Part shown: in pieces, positions 1 to 64,000 of the stretch | How positions within the stretch are numbered: position 1 is the stretch's first letter | Layout of the letters: every line of letters begins with the position of its first letter | Source: Octopus vulgaris | Lineage: Eukaryota | DNA: 64,000 bases | Direction: 5' to 3' | NCBI GenBank assembly: GCA_951406725.2 | Contig: OX597830.1 | Span: 17,546,001-17,610,000 of the forward strand | Notes under the pieces: generated by a model | The model's database searches: none | Told to the model about the DNA's origin: nothing | The model's input: the letters and a program-made list of their open reading frames with translations, nothing else | Translations under genes and position numbers: made by a program

Positions 1-104
1 AATTCAATTGAACGATGAACGCACCCACAATTCATATATGAAACGGCTGTGAGTCTATAATGCTCAACTGAATGTATATAATCCATCATTATTCATGCCT
101 ATTT

Positions 105-440
105 CATATATATACATATATATATATATATGGGTGTTTGTGTGTGTGTGTGTGTAGGTATTTATATATATATATATGTATATGCACATATATATATATA
201 TGTATATATGTATATATATATATACATACACATATATTACTTGTATTATATATATATAAGCACATATACATATACACACATATATATATACTTATATATA
301 TATGTGTGTGTGTGTGTGTGGTATATATATATATGTATATATATATGTATATATATATACTTACACATATATTATTTGTATTATATATATATATATATGC
401 ACAAATTCACATACACATACACACATATATATACATATAT

Positions 441-522
<82 letters not shown>

Positions 523-717
523 GTGTGTGTGTATTGCAAATACATATTCACATACATATCAGCCTCTACAGAAGGGTATAGTGAGCTGTTTTATGTCTTT
601 GTATCGTAAAATAAATAAAAGCAAAAATGAAACTATGGGGTATATGTATTTGTGTGTGTGTACCTATGAGTATGTGTATCTGTGTATATATGTGTGTCTA
701 TTTGATGCTCACGCACG

Positions 718-765
<48 letters not shown>

Positions 766-1410
766 TGTGTGTATGTGTGTGTGTGCTTGTGCTTATTTTG
801 GTTAAATCTGCATATCTACGAATTTCTTATGGTGCCATTCAGTTCATCTAATACACACAACGCCTTCATGCACATACACGCGAGCTTATACACACACACA
901 CACACACGCAAACACACATACCCACACTGATACAAGCATACTCCCGCATTCACATGAACACACACAAATACCTACACACACTCACACGCTTATATAAACA
1001 TACACACACACACACATATATACGCTCTTACACATACATGTACATTTCCTACCGTAACCAACCACATTACTTTTCATCAATCCGATCGCAATTTCTTTCA
1101 TTTCATTTCATATTATCCACTTCATTTCTCTTCTTTTGTCTTCTTTCCTTTATTGATTTAATGCCTTCTATTTATTTATTTGCTTATTTATTTATTTATT
1201 TATTTATTTATTTGTCTGTTTATTTGTCTATTTATTTATGTATTTGTTTGTTCATTTATTGTTCTTGGTTCAATGAGAACTAAAGGAGGAGAGACGTACG
1301 TATGTGTCTCTATGTGTGCATAGATGCATAGATAAGGATATATGAATACACATAGACACAGACACACACTCACACACATACACACACATACACACACACA
1401 CATACACACA

Positions 1411-1453
<43 letters not shown>

Positions 1454-1547
1454 GTGTATATATAATGGGTGGTAGAGAGATTGAAGATTTTCAAAGAAAT
1501 CCATTATACATACATACTTCTCACTCTGTTCTCTCTGTATGTGTGTA

Positions 1548-1579
<32 letters not shown>

Positions 1580-1614
1580 CATACATACATACATACACAC
1601 ACACATATATATAT

Positions 1615-1645
<31 letters not shown>

Positions 1646-1738
1646 CATACATGCATATATATATATATATATATATATACATACATACATACATACATAC
1701 ATGCATACACACACACACTCACACACACATATATATAT

Positions 1739-1771
<33 letters not shown>

Positions 1772-1845
1772 TATATGTATATATATACACACATACATAC
1801 ATACATGCATACACACACACACATATATATACATACATACATACA

Positions 1846-1880
<35 letters not shown>
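105..1880. repeat. Compound microsatellite cluster (TA)n/(CA)n/(TACA)n
   Basis: Directly visible tandem arrays; the overlapping YI/HT/CV-rich ORFs are translation artefacts. Confidence 0.95.
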
Positions 1881-1881
<1 letters not shown>

Positions 1882-2414
1882 GAAAGAAAGAAAGAAAGTG
1901 GAGGAGGAGGGAAAGGAGCAGAAGAGGGAGGAAGAGTCAAGATCTTCAAAATACCCTTATATGTCTCATTAGTTCTGGTTGCTGTCTTTTTTTTCGCCAT
2001 AGGTCAATTTTCATTGGGTAGAAATCTGATGAAAGGCGTTCCATCCTTAATCATTTTTTGTTTTGTTTCAGCCATAGTTTATCGAGGATTATACAATCCA
2101 ATGTACTGTTCTTTTCATTAATTTTGTATAAAGATGTAGGGCGTGGTATGAAGGGGGGTTACTACTGGAATTTCTAGCAGAGCGAAAAAGCCTCTGGTGC
2201 TGGTATCGATGCTGTTGTTGTTATTATTGTGATTGTTGAGGCCAGGTAAGCTCTGACCGAGAAGACCTGTGATCAAAACTTTCCCGCAGAGAATGCTTTT
2301 AGACATTGTGTGTCTTGAACTATAATATCCAATGCTTCTTTACTTCTACTTAGACGCTAGAATGTGATATGAAGAGAATTTGGTTGCTGCTTGCAGGCCA
2401 GTGACCGTTTAGAG

Positions 2415-3105
2415 CAGTGGTTCACAACCGGGATTAATATGACCGCTGGGAGTCTATATAAAATTTTGTGAAGGCGCGTGGCTTAGTGGTTAGAGCATTC
2501 GACTGACGATTGTAAGGTCGTGAGTTCGATTCCCGGCGATGCGTTGTGTCCTTGAGCAAGACACTTTATTTCACGTTGCTCCAATCCACTCAGCTGGCAA
2601 AAATGAGTTGTACCTGTATTTCAAAGAGCCAGCCTTGTCACACTCTGCGTCACGCTGAATCTCCCTGAGAACTACGTTAGGGGTACTCGTGTCTGTCGAT
2701 TGCTCAGTCACTTGCACGTTAATTCCACGAGCAAGCTGTTCCGTTGATCGTATCAGCTGGGACCCTCATCGTTGTAACCGACGGAGTGCTCCTATATAAA
2801 ATTTTGGTGGGTGTGAGTCCATGGAAGTAAAATAGTAAATCGGGGACACACAGTAGTATTTAAGGATAAGCGAAAAAAATTTGCATTAGATGTTCTTATT
2901 GTAAGAAATAGCTAGGTTTCATTCTCTGACGATTTACATAGTTCAGCATACGCAAGTGAATGTGTGATAAGCAAAATACGAATTTTGAAAGAAGTATCTA
3001 TCGAACTAGCTTTTAAACATCGAATGGCTGTGGGGGTCTGTCGGAATAAAATAGTTACCAAAAGGGTCCATAGCTAAAAAAAAAAAAAATGGTTAAGAAC
3101 CACTG
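2415..3105. mobile_element. Non-autonomous hAT (Charlie-like) DNA transposon, interrupted by a SINE
   Basis: Terminal inverted repeats CAGTGGTTCACAACC (2415) and GGTTAAGAACCACTG (ends 3105); no clear 8-bp TSD. Confidence 0.65.
2469..2791 (+). mobile_element. tRNA-derived SINE with a CORE-like body and family C tail
   Basis: A box TGGCTTAGTGG and B box GAGTTCGATTCC; tail matches copies at 15899 and 54967; 15-bp TSD CTATATAAAATTTTG at 2454-2468 and 2792-2806. Confidence 0.9.
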
Positions 3106-3138
3106 GCTACCTCTTGTGTTAATATTGTTACTTTCTGT

Positions 3139-3517
3139 AAGGCGGCGAGCTGGCAGAAACGTTAGCACGCCGGGTGAAATGCGTAGCCGTATTTCGTCTG
3201 CCGTTACGTTCTGAGTTCAAATTCCGACGAGGTCGACGTTGCCTTTCATCCTTTCGGGGTCGATTAAATAAGTACCAGTTACGCACTGGGGGCGATTTAA
3301 TCGACTTCATCCGTTTGTCTGTCCTTGTTTGTCCTCTCTGTGTTTAGCCCCTTGTGGACAGTAAAGAAATAGGTCTGTCTTTATGTTCTGAGTTCAAATT
3401 CCGCCGAGGTCGACTTTGCCTTTCGAGGTCGATAAATTAAATACCAGATGCGTACTGGGGTCGATCTAATCGACTGCCCCCCCCAATATTTCGGGCCTTG
3501 TGCCTAGAGTAGAAAAG
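3139..3517 (+). mobile_element. SINE family A, dimeric copy
   Basis: Starts AAGGCGGCGAGCTGGCAGAAACGTTAG, B-box-like GAGTTCAAATTCC, core repeated twice; 18-bp TSD AATATTGTTACTTTCTGT at 3121-3138 and 3518-3535. Confidence 0.9.
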
Positions 3518-3989
3518 AATATTGTTACTTTCTGTGCTGCTGCTGTTGTTTCTGTCTTTCCTGATATCCTTTACCTCGAGGTCAGAATTGATCCAGTTGA
3601 TTTCAGGTCAAAGACTTTCTAATCAAGACTCCACCAACACCAAAGCATCGTTTTCTTCATTATGCAGCGCATTATTTTTTCTTATACTTTTTAAATAATA
3701 ACAGGGCGTGAATTTAGAGAAGTTTAACTGCTAATTTAGTGAAATTGAACTGCTAATTTAGGGAAGTCTAACAGGTGTAAGAGCGACTCCATTAGTCGTT
3801 TTTCGTTCCTTTCTTTTAAACATCTAAACGTCTGACTTTTACTGAGTTACAGGAAAGCCATCCTAATGCAGTCACTGATGTGGTTTAGCGAAGGTCAACT
3901 CGAAGAGACCTATGGTCAAGGACGTTTCAGCTGCAACCCCGCTGACCTACTAATTGTATTTAGGATTACATTATATCATATTTCTTTTT

Positions 3990-4400
3990 CTCTTTTGTTC
4001 TTTTATTTGTTTTAGTCATTTGACTGTAGCCATGCTGGACCATCGCCTTTAGTCAAACAAATCGAACCCAAGAGTTATTCTTTGTAAGCCTAGTACTTAT
4101 TCTATCGGTTACTTTTGCCGAACCGCTAAGTTACGGGAACGTAAGCACACCAGCATATGTTGTCAAGTGATGAGGAGTAGGACAGACACAGATACACAAA
4201 CATATATATAAATATATATGTATGTATGTATATACATATATACGACGGGATTCTTTCAGTTTCCGTCTACCAAATCCACTCACAAGGCCTTGGTCGAGGC
4301 TATAGTAGAAGACACTTGCCCAAGGAGCCACGCAATGGGGCTGAACTCGGAATCATGTAGTTTGTAAGCAAGCTACTTACCACACAGTCACTCATGTGCC
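3990..4400 (-). mobile_element. SINE family B with internal microsatellite
   Basis: Reverse complement matches the plus-strand copy at 23198-23585. Confidence 0.85.
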
Positions 4401-4669
4401 TTCTTTTTAAACGAGGGTGTGATTTGTTAAAAGTTAAAAGTTAAATTATGTCTCGGGACTTAAGTAACAGGAGTTTATCTCGTTTTCTGAAGCGTTAAGC
4501 AACTGAAAGTACAAGACTCCCGACCTATGGCCAGTTTGTTTGTCACAAGTTTACTCCGCCCTCAGCTGATGGTACTCACTTTCAATTTGTTGAATGGAGC
4601 AACATGAAATAGAATGCTTAGCTTAAGGATACAGCAGACCTCCGTGCTCGGAAATTGAAACCGTAACTT

Positions 4670-5190
4670 TTCTATCAAATGTCTTGCAAACAACTTGCAC
4701 ATGCAAGTGCTACCAGTCAAAAGCTCCGTATACCGGAAGCCAGCAAGTGTATGGGGTCATCAGGAGAGAATGCGCGCCGTTTCGGGGCCTACCTCTCGAC
4801 GGCATCAATGCGCAACAGCCCCCCCCTCACTGATATGAGGCCCCGCTTGCTAGATCAACTGGTTATCAAATAAAGTTCAATATTCTTCTAGCCATCGCTC
4901 ATCGTCTCTTTTTAACCAAATCCAGTGGCTATACTTCTCCACTGTAGATTGGATATCAGATACAGTGGTATTGACTTTACGATGAGTTAGGCCGGGCGAT
5001 AACAACAGTCGTCTCACGCTGTGTCCAACAAACCCTCTACATCCGACTTCGATAGGAAAATATTCCGCTTTCCAGCCTGCGTCTTCACATTCCTCGAGGA
5101 GGTTTACATAACAGTTCAATTTTCGAGCCCGAGCGGCGTCCATATTATCTTCATGGGGAACCGTTAGCTCCAACACCCCAAATACAGGAT
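4670..5190 (-). mobile_element. 3' end of an RLE-type (Hero/R2-group) non-LTR retrotransposon with its 3' UTR
   Basis: ORF 4877-5203 contains LELTVPHEDN...PIEVGCRGFVG...WIWLKR, the C-terminus typical of Hero-like restriction-like endonucleases. Confidence 0.8.
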
Positions 5191-5918
5191 CATGTACCTT
5201 CATATATAAATGTAATTGGAGTAAGATTTAGCTAGTTTTTTCTAGTAGATCGAACAGTTATATAGAAGCTTCCTTCGTTATTTACATTCAGTGACACTTT
5301 GTGCTCGTTTGACCCTTAACAATATCTGCCAGGTAAATCAAATCACACGTCATTCTTACATTGTGTAGTCTTGAATATAAAAAAAAAATATGAGATGGTC
5401 ATTAATAGAACGCCTTTGATTATAAGTCTGCTTAGTCAGGGCCGGCAAGGGTCTAAGCATAACAATAACTTCAAGGGGATCCCTCTATATTAGTAGATTC
5501 CAATAGTATTTTTTTTGTTATATTTTATTATGGTGTTAGGGGATAGAAAAACAGTGAAGCTCCAGCGGTTGGGTTCGAATCACCGACCATTCTGCCGAAA
5601 CATTCAGCTCCTCCTACAAGAACATAATCCTCTTTTTCCCTCGTTTCTAAGAGGTTGTATTTTGCTTCTTTGGTAATAAATCCACCTGCCAAAATAAATC
5701 CTCATTAATTGAAACCTTTATTATTGTAACAGCATGAATCACAATTAATTTTGTCGTCTTAGAAAAAATAAAATGTTTAGGAATTCATTTTCATTAGCCA
5801 TTTGTTATCATTTACAATGCCAGATAACCAAAAACTAGGCATTAAAAAGAAAAGCAGACAAAATTCAATACAGTAGACAAAAGAAGGAACTGGTGGAGAA
5901 GCAGTATGGAGACGGTAT

Positions 5919-5969
<51 letters not shown>

Positions 5970-6539
5970 AAGAAAAGGAAGACGAAGAAAGTGACCGGAA
6001 AAGAATGGAATATACTAACAATTTAATTTGTATTTGAAAAATTATATTTCTCTGCAATAATTTTCGCACTTCCGAAAAGCTTTGTGGAATATGAGAAAAT
6101 GTTTAATTCCAATTCGATTGCGATGGGAATTATTCCGTGTTCAGACTTTTCTGCTGTTCAGTGACGTGGCAAAGGTTCTGGGTACCCATTTTGAGGCAAA
6201 TAATTTTACCCTGGGCTAAACACAAGCAACAACAACAACAAATTGAAGACAAGCGACCCAGAGCTAAGTACCATTCTTATGATGAAGCTGTTATATAGCT
6301 GAGTGGATATGATATTAGTCTATCGTCTTATTGGTTTTATTCTTAATTAAAATCTACTTCAGACGCTTCGTTGTGTAATTAATAGGTGTAATTACTTTAA
6401 TTGTACGTATTTTCACTGTACCTAGAGGACAGAAAATATCTGGGGAAGTTGCCTACCGTTAAATACACTCTTCTCCAATTAGAATGTGTCTTTCAGTTGT
6501 TTACTGGCATGATTTGAGGCCGAGCATTGGCTTTTCTGG

Positions 6540-6708
6540 GCAGGAGTAGGTCGATTACAACGAACCTAGTGTTCAACTGGTACTTATCGACCGTGTAAGG
6601 CTGAAAGACAAAGTCGGCCATGGTGGAATTTGAACTCAGATCGTAGAGACGGACGAAATGCCGCTAAACAATTTTACCCGGCGTGCTAATGGTTCTGTCA
6701 GCTCGTTG
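6540..6708 (-). mobile_element. SINE family A, degenerate
   Basis: GGAATTTGAACTCAGA...CGAAATGCCGCTAA...CGGCGTGCTAA is the reverse complement of family A. Confidence 0.75.
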
Positions 6709-6862
6709 CGTTACGGCACCATCTGTTAAAAGACAAAGGAGCTAGATTCCAAGAGAAGTTACGGCAAAAATTTGTAAAGGGAAGTTCAGGAGTGTGGATA
6801 AGTTCGTAAGCTGTATGGTGAAGTGAAATCTGATGTCTTGGAAATCTTTGTCTGAGAGATGT

Positions 6863-7625
<763 letters not shown>

Positions 7626-8403
7626 GACATATATATACAGAGTGAGAGAGAAACAGAGACAGACAGAGAGGAAAAGAATTTTGAGTGACAATTTTTATTC
7701 TCTCTGTCTCAAAGGAAAAGGTAACCCGAACAGTCAGGTTCCTCTACTGTCCACGACATACAAATTTCTAAGTATATTAATAGCCGGGTACTGAACATGG
7801 CGATAAATTAAAAGTCAAACGAGGACGTAGATTAAACGATTGAGTCACTGGAGGTTTGTCAGATTATGAGTCGTTTTCCATTGTGTGTACCGTAGTTTAG
7901 AATATTCAACTTTTCAGGATCATTGCTTCAAGCAACAATTATAAGTTGTTGGTGTTAGCGTTTAATTTAAAATCAAATACTTTCAACTGTATTCATCTCG
8001 TCTGTATCATGTGCCTTTCCTGTGTAAGCCGGTCAGTTGTAATTTAGAACATTTATTCGCTATTTCTAGCAGCCAGGCGAGAGAAAGTGTAGAGTTTCTA
8101 TTGCTTGATATATTATAATATAATATGTAATATAATATAATATAATATAATATAATATAATATAATATAACATAATATAATGTAATGTAATATAATATAA
8201 TATAATATATGGATTATATACACAAGTTCAACGATGGTACACATGGACACACACATATAGTATTGATAGTGATCTCGAAGTTTTGGCCGGCAAATGTATT
8301 GAGTAATCCTTCAATTTATTGCAAAATTTTCTTTATCATAACATAAAAACACACATTAATATACTTATACATACATACATACATACATACATACATACAT
8401 ACA

Positions 8404-8437
<34 letters not shown>

Positions 8438-8718
8438 CATACATATATAAACAAAGGGTAATAATATGGATTACTACCAGTGGTCCAGCACAAAAAGACG
8501 AATTAGTCATTAGACAAAATATTATTCATACAGAAAAATATTATTCATATAGAAATATAATTAAGGGCTCCCAAATAAGGATGCCAAGTGCTAGGGGCAC
8601 AAAAAAAGGATAGATTTATCGAGAGTGAAAATCAAAAACATTTACCGTTAACGATACATCTCGGACTGATCAGTTTCTACCTCTTTCTAGCAAAACAAAC
8701 AGAATATGTATGCTATAT

Positions 8719-8794
<76 letters not shown>

Positions 8795-9531
8795 GTCACA
8801 GTTCCCTCTCTCTTACTCCTCCTCGACTCTCTTGTCACTGACACGTGATCAGAGGGAAGCCATCTTTCCAACTGCTATCTTCACCAAAACCAGACCGCTT
8901 ATCCTATCTCATCTCATAAGCTGTCTCCTTAAGCGTTCAGAATAATTTTCGCATCGTCTTGGCTTAACAGTCCTCATCGTTTGTTTTTACTGTGTTATTC
9001 TCATTGTTCTGTCTTTTACTGTTTTTACTTTTTTTTGTTTTTACTGTCTTGTTTTGTTCTTACTGTCCTGTTCTTGTTACCACTTTTACGCCTCCGCAAA
9101 AGATCCCAAATTTTATTTAATTTGCTTTGCGGGAAGGACTGTTTCAACGAAGTCGCGTCTTGTCCTTACCTTCAAAACGCGGAGTAGATGAAACAGGGAC
9201 AACTGAAGAAGGGGAAGATTCCTTGTGTTGTATGTCTTGTACTCTGTTTTTTCGTTGTTTGGAAAAAAAAGTTCGTTTCCATGTTTTTGTTTATATGTTT
9301 TCGTTTCTCATTAGGTTCAACGGTTTTTTGATGTCCTGTACCCATATATGCATGTATTTATATACATACAGATGTAGGTATGTACATATATGTATGTATA
9401 TATGCATATATGTATATATTATTTTATATATGTGTGTGTGTGTGTGTGTATGCATGCATACACACACACACATATATACAAGCACACACACACATACATA
9501 CACACACAAAAGCACGTTTGCACACGCACGT

Positions 9532-9564
<33 letters not shown>

Positions 9565-9576
9565 AATACACACACA

Positions 9577-9830
9577 CGTAGCCTAGTGGTTAGGGTGTTG
9601 CACTCATGATCGCCAGATCGCGTGTTCGATTACTGTCCCGAGCCGCTCATTGTGCTCTTGTGCGAAACACTTCATTTCATGATGATCCAACTCACTCACC
9701 TGCAAGTTGGTAGCCTTGCATGGATCCAACTTCCCGATCAGGTGAGGCTACGTTCGAAAGCTAAGTCGATGCGAAGCGCATTGTGGCAAGCGATGTATAA
9801 CAACATCCGTTATAAAGTTTCATTCTTCGC
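9577..9830 (+). mobile_element. Old tRNA-derived SINE, degenerate
   Basis: A box TAGCCTAGTGG and B box GTTCGATTAC, followed by a CORE/V-like body. Confidence 0.55.
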
Positions 9831-9885
9831 ATATACATGATGCACGAGTATTTAATTTTGTTTCTCAATAGGGTCCCTATTACCT

Positions 9886-9943
9886 ATTTCTTTACTACCC
9901 ACAAGAGGATAAACACAGCGGGGACAAACATGGACAGACAAAC
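9886..9943 (-). mobile_element. 5'-truncated SINE family A insertion (3' tail only)
   Basis: Reverse complement of the family A tail, flanked by a 15-bp TSD GGGTCCCTATTACCT at 9871-9885 and 9944-9958. Confidence 0.85.
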
Positions 9944-10520
9944 GGGTCCCTATTACCTGAGCTACCTCCCCTATTGGTACTGGTTTGAATAATCGAGGGA
10001 TGTGGCAGAAGAGTTATCATATTTAAGAAACCTGTATGTTATATACTGGATTGATATCAGTCGCTGTAGAGATATACATCTCATTTTACTTGTAGGATAG
10101 ATCCAACTTAAAAATGCAGATCATGTCAATATGACTGCATGAATTCACAATACATACATTACATATACATATTGCATATACATATATTTATGCAAATCTA
10201 TATTTTAAATCATAGAAATTAAAGAGTAGACGCTAACGTTTCATTCAGAGTCTTTTCCTCATATCTCCATATTCTAAAGTAATATCAATTTGGTGCCAGA
10301 AGTGGTTGATGCCTGCCATCACTGGTGGGGAAACAATTCTTGAGAGAACCTAAAGGCAATTTGTGAAAAGCGAGATATATTCCATTATAACCCTTTTGAA
10401 TCTTTAATTTCTTGGGGGAAATGGGAAATCTGTCTTCGACCTTTTCTGTTTCTACCTACTCCAAATGTTAAATATATTTACATATAGAGATTTATAATAG
10501 CAGAAAATACAATACATATA

Positions 10521-10588
<68 letters not shown>

Positions 10589-10590
10589 CA

Positions 10591-10626
<36 letters not shown>

Positions 10627-10850
10627 TATACATACATATATATACATATATATTTATATATATGCATACATATACATATAAAATCCTTACATACATTATA
10701 TATACATCTTATGTGTATGTATGTATTTATAATGGGCAGACAGATACAGTTAGATGCAGACTTCTTCATAAATAATTGTATATTTGCATATATTACCATA
10801 CATATGTGTGTATATATATATATATATACATACATCGTTGACTTATATGG

Positions 10851-10909
<59 letters not shown>

Positions 10910-11145
10910 CGTATATGCATATAGTTGTGTGATTTACGCTGATGATTATTTATTCCAAACAATTATGTGTGTGTGTAAATGTGTGTGTGTGTGTGTATAT
11001 ATATGTGTGTGTGTGTGTGTTTGTGTGTGTGTGTTGTGCACATAAGCCAGGAGATAAGCATGCACATATGCAAAAGCTTGCTGCACAATATTTCACGTAT
11101 TGAATTTCAATCCTGGTTACCACAAGAGCTATTTAAGAAATACGT

Positions 11146-11184
<39 letters not shown>

Positions 11185-11357
11185 CACACACAAACACAGA
11201 GGCACACACAAACACAGAGGCACACACAAACACAGAGACACACACATGTACATATACATGCGCAATCGCATACACACACACAAACTCACACGCTCATCTA
11301 TATAAATGCATATATAACTCCATATTGTGCATATACACTCACACGCACACATACACA

Positions 11358-11421
<64 letters not shown>

Positions 11422-11436
11422 CATACATACAAACAC

Positions 11437-11486
<50 letters not shown>

Positions 11487-11675
11487 GTATATAAGTATAT
11501 AAAAATATGTAGACACATGCGCAGAATAATTATATGTTTATATGTTTGTATAAACAGGGGTACACTCACATATATGCATATACGTACACATCTATGTATA
11601 GATGTGTACACACACACTCACACGCACACACGCATTTATATACATGCATATATAATTCCATCTTGCGCATATACT

Positions 11676-11712
<37 letters not shown>

Positions 11713-13149
11713 TCATATATATACGTATATAAAAATATGCAGACAATGCACATGTATATTTATATGCTTGTATATAGAGGGGTACACTCACATATGTGCA
11801 TATACGCACATATCTACATATCAATGTATATACATATATACACACATGCATACATATGCTCTTATATATGATTTTCTGTAACTGCATCGGCGCAAACTTC
11901 TATATACATATACACATATTTACATACGGACATATACACATACATATATTTACACACCCGTATGCAAATATACATACTTATATACACCATACAAAGCTGA
12001 GTGTACTTGCGCTGTTTGTATATATATCTCTGTGCTGTTAGTTTTCGCATGTGTGTTATATGCATGTGTGCATAGGGAGATATATGGACGTGCATGTGTG
12101 TGTATGTGTTGATAATGGTTTCTCTTCTTTGCTTCCAAGAATACAGACATGTTTTATTTTATCTCTGCTTTTATTTTCAATTTTGTTGGTATTGTTATTG
12201 ATGTTGTTGATCTTATTGTTGTTGTGCTGTACGTTGTTATTGTTGTAGTTGTCGTCATCGTCATCGTCATCGTCGTCGTCGTCGTCTTCATCCTCGTTGA
12301 CGAAGATGGTACTTTGTTTTACTTCCTTATTTCTCGGAAGAAATAAGAGCATGGAGTTGCTCACTGCAATGTTCCATCTCCAATGCTCAGTCGCTGCCAT
12401 TAATATGTCTTGATTTTCAAATTGGATACGAAATAAGCGAAAAAAAAGAAGAAAAATGAAGAAAAAATGAAAAGAATAGAAAAGAAGAAAAAAGCTTTTA
12501 GGCGAAAACTCTTAGTGAGTATATTTACTAGAAATAGATGGCTAAAATTGTGAAATAGATGTAAATGATGAACAAAAGAAAGAAAGTTTAGAAGAACAGA
12601 ACGAATGAACGATGTAAAGAGGGGAGTGGGAAGGACAAAGATGGAATAAAGGAGAAAATGGCGAACAGATTAGGAATTTTAATGTCTAATGAGTTTCGTC
12701 CGATATCATGTTGTTAATGAACATAGTAAAGATTTTTGATATAATGGAACTAAATAACCGGAGCAGGTTTGCATGAATTACCCCTCGTCGTGACAGAGAT
12801 GGCTTTTATAGATGTAAGCTTTTGGCATCCCTATTTGTAACAAACCCTTCTTGTAGCTTTGAGAAGCTAATGAGTCTGGCGGATACAGTGGAGGCAGTCG
12901 GGAAATACAAAGTGTGGTAGCCAAAATAGTGGGTTATCTAAGATTTGGGTTCCAAACTCTCTGTCTCTCTCTCTCTTTCACTGAACGAAACTATAGTAGT
13001 TTCAGCTACGATAAAGGTATCTCTGGGCGCTGCGTCGACAATATAAATATAACAACCATATTTATCTCCGTCACATATTTAAAAAAAAAGAACATCGTTT
13101 CAAATCAAAAGAATATATTGGAGACTGCAGTCATCTATAGGTAACATCT

Positions 13150-13425
13150 ATAGACACTTGCTGCCGACCGCTCATCCTGGCGCAGCGCAATCACCACAGG
13201 AGCAAAGACAGCCGAGGAGAGACGGATTCAGTCAGAAGAACAGAAACGCCAGATGCGGAAAGCCAGCGCCACCTGCACCAATAGCACAGCCCCTACCCAC
13301 TTCTGCCCCACCTGTGGGAGGGGCTTTCTTGCCCGGATTGGCCTCACCAGCCACCTCCGGTCTCATAGCAGCAATTCCATCAAATGATGTCAATGGTCAT
13401 CTTCGAACCCGAACGACGAACATTA
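13150..13425 (+). mobile_element. 3' end of an RTE-clade LINE
   Basis: An alternative frame reads ...EEQKRQMRKAS...CPTCGRAFLARIGLTSHLRSH, the C2H2-like C-terminus of RTE ORF2, followed by a short 3' UTR. Confidence 0.8.
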
Positions 13426-13639
13426 TTATAGGTAAAACGAAGAGACAGTCACACCTTAAATGCTTTTGCTCATAAAATCAAGGACTAAGAAGTAACAACA
13501 ACATGAATAACAAAAATCGTTGCCCTCTCGTTGATAGCTATCTCCTAAACAACGTGAAACCACTGATGAGTGCTGCTTCGGTTCAATATTAATTGGACGG
13601 ATGGTAAATCTGGTAGAATATCACCCTTTTTCAGTTTTT

Positions 13640-14005
13640 ATTTTCTTGTACACTTTTCAGTTATTGGATTGTGGCCATGCAGGAGCGCCACATTGAATAG
13701 TTTTAGTCGAATAGATCGACCCCATTGCATATTTATCTGGCAGGTTCTTATTGTATCAGTTTCTTTTGCTGAACCGCTAATTTTCGGATATGTAAACCAA
13801 CAAATACTGGTGGTGGGGGACACTCAACACAAACACACATACACATATATAACACATATATATGACTTCAAAAAGGATATAGATTTTTTTTTTTAGAAAA
13901 ACTGAAATCCCGAGACAAACTCTTGCCCATGGTGCCGCGCAGTGGGATTGAACCCGAAAGAATGTGATTGGGAGCAAACGTCTTACTACACAGCTACCCT
14001 GCATC
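13640..14005 (-). mobile_element. SINE family B, degenerate
   Basis: Homologous to the copy at 23198-23585. Confidence 0.7.
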
Positions 14006-14159
14006 TATTGCTATATAATCCGGTGACTATGCATAATAGCTCTAGCTTATCACAAGAACTCAAGCTAATACAGTTCTATGTTTAAGAGATGAGGAATTAT
14101 GTACATTATTTACATTATTTACATTCGCCGGATATTTGTCCTCATCTTGTTTGTTGTTA

Positions 14160-14203
14160 ACACAACGTTTCGGTTGATATACCCCCAAGCCTTCTTCAGG
14201 TGT
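14160..14203 (-). ncRNA. Minimal type I hammerhead ribozyme motif (Penelope-like)
   Basis: Minus strand reads acac-CUGAAGA-aggcu...aacc-GAAA-cg-UU-gugu: helix I acac/gugu, conserved core, palindromic AACGUU in place of helix III. Confidence 0.7.
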
Positions 14204-14297
14204 CTTGGGGACATTTCGAACCTGGGTTTTCATTCCTAAGGTATTTTTCGATGTTGTTGTTATTCTTCTTCTTATTATTATTATCATTATTATTATA

Positions 14298-14342
<45 letters not shown>

Positions 14343-14375
14343 ACAATAATAATAACCTCTACGTCATATGCCCAC

Positions 14376-14455
14376 GGGCATATGGCGTAATGTTTAAGAG
14401 CGCGGGCTACTACTAACTCCAAGATTCCGAGTTCGTTTCGAAGCAGTGACCTGAA
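14376..14455 (+). mobile_element. tRNA-derived SINE head followed by (AAT)n
   Basis: A-box-like TGGCGTAATGTT and B-box-like GAGTTCGTTTC at tRNA-like spacing. Confidence 0.65.
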
Positions 14456-14493
14456 CAATAATAATAATAATAATAATGATGATAATAATGATG

Positions 14494-14577
<84 letters not shown>

Positions 14578-14832
14578 TAATTACAGTTGGAACGCCTTTG
14601 ATAAATATCTAATTGATCAGTGGTGATCTGCGGTTAAACCTGAACAATGTAAAATAACATACATCAAGATACCCTCTGTCTCAATACGTAGGGATGGTCG
14701 CGATTGGATCAGATTTAATCAGAAACGAACTGGGACTAAAAAAAAACCACCACCACCTACAAGAAGAATATTATTACCATTGGCATCATCAATATCATCA
14801 CCACAACCACATCAATATTAATACCAAAGCTA

Positions 14833-15045
14833 AGACAGCGAGCTGGCAGAATCGTTGGCACGTCGGGCAAAATGCTTAGCGGCATTTTGTCCGTCTTTAC
14901 GTCCTTGGTTCAAATTCCGTCGAGGTTGACTTTGTCTTTTATCGTTCGTGATCGGTAAAATAAATACCAGTTGAGCACTGGGGTCGGCGTAATTGATTTA
15001 AGCCTTCACCCTCAAATTGCTGGTCTTCTGCCAAAATTTGAAAAC
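14833..15045 (+). mobile_element. SINE family A, degenerate
   Basis: GCGAGCTGGCAGAATCGTT...CACTGGGGTCG matches family A. Confidence 0.75.
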
Positions 15046-15059
15046 GATATTAATATCAA

Positions 15060-15500
15060 AAATCACTTACAACAATATTATCACCTGCGACATCATCAAT
15101 ATCAGCACCACTACAATATTATCACCAACATCACTACAAACATCATCATCAACAGCAACAACAACAACAACAAATGTGTCAGCAGTAATAGCGAGAACAC
15201 CACCACTACCATTCACCACCATTACCATTCGCCACCACCACCACCACCATCGTTCACCACCACCACCACCACCATCATTCACCACCACCATCGTTCACCA
15301 CCACCACCATCACCGTCACCACCACTACCACATCTATCATCACCATTATCATCGTCATCATCATCATCAGCAGCAGCAGCACCACCACCACCACCACCAC
15401 CGTCACCACCACTACCACATCTATCATCATCATCATTATCATCGACATCATCATCATGATCAGCAGCAGCACCACCACCACGACCACCAACAACAACATT
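15060..15500. repeat. Imperfect (CAC/CAT/CAA)n trinucleotide tract
   Basis: Directly visible, with internal block duplications. Confidence 0.9.
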
Positions 15501-15898
15501 AATAGCCTACTATAGCAATACCAGCGACAGAAGAATTAAGCAACCAAATTACTGACAAATCACTTCCTTGTCGTCTTAAGAAAAGGCAAAAAAACGCGTT
15601 TAGTATTGGAGTTTCAGGTATAATGAGACCGAGAAGAAGGAAAACGGAATTATCACCGCTGAACTTCCAGGTGTTTGTGTGCAAGACCTATCATTAGGGC
15701 TAGAACAGCGGGTACCCCCTCCTAGTACCCCTCCTACCGAAAGATATTAGTGAAAGTCTTTGGCAGCCATATAATACTTCTTCCTTCACCATGAAGAAGG
15801 ATAAGTTTAAAAAGTTAGAAATAATCTTAATTTTATTGAACATTGTAATCTGTTCGGCCACTTTATTAATCCTCACAACTCCTCTCTCCATCAAATAT

Positions 15899-16286
15899 GG
15901 GATGGAAGCACTCCGTCGGTTACGACGACGAGGGTTCCGGTTGATCCGATCAACGGAACAGCCTGCTCGTGAAATTAACGTCTAAGTGGCTGAGCACTCC
16001 ACAGACACGCGTACCCTTAACGTAGTTCTCGAGGAGATTCAGCGTGACACAAGAGAGTGACAAGGCCGGCCCTTTGAAATACAGGTACAACAGAAACAGG
16101 AAGTAAGAGTGAGAGAAAGTTGTGGTGAAAGAGTACAGCAGGGATCACCACCATCCCTGCCGGAGCCTCGCGGAGCTTTAGGTGTTTTCGCTCAATAAAC
16201 ACTCACAACGCCCGGTCTGGGAATCGAAACCGCGATCCTACGACCGCGAGTCCGCTGCCCTAACCACTGGGCCATTGCGCCTCCAC
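15899..16286 (-). mobile_element. SINE family C, full length
   Basis: Minus strand starts GTGGAGGCGCAATGGCCCAGTGGTTAGGGCAGCGGACTCGCGG with B box GGTTTCGATTCCC; 11-bp TSD CCATCAAATAT at 15888-15898 and 16287-16297. Confidence 0.92.
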
Positions 16287-16480
16287 CCATCAAATATATC
16301 CCACCTCTGAATACTGGTTTACAGGTGTGGAGAAATGACCAGTGGGTCTAGGGGTGTCATCAGCATGTCTAGAGATGTTGTCATTGGTTGTCGGTAGGCC
16401 GTCATCGTAAACCTTTAATACACTTCTGCGCTAAGCTGTTTATGGTATGACATACTTCCTCTCTTAACAAAAATAAATAT

Positions 16481-16600
16481 AGGCGCAGGCGCAGCTGTCG
16501 GGTAAGATGTTTGCTTCCCAACCACATGGTTCTGGGTTCAATCTCAATACGTGGCACCTTAGGCAAATGTCTTCTAAGCCTCGGGCTGAAAAAAGTAAAA
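16481..16600 (+). mobile_element. SINE family B, head fragment
   Basis: ...CCAACCACATGGTTCTGGGTTCAATC... matches the family B head. Confidence 0.65.
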
Positions 16601-16817
16601 GATAAAGAATAAATACGAAGAGATAGTTAAATAAACAAACGCGTGGGGGAGAGATGACACAATGGATATATCTATTTCAACAACTGACTGATCCAGTACT
16701 GTCATATTATTGGGTGTCCAGGCTTCATTTATCGCCGTTGTTAATTCCTACCCAATCGAGATTGAACACTCATAAGGCATATCTCCAAAGGTGTTTCAGA
16801 TACACACACACACACAC

Positions 16818-16941
<124 letters not shown>

Positions 16942-17599
16942 CTATTTATCTGAGACTCCGTTGTCTAATGGATTCTTAATTGTAAGATTAGTGCTTGATC
17001 TGATGGAGCTTTGGCTGCTATTTCTAACAGGTCAAGCACCAGCACCAGCTCCAGCTTCAGCAGAAGCAGAACCACCACCACCACCACCTCTCTCCTTGAA
17101 ATAACCGATAGTAACAACATTATCATCGATATTTTTTTCCTCTATCATTAGAAATATTAGCGGGACACGTGAATATTTCACTAATGGTAAACTTATTTAT
17201 TTCTCGAAACCTTATCCAAAAAAACCTGAAAGCATTTTGGAAAGATAGTCGCTCATTGAAAAGTGAAAGAAATTGGAATACGATGATTACTTAATGCACT
17301 TTATATACTTTATGCTTAATTTTATAGGCTCAATACACAACACTCTCCCTCTGTCTCTCTCACTCTTCGCCTTACCCTCCTTTTTCTTTCGCTTTTCGCC
17401 TTTTCCTTCAAACAGTCACGTGAAAGCTTTACAGACGGACAACATAATCGAAGTAAAAAACACCTTGTTAAAAAAATACACATTTCACTAACCTTCCCCT
17501 TCTCAACCCCTCCCATTCTTCCTCTCCCTCCTCCTTAAACTAATCATGTGGAAGCGTAACGGACGGGCTAAGTAACGGGGTGACAAACAGAATTGTAGA

Positions 17600-17785
17600 T
17601 ACTTTCTACTATAGGCACGAATCTCGAAATCTTGGGTGAGGGGACCATCAGCCCCATTGCTCGACTTATACTTATTTTACCGACCCTGAAAGGCTGAAAA
17701 GCAAAGTCGACCTCTGCGAAATTTGAACTCAGAACATAAAGACGGACGAAATGCCACTAACGATTCTGTCTGCTTGCTACCTCAC
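17600..17785 (-). mobile_element. SINE family A, degenerate
   Basis: CGACCCTGAAAGG...GCAAAGTCGACCTC...TTTGAACTCAGAAC. Confidence 0.7.
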
Positions 17786-17849
17786 CACCTTTATCATTTT
17801 AAATATCGCCACTAAACTCGGACGATTTTAGTAGTGTAGCAGCAACAGC

Positions 17850-19115
<1,266 letters not shown>

Positions 19116-19379
19116 GAGGGAGCAATGATGATTTATTTATTGGCCACAGAGTCCCACCGCATCAAATAGAAGCCATTTCATACAAAAGGGATTATAAACA
19201 TGTTGACTGTATGCGCATGCGCATGTGGGTGCGTATGTGCATTTGTGTGTACGTACTGTAGGCTGTGATAAATGTATAGTCAGGGTAATAAAACGCAACG
19301 TTAATTTCTCTTGTAATAACTTCCTGAAAAATTATCCAAAATAAATTAAAGCTTTTTCTCACTATTTTGTAGGCACTTA

Positions 19380-20960
19380 CTTCTTCTTTAGCTAATATTA
19401 TGGTTTTCATTCCATTAGGCCTGGATTTGATTAAATTATCAATGACAAATTGATCCTCTTTCATCCAGTCTTTGAACAATGCTTGTTTCATTTCAGAAAT
19501 TAACAATTCTACGCAAAATCTTCTGTCAAGATGTTTTCATAGTGTTTTTATTGGATTAAAATTTGAGATCAGGGTTTTGAGCAAATTACATCAGCGGTTT
19601 GATCCTAGGATCTTTTCTTTTCAAAGTTTGTGTGGCTTAGAAACTCCACCTGATAATAGCAGAGTTTTCTTATCAATTTCTACTTTCAAACAACTGGAAA
19701 ATAGAATTTTTTTCAAGTATTTGACTGTATTTATGTCCATGTGTATGATTTTCAACGCAACTTTGCTCCGACTATGTCTGCCACCCAAAACTATCTTAAT
19801 ATCATACCTTAATATCATACTATCACAAGAACCAGATATGTTGTCCCCCCCCACCACCACACATAAAGTGGAAATGAATTAATCATAATAAATGGCAAAT
19901 CTAACCGAAAAACCATCCACTGCGGAGAAAGCTTATCAAGCCATGCCAATGCCATGAACAAGCATAATCGCGATGACTGACGGCAGAAATCCTTTCTATC
20001 AATTTCTACATTGAAAATGAATGAGAAATAGACCCATCTCAAATATTTGACAGTATTTAGGTCATGTATATGACTTTCAACAAAAATTAGCTCCGATATG
20101 CCTGCTGCCCAGACTCCCTTCCGTATCTTAATGCCAACACTGCCAGCAAACAATACGGGTCCCATATCTCGGTTTTGTTGTATCACACACATATCTGCCT
20201 TAGATTGGGAAAAGGTCGAATTTGCTTTTCGTCAGACCATGTTATAGAAGACTAAAAACCGTTTCATTTGTGGCAAGACTTTTTATATTGTTCCTACGTG
20301 TGACTGTGTGGAAAGAAGATTGCTTCCCAACCACATGGTTCCGGGTTCAGTCCCATTGCGTGGCACCTTGGACAAGTGTCTTCTACTATAGCTTTGTGCC
20401 AACGAACGCTTTGTGAGTGAATTTGATAGACGGAAAATGAAAGAGGCCCGTCGTGTGTGTGTGTATGTGTGTATGTGTGTGAGTGTGTGTGAGACTTTGT
20501 GTCTGTGTTTCTTCCCCACCACCGCTTGACAATCAGTGCTGGTTTATTTACGTCCCCGTAACTTAGCGTTTCGGCAAAAGATACCGATAGAATAAGCACC
20601 AGGCTTAAAAATAAAAGGACTTGGGTCGATTAGTTCAACTAAAAAAAATAATAACTCTTCAAGGTGGTGCCCCAGCATGGCCGCAGTCACATGACTGAAG
20701 CAAGTAGAAGATAAAAGATAAAAATATGTCGACATATCCATAGAATTTACAACCTCTCTAAAAGTTACACTTTGCCGTTTCATGCTTGTCCTCTTTGCCT
20801 TCTTTCGAAAGTTTTCGTAGCCAGCAAGAAATACTTTGTTTTTTTTAAAGTCGGCAATGCCCTCCTTCAATCCATTTCTTGATTTAAGAAATTGTGCTAT
20901 TTTTAATTGAATCTTCCACGATGATACCAGCCGGTGGGTTTTGTTCACGTACAAAATCAG
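19380..20960 (-). pseudogene. Degenerate Tc1-family transposase, interrupted by a SINE
   Basis: Minus-strand frames give AAGISELIFVE...LNTVKYL, then PDL..NPIKTL*KHLDRR, then EMKQALFKDW...IDNLIKSRPNGMKTIILAK. These match the Tc1 SPDLNPIE motif and C-terminus. An HTH-like N-terminal remnant lies at 20740-20950. Confidence 0.7.
20296..20722 (+). mobile_element. SINE family B
   Basis: Homologous to the copy at 23198-23585. Confidence 0.85.
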
Positions 20961-21243
20961 ATGTCTTCTTTTCCGAATGGTCTTTTGTTTTGCGTTTTAT
21001 CAAATAAAGTTTAGAATTAATCAAAAATGGAAATAGAAATGAAAACTAAAACAAAAATATATTCATTCTATAGACTTGCAAAGAAGAGAAAACGTCTGGA
21101 TAAAAAAAAAAAACAACAACAAAACAAAACAAAAAACTGAAAGCTCAATAAATCTTTGAAATGTTTACTTAAGTCTATGTAAATATGTCTGTGTGTATCT
21201 GTATGTGTGTGTGTGTACCTATGTGTCTGTGTGTTTAGATCGG

Positions 21244-21293
<50 letters not shown>

Positions 21294-21649
21294 TTGTGTA
21301 TCACAGTATCGACCAGACTAACTGATGTTGTTACTCACTGCTGGTCAGTCACAATGCCATTGGCATTGTTCTAGCTTTCCAATGATGCTACTAACGCTGG
21401 TTAGGCGGGTAGGACGACATTAACACTTTGAGGAGACACCAGTCTTGTCACTGTGTTACCCATTTGCAGCTGAGCGGACTGGAGCGACATAAAATGAAGT
21501 ATTTTGCTGAAGAACACATCGCACATCCAGTCCGAGAAATACATACATACATACATACATACATACATACATACATACATACAAACAGACAGACAGACAG
21601 ACATACACGCACACACATTTTGTATGTAAAAGAATTTTTAATCTTCGGA

Positions 21650-21963
21650 TTTTTTACAAATATGGTTGGCGCAAGTTGACCAAAATTGAGAGTATGATAG
21701 AAAACCTGTTCTTCATTCCGTAGAAGATAAAATTCAAATTGGACCATGTTAACACCAAAAATTTTTTACATCAAAAAGGTACTTTTTTTTCTATGAAATC
21801 TCTATTTCTTACGATTTTTTGTTGCCATTTTTCGGTGTATTTCAACCAGAAAAATGTTCACTTAAAGAGAATAACAAGCTACATAATGCAAAACTTTTAC
21901 TTTTCAAAAATTCCAATTCTAAAGGGTCGAAACAAACCCGAGCAACGTCGAGCGGTACTGCTA

Positions 21964-21964
<1 letters not shown>
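21650..21964 (+). mobile_element. Non-autonomous Helitron, 5'-truncated
   Basis: Ends with hairpin CCCGAGCAACGTCGAG then CTAG; homologous to the inverted copy at 31263-31654. Confidence 0.75.
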
Positions 21965-22052
<88 letters not shown>

Positions 22053-22136
22053 GGTCCTGGGTTGAGTCAGGGTTAACCACAGTAAATAAGGTACTCAATA
22101 CATTGCAGAGTAAATTAATTTATTTTATTGAAGGAG

Positions 22137-22183
22137 CTTCTACAGGACTAGTACTGTTTCATTCAAATGAAATCATCAGGAAG
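22137..22183 (-). ncRNA. Minimal type I hammerhead ribozyme motif (Penelope-like)
   Basis: Minus strand reads cuuc-CUGAUGA-u(uuc auuu gaa)u-GAAA-cag uacuaguc cug-UA-gaag: all three helices pair, the core is canonical and helix III is near-palindromic. Confidence 0.75.
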
Positions 22184-22209
22184 ATATATTTGCATATCTA
22201 AATATGCAG

Positions 22210-22263
<54 letters not shown>

Positions 22264-22717
22264 CTGTATATTTAGATATGCAAATATGCATAAACAAGCA
22301 TTAAGGGATAAATGAAACATCAGTCATTGGCAAAAAAAGTCATTTATATAAATACAATACATTCAATTATATATTACATGGAAAGGATTAAAATATATCA
22401 CAACATATGTCGATATATAACAATATAAAACAATGCATCCTCAAAACAGTGGACTGTATCAGCCTTTGCTTTACCCTTGGATAACATTGATGGCGTGGAG
22501 AGGAGAGGCTGGAATGCATGAGTAACTGCTGGTCTTCCATAATGAATCTTGCCCGGATTTGTGCCTCAGAGGTGAACTTTCCAGCGGCAATCCCATGGTC
22601 ATTCATGACCGAAGGGGTTCTTTACTCAGGTCACTTCAAGTCCAGAACAACCTGACACTCATGGCAGTTTCCCTCTCCCAAAAGTAAACTTCAGACTGAA
22701 TTGAAACTTAAACTTTT

Positions 22718-22951
22718 AAGGCGGCGAGCTGGCAGAAACGTTAGCACGCCGGGCGAGAATGCTTAGCGGTATTTCGTCTGTCGTTACGTTCTGAGTTCAA
22801 ATTCCGCCGAGGTCGACTTTACCTTTCATCCTTTCGGGGTCGATAAATTAAGTACCAGTTACGCACTGGGGTCGATGTAATCGACTTAATCCGTTTGTCT
22901 GTCCTTGTTTGTCCCCTCTGTGTTTAGCCCCTTATCGGCAATAAAAGAAAT
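22718..22951 (+). mobile_element. SINE family A
   Basis: Near-consensus copy with an imperfect GAATTGAAA... TSD. Confidence 0.9.
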
Positions 22952-23197
22952 AAGAATTGAAATTTAACTCTTTCAAGCGTACCAGTTGCTCCTCGCACCC
23001 ACTTTCCATTAAAATTTCTCAAGGATAGAAGCCCACACTTCACTTTCATCTTTATAAGAGGTTGATCGAAGAAGCTAGCGTCATGTTATAAACCATTTCA
23101 AATGCATCAATCATGCAATTTCTATTTTCATGGCCACAATCGAAAATAAAAGAAAACTCTCTAACTTGCCCGCATTTAATAAAAACTATTTGACGCA

Positions 23198-23585
23198 GGC
23201 GTAGGAGTGGCTGTGTGGTAAGTAGCTTGCTTACCAGCCACATGGTTCCGGGTTCAGTCCCACTGCGTGGCACCTTGGGCGAGTGTCTTCTACTATAGCC
23301 TCAGACCGACCAAAGCATTGTGAGTGGATTTGGTAGACAGAAACTGAAAAGAAGCCCGTCGTATATATGTATATATGTGTATGTGTGTGTTTGTTCCCCC
23401 AACATCACTTGACAACCGATGCTGGTGTGTTTACGTCCCCGTAACTTAGCGGTTCGGCAAAAGAGACCGATAGAATAAGTACTAGACTTACAAAGAATAA
23501 GTCCTGGGGTCGATTTGCTCGACTAAAGGCGGTGCTCCAGCATGGCCGCAGTCAAATGACTGAAACAAGTAAAAGAGTAAAAGAG
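23198..23585 (+). mobile_element. SINE family B, full length
   Basis: A box TGGCTGTGTGG, B box GGTTCAGTCCC, CORE-like CCTTGGGCGAGTG, internal (TA/TG)n, and (TAAAAGAG)n tail. Confidence 0.92.
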
Positions 23586-24335
23586 TAATATTTCAGCGTT
23601 TCCTTTTCTAACCTCGTGTAGTTTCTTAGTAATAATAATTTGGACAAGGAACGAATGTGTGAATAAAGGCTTCACCACTCTCAGCGCGTCTGAGACAAAC
23701 CTGACTCTGTGTGTGTGCGCATGCGTATGTGTGTGTGTGTGTATGTGTGTGAGTGCGCATGCACGATCACACAGAAAAAAAAGAAAGAGAAAACAAGACA
23801 TAGAAATAGAAGATAAACGCACACACGCGTAACACATCTACATATATTTTTGGAAATATAAATGGGAATATAAAATCAAAACTAAAAACCCAATAAAAAA
23901 CGGAGGGAAAAAAACCCCTCCAACAGAAAACGATGTAAAAATTGCTAGTAAGAGTATAAATATTGAATCAATATAACTGAAAGCCATCTTCCAAATTCTT
24001 GGTATCGTTATCTTTAAATGAAAAAAACAAAAACTTCTATTTTATTTTTTGGTCTTTTAGCTTAATGCAGATGTAAAACGTCGTGGAATTTTCTGGAAGA
24101 GAAGACAAGTACGACAACGAGGCAGAATGCAGGCCCTTCTATGGATGGTTCTGAGGGTTTATGGATACATGTATCTATGTATCTATGAAAATGTACGTAT
24201 ATCTATTTTTCCTATATGCATGTGTGTGTGTGTGTGTACAGATGGCTGGATGGATTTACAATACATGCGTGTGCATATACAAATATTCTTGTACATGTAT
24301 AGTTAAGTATACTTGTATATTTACACACGTGTATT

Positions 24336-24368
<33 letters not shown>

Positions 24369-24390
24369 ATGTATAAATAAATAAATAAAA

Positions 24391-24425
<35 letters not shown>

Positions 24426-24689
24426 TACATACATATTTATATATATATATATGTGTGTGTGTGTATGAGCTGCTATAACTAATACAACAGAAGATTCAGA
24501 CCAAACCCCATAACAAGACATACCGATGCAGTACAATATTCTACCCCACCGTCACAAAGTGCAGCAAATGATGTAATAGAAAGTTGCTTGAAACTATGAG
24601 ATGTTGAAAAATAATAGTCGTGATGACGTTGGTGACGAATGATACCTTACCTCAGTTTATCAGAGACAGGAATTTCTGTAGAAACCTAA

Positions 24690-26062
24690 AAGAAGGGGTT
24701 ACAGAAAACGGATGTCAACACTTTGGGTAGAGCAGGGTATGTTTCAAGTGACTGAGCAGAGACTAGTAGATGAAGCTAATGCTGTTAGGAGAAGAAAGTG
24801 TATGATAGAATTGGAGGTGGAAGAGATTACAGAGATCAAAAGAGAACTGGAAAAGAAATATCAGGCAGTAGAAAAGACAAACAACAACATAAGAGATACA
24901 GCTCAAACTAAATAAGAACCTAAAGGAAAAAATAACAATAGCGTCTCCAGTAAGGAAGAGACAACTGGCACTAGTGATTTAAGCGATTTAAGTGAGGAAG
25001 ATCAGAAGATTTTAGATGAGTTACAGGAAGTAATGAGTAAAGAAGTAAGAAAAGGATTGCCAGCATTAAAAGGCATCAACAGAAGGAAGCTGCTAGAGAT
25101 GACTAGGAAAGTAGATTCTGTTATCAATAGGATAGATACTAAAAATGTAGGAAGGGTAATAGTTACTAGAAGATTAGATAGTCCAGAAGGTAAAATTAGA
25201 AAAGAGCAAATGTGGAAAAGGTGATTACAAAATAAAGTGAAAATTTAAGACAAGATCAGAGTACTATAGAAGCCTGGAAACTGAAAATGTTGGGAAACAC
25301 AAGATTCAAATCTTCTCTTGAGAAAAGATACTTAGTCAAAGAGAAAGGATTTTGGACTGTTATAGAAGAGTTGAAAGTGCGTATCATAGCAATAGCAGGT
25401 AAGCTTTCCAGATATCAGAAAATAATCGATCAGTATCAACAGAATAGATAATTTGAGACAGACTAGAGGAGATTTTATAACCAAATAAATAGTGGAGAAT
25501 AAAGAACTGAAGATGAGATACCTAATTCAGACGAAGCTAGAAAATTCTGGAATAATATTTGGGATAAGTCAGTCACTCATAATGGAGATGCAGTATGGTT
25601 AAAGAAAGTGAGGGAAGAAATAGTGAGTGAGAAGCAGCCAGGTCCAGGACCAGATTTGTTTCAAGGGTATTGGCTAAAGAAATTCAGTAGTCTACATGGG
25701 AGGCTGAGGGAACAGCTTCAGGATTACCTTAATGGAGGAATAATACCAGATTGGATGCCTAGAGGGAGAACAATACTCCTTATGAAAGATTAAAGCAAGG
25801 GTAATACAGCTAACAATGGAAGACCAACAACTTGCTTACCTTTAATCTGGAAGCTGTTAACAGGAATGCTTTTAGAAAGCATTTACGAGCACCTTGGTAG
25901 CTAGAATTTATTGCCAGAACAGTAAGGTTGCAGGAAGAAGGCAAGAAGTAAAAGCTAGAAAGAAAAATCAAACAATAGCATGGATAGATTATAAGAAAGC
26001 CTATGATATGATCCCACACTCAAGGATAAGTGAATGTTTGAGTATGTTCAGTATAGCAAATA
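24690..26062 (+). pseudogene. R4/Dong-clade LINE, N-terminal and RT remnant
   Basis: TEQRLVDEANAVRR; PGPDLFQGYWLKKF...PDWMPRGRTILL; AWIDYKKAYDMIPHS; many stops and frameshifts. Confidence 0.85.
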
Positions 26063-26065
26063 CCA

Positions 26066-26252
26066 TGTGTTTGTTCCCCCAACATCGCTTGACAACCGAT
26101 GCTGGTGCGTTTACGTACCCGTAACTTAGCGGTTAAAAGAGAACGATAGAATAAGTACTAGGCTTACAAAAATAAGTCCTGGAGTCGATTAGCTCCACTA
26201 AAGGTGGTGCTCCAGCATAGCCGCAGTCAACATGACTGAAACAAGTAAAAGA

Positions 26253-26291
<39 letters not shown>

Positions 26292-26509
26292 TGCAGGAGT
26301 GGCTGTGTGGTAAGTAGCTTGCTAACCAACCACATGGTTCCGGGTTCAGTCCCACTGCGTGGCATCTTGGGTAAGTGTCTTCTGCTATAGCCCCGGGCCG
26401 ACCAAAGTCTTGTGAGTGGATTTGGTAGACGGAAACTGAAAGAAGCCTGTCGTATATTTATATAGACGGATATACTGAAAGAAGCCTGTATATATATATA
26501 TATACATAC

Positions 26510-26541
<32 letters not shown>

Positions 26542-26723
26542 TTGTCCCCCTAGCATTGCTTAACATTGCTGGTGAGTTTACGTCCCCGTCACTTAGCGGT
26601 TCGGCAAAAGATTCCGATAGAATAAGTACTGGGCTTACAAAGAATAAGTCCCGGTGTCGATTTGCTCGACTAAAGGCGGTGCTCCAGCATGGCCGCAGTC
26701 AAATGACTGAAACAAATAAAAGA
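26066..26723 (+). mobile_element. Two SINE family B copies (3' half 26066-26253; full 26289-26723)
   Basis: Homologous to the copy at 23198-23585. Confidence 0.88.
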
Positions 26724-26726
26724 GTG

Positions 26727-26787
<61 letters not shown>

Positions 26788-26882
26788 CAATGCTTCATGA
26801 AAACTATTCTACTCTAATATGCATACATACATATATTACACACATACACACATGCATACACACATATACATGCATGCATACA

Positions 26883-26914
<32 letters not shown>

Positions 26915-27409
26915 CACACATCAACGTGTGTATATGTATGACGACGACGACGTCAATAACAACATCAGGATTAAAGGCAGCAATGGCGACAGCAGTTACA
27001 ACTTTCGAAATAAACCCGCGAAGCTCTAGAACGGGTTTGTAGCACCGATGAGGAAAACTATGAGGATAGCATAAAACAACACAGCAAAGGCGAATTTTAA
27101 TAACAGGAGTAAAACAAAAGCTGAGGAGGGGGCATTGGTGGGAATGTGTGTGTAGGGGGCGGATGTTCAGTGTTGATACTTCTTTGTGACGTCTAATAAG
27201 GGGGAAACTGTCTTTTGTGAAGTGGAATAAATAACAAAGAATAAGGCAGTCAGCTTGGATGAACAGCAAATATTTCAATGTTTATATTTCCTTGTTGTGC
27301 AGTGTTGTTCGTATGTCACGCTCTCTCATTCTACTTCCCTCTCTCTTTCTTTCTCTGTACATACATACATATATACATACATGCATATTATATACATACA
27401 TACCCATAC

Positions 27410-28180
27410 ACATCATAGTGATTTGGGATACAGAAGAGAAGCTACGTACGGTAGTAGAGATCAGCAGCCCTAAGGTGGCGAGATGGCAGAATCGTTAATA
27501 CACCGGGCGAAATGCTTAGCGGTATTTCGTCTGCCGCTACGTTCTGAGTTCAAATTCTGCCGAGGTCGACTTTGCCTTTCATCCTTTCGGGGTCGATTAA
27601 ATAAGTACCAGTTACGCACTGGGGTCGATGTAATCGACTTAATCCGTTTGTCTGTCCTTGCTTGTCCCCTCTCTATTTAGCCCCTTGTGGGTAATAAAGA
27701 AACAGGTATTTCGTCTGCCGCTACGTTCAGAGTTCAAATACCGCCAAGGTCAAGTTTGCCTTTCATCCTTTCGGGGTCGATAAATTAATTACCAACTACG
27801 CACTGGGGTCGATGTAATCGACTTAATCTCTTTGTCTGTCCTTGTTTGTCCCCTCTGTGTTTAACCCCTTGTGGGCAGTAAAGAAATAAGAAATCAGCAT
27901 CCCAGCAGATGTCAACATAAAGCTAAAGATCAGCGAAAAAGAAAATACCTACACTGAACTATTGAAAAATCTACACTTACTCTATCTAGATTACAAGTCA
28001 GTTTTATACCTGTAATTATTGGGGAACTGGGATATGTAACACACTGCCTAAGTACTAATCTTGAGAAATTAGGCTTCTCAAAACCAGAAAGGAGAAAGCT
28101 GATTCGAAGATTACAGATCCAAGCCATCACTGGAACCGTTAATATTTGTAAAACTTTCCAGAAATTTATTGTTTAAGTAT
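27410..28180 (+). pseudogene. RLE-domain C-terminus of a non-LTR retrotransposon, split by a SINE
   Basis: IVIWDTEEKLRTVVEISSP [SINE] ADVNIKLKISEKENTYTELL...PVIIGELGYV...QAITGTVNICKTF. Confidence 0.7.
27472..27887 (+). mobile_element. SINE family A, dimeric copy
   Basis: Core and tail repeated twice; imperfect TSD AGA(G/A)ATCAGCA(G/T)CCC. Confidence 0.9.
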
Positions 28181-28937
28181 ATATACATATGTCTAGATGT
28201 GCAACTGCATGGCAATACAAACATAAAACAGAACATATAAATCTGCCCATGTACTGACACCAAATATTGCACATATGCACACATATATGCATAAGTATCC
28301 TGTTGATATTGTTGAAATTCTAATGAAGGACGCTTCGATCGAGTTTTGAAACAACTATTTCTCTATTGGTAAGAAATCTTACAAATAAAGCTTAATAATG
28401 ACATATATACATATGGATGTGTACAGGAAATGAGCACAAATGATAAAAACACAAAGAGAAGTGAAAGTTAAGCTCCTGTCAGATATATAACTAAGGATTA
28501 ATGTAGTTTCGCTACCCCAGGCAGACCTGCATATTTGGGATACCAACAACGATTGGATGCGATTTTGTGGCAATAGTTTCAAATATGATGAGGAACAAAA
28601 ACAAGAAAACATAGTTTAGACTTAATGACCGGGGCGGAGAAAGACAAGAGCAAGAAAATATATGGATAAGTGTAACTAGGACAAAAATTAATGAATTACG
28701 GTTTGAATGCCTAAAATAAAACATTCGAATACGATGAAGATAAAATAAAACAATAACACAAAGCAATAGCAAGTGCAACGTGAAGTTGAAAGAAAAGGTA
28801 CAAGTGCTAGACGAATTTCTTGAGCTCATGTCGGAGACGAGATGGATATGTATAGTGATTAGAGAAGGTGGAAGATAATAGGGAGATTACTGGTCAGAAA
28901 GAAGAGACAAGCAAGCTGGAGATGTAAAGCAGACAGT

Positions 28938-28939
<2 letters not shown>

Positions 28940-29018
<79 letters not shown>

Positions 29019-29520
29019 AGAGAGAGAAACAGAGGGATGGAGACAGAGCGAGACACAGAAAGGGAGAAACAAAGCGATAGAGACCGAGGGAAAGAGACAG
29101 GAAGAGGAAAAGAGAGACAATGAGAGAGAGAGAGAGAGAGAGAGAGTGGGGGATAGAGACAGAGGGACAAAGGCAGAGGGGCAGAAACAGAGGGTCAGAG
29201 AGAGAGAGACAGAAGGGCAGACAGAGAGAGACAGTGAGAGACAGAAAGAGACAGAGAGAGAGTGAAAGAGAGAGGGATAGACAGACAGACAGATAGATAG
29301 GGAGAGAGAGAGAAAGAGAGAGTGAGAGAAAGAGAGAGAGAGAGAGGCACAGACCGACAGACAGAGAAGAGATAGACAGGCAGAAACTGATAGAGAGAAA
29401 TAAAGAGAGAAAGAGTGAGTGACGAAGACGAAATAGAAATGTAGAGAAAGAAGAGAGAGAGAAGAGAGAGAAAGAGGGAAAAAGAAGAGAGAGAGAGAGA
29501 GAGAGAGAGAAAGAAAGAAG
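28940..29520. repeat. (GA)n and degenerate polypurine tract
   Basis: Directly visible. Confidence 0.9.
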
Positions 29521-29863
29521 TTGGGGAAAAAAGAAAAAGAGAAAAATATCTCATAGAAAAACGAAAACGTATGAGAAAAGATGGCCGTATTTGTTGACAA
29601 TCATGAATTTCAAATATGGGCGCAAACAGCTAAAAACATGAAAAGTCACAAACGAAGAAAAATAAACGAAAATGAAGCTTTCACGGGTGTCTCACTTAGA
29701 ATTACGTAAATGGGTGTATGTATGTATGTATGTATGTATGTATGTATGTATGTATGTATGTATGTATGCATGTATGTATGCATGCATGTATCTGTGTGTG
29801 TATGTATGTATGTAAGTACGCTTGCATATATTTCTGCGTGTATGTGCATATGCATATATATAG

Positions 29864-29909
<46 letters not shown>

Positions 29910-30063
29910 CGCACACACACATATAACTATATTTATTGTATACATACATACGCACACACAGAGAAAACCCTCAATTCACGTTGTCGACAGGTTGTTGAGA
30001 AATAAGACCATAAGTAATATGTATATATACATATATATATGCATGTGTGTGTATGTATGTATG

Positions 30064-30145
<82 letters not shown>

Positions 30146-30222
30146 TGTTGTAAGGTTTCAGAAAGTCGAATAGCACTCGATCAGCTAAGAGAGTAAAGCT
30201 AATGTTATAATAAAAACCACAA

Positions 30223-30529
30223 TTCTTACTAAATACAGCTGCACAGGGCTCCCTGGTCGAAACAATAATTTATTTCGCAACTTTTCAAGCTGATAAGAAG
30301 ACCGTTTGTCAATTGCATTTCCCCCTATTCCTCGTCTGTGATGGTGGAGCTGAGGTGTGTTAATTCGTGGGCTGCGTCTAGCTCGCAGTTGTCGATGATG
30401 ATGTCAGAAGAGTGCTCTTATCTGCTTTAAAAGGCAACTGACGAACGGTCTTGCTATCATCTTGAAAAATGGCGAAATAGATTATTTTTTCGACCAGGAA
30501 ACCCTGGATAGCTGTATTTAAAACAAGAA
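30223..30529. mobile_element. MITE/foldback element with ~95-bp imperfect inverted arms
   Basis: 30223-30316 is approximately the reverse complement of 30434-30529, e.g. TAAATACAGCT..CAGGG..CCTGGTCGAAA / TTTCGACCAGG..CCCTG..AGCTGTATTTA. Confidence 0.8.
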
Positions 30530-30699
30530 ACGTATACATATATCTACGGTGCAAAGTGAAACCAATTTTGCCAAAGGTCTAATGATATATGCTACAATTA
30601 CATTCCTATGGTATATTCTTACAGTATATTTCGAAACACAGAACATCAACAAACGGCTATCAATACACTTAACATAGATTATTAAAAAGCAATGAGATA

Positions 30700-31020
30700 A
30701 TTATTCAAAGAACCTGTCTGAGCTTTAATGTCGTGCATTATCTTTCTTCCGTGCTTATAATTCCTTGCAGAGTTGTATCCACTCGTTATTAAACTATTTG
30801 CTTTTGTACATCTCTATGTTTGAGAATCTCTTTCGGTGAAAATTGCTACAGCTTTATCATAAACTGGAAAACCTCAGATAAATTCTTTATTGTTAAAAAT
30901 CTATGGTGATTTTTCATCCTCGCTTATTGCCTTCAGTACGGTGCTTTTCTAATTCCCTGAAGTCCTCATTAGATATTTCTTCATTAAGATTCAAGTCAAT
31001 CCGTTATATTTTTTTAGTTA
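30700..31020 (-). pseudogene. pogo/Tigger-like transposase C-terminal remnant
   Basis: Broken frames give NEEISNEDFRELEKHR...WIQLCKEL..RKK...SSDRFF, resembling Tigger C-termini. Confidence 0.45.
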
Positions 31021-31262
31021 TTGTTTTACCTTAAAAAGGTTGCATCCCCATGAAGTAGACTGGAGGCAACATTCCCCTAACATCATCATGAACAACTGCA
31101 AGCTAGAATTTACACACCTCAGCTCCACCATCACAAACGGAATTTTGAGCTACAACGCCTGGCCATTCCATATGTATATATATATATATATATACATACA
31201 TACATGTGTACATCCAAAAATACATACATATATATGTATGTATGTATATATATATATATATG

Positions 31263-31654
31263 CTAGCAGTATAGTCCGGCGTTGCTCGGGTTTGTTCGAC
31301 CCTTTAGAATTGGAATTTTTGAAAAGTAAAAATTTTGCATTATGTAGCTTGTTATTCTCTTTAAGTGAACATTTTTCTGGTTGAAATACACCGAAAAATG
31401 GCGACACGGCAGTCAAAAAATCGTAAAAAATAAGGATTTTCATAGAAAAAAAAGCACCTTTTTGATGTAAATAATTTTTGGTCTTAACATGGTTCGATTT
31501 GAAATTTATCTTCTACGGAATGAAAAGTAAGCCTTCTTCTATCATACTCTCAATTTTGGTCAACTTGCGTCACAGGGCCTCGGAGGAGATAGTGTTAGTT
31601 GAAGGCTACCAAACCTGCCACACACAGACAACTTCAGCTTTATATATATATTGA
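31263..31654 (-). mobile_element. Non-autonomous Helitron, apparently full length
   Basis: Minus strand starts TCAATATATATATAAAGCTGAAG and ends with hairpin CCCGAGCAACGCCGGA followed by CTAG. Confidence 0.78.
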
Positions 31655-31658
31655 ATGA

Positions 31659-31690
<32 letters not shown>

Positions 31691-31850
31691 GTATATATAT
31701 ATATGTATATATATATATATTTATATATATATATAAAGTTAATCCAAACAAGAAAACACAGAAAAAAAGAGAAAAAAAAGAGAAAAAAGGGGAAAAAACA
31801 CAGCAACGCAGGACGTGGAACAATTAAAGTATTATTGACGCTCAGGAAAG

Positions 31851-31885
<35 letters not shown>

Positions 31886-32070
31886 CATACATTTAAATAT
31901 AAGTATATATATTTATTTCGTATATTTTCATCTGTCTTGCTCATTTTCTTACATTTTGGCGTTTTGCTGAGATTTTTTTTTTGAGAACACATTCTTCGTG
32001 GTAATGGCAATTTGACGTCTATGTTTAGCATACAGACTGTCCACTTTAGTGGTCATTCCTCTAAATTTTG

Positions 32071-32126
<56 letters not shown>

Positions 32127-32136
32127 CATACATACA

Positions 32137-32167
<31 letters not shown>

Positions 32168-32239
32168 GTACATGCATATATACATACATATACTAGATAC
32201 CCACATGTGAATAACAGAGCCAGCTTCAGAGACTACACA

Positions 32240-32557
32240 TGAAGGCGCAGTCTGATAATTTTGTTCTAGTGTACCTTCTTCAGTCGAATTTGCTTTTCTT
32301 CATCAGCAAATCTCAGCCTCTCCTTTCACCTTTTAAAACACTTGTATAATTGTAGTTTCCAAGGCAAACGATCATCAGCAATAGCCTCTCACTTTTTAAC
32401 GTTCATATAAAAAGACTATATGTCATTCTAATAGTTTTTTTGTACGAAGATTGTGTTGACCTTCTGTTCTCTTGTCAGAAGTCAAAGGGTTCAAGTATTA
32501 CATATTGAATGTGCTTTCAGAAACGAAGCTGAACAAAAGAGACACAAAAAGTACAGA

Positions 32558-32612
<55 letters not shown>

Positions 32613-33290
32613 TCTCTCTCTCTCTTTCTCTTGAACTTCTTAGGGCTCGGTGAAGGGGTGTGATGTCATCCAGTGGATTTAGCCATCGTTTCAGATCATA
32701 AAGATATGCTCACATTTCATGTCTTATCATCAGATTCGATAAAAAATATATATTAAAAAACTGCTTTTTTCATTGGTTCAAACACTTCCACAATATCGGA
32801 ACAGACTCTCACCTTTCTCTCTTTCTGTTCAGATGTACTCTTGCGATATCCTTTTTATAGCAAGCTTACAGAGTGTAATTTCTCTGTCCGCACGAATAAA
32901 TTCGTACACTTGCTCGTGTGAGAGGTCACGAGTGAAGACCTCCCACTGCCTGGTTTGTCTTCAGTACTGGTTTTCTCTTCTTTAAACTTCTTCATTCATC
33001 TGTGTACATTGTTTTTCTCAATGCAGCCGCCAGTTCTGTAAGGCAATATGTTGCCTTCTGTGAACGTCCAACATCCTACACCACGCCGTCGGCAACAATA
33101 ATGGTACGTTACTTCTGCTTGTTGTTCCTTATTTGTTGCAATAAAGAAGAACAGAAAGAAAAATTACAATACAAGAAATGGTAATATACTACCATGTACA
33201 ATTTAAGCGAGGTATGATACTTTATAAAAAAAAAATTATTGCCACTTTTGTTTTACTTTCGGTAGAACGCTCACGTTTGCGTATGTATTT
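32240..33290 (-). pseudogene. Degenerate mariner transposase
   Basis: MKKFKEEKTSTEDKPGSGRSS...EQVYEFIRADREITLCKLA (mariner HTH linker) and C-terminal RLRFADEE. Confidence 0.6.
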
Positions 33291-33517
33291 TGTATCGAGT
33301 ACATTCATTCGAACTGAGCTTGGGTTTCTATTTGGTATCGGTGAAGCTTATATCTGTTATGCACTAGTATTATTTTACTGCGTAACTAGGTTCAATCTCT
33401 GATCGTAATCCAAATGCTGCCCACAGTGGGAAAAGGAAGCAAATGTAATAATACTTTGAAGTTCTGATGCAGAAAAGGTCTAAGCCTATTTGGTTATTAA
33501 TATTGCGTGTTAAAAGA

Positions 33518-33895
33518 ACGGCGAGCTGGCAGCAAAATGCTTAGCGGTATTTCGTCTGCCGTTACGTTGTGAGTTCAAATTCCGCCGAGGTCGACTTTGC
33601 CTTTCATCCTTTCGGGGTCGATAAATTAAGTACCAGTTACGCACTGGGGTCGATATAATCGACTTAATACCTATGTCTGTCCTCGTTTGTTCCCTCTGTG
33701 TTTAGCCCCTTGTGGATAATAAAGAAATAGGTATTTCGTCTGCCGTTACGTTCTGAATTCAAAAGAGACCGATAGAATGAGTACTAGGCTTACAAAGAAT
33801 AAGTCCTGGGGTGGATTTGCTCGACTTAAAGGCGGTGCTCCAGCATGGCCACAATCAAATAACTGTAACTAGTAAAAGAGTAAAAGAGTAAAGAG
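33518..33895 (+). mobile_element. Chimeric SINE: family A joined to the family B 3' end
   Basis: Family A sequence to ~33762, then AAAGAGACCGATAGAATGAG...(TAAAAGAG)n of family B. Confidence 0.85.
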
Positions 33896-34309
33896 TATAC
33901 AAAATCCAAGCTGGAAGCGAACTTTCAACACGAAGTTTTCCATTAAACAATTAACAATTGCTTCTACACTGAAAATAAATAAATTAAATTTTCTATTAAA
34001 TAATAGGAAAAGAAACACCGCACCACTAATAAACATATGTGATGTATATTATGCGGGTGTATGCGCGTGTGTGTATGTATGTATATATTTATGTGTATAT
34101 ATACGTGTTTGTGATGAATCCCTAATCATTAGAACTAGAAATGATTAGCAAGTTTGTATTTTTTTTCGTATTTTTTATTTGGTTTGAGTCGAACGGCAGA
34201 ATTAATGAATTTCAGTGTGAACATCGTGAGACATTTGAATGTAATAACCTCTGTAATAGAGGTAATGGTGGGGTGGGAGTGGGGGGGGGGAATAACCGTG
34301 ATGGTGGAT

Positions 34310-34542
34310 CTCGTGATGATGATGATGATGATGATGGTCATCATCATCATCATCATCATGACAATGAATTGATGATGGTGGTGGTGGCAGTGATGATTGT
34401 TGAGAGTGGTTGTAGACGTGGTGGAGATGAGGGTGGTCTTTAGTTGTATTGCTGAGAGTGACGGGTGCTGATGAAGACGATGATGATGAGGATGATGATG
34501 ATGATGAGGAGGAGGAGGAGGAGGATGATGATAATGAGGATA

Positions 34543-34584
<42 letters not shown>

Positions 34585-34704
34585 TGGATTATGATGAAGA
34601 CGATGATGATGATGATGATGATGATGATGAAACTGATGATGGAGATGATGATGATGTCGAAGATGACGATGGTGAAGATGACGATGGTGAAGATGATGAT
34701 GATA

Positions 34705-34737
<33 letters not shown>

Positions 34738-34741
34738 GTAC

Positions 34742-34776
<35 letters not shown>

Positions 34777-34844
34777 GTACTGATGATGATGATGATGACG
34801 ATGATGATGTTGAAGATGACGATGGTGAAGATGACGATGGTGAA

Positions 34845-34887
<43 letters not shown>

Positions 34888-34978
34888 TTGATGAGGTTGA
34901 TGATGATAACAACAACAGCAGCAGCAATGATAATGCATATGATCAAGATTAGCATCAAATTATGATCACGATCAGAAT

Positions 34979-35033
<55 letters not shown>

Positions 35034-35035
35034 CT
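34310..35035. repeat. (GAT)n array with higher-order variant blocks
   Basis: GAAGATGACGATGGT blocks and GGTACTGAT blocks each recur. Confidence 0.92.
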
Positions 35036-35522
35036 CTGCTGTTGATATTATTAATAAGTTTTAATAATGGTAAAGATAATAACGATAATAATAACAACAA
35101 CAACAACAATATTAATAACAAACGATAATAATTGTTATAATATTGCTAATAACTGTAATGACAGTATAAAATAAAAAAAAAAGAAAACAAAAAGCGAGAA
35201 GAAAAATACATAACGTAGACTGATATCTGGTTACGGAAGTGGGGAGAGAAAGTTCCAGAAAAATAAAAGAACTACTAAAACACTCAAATACACCACGACA
35301 TATTTGGACTTGAACGCAAACACACACACACACTCACATACACACACACACACACACACACACATACACACACACGCACTTACATACATGAGCAAAATGT
35401 ATGTATGTATATATATATATATATATATATGTACACACACACAAAAGCAATAGCTGTTTTACTGAATATGCACGTTTGTTTATCGATTCTTCCGAAATGA
35501 TAGCATGCATTTATTCAAAGAC

Positions 35523-35597
<75 letters not shown>

Positions 35598-35975
35598 AAC
35601 ACACACACACACACATACAAACACACACACACACATACACATACAAACACACACACACACACATTCACATCCATGCTCTTATACACACATGTAGAGGCAT
35701 GCACTCACGCACGAATATGAATATGAGTGTCTATATGAATGCATACACACACGCATACGCACACATATACATACATATGTTGAACTCCATATGTTTCATA
35801 CGCACACGTTATATATACATAAGTGTGCGCATATATGTTTATGTATGTATGCATGTATGCATGTATATATATATATATATATTTGTATATATACATACAT
35901 ATGCATAATACATATATACATGCATACATACATACATACGTACATACATATATATATATATATATAATAAACCTT

Positions 35976-36025
<50 letters not shown>

Positions 36026-36584
36026 CATATATGCATATATATATATATATATATACACATATATGTACATCGATAGGCACACATATTCCTCACACACATA
36101 CACATACACACACACGCATATATACACGTAGATGTATGTATGTGTGTATGTCTGCATGTATGTATGTGTGTATGTGTGTGTATATATGTATGTATGTATG
36201 TATGCATGCATGCATGTATGTATGTATGTCTAAATCAATATAATTCTATAATTGCCGTGATGATTGTCATCTGCAGGGATTAAAACAACAAATTAATATA
36301 ATCCCTCTTTCGCTTTAATTCCCATGCAACGATAGAGATGACAATAAATTTCACTCATTGACAAATTGCTTAGTTTGTGGTGGTGGTCGTGGCAGTGTCG
36401 GTACTGTTGTTGTTGTTTTATGTAGTAGTAGTAGTATTAGTTGTAGTAGTAGAGGCATTTTTGTGGTATTGTAAATAGCTGGATTATTAGTTGGATAAAT
36501 AAATGTTGTTTAGTAGTTGTGGCCGGTTACTGTTGCTGTTGAGCGAAGCGGTCTTCATCCCAGAACTCGCAAATGGGAGAAGTC

Positions 36585-36907
36585 CTAAATGTGGTCCTTT
36601 GCTATTCGTAAGACCCGCAGAAGAGAAAGCAGGTCAACCCCCGACACCGAGAGCATCGACGGATGGATGAATGCGCATCCAGGCTCAGTGGTTGCGTAGG
36701 AAGTCGGGGACAAGAAACAGGAAGAAAGAGTGAGAGAAAGTTGGAGCGAAAGAGTACAGCAGGGGTCGCCACCACCCCCTGCCGGAGCCTCGTAGAGCTT
36801 TAGGTGTTTTCGCTCAATAAACACACACAGCGCCCGGTGTGGGAATCGAAACAGCAATCCTCCGACCGCGAGTCCGCTGCCCTAACCACTGGGCCATTGC
36901 GCCTCCA
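36585..36907 (-). mobile_element. SINE with family C head and an alternative tail
   Basis: Head and body match 16100-16286; 36585-36710 is unrelated to the tail of the 15899 copy. Confidence 0.85.
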
Positions 36908-36989
36908 CTACTGCTGCGGTTGCTTTGCTCCGTGTCCTCACTGGTCGAGTTGACCTTTATCCAAAGATCATTCTAGGCCTGAAGTTACT

Positions 36990-37402
36990 GGTTGAATCGT
37001 TAGCACGCCGGATAAAATGCGTAGCAATATTTCGTCCGGCTTGGTGCAGTGGTTGACTTGGCCTTTTATCATTTCGGGGTCGATAATTTAAGTTCCAGTG
37101 AAACATTGGGGTTGATGTAATCGGCTGGGTTGCTCCGACAAAATTTCAACCCTTGTACCTTTAGAAAGGATTCTTCTTATTGTTATTAAGGTGCTGAACT
37201 GGTAGAATCGTTAGCACATCGGGTAAAATGCTTAGCGGCATCTCATCCATCCTTACGTTCTGAGTTCAATTTTTACCGCGGTCGACTTTGCCTTTCATCC
37301 TTTCGGTGTCGATGAATTAAGTATCAGTGAAACACTAGGGTCGATGTAATTGACTAGTCCCTTCCCCAAAAAATTTCAAGCCTTGTACCTTTAGCAGAAA
37401 GG
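36990..37402 (+). mobile_element. Two degenerate SINE family A copies
   Basis: GAATCGTTAGCAC...GGGGTCGAT motifs occur twice. Confidence 0.75.
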
Positions 37403-37409
37403 ATTATTA

Positions 37410-38800
37410 TTATTTTTTCCTTCTTTTTTCAAATTTTCTTCCGTTTCTCGCCGAGTGTTTTCCGTACACCTAGGGCAGAGAAGCTCATTGTATGCATTCC
37501 CAGATTACACGCGCTAATTCACAGGTAAAATATGTATCTAAAAATTAATAAATATATAAATTCATGAATGAATGTTGTTTACACAGCGATAATACTCTTC
37601 TCAGTACATGAGCCGTTCCAGTTAATACAACTTTTTGCACTTCCTGTAGGGATGGTAAGCCTGGTATCATTTTCAAATAGGTTTCAGTACCTTTTTTTTT
37701 TTATCATTCCTAGAGATCCTACAATAACTGGTACTATAGTCGCCTTGAGATGCCACATTTTTTCAATTTCTGTTAGCAAGTGTTTATATTTACTGATCTT
37801 GTCAAATTCTTTCGCCGCTATATTGTGATCGCAAGGAATACTCATGTCAATTAATAAACACATCTTTTTTGTCTGATCTTTTATAATAATATCCGGTTTA
37901 TTAACTTTTATAGTTTTGTACGGGGAAGTCCCATAGAATCGACTCATTTTCTCCCTCAGTCACAACTTCACGATGGTGTTTATACCATTTGTCAGCGGTT
38001 TTGATTTTATAATGCCGGACATATTGTCCAATGTAAATACTGACCGACTCTGTCATATCTTGCTTTATATTCCACAGATGCTAAGACTCTACACCCTGAG
38101 ATTATGTGGCCTATATTTTCAATCTCATCATTACAGAATCAGCATTTTGGGTCAGCTCCATTTTTTATCACATTAGCTTGGTAGTTCCGGGTTAATAAGC
38201 TTTGATCTTGAGTAGCTAATATGAAACCTTCACTCTCTGCTTTTAGCCCTGAGCTTCGTAACCATTGATGCGTGTGTTTCTGGTCGACATCAGCTTGTTT
38301 GCTACGGGCCACATGCTTGCTATGCAGAGGTTTCTGTTCCCATCTGCTAGCTAATTTTTCATGTGCTTTTGTCTTTGCAATTAAGTTTATTTTCGTTGCA
38401 GCAGCAGTTGGCGCATTTTCTTTTCTTTGCAGCAGCCGTTGGCGCATATATTTATGTCGATTGGGGCAGTCATATCAATGAGGAGGCATGATTTTTGTCT
38501 GAAGTCTTTCAATATAATGTCTGGCCTATTCGCATCTGTTTTCCTGCCAGTTTGAATGATGAAGTTCGAGAGGAGTGAGATGTGATCATTTTCAAGCACT
38601 GGATGTGGTTTGTGTTCCCACCAGTTTTTATTATAGGGCAGGTCCAGGATTTTGCAAATTACCCAGTGAATATACTGTGCTGCTCTACCAAGCTTGTTGA
38701 GATACTTTGTTGGTGCAAGAGGACTGCACATAGAGACAACATGATCAATGGTTTCATTTTGTTGTTTACGTACACGACATGTTGGGCTACTCCAGTTCTT
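37410..38800 (-). pseudogene. R4/Dong-clade LINE 3' remnants (two RLE segments) with 3' UTR
   Basis: NKPDIIIKD...CLLIDMSIP...KYKHL..EIEKMW; LKAESEGFILATQDQSL; second segment ANRPDIILKD...CLLIDM. Confidence 0.85.
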
Positions 38801-39414
38801 TAATCTCTCTATTTAGGGTTAATTTTTTTGAAACAACATCGTCTCCGAGTTCTCTGAATGAAACCATTGCTCGTAACGTAGCTTCTTAAGGCTAATAAAT
38901 CTGTATTCGTCTGTATTTTACTTTATTTTTTTTTGATAGATTTATCTCCGGGCATAGTGTTTTGGGGGTGTTTTTAAACTTATGAATTATTCACTCTGTC
39001 TGTGTTAGTTCGAAAAATATAAAAATTTGTTTTGTTATTCATTTTTGCTTCGTTTGTGTCACGTACTTTCATATACGTGCATGTGTGCCCTATAAATTAC
39101 ACGTTGTTGTGTAAAAATTGGGTTGTATGTGTAGTCCTATGGGTATTAACATGTATGTATGATTGTGTAGACATTCGAGTGTATGCGTAATTAATCGATT
39201 TACTTACTGTGTTCTTCCACTTATATTTTATAATTTTAAACTTTCCGATATTGATTTTCAATGTGCTTTTTACGCATGTTTCACTGAGACATCGTACATG
39301 GGAGAAATTGTGCTTTGTATGGCAATAAAGTTTCGTTTTTGTGGTTATTTTCGCTAACAGGACGCTTCCTTCTAGTTTTCTGCAAGTTCCTTTATCCCAT
39401 TCTACCCCATTTCA

Positions 39415-39422
39415 TATTATTA

Positions 39423-39495
<73 letters not shown>

Positions 39496-39541
39496 TTTGT
39501 TGTTGTTGTTGTTGTTGTTATTGGTATTATTATTATTGTTG

Positions 39542-39594
<53 letters not shown>

Positions 39595-39960
39595 TTCATT
39601 AGCATCTTCTTTCAATTCTGTTTCCATTTCTTACCGAGTGTCTTCCTGACACCTAGGGCAGAGAAAGATACTGTATACATTGGTAGGCCATTAAAATAAT
39701 CACACCCGATTGTTCATTTACAATGTCATGTGATAGAGAAAAAGAAAAAGACAGAGAAAAAGGGAAAAAATAAAGAAAAAAGTAAGCAAATAAAATAAAA
39801 GGGAAAAAAAGGAAAGAAAATTCACAGCGACAATTCGCTTCTGAATACATGTGACGTACCAGTAATGACAATCTTTTACAGTTCCTGCATAGGTGGTAAG
39901 CCAGAGATCATTCTTAAATAATTTTCAGGTCCTTTCTCGATCATTCCAAGTGCTCCAACA
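39415..39960 (-). mobile_element. R4/Dong 3' end abutting a (TAA)n array
   Basis: VGALGMIEKGPENYL...KIVITGTSH; 3' UTR shares CCGAGTG..CACCTAGGGCAGAGAA with 37450-37485. Confidence 0.7.
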
Positions 39961-41375
39961 ATTATTACTATTTTTCTTATTATTGAGTCAAAGAGCAGCG
40001 CATGCCATCAAAGTGACACAGGGGTACAAATATACGAAACCCAATATGTCTATAATGACCACCCGTCTCATAAGGGTACACCAAGTACGCGCATCACAAA
40101 CACATATGCGCGATATGGTGATCTCATATCAATGTAATGACAGTTTAATGGACAGCGCATGACCTTACAGGTGGGGGCCAGTTAGAATTTCCTTCAGGTC
40201 GATTAGCCCATTCCACTCAAAAGGTCCCTGAATAAGGTTTATTTATGGATATAGTCTTAGGCAGATCTGGCTACTATTTTTGAATTTATTGTTGCGTAGT
40301 CAAATATTCATTTCGCAGAAGGTGGTTTTAAGAATCGATCTCAATGCTTAGTGTCTTCTACTAATGCCTTATGAGCAATATTTGGTCAGCGGAAACAGCC
40401 TAGAAACTTGTCTGAAGGATGGCCCTTATTATTGGCCGGTGGACTTAATCTATCACCAAACTTAACAATACCACCTGGTCACTGAGTATTTTTAGAGGAA
40501 TCTACACAGTTACTGGCAATTGGAGCCAGATCTCTGATCGAGAGGTCACCTCTTCTCTTCTTCCTGCTAGTTGAGGTAGTCCTTGGCAGGATCAGGGCCC
40601 TTATCTTTGCCCTTCTGATTATAACATACAAAGTATCAAGCAATTACATACAGAGTTCTTTGGCCCCTTATCGTCTTTAAAGGGTCCGTGTGTGGGGGTG
40701 TGGGGTGCGATGACGGTTTAATGGACAAATGCAGGATAGTTCAGTGTGCTGTGAGAGAAGAGAAAGGGATCAAGTGAATCGATTCCAGTATATTTTTGAT
40801 ATTACTTTATTGATTTAGAAGAAATGAAAAGCTCAGATGGCTTCATCGAGATTTGAACTTTCAATGTAAAAACGACGTAACATATTGCTACGGTATTCTG
40901 TGTATGTATGTTGTATTTGTGAATTTACGCGTTTATATGTGTATGTGTATATGTGTGTGGTATGCAAGTATTTTGCCGGACGCCGTCTGCGTATCCTAAA
41001 GCATCCACACTAACACACACACACATACAAACACAGACATACTACTTAAACCAAGTACATTTCTTTTCTTGATATCACTGTCTACTCTCTACACCAAACC
41101 ACTCGTTGCCGCAACCACTTGGCCAATTTTCCTCACTCCGCCAACCAATTATCACCACAACCTCTCCAGGAATAAGAAAAAATACCTTTAAAAACTTCAA
41201 AATAAAATGCACAAGGGAAGAAGTTACATTGAGAAACAATCAAATTTTTTTCAGACTTCAACAATAAAATCAACACTTTAGACACGACTGTACGTACATT
41301 CAACATCTCAATCCCCAGCACGCACTACAATGTGCACCTATCAACAAAGAAATTATAGACAAATTCAAAAGTTAT

Positions 41376-41747
41376 ACTCTTACTCTTTACTCTTTTACTT
41401 GTTTCAGTCATTTGACTGCGGCCATGCTGGAGCACTGCCTTTAGTCGAGCAAATCGACCTCGGTCTCTTTTTGTCGAACCGCTAAGTGACGGGGACGTAA
41501 ACACACCAGCATCGGTTGTCAAGCAATGCTAGGGGGACAAACACAGACACACAAACATACATATATATATATATACATATATACGACGGGCTTCTTTCAG
41601 TTTCCGTCTACCAAATCCACTCACAAGGCATTGGTCGGCCCGGGGCTATAGCAAAAGACACTTGCCCAAGATGCCACGCAGTGGGACTGAACCCGGAACC
41701 ATGTGGTTGGTTAGCAAGCTACTTACCACACAGCCACTCCTGCGCCT
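41376..41747 (-). mobile_element. SINE family B
   Basis: Near-consensus reverse complement. Confidence 0.9.
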
Positions 41748-42269
41748 ATATTTCATATATTTCATAAAGCAGCAAAAAGAAAGAAAATACAATTCCAATT
41801 ATATATCAGAATTAGCAAACCTCATAAAATCTGGAAGCTAACCCCAAATATTATATGCAGAAGCAATATAAGCAACTGAAATAAAACGCATCAAATAACC
41901 AAAGAGATGAAAAACAAAGCATAGAAAAATAGAAAACTGGCAAACAATTTTATGCAACGTTGAAAAAGCCCGTGGATTTAACTGTAAAACACTATGTATA
42001 GTAATTAAGAGCACCAACAACTGATATCACACCGCATGTCACATTAACAACCTCGAAAAGGAAACACACCACTCGCGTCATGTAACCATTCCTTTCCGAG
42101 ATTTCTCGAAAGTCAGTCATCAATATCTGCACAAAGAAGCGAAAGGAAACGAAGTAAAAATAACCGTTTTTCACATCGACCATGATTTTGAATCTTTCCT
42201 TCCATGAAACAGAAGCTACAGAGAAATATATTAACTTAAAAATTCCAAGGCTGGGAAAATCTCAGAAAC

Positions 42270-42830
42270 ATAGATCTAAAAGATCTAGAGCCTGAAGGCA
42301 TAACTGTGCTCACCAAATTCTACAACTACTCGTACCAATAGTGCCAAGTTCCGAGAATCTGAAATATTTGAACGATTCTAAAGGCAAACAAGAACCATCC
42401 ACGCTATAATTCTTAAAATTTCTAGCGCACAATGTTCTCTCACAGACTCAGAGCTCTTTATTCAAGAATCATACTACGCACAAACATAACACAAAATATA
42501 TGATGTCTTCGACACAAGACCATTTTTTAACGGTGCCATTCTAACTGCCGTTGACATCAGCAAAGCTTTTAACGTCACTCACTGTTGTGTGCTTAATTAA
42601 AAAAACAACTCAATAACATATTAAGGAACGATATAAAACGTTGGGTGACAAACTACCTGCCGAGCAACCAAGTCTACGTTAGTGTATAAGAACACTTCCA
42701 GAATCTGAAACTTCTCGAAAAGAGTACCCCAGAAACCCGTCCTCTCACTCTCCTTTTTCAGCCTATGCGTCTATGCGACATCCACACGCTTCCACACCTT
42801 CATATGTAGACGATGCTGAGGTCATATCTT
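42270..42830 (+). pseudogene. Old LINE reverse transcriptase remnant, clade uncertain
   Basis: AILTAVDISKAFN, VPQKPVLS and SYVDD occur in the correct order. Confidence 0.65.
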
Positions 42831-43321
42831 TCCATCATTTTCCAGGGTTGATCTGGGATAAAACAACACCAATACTACAATTATCATTAGCGAAAAGAGG
42901 TCCTGGTTCTGGTCCTTTGTCTTGCTAAAATTAGTCAAGAAATTTCTCTTAAATTACACCCCAACGTCTTAAAATACAGGACACACTGGATTGTCGTATA
43001 AGTTCTTATGAAGACGGTTAAGAATGTCTTAGATCTTATGTCTGCTCAGTCAGAGCTAAATAACGACAAATGAAGGTCCTCTATGTAGTCACTGAGCCTA
43101 CTAGAAATAGCAGCTTAGTTACTTTAATCACACGTCTTAGCATCTTTAAGAAAGGAAGGACTAACTGGATATTGTTTGGGATGGACGCGACTGGAAAACC
43201 TCTGACCAGGGTTAACCTAGGTCTAAATAGAAGCAACGGCAACTGCAGGATCTATTGATTTGAACGCCAACTTTTCTAACATCATCCTATAAATCAAGGT
43301 GCACACCCGTAGACACAAATA

Positions 43322-43889
43322 TTGGGTTGTCTGGAAAGTTCGTGCCGATTTATAGTAGCTTACCTTTCGACTTATTTTAGAACATCGTTGAGTCCATAAA
43401 ATAGGATTTGACTACACCTCCATTTAGAGCACAGTTTAAGATATCTTTTCGTGGAAGAAGGTTTATGTTTCTATAACCTGTGTTAATTCCGTAACCCTTT
43501 AAAATGGAAGATAAGAAAGTTCGTTTACGGTAGTTGATGCTTTGGGAACCAGACAAAAATTGCTGCAGGTCGGCTGGGATGTGTTCTCCCCACCCTCCAT
43601 ATTCACCAGATATTGCTCCTTCGGATTTCCACTTATTCAGGTCTCTGCAGAATAGTCTTAATGGTAAAAATTTCAATTCCTTGGATGACGTAAACAAGAT
43701 ACCTTGATGAATTCTTTGCCATGAAACCACCTCAATTCTGGGAAGAGGGTATTTTCAAGTTAAAGGAAAGATGGAGACGCATTGTGCAACAAAATGGTTC
43801 ATATTAGGTTGATTAAAAATGTTATGGCAAGTATTTATTGACCATTTCCTTTCCTTTAAAAATCGGCACGAACTTTCAGAACAACCCAA
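43322..43889 (+). mobile_element. Internally deleted mariner element
   Basis: ~30-bp TIRs TTGGGTTGTCTGGAAAGTTCGTGCCGATTT, TA duplication on both sides, N-terminal MEDKKVRLR joined to C-terminal PHPPYSPDIAPSDFHLFRSL. Confidence 0.92.
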
Positions 43890-44657
43890 TACTTAGACAT
43901 TAACACATTCATACATACACATACACACACAATATTAACCCCCCACCCCACCGAGATATCATCCCACACACAAATATTGCCACGTCGCGCACATGCTTAT
44001 TCACTCACACACAAAAGAAACTCTTTCATAAACTTATACGAATTCTTTCAAACTTACATTCATCCGTACAGAGAAAAAAAAATTCCATTACACGCGTTCA
44101 CAAAAACTCTCAGTCACAAATATAAATACACCCACTCACACACTCGCACATACATACACGCACGCACACAGTATCTCTCCCACAAACACACACGTAATTT
44201 CTCTCACATGGACATTCACGCCTATACGCACGCAAATACTATTGCACATGCACACACATACATATAACGGCACACCACCCCACAAACATTCACCACCGCA
44301 AAACAATAAGCCTCTTTATATCATTAATACGTGCCAACGCATGCTAACAAATAACATTTCAACCTCATTTATTGCCACATGCTTCATTACTCTCCCCTCC
44401 TCCTCCCCTTCCACTCATTATCCTCCCCCACTTAATAATTTACTACCTCCTCCTACTCTTATGCTGTCTTCATCCCGCCCTCGCAAACCACGTGATATAA
44501 TCCAGCCAATACAATAAAACAACTTAAGGTGCCATTTTTTTCTTGTTACTAATTAAATGTTTATTGTTCTTTTACGTATTGTTATTTTTAATGGGATAGC
44601 AGAAATAGATGTTTGTGTGTAGGTTTGTATGTATGATGTACGTACGCATGGTGTATG

Positions 44658-44726
<69 letters not shown>

Positions 44727-44743
44727 CACTCCTGTCACAACAT

Positions 44744-44787
44744 GGGACCTTGAAGACTGCTTTAATGCAAGAAAGTACACTAGTCCC
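44744..44787 (+). ncRNA. Variant minimal hammerhead-like motif
   Basis: gggac-CUUGAAGA-c(ugc uuuaau gca)a-GAAA-gu ac ac-UA-guccc: perfect 5-bp helix I, but one extra nucleotide in the core. Confidence 0.45.
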
Positions 44788-44950
44788 TTAATGTTTTATA
44801 TTCAATATTTCATCTATTCAATAAGACATTCAATACTTCATTTCATTTTACACTATATATATTATTAATCCTATATATTCTATATTTTACATTATTATTA
44901 TAAAGAATACAAATATAACATAAAAAACACAGTTGGAATTCCTTTGAATA

Positions 44951-44982
<32 letters not shown>

Positions 44983-45049
44983 TTGTGAAAGTGCGTTCAC
45001 AAACATACATACAAATCTTCACAAACTTACACACATACATGCACTTTCA

Positions 45050-45152
<103 letters not shown>

Positions 45153-45469
45153 GTATGTATATGGGACACACACGCACTTTCACAAACATTCATACAAATC
45201 CTCCCAAACTTACACACATACATGCATACGTACATAATCCATATATTCGACTGTCGTGACTTTAAGTTTCACGTTGAGACGATCAGCGAGGCTCAAAGGC
45301 AATGGATACTGAATAAATATAGGATTACTCTGCAGTATGTATTGAGTACCTTTATTCTCGTTCATGATAACGTATGTGTGACTATGTATGTATGTATGTA
45401 TGTATGTATGTATGTATGTATGTATGTATGTATGTATTAAGAAGATAAAGGGAGGAAAAGAACAAAAAT

Positions 45470-45735
45470 TTCACAGCGAGAATGCTCTTCTCAGCGTGTG
45501 TGTCGTATTAGTTAAGACGATCTTTTGCACTTCCTGCATTATTGGTAAGCTAGGGATCATTCTTAAATAATTTTCAGTTCCTTTTTTTTGATCATTCCAA
45601 TTTCTCCTACAATAACTGGTATTGCAACCGTCTTGAGATGCCACATCTTTTCGATTTCGATTAGCAAATCTTTATATCTTCCGAGCATATCAAATTCTTT
45701 TGCCGAGATTTTAGGGTCACAAGGTATACCCATGT
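45470..45735 (-). pseudogene. R4/Dong RLE C-terminal fragment
   Basis: YKDLLIEIEKMWHLKTVAIPVIVG...EVQKIVL. Confidence 0.75.
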
Positions 45736-45756
45736 GATTATAATTATTATTATTAT

Positions 45757-45950
45757 TACTCTCTTTACTCTTTTACTTGCTTCAGTCATTTGACTGCGGC
45801 CATGCTGGAGCACCACCTTTAGTCGAGCAAATCGACCCCGGGACTTATTCTTTGTAAGCCCAGTACTTATTCTATCGGTCTCTTTTGCCGAACCGCTAAG
45901 TGACGGGGACGTAAACACACCAGCATCGGTGGTCAAGCAATGCTAGGGGA

Positions 45951-46016
<66 letters not shown>

Positions 46017-46176
46017 GTTATATACGACAGGCTTCTTTCAGTTTCCGTCTACCAAATCCACTCACAAGGCATTGGTCTGCCCGGGGCTATAGCAGAAGAC
46101 ACTTGCCCAAGGTGCCACGCAGTGGGACTGAACCCGGAACCATGTGGTTGGTTGGCAAGCTACTTACCACACAGCC

Positions 46177-46180
<4 letters not shown>
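45757..46180 (-). mobile_element. SINE family B
   Basis: Near-consensus reverse complement with internal (CA)n. Confidence 0.92.
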
Positions 46181-46248
<68 letters not shown>

Positions 46249-46342
46249 CATTATTATTATTATCATCATCATCATCATCATCATAATAATCATCATCAAC
46301 CTCATCATCATCCTCATCATCATCATTACCATCCTCCTCCTC

Positions 46343-46427
<85 letters not shown>

Positions 46428-46659
46428 CTTCCGACGCCGTTAGACGTACGTGAATCAGCTCCGTGAATTTGACACCAATTTCATTGGAAATCTATTAATA
46501 GGTTTGAATATTTTTTAATATTTCTGTAGCCAAACCGACCGGCTTCTTGCGGAGCTCGTCGGTTGGGCGAAATTTTGCCCCATTCGGGGTGAAATTGCGT
46601 TTGAAAATTTTGAACATTTGACATTTTTCAACATTTTGAATATTACAACAAGAAAAAAC

Positions 46660-47683
46660 ATGGCTATGAAGCGAACAGTTGGCTGTTCCTTCCTTCAAAA
46701 TACACTCCCTCCGCAAACACGCACAACTCGTACAAAACACCCACTTCACGCCTTAAAAGGCAACAAAGATTCTCCTTCCGAACCGCAGAGCACGCGCTCG
46801 GTTCAAAAGGAAAATGCAAGTCATGACGTCGCGTTCGACGTAATTCTTGATTTTCCCCCTCTGCCTTCACCCAATGCTTTGGTAAGGAAGGAGGAGGGAG
46901 AAAAAACAAATACAAAAATCATCACAAACATTGACACGGAGATAAAAGAAAAAACTTCCAACAATTTTGCTTCTGCTGCGAAGCAAATTTCGGAGGAAGT
47001 TAAGATAACTCTAGAAGATGTGAAAAGAGCGAAGGAATTGTTAAGGAAGGATGGCAATGGTATCTTCCTCAATACTCCAGAAGAGGTGATTGAAAGCACC
47101 AACAAGCAAACAATAATTTACAAAGTTTTCGACAGAAAACTAAAAAGAATAACAAATGCCACACCCCAACAGTTGGAGATAGCTCTAAAGCCCATTTGGG
47201 CCCAAAAGAGCTACGTAACCAAGGGGAAGCGTTTTGGAACCGTGGAGGTTCGCTTCCCAACAGAGGAGCTGGCAAGGGCGAACGCCATTTCGCCCTTGCA
47301 AACTGAGAATTTGTTACTAATTCCAACCCACCTCGGGCGAAGAGTTACAAAAATAAAAATCGACCTCGTCCCCCCTGAATTAAATATGTCATGGCTGGTG
47401 GCAGCTGTCCTCTATGATATAGAGGACACTACCACCATTCTAGATGTCAGGAGAGTGAGGGCGAAAAACTGGTTGGGGATGGGAGTGCTGCTTCTTGCGC
47501 AAATTCAGCAAGAGAATATAAGTAAAGTCCCTGATTTCGTAAGTTTGCCGGACGGCACTAGGCTAAACGTTGCTGTGGAGGGGCGAAAGCCAAAATGCTT
47601 TCTCTGCAGCAGCGAAAGCCACTTAAAGAGGGACTGTCCCATTCACAAAAAGAGGATGGAGGCTTTCAGCAAGAGGCAGCAGC

Positions 47684-47729
<46 letters not shown>

Positions 47730-48600
47730 CAAGCAACAACAACAGAAACAACAAAAACAGCAAGAAACACCAAAGGCTGCCACACCACCAACACCATCAC
47801 CAACACCAGCACCAAGACGAGCAACACCACCTCCAACAACAACAACCACCACCAAACCAACACCGACAACCACCACCAAACCAACACCGACACCAGTACC
47901 TCGAAGGTCGACAGCAGCGACATCAACAGTAACAGGAGCAGCGGCACCACCGATACCGGTGGAACCAGAAACTTTTCGTCCTGCTACTGAAGCAGACCCC
48001 TCAACCATTCCTTTGCCGGATGAAGAGATCTCGGATTGTGCGAGCTCTGATTCCAACAAAGGAGAATGGAGTATAGTGCCTCCAAAGAAGAAAAGGAGGA
48101 AGAAACAAAAAGATTTACAGGGGAAGCACGAACAAATAGTGCTTCCCAACATCAACAACAACAACAACAACAACACACACTCACAACAACAAACAACAAC
48201 AACACTTTCGACACCACTACTGCCACTGCCACACACACAAACACACACAGACACAATTACATCAATAAACACAAAGAACCAAAAACTAGTGGAGTACTTA
48301 AAAAACAAAACTAGTACAAATATAACCGATTTCATCATACCAACACAAAACACACCACCAGCACACATTCTCACAATAAAAATAAATGCAAAATCATATG
48401 ATGAAATCAAACAAATATTCCCTAACGATGTGGGATCGCTAGGAAAAGTTTCTCGAAGAAACTTTATAAAAACATTGTGGAAGCACCCGTGCAAAAGCAC
48501 AAGGGAGCCACCCCCACCACCAACAACAGTAAGTAGAGCCTTTTTTTCTCCTTTTTCCCCCTACTTTGAGACATGGCAAATCTTAGAATCGGTTGCTTGA
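46660..48600 (+). CDS. LINE ORF1 protein (646 aa from the first ATG) with RRM-like region and CCHC knuckle
   Basis: KGKRFGTVEVRF; CFLCSSESHLKRDC (CX2CX4HX4C); polyQ and Pro/Thr-rich tail; NLS-like PPKKKRRKK. Confidence 0.88.
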
Positions 48601-51434
48601 ATGTGAGAGGCCTCGGGTCACCTTGGAAACAGGGTCACCTGTTAAACGACCTGAGGTTTCATGATGTGGATGTAGCAGCCATCAGTGAAACCAGGCTCTC
48701 CGACCCGCAGGAACTCGCAGCCCTTTTCGGCGGATACGAGATATTTCTATCTCCGTGTCGGCCGGGAGCGGGCGGTGGTGGTACTGCGGTGTTGTTTCGG
48801 AAGGGCCTGGACCTGAAAATAAGGACAGTCTTCTTGGATCCGGAAGGTAAGTTGGTGGTCCTCGACGTCGACGGTAGTGACGGCGGTGCTTTCAGACTGC
48901 TGGCTGCCTACGCTCCGACAGGAGCAGGGCAGTCGGATTATTTCAAACGTCTGGAAGTTTTCCTGGGAACGTCACGCACTCTAGTACTAGTTGGGGATTG
49001 GAACGCTGTCTTAGACGAACGTTTCGATCGGGTGGGCAGGGGAGCGTCTGTTAGGAGAGGGGGAGGGTGCAAGAGCCTCGCCAACCTACTCGGCCGCTTT
49101 CAGCTGTCCGACAGGTTTCGACTAGACAACCCGAATGTGCCAATGTGGACTTGGACAAACCGCATCGGGTCGTCTAGATCGTACTTAGATAGAGTGTTTT
49201 GTAGGCCAGCGGATAAGGACAGCGTAGGGTGTCCACAATTCCACCTAGTCGAATATACGGACCACAAATTAGTGATCTGTACGGTCGACTTAGATAGGCT
49301 ACATAGACAGGGACCCGGCTACTGGAAGCTGAACGCGTCGTTAACGGCGTGCAAAGCTTACAGAGACCGGATTAGTTTACTAGTTAAGCGGGCGCTCACG
49401 GGGGCAATCATCAACAACAACTGGTGGTTTGCCCTCAAGAGAGCAATTAGAGTAGAGTCGATTAGGTATAGTAAGACTCTAGCTATTGAACGTAGGAAGA
49501 GAGAGCGGGATTTAGTTAAGAAACTAGACGAGGCTCTTGACACTGGCATCGCGACTGACGTGTTGGCGGCAAGGTTGGCCCTCGACCAACACTTCGACGC
49601 CAAACACGAAGGCTGCGTTGTCAGAGCTAAGGCACGTTCGCTAAACGGGGAGGGGACTAGAGCCGCTCGATGGGCCCGCGTGGCGGAGGCGAAGCGAGGC
49701 AACAAAGCAACCATTCGGTCTTTGGTGGACCAGAACGGGCGTGAGGTTACCCAACCGAAGCAGATGTGTACGGTGCTTCAGCGGCACTTTGCTCAACTGT
49801 TTGGGACGAGCGGTGGAACGGACACCAACGGTACAGACTTCGGTGTGTACCTGGACGGACTGCCGCAACTCTCGGACAGCGAGGCGGAGTGCTGCGAAGG
49901 ACCGATATCTGCCTGGGAAGTACAGGAAGCGATGAAGAGTTGCACGAGAGGTAGATCGCCGGGTTTGGATGGTCTGCCCTACGAGCTTTACTTTTCGATG
50001 CCAGACTTGTTTGCGGACCTGTTGGCAAACGTCTACTGCAACTGGCAGCAAAACGGGAGAATTCCTGCTTTTGTCTGTCGAGGGGTGGTGGCTTTGCTAA
50101 AGAAGGACCCAAACAAGGGGGACGTTATAGGGAATTTCCGGCCCATCACTCTGCTCAATGCAGAGTTGAAGATTTTGGCCAAGGTGCTAGCCAAGAGATT
50201 GGCGCTTGTCGTGGACAAGCTGGTCGGCGGGACGCAGACATGCGCCGTGCCGACCAGGTCGATACACGACAACCTCCATCTCATGCGCTACATCATAGAG
50301 AGGGTGGGTAACGACGCTGGCGCGGGTGGGGCTTTGATCAACTTGGATCAGAGTAAAGCCTTCGATAGGGTCGACCATCAGTACCTGGCAGCTGTCCTCA
50401 AGGCAGCCGGCTTCGGTCCAGTCTTCCGCGGGTGGATCGCTGCTTTATACAGCAACATCTGCTCGGTGATACGGGTGAACGGTCACCTTTCGGAACCGTT
50501 CGACATCTCGCGTTCGGTCCGCCAGGGATGCCCTCTCTCCTCCCTCTTGTACATTTTGACTCTCGAGCCATTACTGCGCAAGTTGGAGGCTTTGAGGGGC
50601 ATCCCGCGCGATCTAGGAGGCGGAAACAGCGTGTCTGCTTATGCCGACGACGTCACCGTGGTGGTGTCGAGCCACAGGCACATTAGCCTGATTGGCGAGA
50701 CGCTAAACCAGTACGAAGCGGTGACAGGGGCAAAGATTAACGCGGAAAAGTCTGTGGGCTTGCAACTGGGCACCTGGAGAGGCAAGCCCATGCCGTCCAA
50801 CAGCGTCGTAGGGCGCTGGACAGACGGACCCGTTAAACTGCTCGGGGTCTGGTTCGGTCCGGACCTACAGGTGGATAAGAACTGGGAAGAGGTGACGAGC
50901 AGAGTGGCACGTCTCACCCAGAAATGGGCCGAGAGGAAGCTGTCCCTGAAAGGTCGAGCGGAGGTGGCGAATGCGTACATCGCATCCGTCATCTATTACC
51001 GCTTGACCGTCGTCCCTTGTCCCAACCGCTGGTTGGCCAAGCTGGTACGTCTGCTCTTCGACTTTTTGTGGAAGGGTCAGGTGCCACTGGTCAGGCGATC
51101 CATCTGCTGTCAACGACCGCTGAACGGAGGCCTTGGAATGCCGTGGTTGCTGTTGCGCAGACATGCGCTCAGGCTGCGGCATCTCAAGCGCTTCCTAGAC
51201 GGTGAACAGGTGTGGTCGTCTTTTGTCAGACGCGATTTTCCGCAGCTCGTCTCTTTGACGGAGCTGCAGACCTGGATCAAACGTAGACCGAGAAAGGGCG
51301 CTTGGCACCTCGAGTGCCGTCAAGCCCTCTCCGCCCTCCACCAGGCGGGCAATGCGGTCGGTTACAGCTCCACTCTAGCGTTCTATAGAGGGTTAGTGGA
51401 GGAAAATGCGACGACGTTCTCGGGGAAACTCTAG
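48573..51434 (+). CDS. LINE ORF2: APE endonuclease and reverse transcriptase
   Basis: CLNVRGL, ISET, GDWN, SYLDR, TDH; WKLN; SPGLDGL; NFRPITLLN; LDQSKAFD; VRQGCPLS; YADD. Confidence 0.96.
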   Translation: MANLRIGCLNVRGLGSPWKQGHLLNDLRFHDVDVAAISETRLSDPQELAALFGGYEIFLSPCRPGAGGGGTAVLFRKGLDLKIRTVFLDPEGKLVVLDVDGSDGGAFRLLAAYAPTGAGQSDYFKRLEVFLGTSRTLVLVGDWNAVLDERFDRVGRGASVRRGGGCKSLANLLGRFQLSDRFRLDNPNVPMWTWTNRIGSSRSYLDRVFCRPADKDSVGCPQFHLVEYTDHKLVICTVDLDRLHRQGPGYWKLNASLTACKAYRDRISLLVKRALTGAIINNNWWFALKRAIRVESIRYSKTLAIERRKRERDLVKKLDEALDTGIATDVLAARLALDQHFDAKHEGCVVRAKARSLNGEGTRAARWARVAEAKRGNKATIRSLVDQNGREVTQPKQMCTVLQRHFAQLFGTSGGTDTNGTDFGVYLDGLPQLSDSEAECCEGPISAWEVQEAMKSCTRGRSPGLDGLPYELYFSMPDLFADLLANVYCNWQQNGRIPAFVCRGVVALLKKDPNKGDVIGNFRPITLLNAELKILAKVLAKRLALVVDKLVGGTQTCAVPTRSIHDNLHLMRYIIERVGNDAGAGGALINLDQSKAFDRVDHQYLAAVLKAAGFGPVFRGWIAALYSNICSVIRVNGHLSEPFDISRSVRQGCPLSSLLYILTLEPLLRKLEALRGIPRDLGGGNSVSAYADDVTVVVSSHRHISLIGETLNQYEAVTGAKINAEKSVGLQLGTWRGKPMPSNSVVGRWTDGPVKLLGVWFGPDLQVDKNWEEVTSRVARLTQKWAERKLSLKGRAEVANAYIASVIYYRLTVVPCPNRWLAKLVRLLFDFLWKGQVPLVRRSICCQRPLNGGLGMPWLLLRRHALRLRHLKRFLDGEQVWSSFVRRDFPQLVSLTELQTWIKRRPRKGAWHLECRQALSALHQAGNAVGYSSTLAFYRGLVEENATTFSGKL

Positions 51435-52006
51435 GCGTTGAAGACGACGAACTGAGCAGTCTGTTCGGGAGGACTTTCGGGCCGGGGCCGATGGATAATT
51501 TCCAGAGGTCTCTCGCCTGGCAGTGCTACCGAGGGGCTCTGCCTGTTCGAGATAAACTCTACCGGCACGGAAGTGCCGTCAGCCGGGCCTGCCCGAGGTG
51601 TTGCCAGGACGACGAAACCGTTCTGCACGCACTCGTCCAGTGCCCGAGTATTGCTGAAATATGGGTTTATGTCGAACAGCTACTGTCACGTGTGGGACGG
51701 ATCCGACTATCGGCCGAATCCATAGTGAAGATTGCCCCGCCGACCTCCTTTAACAAGGAGGGCGAGGCCGTTTTCTTGTGCCTAGTGGCTGTGGCGAAAG
51801 AGGTCGTGTGGTGGACTCGTTTAAAAGGGCTAAAGACAGACACTTTCCTCTTTGGTCAAGGCCTCATCAACTTTTTCAAGTTTCACTTGAAAAGGAAGAT
51901 GAGGTTAGAGAGGAAGGTGCTGTCCGATAGCAAGTTTTATGAAAGGTGGGTGAATTGTGCGAGACTGGCCTGTATAAATGGACCAGTTCTCAGGTTTCGC
52001 CTGTGA
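51400..52006 (+). CDS. ORF2 C-terminus after the frameshift, including the zinc finger
   Basis: Frame is open from ~51400 (KCDDVLGETLG...) into ORF 51491-52006, which contains CPRCCQDDETVLHALVQC. Confidence 0.88.
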
Positions 52007-52288
52007 TTTCAAAGAAAAAGGTAATGTAAAAGGAGAAGAAAGGGGACTCTCTACACCCCCTTTTTTTGACCAGGCTCCCGTTGGCTTTTGTAGGGTTTTT
52101 TCCACCGGGAACATTTCGAGACGTCTCCCCCTTTTGGGAGTTTTTCATTGTTTTAATAATCATTGTTTTAAAGTTTTTTTTACACGGATTTTTTAATAAA
52201 CGGACAAAACCCTTTGTAACCTTTCGTCCTGTCCTGTCCCTTTATGTAATCATGCGTGTCAGCCCTTGTGGCCAATAAAAAAGAATTG

Positions 52289-53950
52289 ATTATTATTATT
52301 ATTATTATTATGTGATGAAAATTCACAGCTTATTTTGCTGGGTATGATGGAAAGTGTCAGCTGTCCACACCCAGCAGACTAAGGTGACACTTGTTTACTA
52401 GTCATGCTTCAAGAACCCTGCGAAGAATTCTTGCAGTTCCAAGCAATGCTGTTATTTGTTTGTGTTCCACTTTCACACTTGCACCAATTTTTTTTTGCAG
52501 CCATGCTGGTAGTTGAGTGCTGATCATTCCGAGTATCACGTCTACCCTCCTCATTGACCTCAACCTTCGTATTTCCCACTTCAAATCGTCATAGTTAATT
52601 TTTCCTTCTTCGTTCACATTGATCCTGTTGTCACCGAGACATGCTATGTCGGTTATCATGCACGTTCTTTCTTTTTTATTTACCACAACCATGTCCGGTT
52701 TCCGAAGTCTGGTGAGGAGATCTCGCTGGGTTATTGCATCCCACAGGATTTTGCGATTCTCATTCTAGGTGACTTCTTCTGGGGTTTGCTCATACCACGT
52801 CTTCGCTCTTTGTAGGCCGTGGTTCCCACAGAGCTCCCAATGGATCATTCTTTCCACATTGCCATGGTGTCTTTTATATTAGCGTTGTGCCAGTTTCGGG
52901 CATTCGCTAACGATGTGGCATACCGACACTTTCTGCATTTGTCGCTGTCGGTAGTGTTGTCTATTCTGCACTTCATATAATTGGTCCTTAACGCTTGTTC
53001 TTGAGCTGCGCATACGAGTGCTTCTGTCTCTATCTTCAGGTTACTCCTCCTCATCCATAGCCACTGATTATCTGTATCCGTCTTGGTGTTCACATCTCTT
53101 GCAAACTGACCGTACATGTTTTTCCTTCCATGCTTTTTCTTTTTTGTGTGTGTTTATTTCTTGTTCAAATTTTTCTTTTATAATACAATTTTCAGTTTTG
53201 ATGACGACGGCCTTCTTCGTATGTTTCAACAATGGCTCCGCAGCATTTTTTATATACCACCCTGAGCTATTTTCCACTGCTTCGATACAGTCTTGGCAAG
53301 TGTTCAAAACTCTCCCACCCTTTCTTCTAACAAGTACAGCCTATCGGTGTCACTCTTAGAGTGGAAGGCTCCGTGTATTGTCAACATTTTTCTGGTCTTG
53401 CTATACATTTTCATCACGTCTCTCTTTTGCCATTTTGTAATTCCCGTTCCATACCAAAGTGAAACTATCGACCACGTATTAGCTGCTTGGATTTTATTCA
53501 ATCCAGTCAATTTTAAGCTCAACACCAGCCTTAGTCTTCAGAAATATTCCATCCTCTGTTGCTCTTTCCTTTCCTTCTCCATTATCTCGTTAAACCCTAG
53601 TACACCAAAGTATTTGTAACCTTCCGTCTCAATTTGTGTAAACAAGTCTTAATTCGGTAATTCTATCCCGCTAGGTACTGAACCTTGCCTCTTTTTAGAG
53701 AGATTATTCTGCACTTTTTGAGTCCAAATTCCATTCTAATGTCAGTACTAAAATAGTGGATCGTATTTATCAAGGAACCCACTTGTGTCTTATCCTTGCC
53801 ATACAGTTTTAAATCATTCATGAAGAGGATGTTGTTGAATGTTTGGGATTCTTCCTTTAATTGATACCCCAGGTTCATTTTCTTAAGTACCAAGGTCAGG
53901 GGTAACATGCTCAGAACAAAAAGCAACGGAGATAAGCTATCACTCTGGAA
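52289..53950 (-). pseudogene. R4/Dong-clade LINE, RT to RLE and 3' UTR ending in (TAA)n
   Basis: DSLSPLLFVL, LFMNDLKLYG, MYGQF, TEALVCAAQEQAL, CRKC, KPDMVVV...DIAC, ALLGTARILRRVL. Confidence 0.9.
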
Positions 53951-53999
53951 GCTTCGGTGATTCGATGCCAGTCAAACCCGTAACTCTCGTGCCTTGCCC

Positions 54000-54470
54000 C
54001 TTCGAAGACGCATTTCTTTCAGTTTCCTGTGAACAATTGTATACCAGGCGTTGCTTGGCTCCAAGTGGTGTCCATCTGCCACCTTTGGGCTCATGTCTTA
54101 GTCACTTCTGAATGTATGGCCTAACCATATATGCAGCCGCTGTTTTCATTCCAAATCCCAAACTATTGTAACTAGTTTTGCAGTGCAGTTCCTCTTTTGA
54201 CTCTTTGTTGTATCAAGGTGACAAGTTTTCAAGTTTTATTCAAACATCCATTGTTTGAAACCATTTTGCAAAAACCATTGATCTTATTCAATACATGTTT
54301 CCTTTAATTACCATGGAGAATTCTGAACAGATTTGATATTGCTCTTACAGAGATCTGCCTTATTGACATCACTGTATTAACTAGATTTCTAAATAGTCTG
54401 AAGTCATTTGAATATGTCCATTTTTGCACAGTTGACTTTGTCGATAAGATTTCCGAGATTAGAAATACTT
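54000..54470 (-). pseudogene. Very degenerate RTE-like RT C-terminal remnant
   Basis: KQRLHIWLGHTFR resembles the RTE RRLRWLGHV motif; otherwise heavily decayed. Confidence 0.35.
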
Positions 54471-54507
54471 CACATTGTCTAGTCGCTCATTGCTATCTGG
54501 GGTGGAT

Positions 54508-54807
54508 GTTTGTTCCTTCTCGAGTCATGCCTGGCTCATAAGGGCCGGTTTCCCGGTTTCCTTGGCGTATAGGTCCCCACCTGGACGGGACACCGGTCCG
54601 TCGCAGGTGAGCTGCAAGATGCAGGAGGAAAGAGTGAAAGAAAGTTGTGGCGAAAGAGTCAGCAGAAGTTCGCCATTACATTCTGCCGGACCCGCGTGGA
54701 GCTCAGGTGTTTCGCTCATAAACACACACATCGCCCGGTCTGAGATTCGAACTCGCGACCCCCGACCGCGAGTCCGCTGCGTTAACCACTAGGCCTTGTG
54801 CATCCAC
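54508..54807 (-). mobile_element. SINE with family C-like head and V-domain-like tail
   Basis: tRNA head; minus strand CCTGCGACGGACCGGTGTCCCGTCCAGG resembles the V-SINE domain; imperfect TSD ATCT(G/A)GG(G/A)TGGATG. Confidence 0.8.
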
Positions 54808-54966
54808 CATCTAGGATGGATGCAGTGCTCTTACTCTATTTATGTACGTGACGTGTTTTTTTTTCTCAGGTGTCTGAAGAACGTAAATGAGAAACGACGT
54901 GCAGCGGCTCTGGCAGACTTGAAACCCTGTTGCTGTTGATAAATATGAAATAACAAAGATATACTT

Positions 54967-55282
54967 GTCTGGGCGTTGTGAGTGTTTATTAAGCGAAAAC
55001 ACCTAAAGCTCCACGAGTCTCCGGCAGGGGATGGTGGTGATCCCTGCTGTACTCTGTCACCACAACTCTCTCTCACTCTTACTTCCTGGTTCTGTTGTAC
55101 CTGTATTTCAAAGGGCCGGCCTTGTCACTCTCTGTGTCACGCTGAATATCCCCGAGAACTACGTTAAGGGTACACGTGTCTGTGGAGTGCTCAGCCACTT
55201 ACACGTTAATTTCACGAGAAGGCTGTTCCGTTGATTCGGATCAACCGGAACCCTCGTCGTCGTAACCGACGGAGTGCTTCCA
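54967..55282 (+). mobile_element. SINE family C, 5'-truncated
   Basis: Matches the reverse complement of 15903-16215. Confidence 0.9.
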
Positions 55283-55709
55283 CTTGTCTGCCAGTTGATT
55301 TAATAGGAGACTGCGTGTTAAAACTGAAACAATTACAGAGTGGAAGACACATGTTAACCATCGAAAAACAATCAATAACGGTTAACTCCACTAAAACATT
55401 TATTATTTATCATTTTTTATTATTTGGTATCACTTTAATGTTGACGTGAAGATGTTTGTGTTTTTAAATAGTTAATGAATCTTTAATATTAAATAAATTT
55501 TGAAAATATATAGAATAAACCAAGGAAAGAAAAATCGAAAGATACTTTAGAAAATGAAAATATAATTAAAGACGAACGATGAAAGAAAAATTGGGTTATC
55601 GTGCTATTTCCGCTTGGTCCTCCACCTTTCGCCTATATTTTGGTTGCATCTGCCATCTTCGAACAGATTATGATCAAAGTCGTTGATCATCTCAATATTT
55701 CGTATATCA

Positions 55710-55808
55710 AGGAGGCGAGCTGGCAGAATCGTTAGCACGCCGGGCGAAATGCTTAGTGGTATTTCGTCTGTTTTTACGTCTTGAGTTCAAATTCCGCCGA
55801 CGTCGACT
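55710..55808 (+). mobile_element. SINE family A, head fragment
   Basis: GGCGAGCTGGCAGAATCGTTAGCACG...GAGTTCAAATTCCGCC. Confidence 0.8.
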
Positions 55809-55920
55809 TTTTTTTTTTTATTTAGTATTATTAATACAATCTAATGGTAAATCGAAAGATATTTATTGAGCAGCGAAGAGTTTGGTTGAACTGAGGAGTT
55901 ACACACACACACATATATAT

Positions 55921-55970
55921 ACGACGGGCTTCTTTCAGTTTCCGTCTACCAAATCCACTCACAAGGCTCA

Positions 55971-56043
<73 letters not shown>

Positions 56044-56087
56044 GACGGGCTTCTTTCAGTTTCCATCTACCAAATCCATTCACAAGG

Positions 56088-56151
<64 letters not shown>

Positions 56152-56191
56152 CGACGGGCTTCTTTCAGTTTCCATCTACCAAATCCACTCA
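55921..56191 (-). repeat. Three tandem copies of a SINE B internal segment plus microsatellite
   Basis: ACGACGGGCTTCTTTCAGTTTCC(G/A)TCTACCAAATCCA at 55921, 56042 and 56151. Confidence 0.9.
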
Positions 56192-56514
56192 CACACACAC
56201 ACACACAAACACAAAACCAAAAAACCAAAAAAAAAACAAACTGTTGTTTCGCGCTCCAGGCCCTTCAGCGGAGTTTAAACAGATTCATGTCTTCAAGTAA
56301 TGATCAACGAATATACTGTTATTATTATGACCGACGAAGACACTCGCTAGTTTCCTCAGATTCCGAAGCCTACAAAAATAACGACATTTAGCTGTTCACG
56401 TCTAATATTATAAACGCCTTCAGCTCATGAATTGCTGTCGTATCACCGTATCAAGGAATAAGATCTTATATGCAAATCTTCAACACAAAACACACCCACA
56501 TTCAGAAACAGACA

Positions 56515-57012
56515 AATACATAAATACATACATACATACATAAATACATACATACACATACATACATACATACATACATACATACATACATACATACATA
56601 CATACATACATACATACATACATACATAAATACATACATACACATACATACATACATACATACATACATACATACATACATACATACATACATACATACA
56701 TACATACATGCATACATACATACATTCATACATACATACATGCATACATACATACACACACATACATACATACATACATACATACATACATACACACACA
56801 CATACATACATACATACATACATACATACATACATACATACATACATACATACACACACATACATACATACATACATACATACATACATACATACACACA
56901 CACATACATACATACATACATACATACATACATACATACATACATACATACATGCATACATACATACACACACACATACATACATACATACATTCATACA
57001 TACATACATACA

Positions 57013-57045
<33 letters not shown>
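56515..57045. repeat. (TACA)n tetranucleotide array
   Basis: Directly visible. Confidence 0.95.
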
Positions 57046-57824
57046 TGATAAATAATTCGAAGCATACGATATTATTGATAAGTAGATATTGGTATACAAT
57101 GATAATAAATATACAATTACAAGTATATTAACATATAAAGGGGGAAGGCTAAAATCTGTCTAAACATACACGCATCACACAAACAATAAAATATAACATA
57201 CATGTGCGTGTCTGCGTGCGCGTGTATGTGCATATAGAGAGCCTTATACATCTGTGACAGATTACATAACCTCTATATTTCTTTTTGCATACATATTGGC
57301 TTGTATATCTCGTGCAACGCCTTATCTCTTTCTGTGTAGCTGAAGCAGACACCAAGATGTATTTATTACGTTTATTCGTGTATCGAATTCAGAAACAAAC
57401 ATGTTTTTTTTTTTTTTTCATGTTCAAGACTGAAAAATATTCTAAGTGAAGACAGAAAACATTTTCGATTGTAAGTTTTAGCATGTATCTGATTGAAACA
57501 TGTATCTGTACATTTGTACACGTTTTTCTTTGACATTTAGAAACAAAACGGCTATGTATATATTTTTTTTCTCTGGTTCTGAAATTCAACATATCTCACT
57601 TCAAATATACTTTTTCTAAACTTTACATATTCTGTCATAATATCACTGATGGTGCGACTGTTGAGTTTCGAAGTGAAAGATTATTTTTTCTTTCATCATA
57701 GTATTTCATCATAGTGTATTGTGCAGAAATGTACTCCACTCCACTGCAATCGCTCTCTCCCTCTCTCTCTTTCTCTCTCTCTCACTCTTTCTCTCCCTCT
57801 CTCACTGTATATATATATATATAT

Positions 57825-58315
57825 ATTCTTTTATTCTTTTACTTGTTTCAGTCAGTTGACTGTGGCCATGCTGGAGCACCACCTTTTGTCGACCCCAGGA
57901 CATATTCTTTGTAAGCCTAGTACTTATTCTATCGGTCTCTTTTGCCGAACGGCTAAGTTACGGGGACGTAAACACACCAGCATCGGTTGTCAAGCGATGT
58001 TGGAGGGAGAGACACAGACACACAAACATATACACACACATACACACACACATATATATATATATATATGTATATATATGTATGTATTTATATGTATATA
58101 TGTATGCATATATATGTATATATATGTATGTGTATGTGTATGTGTATGTGTATGTATGTATATGTGGATGTGTGGTAAAAAGTTTGTTGCCAAACCACAT
58201 GGTCCTGGGTTCAGTCCCACTGCGTGGTACATTGGGCAAGTGTCTTCTACTATAGCCTCGGGCCGAATAAAGCCTTGTGAGTGCTCGGTAGATAGAAACT
58301 GAAAGAAGCCTGTCG
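57825..58315. mobile_element. SINE family B with its two halves in opposite orientation
   Basis: 3' half on minus (57825-58030) and 5' half on plus (58165-58315). Confidence 0.8.
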
Positions 58316-58318
58316 TAA

Positions 58319-58357
<39 letters not shown>

Positions 58358-59409
58358 ACGAGGGGATTTTTGAAAAGCTCCTGATTTTAAGTGTATTGTG
58401 AAAAGCCTGGCTGGAGGGCCAACGTTCCGAGTTCTTTTAAAGGGTATAGAAAAGATGAAAAGCCACTGCAATAAGCATGTGGATGTGAGGGTGGAATATG
58501 TTGAATAAAATCACAATTAACTGATCCTCCTGTTTTTCTTTAACCCAAACCCAAAAACTTTGAAGCACCGCCTCGTATGTGTGTATGTGTGTTTGTGTCT
58601 CCGTGTGCTTGTGTATGTCTTGGTGTCTGTGTTTGTTCTAACACTACCGTTCGACAACCAGTGTTGGTGTGTTACGCCCTCGAAACTTAGAGGCTCTGCT
58701 GAAGACCGATATAATAACACGCAGGTTTACCAAAAAATTAAATACTGTGGCCGATTAATTCCACTGAAAATTCTTCAAGGCCGCACCCCAGCATAAGCGC
58801 AGTCTTTTGCCTGAAACAATTGATTGAAAACCAAAAAAAAACAAAAAAAAAAAACGAGAAAATGATATACATATATCCATGAAGATTGTCTCATCTTATC
58901 GGATGATAACTTCTCTCATAAAAAAAAACAAAGATGAAATGAATAGTGAAACCTCTGCACGTCATTGGATTTAAGTGATAAAAGCTTTTACAGCATATTT
59001 GCCACTCACTCACTCGTCACTGTAGGTTCCTGCGTCAAGCATTTCAGGATGACTGGTACTATTTTGACTGCAGATTTTATGTGAGAGTATCTTTCTCCTA
59101 GAAGAGCTGCCGCTCTACAGCTTTGACCAAAAAATAACGGGTAAATCCATTTAACAAATAGCCGGGACCTTCACAGGTACTGCTGTTGCAGGTCAGGACG
59201 GAACTGGGAGTAATGGTAGTTAAGGGGTTACTCCATGCAACCCACAACTCCAGAACTCCAGAATTCTCGAACTGGAGCCTTACCACCGTATACAGTTAAA
59301 TACATAGATACATACATGCATACATACATTATATATAACACACGCACATACATACACACACACACACATATATGTATATATGTATATGTATGATATATAA
59401 TATAATATA

Positions 59410-59442
<33 letters not shown>

Positions 59443-60154
59443 ATGTATGTAGTATATATAATAATCTATTATATAAAATAGAGATGTGTGCATATTCGCT
59501 TTTAATGCGAAAACGGCTTCACCAATTACTTCCATACTTCTGATACATGAATAATTTGACCTCGGACCTATAATAGGGTCTTCATTTGATCTTTTACTAA
59601 AATTTTTTTTAAATAAAAAGTTTTGCTTTTTATATTACATTCACGTCGTTCAAAGATTTTTAAATATTTTCCTCCGGCTTTCTACCGGCTCTTTATGTAC
59701 AATCTCTTTATGTATATCTCTCTATCCATCTTTCTATCTACCTCTATCTCTCTGTAACATATCTCTCTATCTATATCTCTTGTTTTCAGTTTCAGTTTTC
59801 AGACGCTACTCTTTTCACTTTCAATTTTCATACACCAGTGTTTCATTTTCATGTTATTGTTTTCAAGTTTTGAATCACTATTTACAAACAAACGGCAAAT
59901 TACTGACAGAAAGAAGTTCACAATTACTGATGTAAGTAATTTCATAATTTAGGAATAGAAGTATCTTCATTAATTTCACTTCAATCCGTACGGCTTCGTG
60001 TTCTGTTGTCGACGGTTTCTTTCTGGTTCCTTCCATACTGGCTCTTTGCTTCACTGAGTGACAAATTTCGCTTCAACTTTATCATCCGTTAAATTTTCTT
60101 ATTTACTTTCTGCCCATCGTATTAAGAAACATAATTTCCGTTACCAAATTATTT

Positions 60155-60600
60155 TCATTGTTTACTATCTTCTGCACTCGTGTATTTCTGTATACATATA
60201 TAACCATGCGTAGAAAGAAATGTCAAATTTATCGGCATAACTGTGCCCCCCCCCCCCAACCAAATTTCAATGATCATAACTTTCAGAAAAATGCATATTT
60301 TTTGACAAAATTTTCTACGAATATGTGTTTTATCATGTACATTTCGGATGTATAATATTGGGGGGGGGGGGTTATTGTCATTATTTACTATCTTCTGCAC
60401 TTGTATATTTCTGTATTCATATATAACCATGCGTAGAACGAAAATGTCAAATTTGTCGGCATAACTAGACATTTCTGTACCTCCTCCACCAAATTACGAT
60501 GATCATAACTTTCAGAAAAATGGATATTTTTAAATAAAATTTCCGACGAATATGTGTTATATCATGTCCATTTCGAATATATACAATTTTGGTGGGTAAG
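60155..60600. repeat. Tandem duplication of a ~225-bp unit
   Basis: TTTACTATCTTCTGCACT...GATCATAACTTTCAGAAAAATG occurs twice, with a partial third copy near 60660. Confidence 0.85.
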
Positions 60601-61086
60601 TGTTTTAGGAGAGGTGGGGGAATTTCTGACAATTCACCGGAGTCTACTTCAATTCGTTTTCTCTTTCAAGAAAATGGATATTTTTTTTAATGAAATTCTC
60701 TACAAATATACCTTGGAATATTATTACATTACACTCACTTCTTTCAAAAAGGTTTCTCAATGTCTACTTCCGGTATTGACATAAACCCGGCGAAGTCTGT
60801 CCCTGTCTAATTTTTAATGTTTTCATCTCAAGTTTTAATTCGCTATTTGTAAACAACTACGATAAATTACTGAGAGAATTATTTACTAAGTTCACAAATT
60901 TAAATATTCGGTACAAGATAGTTTTCAACGTGCTTCTATTTATACGATTTTTTTCATTCCATGTCCATCTCATTCATTGTTTGCAAAGTTCTCTCTTTCC
61001 CCCTCTCTCTCTCTATCCATGTATGTATGTATGTATGTATGTATGTATGTATGTATGTATGTATGTATGTATGTATGTATGTATGC

Positions 61087-61166
<80 letters not shown>

Positions 61167-61169
61167 GTA

Positions 61170-61286
<117 letters not shown>

Positions 61287-61579
61287 CACACACAAACAAT
61301 CCAGGTTTGATTTATTACACATATATCACATTAAAATTTTGCAACTCAACATGCGGCGTCCAAAAAACATGAGCAATATTTTGCTGCAACTCACACACTT
61401 CGTTAATTTACGTAAAATTTCTTATTTATTTTCTTTTTCACGCCATATTCAGCACTATGCATTTCTACTGAATCACACACGCACACGTGTCTTTGTATGT
61501 ACGTTTGTATACATTTATGCATGTTGTATATGTCTGTGTGTATGAGTGAGTGAAAGAAGTTGTGTGTTGTCATGTATTC

Positions 61580-62044
61580 GTAGCCATCTGGAATTCCACC
61601 ACATAAACTTTTTCTGAAGGTAGGAGTCCCAATAATTCTTCTAAGAAATTTAGATCCTCCTAAATTATGCGATGGGACAAGGTTGATTGTGAATATATTA
61701 TCACCTAATGTGACAGAAGCTAACATCATCACTGGATTGCCTCTGGGGAAGAGGCTTTTGTTCCAAGAATTACAATCAAATCAACAGACATGTCCTTTCA
61801 GTTCAATCGAACCCAATTCCCAGTGCGACTTCACTTTGCAATGTCTATTCATAAAGGTCAAGGTCAGTCTTTGAAATCTACTGGCTTGCTTTTTTCATGG
61901 TCAACTTTGTTGGTTGCTCCAGGGTAGGTAATGTGCAAGACTTATTTATCTATGGTCCAAACCAGAAAACGAAAGAATGTTGTTTACCCAGAAGTTCTTA
62001 CATAATTTCCTTCAACATAAAAGTGGTAAAATTTGTATTTTCGT

Positions 62045-62105
<61 letters not shown>

Positions 62106-62283
62106 GTTGTTGTTGTTGTATTATGAATTCAGAATTGATTTCCCAGCGAAAAAATTAATTGTATTTCAATTGAAGAATAAATTGAATTTACATTATCAAA
62201 TTTCAATACAACCCATTTTGCTTTTTTCTTCCAATATGTAGTGATAAATTTCATTTCCAGGAAACACCGGGTGCCTCTGTTAG
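61580..62283 (+). mobile_element. Helitron 3' end with Pif1-like helicase remnant
   Basis: HKLFLKVGVPIILLRNLDPPKLCDGTRLIV; FAMSIHKGQGQSL; HGQL..GCSRVG; terminal hairpin CCAGGAAACACCGGG then TTAG|T. Confidence 0.88.
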
Positions 62284-62603
62284 TATAATACATATATATA
62301 TATATTATATTATATTATATTATATTATATTTAACTTGTTTATACTTTTTGGTTGGTATAAAAAGAATAATGAAAATTTATAGTTTATAAATTTAATAAT
62401 TAAAAAATTTTTTAAATTAAAAAAAAATATAAAACTATAATAATTTATAAATATAAATTTAAAAATTTCAAATATTAATGATTTAAATTTTAAATTTTAT
62501 ATTTTTTATATATATATTGTATATTATATTATTTATTTTTTATGTTTTGGTTTATGTCTATCATTGTTTGAGTTGCCTAATAGTGGTTTTATCTCTAATC
62601 TAA

Positions 62604-62680
<77 letters not shown>

Positions 62681-62690
62681 ATATATATAT

Positions 62691-63450
62691 CAGGCTGAAT
62701 AAAAAGTAAGCAACATTTTGAAACATGAAATTTATCACATATTTTAACAATGTGGAAATTTTATTCATCAACATTATAGTCAACTTATTTTTGCCTACGA
62801 GTTACAAGCTTGTTTATTCCGGTAACATAAAAATCTGGAGTTCTGGGTCTGATAAACTCTTTGAACGCACTTTCATCATCGGTTTGATTTTTGAACTCCA
62901 TCTCTCGCAGGAAACAATCAAGGTCTTGAAAATGTGGTAGTCAGTAAGAGAAAAGTCTAAGGAATAAGCTGGGTGGGGAAGAACTTCATAGCCAAATTCC
63001 CTCAACTTCTGCCGTGTCATTAGTGAAAACGTGTGGTCGAGCATTGTCATAAAGAATGATTGGCCCTCTTCTGTTGACAAGCTTGGGACGGAAGAGTAGC
63101 AGCTTTCGTTCATTTAGGTAATTTCATGGCATTATGATCCTGCAGTAATGGTTTTTCCAGGTTTTAAGAAGTTATAGCGGATGAGTCCAGCAGTACACCA
63201 CCAAAGGATCACCATAATCTTCTTTTTGAAGGGCTCGGGTTTAAGGAAAGTTTTCGGTGATTCATTTTGGTCCAACAACTGCGAAGAACGTTTTTTTTTG
63301 TTATCATTGTACAGAATCAACTTTTCATCGTAAGTTGCAATAAGGTCGAGCAATGGACCGGTCTGGTTACGGGGAAGAAGCGACGAACAAATTTCATATC
63401 TGTGCATTTTCTGATTTTCATTCAAATCGTGTAGTATCCATTTGTCGAGA
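62691..63450 (-). pseudogene. Mariner transposase remnant with one terminus
   Basis: KWILHDL, ATYDEKLILY and LPHPAYSLDFSLTDYHIF correspond to WVPHEL, TGDEKW and YSPDLAPSD; the end abuts (TA)n. Confidence 0.88.
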
Positions 63451-64000
63451 TATTGCAAAAATCTCGTACATTCTGAGTCTAATACAAAGAGGCCCACCTA
63501 CCTCTAATCTTTCACAGGTTGCCAACTAGATAAAATATGTACAACATTTCTGTCGGTTACTGTAAGCTATAGGATATTCTCTAATGCTTTAATGTACATT
63601 AATCATATATTCAACACTCAACACAATAGCCGTCTGAACAGATGAATGTTTTGACAATGCGACGACCTCTTGTTATATCGTATTGTTATATTCACATTTG
63701 CTTTTATATACACTTCGATTTGCTATCATTGAGATACAAATTTGCATATGTAAACCTCGAACGTTGATGTTGTCAATTAATTCCTGATTGTGAAGTGAAA
63801 CAATATCAAATAAGTATACATGTCTCGGCATAATTCGCTGATATCAACTCTCTTTGTTTATCTTGTCAAGTTTTCTCTCTGATTTATACCTCAAGGCAGT
63901 AGATCGCCTTTTCATATTTTTGCTACTTAAGAAGAAAAGAAAATTATTTTATTATTCTTTGGTTTTCTTTCGACGACAGAGGAGAGAAATATATTTGCTC

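Follow-up and report, generated by a model that had tools for sequence, protein, structure and literature searches.

Anatomy of the insertion

The window, by which we mean the whole 64,000-nucleotide stretch of Octopus vulgaris DNA that was analysed, contains two repeat arms that meet head to head. The left arm lies on the minus strand. Its outer part (14069 to 14250) is a tail that corresponds to the 5′ end of the open reading frame (ORF) of a Penelope-like element (PLE) and reaches the long form of the 3′ end (…AGAACTGTA), the PLE extension of 30-40 bp included. In translation, an ATG at 14233-14231 starts 55 stop-free codons, and the minimal hammerhead that had been predicted on this strand can be read directly from the sequence inside the coding frame (14204-14159); it has a type I layout, a predicted cut at 14164/14163 and a mutated helix II. 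Inward of the tail, an (AAT)n spacer with some 15 nt of inverted (ATT)n where the arms meet (14251 to 14356, by sequence reading) gives way to a 15-nt stub at 14373-14359, which repeats positions 1-15 of the head found in the right arm. This stub is inverted with respect to the intact head and co-oriented with the tail, and it had been overlooked; stubs of about 9-24 nt are typical of the family.

The right arm, on the plus strand, begins with the tRNA-like head of the original prediction, which resembles tRNA-Arg(ACG) (14376 to 14452; A box at 14383-14393 and B box at 14431-14439, each with two changes relative to the family majority). An (AAT)n spacer follows (14454 to 14575), and no tail stands behind it in this arm. 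The arms join at a foldback, CATATGCCC-AC-GGGCATATG (14365-14384), that is placed, as judged from the sequence and from its recurrence, on the native TGCCC-AC-GGGCA palindrome at the head start of the element. The foldback is real: its arms extend to 14 bp with one mismatch (z = −5.75 against shuffles), and the exact 21-nt junction was found 296 times in the genome, compared with 0 for the control. A possible target-site duplication at 14578 to 14588 on the plus strand, a single inferred case, matches 14066-14075 and overlaps the last 7 nt of the element; duplications in the family are 7-14 bp long.

The window copy is of the common type, with an intact head on the plus strand and a 15-nt stub joined to the long-tailed arm on the minus strand. 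The head had been thought to be inverted in this one copy of an otherwise collinear element. What was read as an inverted head belongs instead to the other arm of an insertion of the head-to-head PLE type. We consider it probable that the stretch represents one decayed head-to-head insertion of the 3′ pseudo-LTR (pLTR) of an abundant Penelope/Poseidon-type retrotransposon, a judgement made jointly with the reading of the head as an RNA polymerase III (Pol III) promoter that is developed below.

Other repeats were noted in the window. Abundant interspersed repeats, presumably tRNA-derived SINEs by resemblance, lie on both sides of the insertion (14830-15040 and 13690-13830), and a long imperfect inverted repeat with a (TA)n run at its centre occupies 16786-16963. 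Two long ORFs and a third fragment stand in a row on the plus strand (46518-48597, 48569-51430 and 51388-52000); we take them to resemble an L1/Tx1-like LINE with ORF1 and an endonuclease-reverse transcriptase (RT) ORF2.

Head, spacer and tail form the pLTR of an autonomous element

The genome searched comprises 2.8 Gb in 227 contigs. Separate searches returned 2,629 candidates for the tail and 1,182 for the head, and an exact tail 29-mer had 6,370 matches, with 0 for the reversed control. The proposal that head, (AAT)n and tail are one co-oriented unit was borne out by counts made by eye, in which 26 of 29 head-selected loci had the tail and 21 of 29 tail-selected loci had the head. The C-terminus of a PLE ORF was found directly upstream of the head in L004, L009, L013, L042 and L055. 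A search with the ORF end gave 2,914 candidates, and the head stood right behind the ORF in 28 of 29 loci. The autonomous PLE that had been expected to share the tail thus exists, and it carries the head and (AAT)n as well. The order of the element is ORF (RT and a GIY-YIG-type endonuclease), 33 nt, head, (AAT)n, and the hammerhead-bearing tail, which encodes the ORF N-terminus.

The near-full-length but decayed copy L122 consists of an inverted pLTR, a pLTR end, an ORF of about 2.3 kb, the 33 nt, head, (AAT)n and tail. Its ORF matches RVT_1 (E = 5.8e-8), and over 176 aa it has 68% identity with a relative of 806 aa. The motifs YSIPCSC…YKGET…EH…ADH can be read in the translations. Pfam gave no GIY-YIG match in the ORF, and the endonuclease is assigned by these motifs together with the part of PMC8557442 available to us. 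A single ORF thus encodes RT followed by a C-terminal GIY-YIG endonuclease bearing CCHH, and inspection of L122 and its relatives P0001 and P0025 by eye revealed no CX2-5CxxC linker between the two domains. The assignment to PLEs is by anatomy rather than by RT phylogeny; a PDB sequence search gave weak RT matches only. Relatives in metagenomes (9 loci, 30-55% identity) are too distant for dating the capture of the head, and the 6 that were scanned had no A/B-box head.

The ATG located 18 nt into the tail shares the reading frame of the ORF in four of the seven tandem junctions examined, with a fully open frame in L283. The tail is therefore the 5′ end of the ORF with the hammerhead inside it, and the short unit is a pseudo-LTR. 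The tail also stands directly before the ORF start in most N-terminal loci, and partial tandems occur in L302, L304 and L224. Judged by sequence, the head, the (AAT)n and the hammerhead tail almost certainly constitute one unit, the 3′ pLTR of an autonomous Penelope/Poseidon-type element. LINE fragments, presumably Dong/R4-like by their motifs, were seen within the (AAT)n spacer, where they part head from tail (L026:620-1320, L034:1580-2300, L253:1527-2200 and L021:1170-1410), and the spacer appears to be an insertion target.

The hammerhead motif

On the minus strand, the window motif reads GACAC (14204-14200), CTGAAGA, an unpaired A, helix II, GAAAC-GTT and GTGTT (to 14159), and the palindrome AACGTT occupies the place of helix III. 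This layout agrees with the minimal PLE hammerhead as PMC4209133 describes it in the part available, and the assignment of the hammerhead to the PLE type in the original prediction stands. The window copy fails a strict descriptor and folds into a different hairpin; from its mutated helix II we predict that it is probably inactive. The minimum-energy fold of copy L004 has hammerhead helices I and II, and a descriptor search gave 97 matches in the family. The family columns, with the L004 fold, display the CUGANGA and GAAA cores, helices I and II, a palindromic helix III and an NUH site, and the clearest polymorphism outside CpG sites is at the free position N7; the copies sampled are dead inserts about 6-7% diverged. 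Rfam scans gave no model match for hammerhead or head at E ≤ 5 or 10. The motif looks like the ordinary ribozyme of a PLE pLTR, whose cleavage would need a dimer or help from protein, and it is dispensable for explaining the structure of the insertion.

A second, AT-rich hammerhead repeat family (L314-L343), with a core ending in CGAAACGCGT, has 194 exact-pattern matches (control, 2). It displays apparent covariation in helix I, inverted pairs (L328/L329) and T-runs; in these loci there was no A/B box and no ORF within 1.5 kb. Minimal-hammerhead-like motifs of further repeat families lie at L068:3100-3130 and L005:1330-1400.

The head resembles tRNA-Arg(ACG)

Compared with tRNA genes of the same genome, the head scored best with Arg(ACG) among the 11 types sampled, an incomplete set, and the 5′ ends were in register. 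The score against the host tRNA-Arg(ACG) was 65, and the best of 2,000 shuffles reached 51.5. The A-box pattern is kept in 113 of 178 heads and the B-box pattern in 104 of 178, the patterns being those given in the available part of PMC8969392, from which the family majority has one mismatch. ARAGORN found no tRNA in the window, and at a lowered threshold it gave only incoherent folds in three of eight heads. The head is therefore tRNA-like by sequence and boxes and not by fold, the cloverleaf having been lost, and its proposed tRNA derivation is supported by the score and the box patterns. A tandem cluster of about 24 tRNA-Arg(ACG) genes was observed at G000:C2:211887733-211907126.

Inverted pairs as products of single integration events

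Arm ends were determined in 88 arms drawn from the listed 29-mer matches of contig C1; two overlapping loci were dropped, and a match lying within L122 and the final five of the list are outside the sample. The 3′ ends fall into two groups (about 121-156 and 169-183), and 52 of the 88 arms have an inverted partner. Among 71 two-arm insertions (within L125-L274), 67 pair a long 3′ end with a short one. A repeat of 7-14 nt flanks 44 of the 71, compared with 7% of mismatched pairs, the null, in which at least 7 nt was required. The long and short ends together with one target duplication indicate that each inverted pair arose in one event that was primed at the two outer ends.

When 30 foldback loci were classed by eye, the complete head lay on the native AC side in 19, on the GT side in 8, on both sides in 1 and on neither in 2, and a stub of about 9-24 nt was left on the short side. 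These classes and the stubs are explained if copying was primed by the hairpin, which then opened asymmetrically or was joined by microhomology.

According to the available part of PMC11167929, both strands are cut and extended by a PLE protein whose RT starts at two internal sites in vitro; inverted copies and a 30-40 bp tail are described for PLEs in the part of PMC8557442 seen. The long-and-short pairs and the target duplications, taken with these in vitro data, suggest twin priming from two RT start sites. In the model that we propose, the RNA would start about 6 nt upstream of the head. The PLE protein would then nick both target strands and prime RT at two internal tail sites, giving one long and one short arm. 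A cDNA that reached the RNA 5′ end would fold back on the TGCCC-AC-GGGCA palindrome and copy part of the head, after which the hairpin might open or be extended, and microhomology would link it either to the second cDNA or to the target.

Most arms that reach the head start end there

Among the 88 sampled arms, the tail and the AAT run each contain the ends of 17 and the head those of 11; 34 end at −7 to +12 relative to the head start, and 9 read through. Consequently, 34 of the 43 arms that reach the head start stop there. No end was seen at −8 to −25 in this sample, and truncation elsewhere in the element runs at about 0.3% per nt. The peak suggests a defined RNA 5′ end. Type 2 Pol III promoters start transcription a few bases upstream of tRNA +1, which is where the peak falls. 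From this coincidence and from the boxes we favour the interpretation that the tRNA-Arg(ACG)-like segment works as an internal Pol III promoter in the pLTR, and we hold it with fair, though far from full, confidence. Because most copies begin at the head, the earlier Pol III claim survives in altered form: the promoter is kept, as an internal promoter of the pLTR, and its role as the promoter of a separate SINE is given up. About 8 of 30 native-junction loci have their ends at −17 to −45, which would mean that the ends of some RNAs or cDNAs lie slightly further upstream of the head. Ends near −17 to −26 were observed in L228, L241, L242 and L162, and a minor second RNA start is possible there. 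RNase P processing was rejected as the cause of the peak, given that many ends lie at −2 to −7, upstream of tRNA +1.

One alternative hypothesis is that the head is an inert relic of a captured tRNA or SINE in the same PLE pLTR, and that the peak reflects either a Pol II start of the PLE mRNA, with RT from the internal site of the 5′ pLTR, or a foldback hot spot on a long RNA. The native palindrome sits exactly at the peak, and exact foldback junctions (296, AC form) occur about as often as native read-through junctions (402, AC or AT). Moreover, 11 of the 34 peak ends are exactly at −7, a position that foldback at the palindrome yields by itself. The head has no tRNA fold, and the ORF needs translation, which favours Pol II for the full-length RNA. 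The pLTR promoter of Drosophila Penelope, as reported in the available part of PMC2377424, is a LINE-like internal promoter with a DPE, which likewise counts against Pol III. However, many of the other peak ends are not foldbacks and join tail sequence or flank by microhomology at −6 to +6; a hairpin of 4-5 bp is a weak block; and with the low background truncation, a 79% stop needs an RNA end, which lies at the start position expected of a type 2 Pol III promoter. We therefore regard the relic hypothesis as a serious minority view, clearly less likely than an internal Pol III promoter.

Two further comparisons bear on the peak. The second hammerhead family, which lacks the boxes, has scattered 5′ limits that include a cluster of 7 of 30 at −323 to −349, so 5′ peaks need not mean Pol III, although this family is not a clean negative control. 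Among ORF-start loci with an upstream pLTR that reaches the head start, only one of three ends there. RNA-seq reads were drawn from three runs of one study of related or identical species, about 6% of each being read, with a library not built for circles. Thousands of reads matched, about equally on both strands, and the depth step at the head mirrors the genomic structure. No pile of molecule ends was seen in these portions of the three runs, and among the best-supported joints listed there was no back-joint at the predicted cut, in a library not made for circles. The RNA-seq data are uninformative as to a Pol III start and neither support nor refute it.

A more far-reaching hypothesis is that the autonomous coding PLE is itself driven by a captured tRNA-Arg Pol III promoter. 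Pol III would make both a short pLTR RNA and a full uncapped mRNA from a master ORF without T4 terminators, the element would be its own SINE, mass-producing solo pLTRs that bear the promoter and can be remobilised by its RT, and it would be a living intermediate towards Sm-alpha-like elements or retrozymes. The column majorities of the 2.3-kb body have no T4 run on the sense strand, with thin depth in the 5′ third. Against a codon-aware null, this scarcity was not significant (P 0.03-0.72 per copy), and in other A-rich ORFs 21 such runs were counted in 13.2 kb, compared with 15 in 15.4 kb. The scarcity of T4 runs is compatible with Pol III read-through but, being weak against the codon null and matched by other A-rich ORFs, was set aside as proof of it. 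We consider this extension of the internal-promoter reading unlikely, more so than the relic hypothesis.

No separate SINE lineage was found

The original prediction held that a separate Pol III SINE had borrowed a PLE end and stood between a SINE and a retrozyme. On that view, the SINE would be a Pol III family in its own right, copied from masters of its own and moved in trans by the PLE. Most copies are indeed short and begin at the head, and the head with its A and B boxes is present, as are target-site duplications, which surround the whole two-arm unit. A tRNA SINE family should, however, be distinct from its partner, with the head absent from the partner, and here head and tail are native to the autonomous element.

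The polymorphisms of the masters, in head and tail, are common to ORF-linked copies and to copies that start at the head (head-start copies). The two main haplotypes occur in both groups, and the tail divergence is 0.068 and 0.062 (n = 14 and 21). Head-start copies had no haplotype or diagnostic base of their own. In a tree of 121 rows, the 31 ORF-linked rows are scattered, with 27 label changes, a count without a shuffle null. Two differences do favour a lineage of their own: haplotype GTTA is carried by 35 of 90 head-start copies and by 5 of 31 ORF-linked copies, and the heads of head-start copies are slightly less diverged (0.089 vs 0.117, p 0.013). Given this excess and the lower head divergence, some remobilisation of solo pLTRs may have occurred. 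The non-native GT loop on the complete arm of 8 of 30 foldback loci is also what second-generation copies would give; such loops are equally expected from asymmetric opening of a hairpin, which suffices, and second-generation SINE copying was set aside as a needed cause.

Nor was any retrozyme feature, either tandem arrays or circles, found. Instead of tandem repeats each with a hammerhead, the copies are dispersed, solo or inverted, and an adjacent tandem tail was seen in only 2 of the 88 sampled arms (L160 and L209). An independent SINE family is thus improbable, and no SINE-specific lineage need be separated from the PLE. Most insertions would then be solo pLTRs of SINE size, with the masters of the ORF-containing copies as their templates too.

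Finally, it can be dismissed that unrelated repeats came together by chance, or that assembly produced a spurious foldback (palindromes being prone to sequencing artefacts), because head and tail are linked in the counts above, as are ORF and head, the exact junction recurs 296 times with arms that differ by mutations, and contigs from four organisms share both the ORF-head junction and its loose ends at −7.

Discussion

By its output the octopus element appears to behave like a SINE, and by its anatomy it is assigned as a Penelope/Poseidon PLE pLTR. If the Pol III reading is true, the family illustrates how a PLE terminal repeat can give rise, from within, to a SINE-like family, and it offers a possible origin for hammerhead-bearing tRNA repeats such as Sm-alpha. 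Apart from Pol III, the family is a genomic record of PLE integration, with its long and short ends and one target duplication enclosing each inverted pair. The origin in PLEs of inverted pLTRs and "tails" can now be framed as a testable twin-priming model that fits the in vitro data in the part of PMC11167929 available. There is also a practical warning, namely that such PLE pLTR repeats may be annotated as SINEs.

Ohshima and Okada reportedly described in 1994 the octopus tRNA SINEs OR1, OR2 and OK, which are tRNA-derived repeats. They share a tRNA derivation with the head, and we take OR1 and OR2 to be of Arg origin. OR2 is listed as a CORE SINE in the part of PMC4758252 seen. Our literature search, the scope of which excluded Repbase, Dfam, SINEBase and most subscription papers, returned no report of a tRNA-derived segment in the pLTR of an autonomous PLE, nor of twin priming in PLEs. 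The family may already be catalogued, for example in repeat databases or in the supplements of PMC4209133 and PMC13282606.

The idea of a hammerhead in a tRNA SINE is not new, since Sm-alpha and Sj-alpha of Schistosoma are known. Like the octopus unit, they are tRNA-related, apparently Pol III-transcribed short repeats with a hammerhead (PMC2770079 and PMC6765202, in the parts available). Sm-alpha differs in having a canonical hammerhead, acting as a tandem repeat and lacking an ORF, whereas the octopus unit has a minimal hammerhead and forms a coding PLE's terminal repeat. Metazoan non-LTR retrozymes, as described in the accessible parts of PMC7761336 and bioRxiv 10.64898/2026.07.22.740005, are likewise short non-coding units with type I hammerheads related to those of PLE pLTRs. 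They form tandem arrays that yield circular RNA, in contrast to the octopus unit, which is dispersed and mostly solo or head-to-head. In the main text of the bioRxiv paper, the words "tRNA" and "promoter" are absent.

The capture of a small-RNA-derived Pol III promoter in a terminal repeat has a parallel in Helenus, Ajax and Cassandra (TRIMp3; PMC10886601, available in part). These are non-autonomous LTR elements with PBS and PPT, unlike the octopus element, in which the promoter-like segment resides in an autonomous PLE; the same source, in the part available, expects no long LTR sharing with autonomous partners.

The closest systems are Poseidon_Ac (PAc) of Anolis, as given in the available part of PMC11167929, and Penelope of D. 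virilis. The octopus element shares with them an RT plus, at the C-terminus, a GIY-YIG-type endonuclease with no extra Zn-finger linker seen, a minimal pLTR hammerhead that overlaps the ORF start (PMC11167929, in the same part), two 3′ ends 30-40 bp apart, inverted 5′ copies and partial tandems. Unlike them, its pLTR contains a tRNA-Arg-like segment with A and B boxes and (AAT)n, and most copies stop at this segment rather than being truncated at scattered positions. Compared with known PLEs, the features that set the octopus family apart are thus the putative tRNA-Arg(ACG)-derived head in the pLTR and the concentration of arm ends at −7 to +12.

What the first reader, a model, noticed from the sequence alone, without database searches (positions are those of the whole stretch)
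22050..22290. Canonical minimal hammerhead beside a foldback centred on (TA)n
Seen: cuuc-CUGAUGA-stem II-GAAA-cag uacuaguc cug-UA-gaag on minus. Helix III is one mismatch from the palindrome CAGGACTAGTCCTG, and AATAAA follows. Immediately 5' is an inverted repeat of about 26 bp (22186-22211 / 22260-22287) around (TA)n. The downstream TTACTCTGCA..TGTATTGAGTACCTT recurs at ~45325-45352, so this is a dispersed family. Its sequence is unrelated to the 14160 motif, implying a second non-autonomous ribozyme family that favours (TA)n (inference).
Basis: partly seen in the sequence, partly recalled or inferred. Interest (0 to 1): 0.7.

Follow-up and report, generated by a model that had tools for sequence, protein, structure and literature searches.

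The report
Hammerhead-headed short Penelope-type repeat copy
A real hammerhead-shaped self-cutting RNA motif heads one solo, slightly truncated copy of a very abundant short repeat that likely is the end piece of a Penelope-type jumping gene, a known kind, and the foldback beside it is likely a one-off scar of the insertion rather than part of the element.

Summary
The motif is there: a type I hammerhead on the minus strand (core 22179-22173, GAAA 22160-22157, predicted cut 22141^22140). It is the only strict hit in 64 kb, and 0 of 300 shuffles gave one. It is not canonical: helix II closes with U·U, and a shifted hairpin is predicted to hide GAAA. Public runs show a very abundant family spanning about 22050-22185 (4061, 1366, 1315 and 71 contigs laid). 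Core and helix II show no common variant there, helix I likely reaches 6 bp, and several 3' ends abut (TA)n. The 27-bp foldback is not family sequence; it is an inverted copy of the adjacent flank, likely made by snap-back at (TA)n during insertion. The 45.3-kb match is a different, decayed module that shares a 13-nt box. Best reading: the end module (pLTR plus tail) of a Penelope-like element, truncated or non-autonomous. No RT or GIY-YIG ORF could be linked to it. Hammerheads in Penelope elements, U·U closure, microsatellite targeting and snap-back junctions are all in print. New member of a known kind; interest low.

The parts
22050..22183 (-). Repeat module (hammerhead, AATAAA, conserved box, tail); likely a Penelope-type pLTR end, 5'-truncated 2 nt into helix I
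   Evidence: Thousands of contigs laid on this span in four runs; depth collapses past 22185; loose ends behind 22183 begin with the two letters that extend helix I in 4 of 4 runs
22137..22183 (-). Type I hammerhead motif: helix I 4 bp here (6 bp in the family), CUGAUGA, helix II U·U plus 3 bp, GAAA, helix III 4 bp with a CUAG-centred 8-nt loop, predicted cut after UA at 22141^22140
   Evidence: no variant at 3% or more listed for 22153-22183
22157..22172 (-). Near-perfect 16-nt palindrome overlapping helix II and GAAA; competing hairpin; site of head-to-head junctions in other copies
   Evidence: GAAA paired into the shifted hairpin with probability 0.55 (this copy) and 0.72 (family majority), helix II 0.01; 5 contigs of run X1 turn back at 22172 (table 7)
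22119..22124 (-). AATAAA kept in the family (the overlapping one at 22129-22124 is private to this copy)
22090..22102 (-). 13-nt box TGTATTGAGTACC in a stem-loop with the AATAAA region, shared with other hammerhead-bearing ends
   Evidence: also at window 45.34 kb, L035 and L054
22050..22080 (-). Candidate optional 3' tail of about 30 nt
   Evidence: depth step in runs X1 and X3 (about 1.0 million to about 0.2 million summed depth), gradual in X2; a hint only, since contig depth is no copy number
21966..22049 (.). (AT)n run at the element's 3' end; likely the insertion target
   Evidence: (AT)n loose ends at 22118 in 13, 15 and 12 contigs of X1-X3
22184..22212 (.). Two extra bases plus a 27-bp inverted copy of the flank; not family sequence
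22213..22260 (.). (TA)n centre of the foldback
22261..22287 (.). Flank arm that served as the likely template of the inverted copy; runs on into unrelated sequence
45258..45352 (+). Related but distinct decayed module: helix I arms, G-C-closed hairpin and UC, but no CUGANGA or GAAA; then AATAAA and the shared box; ends at (TATG)n
   Evidence: the helix reading is by eye

Best explanation
This is a solo 134-base copy of a very abundant short repeat headed by a type I hammerhead motif, likely the end module (pLTR plus tail) of a Penelope-like retroelement that was likely inserted into an (AT)n run by target-primed reverse transcription. Shown: the motif, the family and its conserved core, 3' ends at (TA)n, and that the foldback arm copies the flank and is not family sequence. 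Inferred: a Penelope RT-endonuclease cut the (AT)n run and copied the RNA from a site just past the conserved box. At the 5' junction a free 3' end folded back in the self-complementary (TA)n, or the cDNA end jumped onto the flank, copied 27 bases and then joined the element 2 nt inside helix I. The family ribozyme would cut weakly, helped by dimer pairing through helix III or by protein. This lone, helix-I-shortened copy is probably inert.
For: Motif beyond chance (0 of 300). Family of 4061, 1366, 1315 and 71 contigs in two organism labels, with core, helix II and helix III arms free of variants at 3% or more and helix I extended by the first two loose letters in 4 of 4 runs. Hallmarks of Penelope elements from PMC8557442, PMC3846280 and PMC11167929: hammerhead near the end, microsatellite or AT-rich targets, optional 30-40-nt tail, inverted 5' junctions at palindromes. 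Here: (AT)n at the 3' ends, a depth step about 30 nt from the end in 2 of 3 large runs, head-to-head loose ends at 22172 in 5 contigs of X1. The palindromic helix III loop gives a self-duplex of -14.2 kcal/mol for the family majority. PMC4209133 Fig. S3 lists a similar helix III and UA site in Saccoglossus (2), not marked there as ORF-linked, and an ORF-linked shrimp motif with UA and A-U closure. U·U at the base of helix II occurs in axolotl HHR_Amex2, which cut 22% in 1 h as a monomer and better as a dimer (PMC7229834 section 15). The downstream box recurs after hammerhead-shaped motifs in 2 of 52 metagenome loci, against 0 of 121 prokaryote and 0 of 24 viral pattern matches. Snap-back onto nearby target DNA is reported at R2 5' junctions (PMC11371274 passages), and 5-34-bp foldback duplications at DNA breaks (PMC11724301 abstract).
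Against: No RT or GIY-YIG ORF is linked: 0 Penelope-type Pfam hits in 20 + 97 frames scanned near the three hammerhead-related sites and in L035/L054. The one RT fragment nearby (25876-26121) is on the other strand. The motif lacks the G10.1-C11.1 pair and the long helix II of the minimal-hammerhead consensus. Folding disfavours the active form (helix II probability 0.01; z-score 0.23). Conservation may reflect a young family, since only 6 variable sites are listed over the whole module and no covariation was seen. Contig depth is no copy number, so the tail and end steps are hints. The box search selected for the box by construction. The foldback mechanism rests on one locus, and the empty site was not seen.
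Confidence: 0.72

Rival explanations
1. Solo monomer of a non-LTR retrozyme family: tandem arrays elsewhere self-cleave into circular RNAs that are reinserted.
For: No unpaired base after A9, a fuller helix III and U·U closure resemble canonical or axolotl retrozyme hammerheads more than minimal ones. Dispersed monomers of retrozymes are common (bioRxiv 2026.07.22.740005 passages). One X3 record joins 22183 to 22139, which may be a tandem junction (table 5c; ambiguous).
Against: Single copy in 64 kb. The module is 70-135 nt, below the 150-450 bp quoted for retrozyme repeats. Copies begin upstream of the core, not at the cut site. Loose ends past 22183 are mixed (agreement 0.61-0.76) and do not read as the module's own 3' end.
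Confidence: 0.13
2. The family is a short SINE-like or other repeat whose hammerhead is a dead relic or a chance shape; it spreads without cleavage.
For: Active fold disfavoured and GAAA predicted to be sequestered; no Rfam hit; no covariation seen; hammerhead cleavage was not needed for insertion by the anole Penelope protein in vitro (PMC11167929).
Against: All core positions plus helices I (6 bp) and III (4 bp) are kept; 0 of 300 shuffles; L035 has the same layout with a G-C-closed helix II and the same box.
Confidence: 0.1
3. The foldback is a separate small inverted-repeat element or an older rearrangement, and the hammerhead module landed next to it.
For: The arm has non-zero depth in three runs (about 135-1300 at 22192-22215); one mismatch between the arms.
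Against: The arm starts 2 nt from the truncation point. AT-rich microsatellites match the arm at 78-83% and could explain that depth. No second copy of the arm pair occurs in the window.
Confidence: 0.2

Closest known systems
Hammerheads in the pLTRs of metazoan Penelope-like elements (Cervera and de la Pena 2014, PMC4209133; parts 1-2 of 4 and supplement parts 1-2 of 3 read)
   Same: Type I topology, intact core, short helix I, palindromic helix III loop, AU-rich 3' side, mostly solo dispersed copies, predicted weak or dimer-dependent cleavage.
   Different: U·U instead of G10.1-C11.1, helix II only 3 bp, helix III 4 bp with an 8-nt loop; no link to a Penelope ORF shown.
Endonuclease-positive Penelope insertions with tail, inverted 5' junction and microsatellite bias (PMC3846280 and PMC8557442, passages; PMC11167929, parts 1-2 of 4)
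   Same: 3' ends about 60-130 nt past the hammerhead core, a candidate optional tail, (TA)n targets, head-to-head junctions at a palindrome in other copies.
   Different: Here the inverted piece copies the host flank, not the element. No ORF starts at the hammerhead's ATG (a stop follows after five codons). Six words of the module (8-12 letters) found no matching element in the Naiad/Chlamys/Hydra supplement (line breaks could hide a word).
Axolotl HHR_Amex2 of non-LTR retrozymes (Cervera and de la Pena 2020, PMC7229834; passages and section 15)
   Same: U·U mismatch at the base of helix II with a more stable helix III.
   Different: HHR_Amex2 sits in 350-bp tandem repeats that yield circular RNA; this copy is solo and short.
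Snap-back 5' junctions of R2 insertions (PMC11371274, passages) and foldback duplications at DNA breaks (PMC11724301, abstract)
   Same: A short inverted copy of nearby target DNA at the junction, of similar length.
   Different: Here it is centred on a (TA)n target of a natural insertion; the enzyme responsible is unknown.

Membership tests
Type I hammerhead ribozyme | Core CUGANGA, GAAA and UH in order | tested here: met
   no variant at 3% or more in the family
Type I hammerhead ribozyme | Three helices around the core, open at helix I | tested here: met
   helix I 4 bp (6 bp in the family), II 3 bp, III 4 bp; 0 of 300 shuffles; helix II is thermodynamically weak
Type I hammerhead ribozyme | Usual G10.1-C11.1 pair (conserved but with known exceptions) | tested here: not met
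   U·U in this copy and in the family; precedent HHR_Amex2
Type I hammerhead ribozyme | Match to an Rfam hammerhead model | tested here: not met
   none at E<=10 on 22050-22215
Type I hammerhead ribozyme | Self-cleavage after UH | not testable with these tools
   needs a bench assay
Penelope minimal hammerhead (PMC4209133 consensus) | Palindromic helix III / loop 3 | tested here: met
   CUAG-centred; self-duplex -16.6 (this copy) and -14.2 kcal/mol (family majority)
Penelope minimal hammerhead (PMC4209133 consensus) | Unpaired base after A9, then a long G-C-closed helix II | tested here: not met
   12-nt region with U·U and 3 bp; the paper's Fig. S3 also lists exceptions without the extra base
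Penelope-like element | ORF with telomerase-like RT and GIY-YIG endonuclease | tested here: inconclusive
   absent at this truncated locus; the family's upstream sequence could not be fetched (no genome held)
Penelope-like element | Hammerhead-bearing pLTR with an optional 30-40-nt tail | tested here: inconclusive
   depth step near 22080 in X1 and X3, not clear in X2
Penelope-like element | Inverted 5' junctions | tested here: inconclusive
   5 contigs of X1 turn back at 22172; single such ends in X3 and X6; library foldbacks not excluded
Penelope-like element | AT-rich or microsatellite target preference | tested here: met
   (AT)n at 22049; (AT)n loose ends at 22118 in 13, 15 and 12 contigs; other repeats of this window also abut (TA)n, so this is not specific
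Non-LTR retrozyme | Head-to-tail repeats of 150-450 bp, each with a hammerhead | tested here: not met
   single copy in 64 kb; genome-wide not testable
Non-LTR retrozyme | Unit-size circular RNA | not testable with these tools
   only assembled contigs were available

The most novel reading that the evidence does not exclude
A massive, non-autonomous micro-element of only 70-135 nt that starts at its hammerhead and ends just past a 13-nt box shared across distant hosts (a minimal cis-signal for Penelope RT). Its ribozyme is held off by a family-wide palindrome that hides GAAA until dimer pairing or protein binding frees it, and its 5' junctions are made by snap-back of the (TA)n target itself. 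This would explain both the microsatellite preference and the inverted 5' structures of Penelope insertions.
Probability: 0.15. Interest if true: 0.55.

Novelty: new member of a known kind. Interest (0 to 1): 0.25.

Why it matters
As a hammerhead in a Penelope-type end module it adds one more family to a kind described in 2014, and every unusual trait has a precedent. Two details could be of use to specialists. First, the junction is a clean natural record of a 27-base inverted copy of the target flank centred on (TA)n; if common among copies, it would show how the 5' end of such insertions is primed. Second, the short box recurring after hammerheads in several hosts is a candidate signal for internal RT initiation that can be tested in the existing in vitro system.

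Tried and rejected
No genome is held for this window, so no family alignment or covariation test was possible. Rfam: the whole-window scan was swamped by microsatellite-driven miRNA matches (150 of 293 rows shown, none a hammerhead); the local scan gave nothing relevant. Exact family words were absent from metagenome and prokaryote contigs; a helix-specific pattern found nothing in viral contigs. The looser core-plus-box pattern gave 24 viral, 56 metagenome and 121 prokaryote matches. Only L035 and L054 had hammerhead stems (that recheck recovered 52 of the 55 metagenome loci), neither had a Pfam hit in the frames scanned, and none of the viral or metagenome loci matched the element by blastn. 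L051's paired matches were rejected (A-rich, no helix II). No RNA holder was listed; run X6 is only guessed to be RNA, so nothing is said on expression. The window's full LINE at 46.5-52 kb and the RT fragment at 25.9 kb were rejected as partners. The published octopus Naiad elements target (TA)n, but the supplement held no element matching the module's words. Literature: a search for hammerhead + ribozyme + octopus listed 7 papers, none describing this family; the repeat library of PMC13282606 is on Zenodo and its supplement was listed but not read, so the family may already be in such a library or in Repbase/Dfam. A splice-acceptor reading of the AG before helix I was considered and set aside, because pairing with helix I explains it equally well.

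Full report
Setting. The window is microsatellite-rich animal DNA. I take it to be octopus-like from recall of its repeats; no call established the organism, and no genome is held.

Observation. It is the only hit in the window; 0 of 300 shuffles matched the strict descriptor and 11 of 300 a relaxed one, with thresholds chosen after seeing the motif. It is not canonical. Positions 10.1 and 11.1 are both U, and helix II has three pairs. No Rfam hammerhead model scored and the fold is no more stable than shuffles (z 0.23). A shifted hairpin takes up GAAA with probability 0.55 in this copy and 0.72 in the family-majority form; helix II has 0.01, against 0.58 in a G-C control. The energy model ignores core tertiary contacts, and the gap for the majority form is about 2 kcal/mol. 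The foldback arms are 22186-22212 and 22261-22287, 26 of 27 matching, around (TA)n at 22213-22260. It is 1 of 52 long TA runs with a non-microsatellite arm.

The family. Six variable sites at 3% or more were listed, none in 22153-22183, so core, U·U and helix II are family traits among contigs at least 80% alike. At 22152, 73-100% of depth carries another letter, which makes helix III less palindromic than in this copy (self-duplex -14.2 against -16.6 kcal/mol). At 22129, 90-99.9% carries another letter, which removes the first AATAAA and leaves the second (22124-22119). Depth falls from 155,050 to 1,289 (X1), 292,344 to 5,631 (X2) and 120,068 to 661 (X3) across 22185, so the foldback arm is not family sequence. 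Loose ends past 22183 (27, 21, 16 and 3 contigs) begin with the two letters that lengthen helix I to 6 bp in 4 of 4 runs and are otherwise mixed (agreement 0.61-0.76). This copy is therefore cut 2 nt into helix I, and many copies probably begin just upstream of the hammerhead; whether some run on into an ORF could not be seen. At the other end, (AT)n loose ends lie at 22118 (13, 15, 12 contigs), and depth steps down near 22118 and again near 22080 in X1 and X3 (gradually in X2), which hints at an optional tail of about 30 nt. Five contigs of X1 turn back on themselves at the helix II palindrome. Contig depth is no copy number, and uniformity may only mean a young family; no covariation was seen.

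The 45.3-kb match and the box. The match is real (26 of 28, E 1.6e-5) but lies in a different module that keeps helix I arms, a G-C-closed hairpin, UC and AATAAA and has lost both core boxes (read by eye). A pattern asking for the core plus this box returned 24 viral, 56 metagenome and 121 prokaryote matches. Hammerhead stems were present in 2 of 52 metagenome loci rechecked (L035, L054), 0 of 121 and 0 of 24. L035 has the same layout as the finding, with a 12-nt helix II region closed by G-C. The box was demanded by the search, and neither locus showed a Pfam hit, so this shows recurrence, not function. The 14160 motif is a separate minimal hammerhead of the textbook Penelope form.

Mechanism. 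Before insertion the site was likely one (AT)n run between a Helitron-like end on the left (label recalled; second copy at 31.3-31.6 kb) and the flank that starts at 22261. Inferred steps: a Penelope RT-endonuclease cut the run and copied the RNA from the tail end to 22183. A free 3' end then folded back in (TA)n, or the cDNA end jumped to the flank, copied 27 bases and joined with 2 extra bases. Both routes give the observed product. The family ribozyme would cleave weakly; this solo copy with a 4-bp helix I is probably inert. No partner ORF was found: the window's LINE has an APE endonuclease, and an RT fragment at 25.9 kb is on the other strand.

Comparison. PMC4209133 (parts 1-2 of 4; supplement parts 1-2 of 3) describes hammerheads in Penelope pLTRs, mostly solo, with palindromic helix III and weak dimer-dependent cleavage. 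Its consensus has G10.1-C11.1 and a long helix II, which this motif lacks, but its Fig. S3 holds exceptions close to it. PMC7229834 (passages, section 15) reports an active axolotl hammerhead with U·U at the base of helix II. PMC8557442 (passages; supplement searched), PMC3846280 (passages) and PMC11167929 (parts 1-2 of 4) give the tail, the inverted 5' junctions, the microsatellite or AT-rich bias, internal RT initiation about 110 nt into the ORF next to the hammerhead, and protein-assisted cleavage that is not needed for insertion. PMC11371274 (passages) and PMC11724301 (abstract) give precedent for short inverted copies of target DNA. bioRxiv 2026.07.22.740005 (part 1 of 5 and passages; its supplements not seen) derives animal retrozymes from pLTRs. 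PMC6765202, PMC2837043, PMC6962438 and PMC13282606 were seen as passages only. I found no description of this family, but repeat libraries were not searchable, so it may already be catalogued.

Verdict. A real feature, and a new member of a known kind. It works like a Penelope pLTR end module; membership is not proven because no ORF is linked. Interest 0.25. The boldest reading left open (a switchable ribozyme in a minimal non-autonomous element with target snap-back) has probability about 0.15 and would deserve about 0.55.

Noticed in passing
window 46519-52006 (+): Near-complete LINE: 693-aa first frame without a Pfam hit, 954-aa frame with APE endonuclease and RT, zf-RVT in the next frame.
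   Followed up: partly
window 21667-21965 and 31257-31572: Two 89%-identical copies of a repeat ending in a hairpin and CTAG directly before (AT)n; looks like a Helitron 3' end (recalled).
   Followed up: no
window about 14145-14200 (-): Minimal hammerhead of the Penelope form: CUGAAGA, unpaired A, G-C-closed helix II, ACGU helix III, 5-bp helix I; my descriptor did not score it, it was read by eye.
   Followed up: partly
window 45258-45352 (+): Hammerhead relic lacking both core boxes, followed by AATAAA and the shared 13-nt box, ending at (TATG)n.
   Followed up: partly
L035 160-275 (+) and L054 175-271 (+): Hammerhead-shaped motifs followed by the same 13-nt box in two metagenome contigs without a recognisable ORF.
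   Followed up: partly
window 25876-26121 (+): 82-aa RT fragment (Pfam RVT_1, E 6.8e-5) with no similarity to the window's LINE.
   Followed up: partly
window 22048-22217, run X3: One record joins 22183 to 22139 with one letter between, possibly a head-to-tail hammerhead tandem at another locus; listed only in table 5c.
   Followed up: no
window from about 22721 (+), and 7399 (+): A SINE-like repeat starts near 22721 and the same start follows a (TA)n run at 7399, so (TA)n runs here attract several repeat families.
   Followed up: no

What the first reader, a model, noticed from the sequence alone, without database searches (positions are those of the whole stretch)
52205..52290. L1/Tx1 LINE 3' end resembles the tail of SINE family A
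Seen: the LINE ends CTTTCGTCCTGTCCTGTCCCTTTATGT...AGCCCTTGTGGCCAATAAAAAAGAAT. SINE A ends in the pattern GTTTGTCTGTCCTTGTTTGTCCCCTCTGTGTTTAGCCCCTTGTGGGTAATAAAGAAAT (3311-3370, 7565-7625, 27645-27700). Known: shared 3' tails mark SINE-LINE partnerships, commonly for L2, CR1 and RTE but rarely for the L1 clade. Inference: this family or a relative mobilises SINE A by stringent 3'-end recognition.
Basis: partly seen in the sequence, partly recalled or inferred. Interest (0 to 1): 0.7.

Follow-up and report, generated by a model that had tools for sequence, protein, structure and literature searches.

The report
Octopus SINEs wearing L1/Tx1 tails
Short jumping repeats in this likely octopus DNA carry tails that match the ends of one lineage of L1/Tx1-type retrotransposons, which likely copy them by recognising a small predicted RNA hairpin, a kind of partnership reported for this group in plants and algae but not found for animals in my searches.

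Summary
The 3' end of a near full-length L1/Tx1-type LINE (46427-52288) matches the SINE A tail beyond chance: 0 of 600 trinucleotide shuffles and 0 of 25,154 background windows reach the score. Identity is modest (19-21 of 28 terminal bases). The closest relatives whose DNA I could fetch, from squid/cuttlefish-type host DNA, end in tails that match the window's other SINEs (B, C), which share SINE A's head but not its tail; A tails match only the window LINE. The best-kept copies of both LINE groups and SINE A/B end in a 3-4 bp hairpin with a CUYGU loop whose stem differs by compensatory swaps. SINE target-site duplications are 14-18 bp; one LINE relative has 16 bp. Best reading: the SINE family swapped tails among branches of one cephalopod L1/Tx1-like lineage that likely recognises this hairpin (stringent type). 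The direct partner of SINE A is probably a sister family. Mobilisation was not tested, the hairpin is not unusually stable, and Repbase and the host genome could not be searched.

The parts
46427..52288 (+). near full-length L1/Tx1-type LINE, inserted in an (ATT)n microsatellite
   Evidence: ends read from where the (ATT)n runs stop
46660..48600 (+). ORF1, 646 aa, CCHC zinc knuckle preceded by a likely RNA-binding region; 24-28% identical to ORF1 of the squid-type relatives
   Evidence: no Pfam hit
48573..52006 (+). ORF2 (AP endonuclease, RT, zf-RVT), broken by one frameshift near 51400-51434
   Evidence: an indel at this place is common among related contigs
52007..52288 (+). 3' UTR, no poly(A) tail
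52207..52286 (+). LINE terminal segment homologous to the SINE A tail (pyrimidine tract, hairpin, A-rich end)
52262..52272 (+). predicted hairpin GCC-[CUUGU]-GGC
3140..3517 (+). SINE A + 5'-truncated SINE B dimer inside one exact 18-bp duplication (3121-3138 / 3518-3535)
7399..7626 (+). SINE A copy next to (TA)n
9886..9943 (-). tail-only (58 nt) SINE A insertion with an exact 15-bp duplication
22719..22951 (+). SINE A copy, about 14-bp duplication, B-box-like motif at 22795
27473..27888 (+). SINE A + 5'-truncated SINE A dimer, about 15-bp imperfect duplication
33519..33763 (+). SINE A copy followed by a SINE fragment
36988..37396 (+). two SINE B copies; the second tail (37358-37393) matches the squid-type LINE tails
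14833..15045 (+). SINE with a third tail type (C) that matches the L111 LINE branch; 14-bp duplication with one mismatch
17597..17777 (-). degraded SINE B copy

Best explanation
The SINE A tail matches the 3' end of this L1/Tx1-type LINE, and it was likely taken from this LINE's branch, whose reverse transcriptase likely copies the SINE by recognising a predicted small hairpin (3-4 bp stem, CUYGU loop) just before the A-rich end. One SINE head and body (tRNA-like by A/B-box motifs; inferred) carries at least three tails, A, B and C, each closest to a different branch of the same cephalopod LINE lineage, so the SINE likely survived by tail swapping within that lineage through template switching. 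The LINE endonuclease would cut the target and leave 14-18 bp duplications; reverse transcription would start at the RNA's 3' end, which can give a tail-only insert. The direct partner of SINE A is more likely a sister family than this exact copy's family.
For: Chance tests. Reciprocal pattern: 6 of 6 A tails tested match the window LINE (z 3.9-6.3) and none of 7 squid-type LINE tails (z 2.1 or less); B37189 matches 6 of 7 squid-type tails (z 3.0-6.6) and not the window LINE (0.6); C14833 matches L111 (z 6.9). Those LINEs were fetched by protein likeness, not by DNA, and fall in the same 15-row clade as the window ORF2 (SH-aLRT 98, quick tree). A model built from 8 squid-type LINE tails alone ranks two SINE B tails first and second of 18 window hits (E 0.0077, 0.085). 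Hairpin stems: GGC/GCC in squid-type LINEs and SINE B3372, GCC/GGC in the window LINE, CCC/GGG in SINE A; 87.5% of cells pair against 64.1% in shuffles, 3 of 4 pairs change on both sides, 0 of 500 shuffles reach the covariation score, and slid controls are lower. SINE A shares the second-pair swap with the window LINE. 5 of 12 elements examined show 14-18 bp duplications; one squid-type LINE copy has 16 bp. No poly(A) in LINE or SINE. In public runs of three species labels, summed contig depth is higher over 52188-52261 than over 52151-52187 in 3 of 4 runs clearly (a weak hint that the tail is shared more widely than the UTR).
Against: Terminal identity SINE A to LINE is only 19-21 of 28, and the upstream part needs gaps. 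The window LINE tail does not align to the 7 squid-type tails beyond chance (z 0.2 or less) and neither it nor SINE A is among the 18 hits of the squid-type model: only the 11-nt hairpin links them, and I defined it after seeing the sequences. Folding energies are ordinary (z -0.01, 0.03, -0.38, -1.29). The covariation rests on about two independent swaps; rows A7399, B36988, B17777 and D6708 were left out, and several SINE copies break the stem. SINE D6708 matches no LINE tail. 7 of 12 elements gave no clear duplication. A squid Ceph-SINE with an RTE-derived body also has a CUYGU hairpin, so the motif may not be exclusive to this lineage.
Confidence: 0.68

Rival explanations
1. The tail is a relic: it came from this LINE lineage, but SINE A is now copied by another LINE (such as RTE) or without tail recognition.
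For: Only about 70% terminal identity against 90-93% among SINE A copies; several young copies break the stem; RTE-BovB stands out in octopuses (PMC8967140, passages) and would leave duplications of similar length (recalled).
Against: The SINE A stem differs from the LINE by a compensatory swap rather than decay; SINE A ends without a tandem-repeat tail; O. vulgaris has 13 recently active L1-Tx1 families (PMC13282606 Table 1).
Confidence: 0.17
2. Chance or convergence: two pyrimidine-rich tails with an AATAAA-like end and a tiny hairpin look alike without common origin.
For: blastn E 0.56; pyrimidine part alone not significant (81 of 600); window LINE and squid-type tails do not align overall; a similar hairpin occurs in a Ceph-SINE.
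Against: 0 of 600 trinucleotide shuffles and 0 of 25,154 background windows; still 6 of 600 without the A-rich end; independent B and C matches to the same clade; both matches lie at the extreme 3' end.
Confidence: 0.08
3. Reverse direction: this LINE copy or family picked up a SINE A tail by template switching or 3' transduction.
For: The window LINE tail is closer to SINE A than to its squid-type relatives.
Against: The hairpin sits at the 3' end of all squid-type subfamilies, where no such SINE head was found (small sample of host DNA); the tail is present in many related contigs of three species labels; identity is too low for a recent capture.
Confidence: 0.07

Closest known systems
Stringent L1-clade pairs in plants and algae: LINE1-1_ZM with ZmSINE2/3; L1-1_CR with SINEX-3_CR (PMC3472496 part 1 of 3; PMC3747384 Table 1)
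   Same: L1-group LINE sharing a short 3' end with SINEs; terminal hairpin with conserved loop and compensatory stem
   Different: Animal host; loop CUYGU rather than UCU; no poly(A)/poly(T) end; several tail types on one SINE head. Table 1 of PMC3747384 lists no animal SINE with an L1 or Tx1 tail.
Crocodilian SINEU and Tx1-Mar (PMC4494074, passages)
   Same: A Tx1-type LINE proposed as SINE partner in an animal
   Different: SINEU is linked by shared target sites, has poly(A), and no LINE sharing the SINEU-1 3' end was found; here the tail itself is shared.
Mollusc HCD-SINE partnerships with CR1, CR1-Zenon, L2, Nimb (PMC11481361, PMC4824008, passages)
   Same: Tail swapping on a common SINE head; 35-61 bp homologies at 72-95% identity
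   Different: None of the partners named there is of the L1/Tx1 group; cephalopods were not covered in PMC11481361.
Octopus OK/OR1/OR2 tRNA-SINEs (Ohshima and Okada 1994; seen only as a citation; OR1/OR2 called CORE-SINEs in PMC4824008 and PMC4758252)
   Same: Possibly the same families as SINE A/B (shared head, different tails; recalled)
   Different: Sequences not available to me; identity untested; no LINE partner for them appeared in the passages I read.
Microsatellite-targeting Tx1 families Kibi and Koshi (PMC4494074, passages)
   Same: The window copy sits in a microsatellite
   Different: One insertion only; relatives and SINEs sit at varied sites, so target specificity is not shown.

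Membership tests
L1 group non-LTR retrotransposon (L1/Tx1) | ORF2 with N-terminal AP endonuclease, RT and C-terminal zinc region, after an ORF1 | tested here: met
   Pfam PF03372, PF00078, PF13966; best solved relative human L1 ORF2p, E 2.9e-52 over residues 4-861, R2 only 1e-23 (no CR1, L2 or RTE chain appeared among the 10 hits, so those were not compared)
Tx1 clade | RT phylogeny groups with named Tx1 elements | not testable with these tools
   No named Tx1 or L1 reference rows in the tree; it shows only that the window ORF2 and the squid-type LINEs form one clade
Tx1 clade | ORF1 with RNA-binding domains and a CCHC knuckle (recalled trait) | tested here: met
   CX2CX4HX4C in ORF1; Atlas neighbours are CCHC and ZCCHC3-RBD proteins at 0.87-0.92
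Tx1 clade | target-sequence preference | tested here: inconclusive
   Window copy in (ATT)n; relatives form head-to-tail arrays with differing junctions; SINE targets vary
stringent SINE-LINE pair | homologous 3' ends | tested here: met
stringent SINE-LINE pair | conserved stem-loop with compensatory changes | tested here: met
   small stem, about two independent swaps, ordinary folding energy
stringent SINE-LINE pair | compatible target-site duplications | tested here: inconclusive
   SINE 14-18 bp in 5 of 12 elements; 16 bp for one relative; window LINE unresolved in the microsatellite
stringent SINE-LINE pair | concurrent activity and tail-dependent trans-mobilisation | not testable with these tools
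   needs whole-genome age profiles and an assay
tRNA-derived SINE | [quoted passage not shown] | tested here: inconclusive
   B-box-like motif at 22795 and A-box-like start; about 230 nt; ARAGORN 0 genes and no tRNA hit among 62 Rfam matches in 22600-28000
MetaSINE / CORE-SINE | central domain alignable to the published consensus | tested here: inconclusive
   By eye unlike BivaMeta and BivaMD; short motifs of the central part absent from that supplement; OR1/OR2 sequences not found in the supplements searched

The most novel reading that the evidence does not exclude
A cephalopod L1/Tx1-like lineage has kept stringent, hairpin-based 3'-end recognition since before octopus and squid split, and drives the octopus SINE explosion: one SINE head has hopped between its branches (tails A, B, C), and the unexplained tail of squid Sepioth-type Ceph-SINEs carries the same CUYGU hairpin. 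This would be an animal case of tail-sharing with the L1 group and would support stringent recognition as the ancestral L1 state.
Probability: 0.5. Interest if true: 0.78.

Novelty: new variant of a known kind. Interest (0 to 1): 0.62.

Why it matters
[quoted passage not shown] An animal L1/Tx1 lineage with a defined 11-nt hairpin, natural compensatory variants and intact ORF2 copies in a relative makes that idea directly testable. It also offers a candidate engine for octopus SINEs, which make up 11.6% of the O. vulgaris assembly, most of the recently active families unclassified (PMC13282606).

Tried and rejected
No whole genome is held, so no search for a better-matching octopus LINE was possible. 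Viral contigs gave nothing for the SINE body or ORF2. Distant L1-like loci (25-39% identity) do not show the hairpin at their ends: 2 of 45 had a weak stem within 900 nt, and many contigs stop early. The window's SINE head was not found in the squid-type host DNA or in the genome behind L120; these are small samples. L120 was first taken for octopus DNA, but the shared stretches were simple repeats. The opposite-strand LINE next to the element (52312 onward) does not match the SINE A tail (not among the top windows). The Sepioth-type SINE tail does not align to the LINE tails beyond chance (8 copies, best z 2.3): a lead only. No RNA holder was listed among public runs, so expression is not addressed; the laid contigs gave no usable loose ends at the 3' tail. 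Rfam gave only low-complexity matches. Earlier scan notes: nothing. The careful tree did not finish; the quick tree is quoted.

Full report
Setting. The window is microsatellite-rich animal DNA. I take it to be octopus: this is inferred from its SINE load and from the closest relatives of its LINE lying in squid/cuttlefish-type DNA; no call names the organism, and no genome is held. Public runs of three species labels hold the LINE's 3' part (20 of 24 listed rows).

The LINE. It runs from about 46427 to 52288 between two (ATT)n runs. ORF1 (46660-48600) has a CCHC knuckle and resembles RNA-binding/CCHC proteins. ORF2 (48573-52006) has endonuclease, RT and zf-RVT domains and one frameshift near 51400-51434; its best solved relative is human L1 ORF2p. 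This places it in the L1 group; Tx1 versus another L1 branch could not be settled without named references. The (ATT)n after the element also reads as the tail of an opposite-strand LINE fragment, so it is probably target, not LINE tail.

The SINEs. One head and central region occurs 12 times at E below 1e-26, among 17 hits, with different tails: A (7 tails, one of them tail-only), B (4 copies), C (14833) and D (6708). A copies are 90-93% alike; B, C and D heads are 78-82% like A.

Is the A match real? Yes. Blastn alone gives E 0.56, but gapped scores beat 3000 of 3000 dinucleotide shuffles and 600 of 600 trinucleotide shuffles; none of 25,154 windows from other loci reaches it, and the LINE end is first of 2119 window positions and the best non-member hit of a tail profile (E 0.022). 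The pyrimidine part alone is not significant (81 of 600); without the A-rich end 6 of 600 shuffles reach it. Terminal identity is 19-21 of 28.

Relatives. A scan by protein found ORF2 relatives at about 43% identity in non-bacterial contigs of one MAG, G001, with 66 matches there. Their flanks hold repeats that match the published Sepioth-SINE1/2A sequences by eye, so the host is likely a squid or cuttlefish. In a quick tree of 43 rows the window ORF2 and P0001 (99) join these LINEs in a 15-row clade (SH-aLRT 98). Their 3' ends are conserved across subfamilies: a C-rich tract, GGC-[CUYGU]-GCC, a second hairpin and an A-rich end without poly(A).

The reciprocal pattern. In one search, 6 of 6 A tails tested match the window LINE (z 3.9-6.3) and not the 7 squid-type tails (z 2.1 or less). 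B37189 matches 6 of 7 squid-type tails (z 3.0-6.6), B3372 all 7 at z 2.2-4.6 and the window LINE at 3.0, C14833 matches L111 (6.9), B36988 and B17777 match weakly (up to 2.6 and 3.3), and D6708 matches none. A covariance model made only from 8 squid-type LINE tails puts two B tails first and second among 18 window hits. Against this, the window LINE tail does not align to the squid-type tails overall (z 0.2 or less), and neither it nor SINE A is found by that model.

The hairpin. What links all groups is 11 nt: stems GGC/GCC (squid-type LINEs, B3372), GCC/GGC (window LINE, 52262-52272) and CCC/GGG (SINE A) around CUYGU. On 18 rows, 87.5% of cells pair (shuffled 64.1%), 3 of 4 pairs change on both sides and the covariation score exceeds all 500 shuffles and all slid controls. 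Cautions: the structure was chosen from these sequences, it rests on about two independent swaps, four degraded or shifted rows were left out, and folding energies are ordinary. Such a hairpin occurs 6 times on both strands of the window, 5 of them in these tails, and in 2 of 45 distant L1-like loci, weakly.

Insertion marks. 5 of 12 elements examined have 14-18 bp duplications, two exact: 18 bp around an A+B dimer and 15 bp around a 58-nt tail-only copy. One squid-type LINE copy has 16 bp. This fits an L1/Tx1 endonuclease but also RTE (recalled), so it does not discriminate.

Mechanism. Shown: tail homology, tail-type specificity, compensatory stems, duplications, no poly(A). Inferred: pol III transcription of the SINE, binding of the hairpin by ORF2 of this lineage, target-primed reverse transcription from the 3' end, and tail exchange by template switching. 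I put tail homology at about 0.85, present mobilisation by this lineage at about 0.68, and this exact family as partner at about 0.3.

What is known. Table 1 of PMC3747384 (read) lists L1 tails only for maize/sorghum and Chlamydomonas SINEs; PMC3472496 (part 1 of 3) describes their compensatory hairpin. SINEU is tied to Tx1-Mar by target sites, not tails (PMC4494074, passages). Bivalve SINEs use CR1, CR1-Zenon, L2 and Nimb (PMC11481361, passages; PMC4824008, parts 1-3 of 6 and supplement). Octopus repeat papers give amounts but no partner in the parts read (PMC13282606 part 1, passages and supplement search; PMC8967140 passages). I also saw passages of PMC4758252, PMC5786205, PMC5804259 and PMC3531059. 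Nine searches showed no report of an animal SINE sharing its tail with L1/Tx1; Repbase entries, subscription papers (including Ohshima and Okada 1994) and unseen supplements may hold one.

Verdict. A real feature, a new variant of the known SINE-LINE tail partnership, with an unusual partner group for animals and a testable motif. Interest 0.62.

Noticed in passing
G001 contigs (L081-L122, L126-L175): The squid-type relatives form long head-to-tail arrays of near-identical, mostly intact LINEs (period about 6.4-6.8 kb, 66 matches), with array-specific junction sequences; perhaps self-targeting. The contigs are host DNA inside a bacterial MAG.
   Followed up: partly
L156:11064-11204, L174:11189-11332 and other G001 flanks: Sepioth-type Ceph-SINE copies, whose 3' part is labelled unknown in the supplement of PMC5786205, carry GAC-[CUYGU]-GUC about 38 nt from their end: same loop, another stem variant, but no significant overall match to the LINE tails.
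   Followed up: partly
window 3140-3517, 27473-27888, 33519-33763, 36988-37396: SINEs recur as head-to-tail dimers; in three the second unit starts near position 49-56 of the head, and one A+B dimer lies inside a single 18-bp duplication.
   Followed up: partly
window 52312-52900 (-) and 38387-38812 (-): Fragments of other LINEs with a likely restriction-like endonuclease motif (recalled; Dong/R4-like); the first ends in (TAA)n, the run in which the L1/Tx1 element sits.
   Followed up: no
window 6498-6712 (-): SINE with the common head and a fourth tail (D) that matches none of the LINE tails tested.
   Followed up: partly
window 63132-63497 (-): Mariner-type transposase fragment (PF01359).
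   Followed up: no
window 13704-13757, 23465-23525, 41439-41560, 45800-45950: Another abundant short repeat family with faint likeness to the SINE central region (E about 0.003).
   Followed up: no
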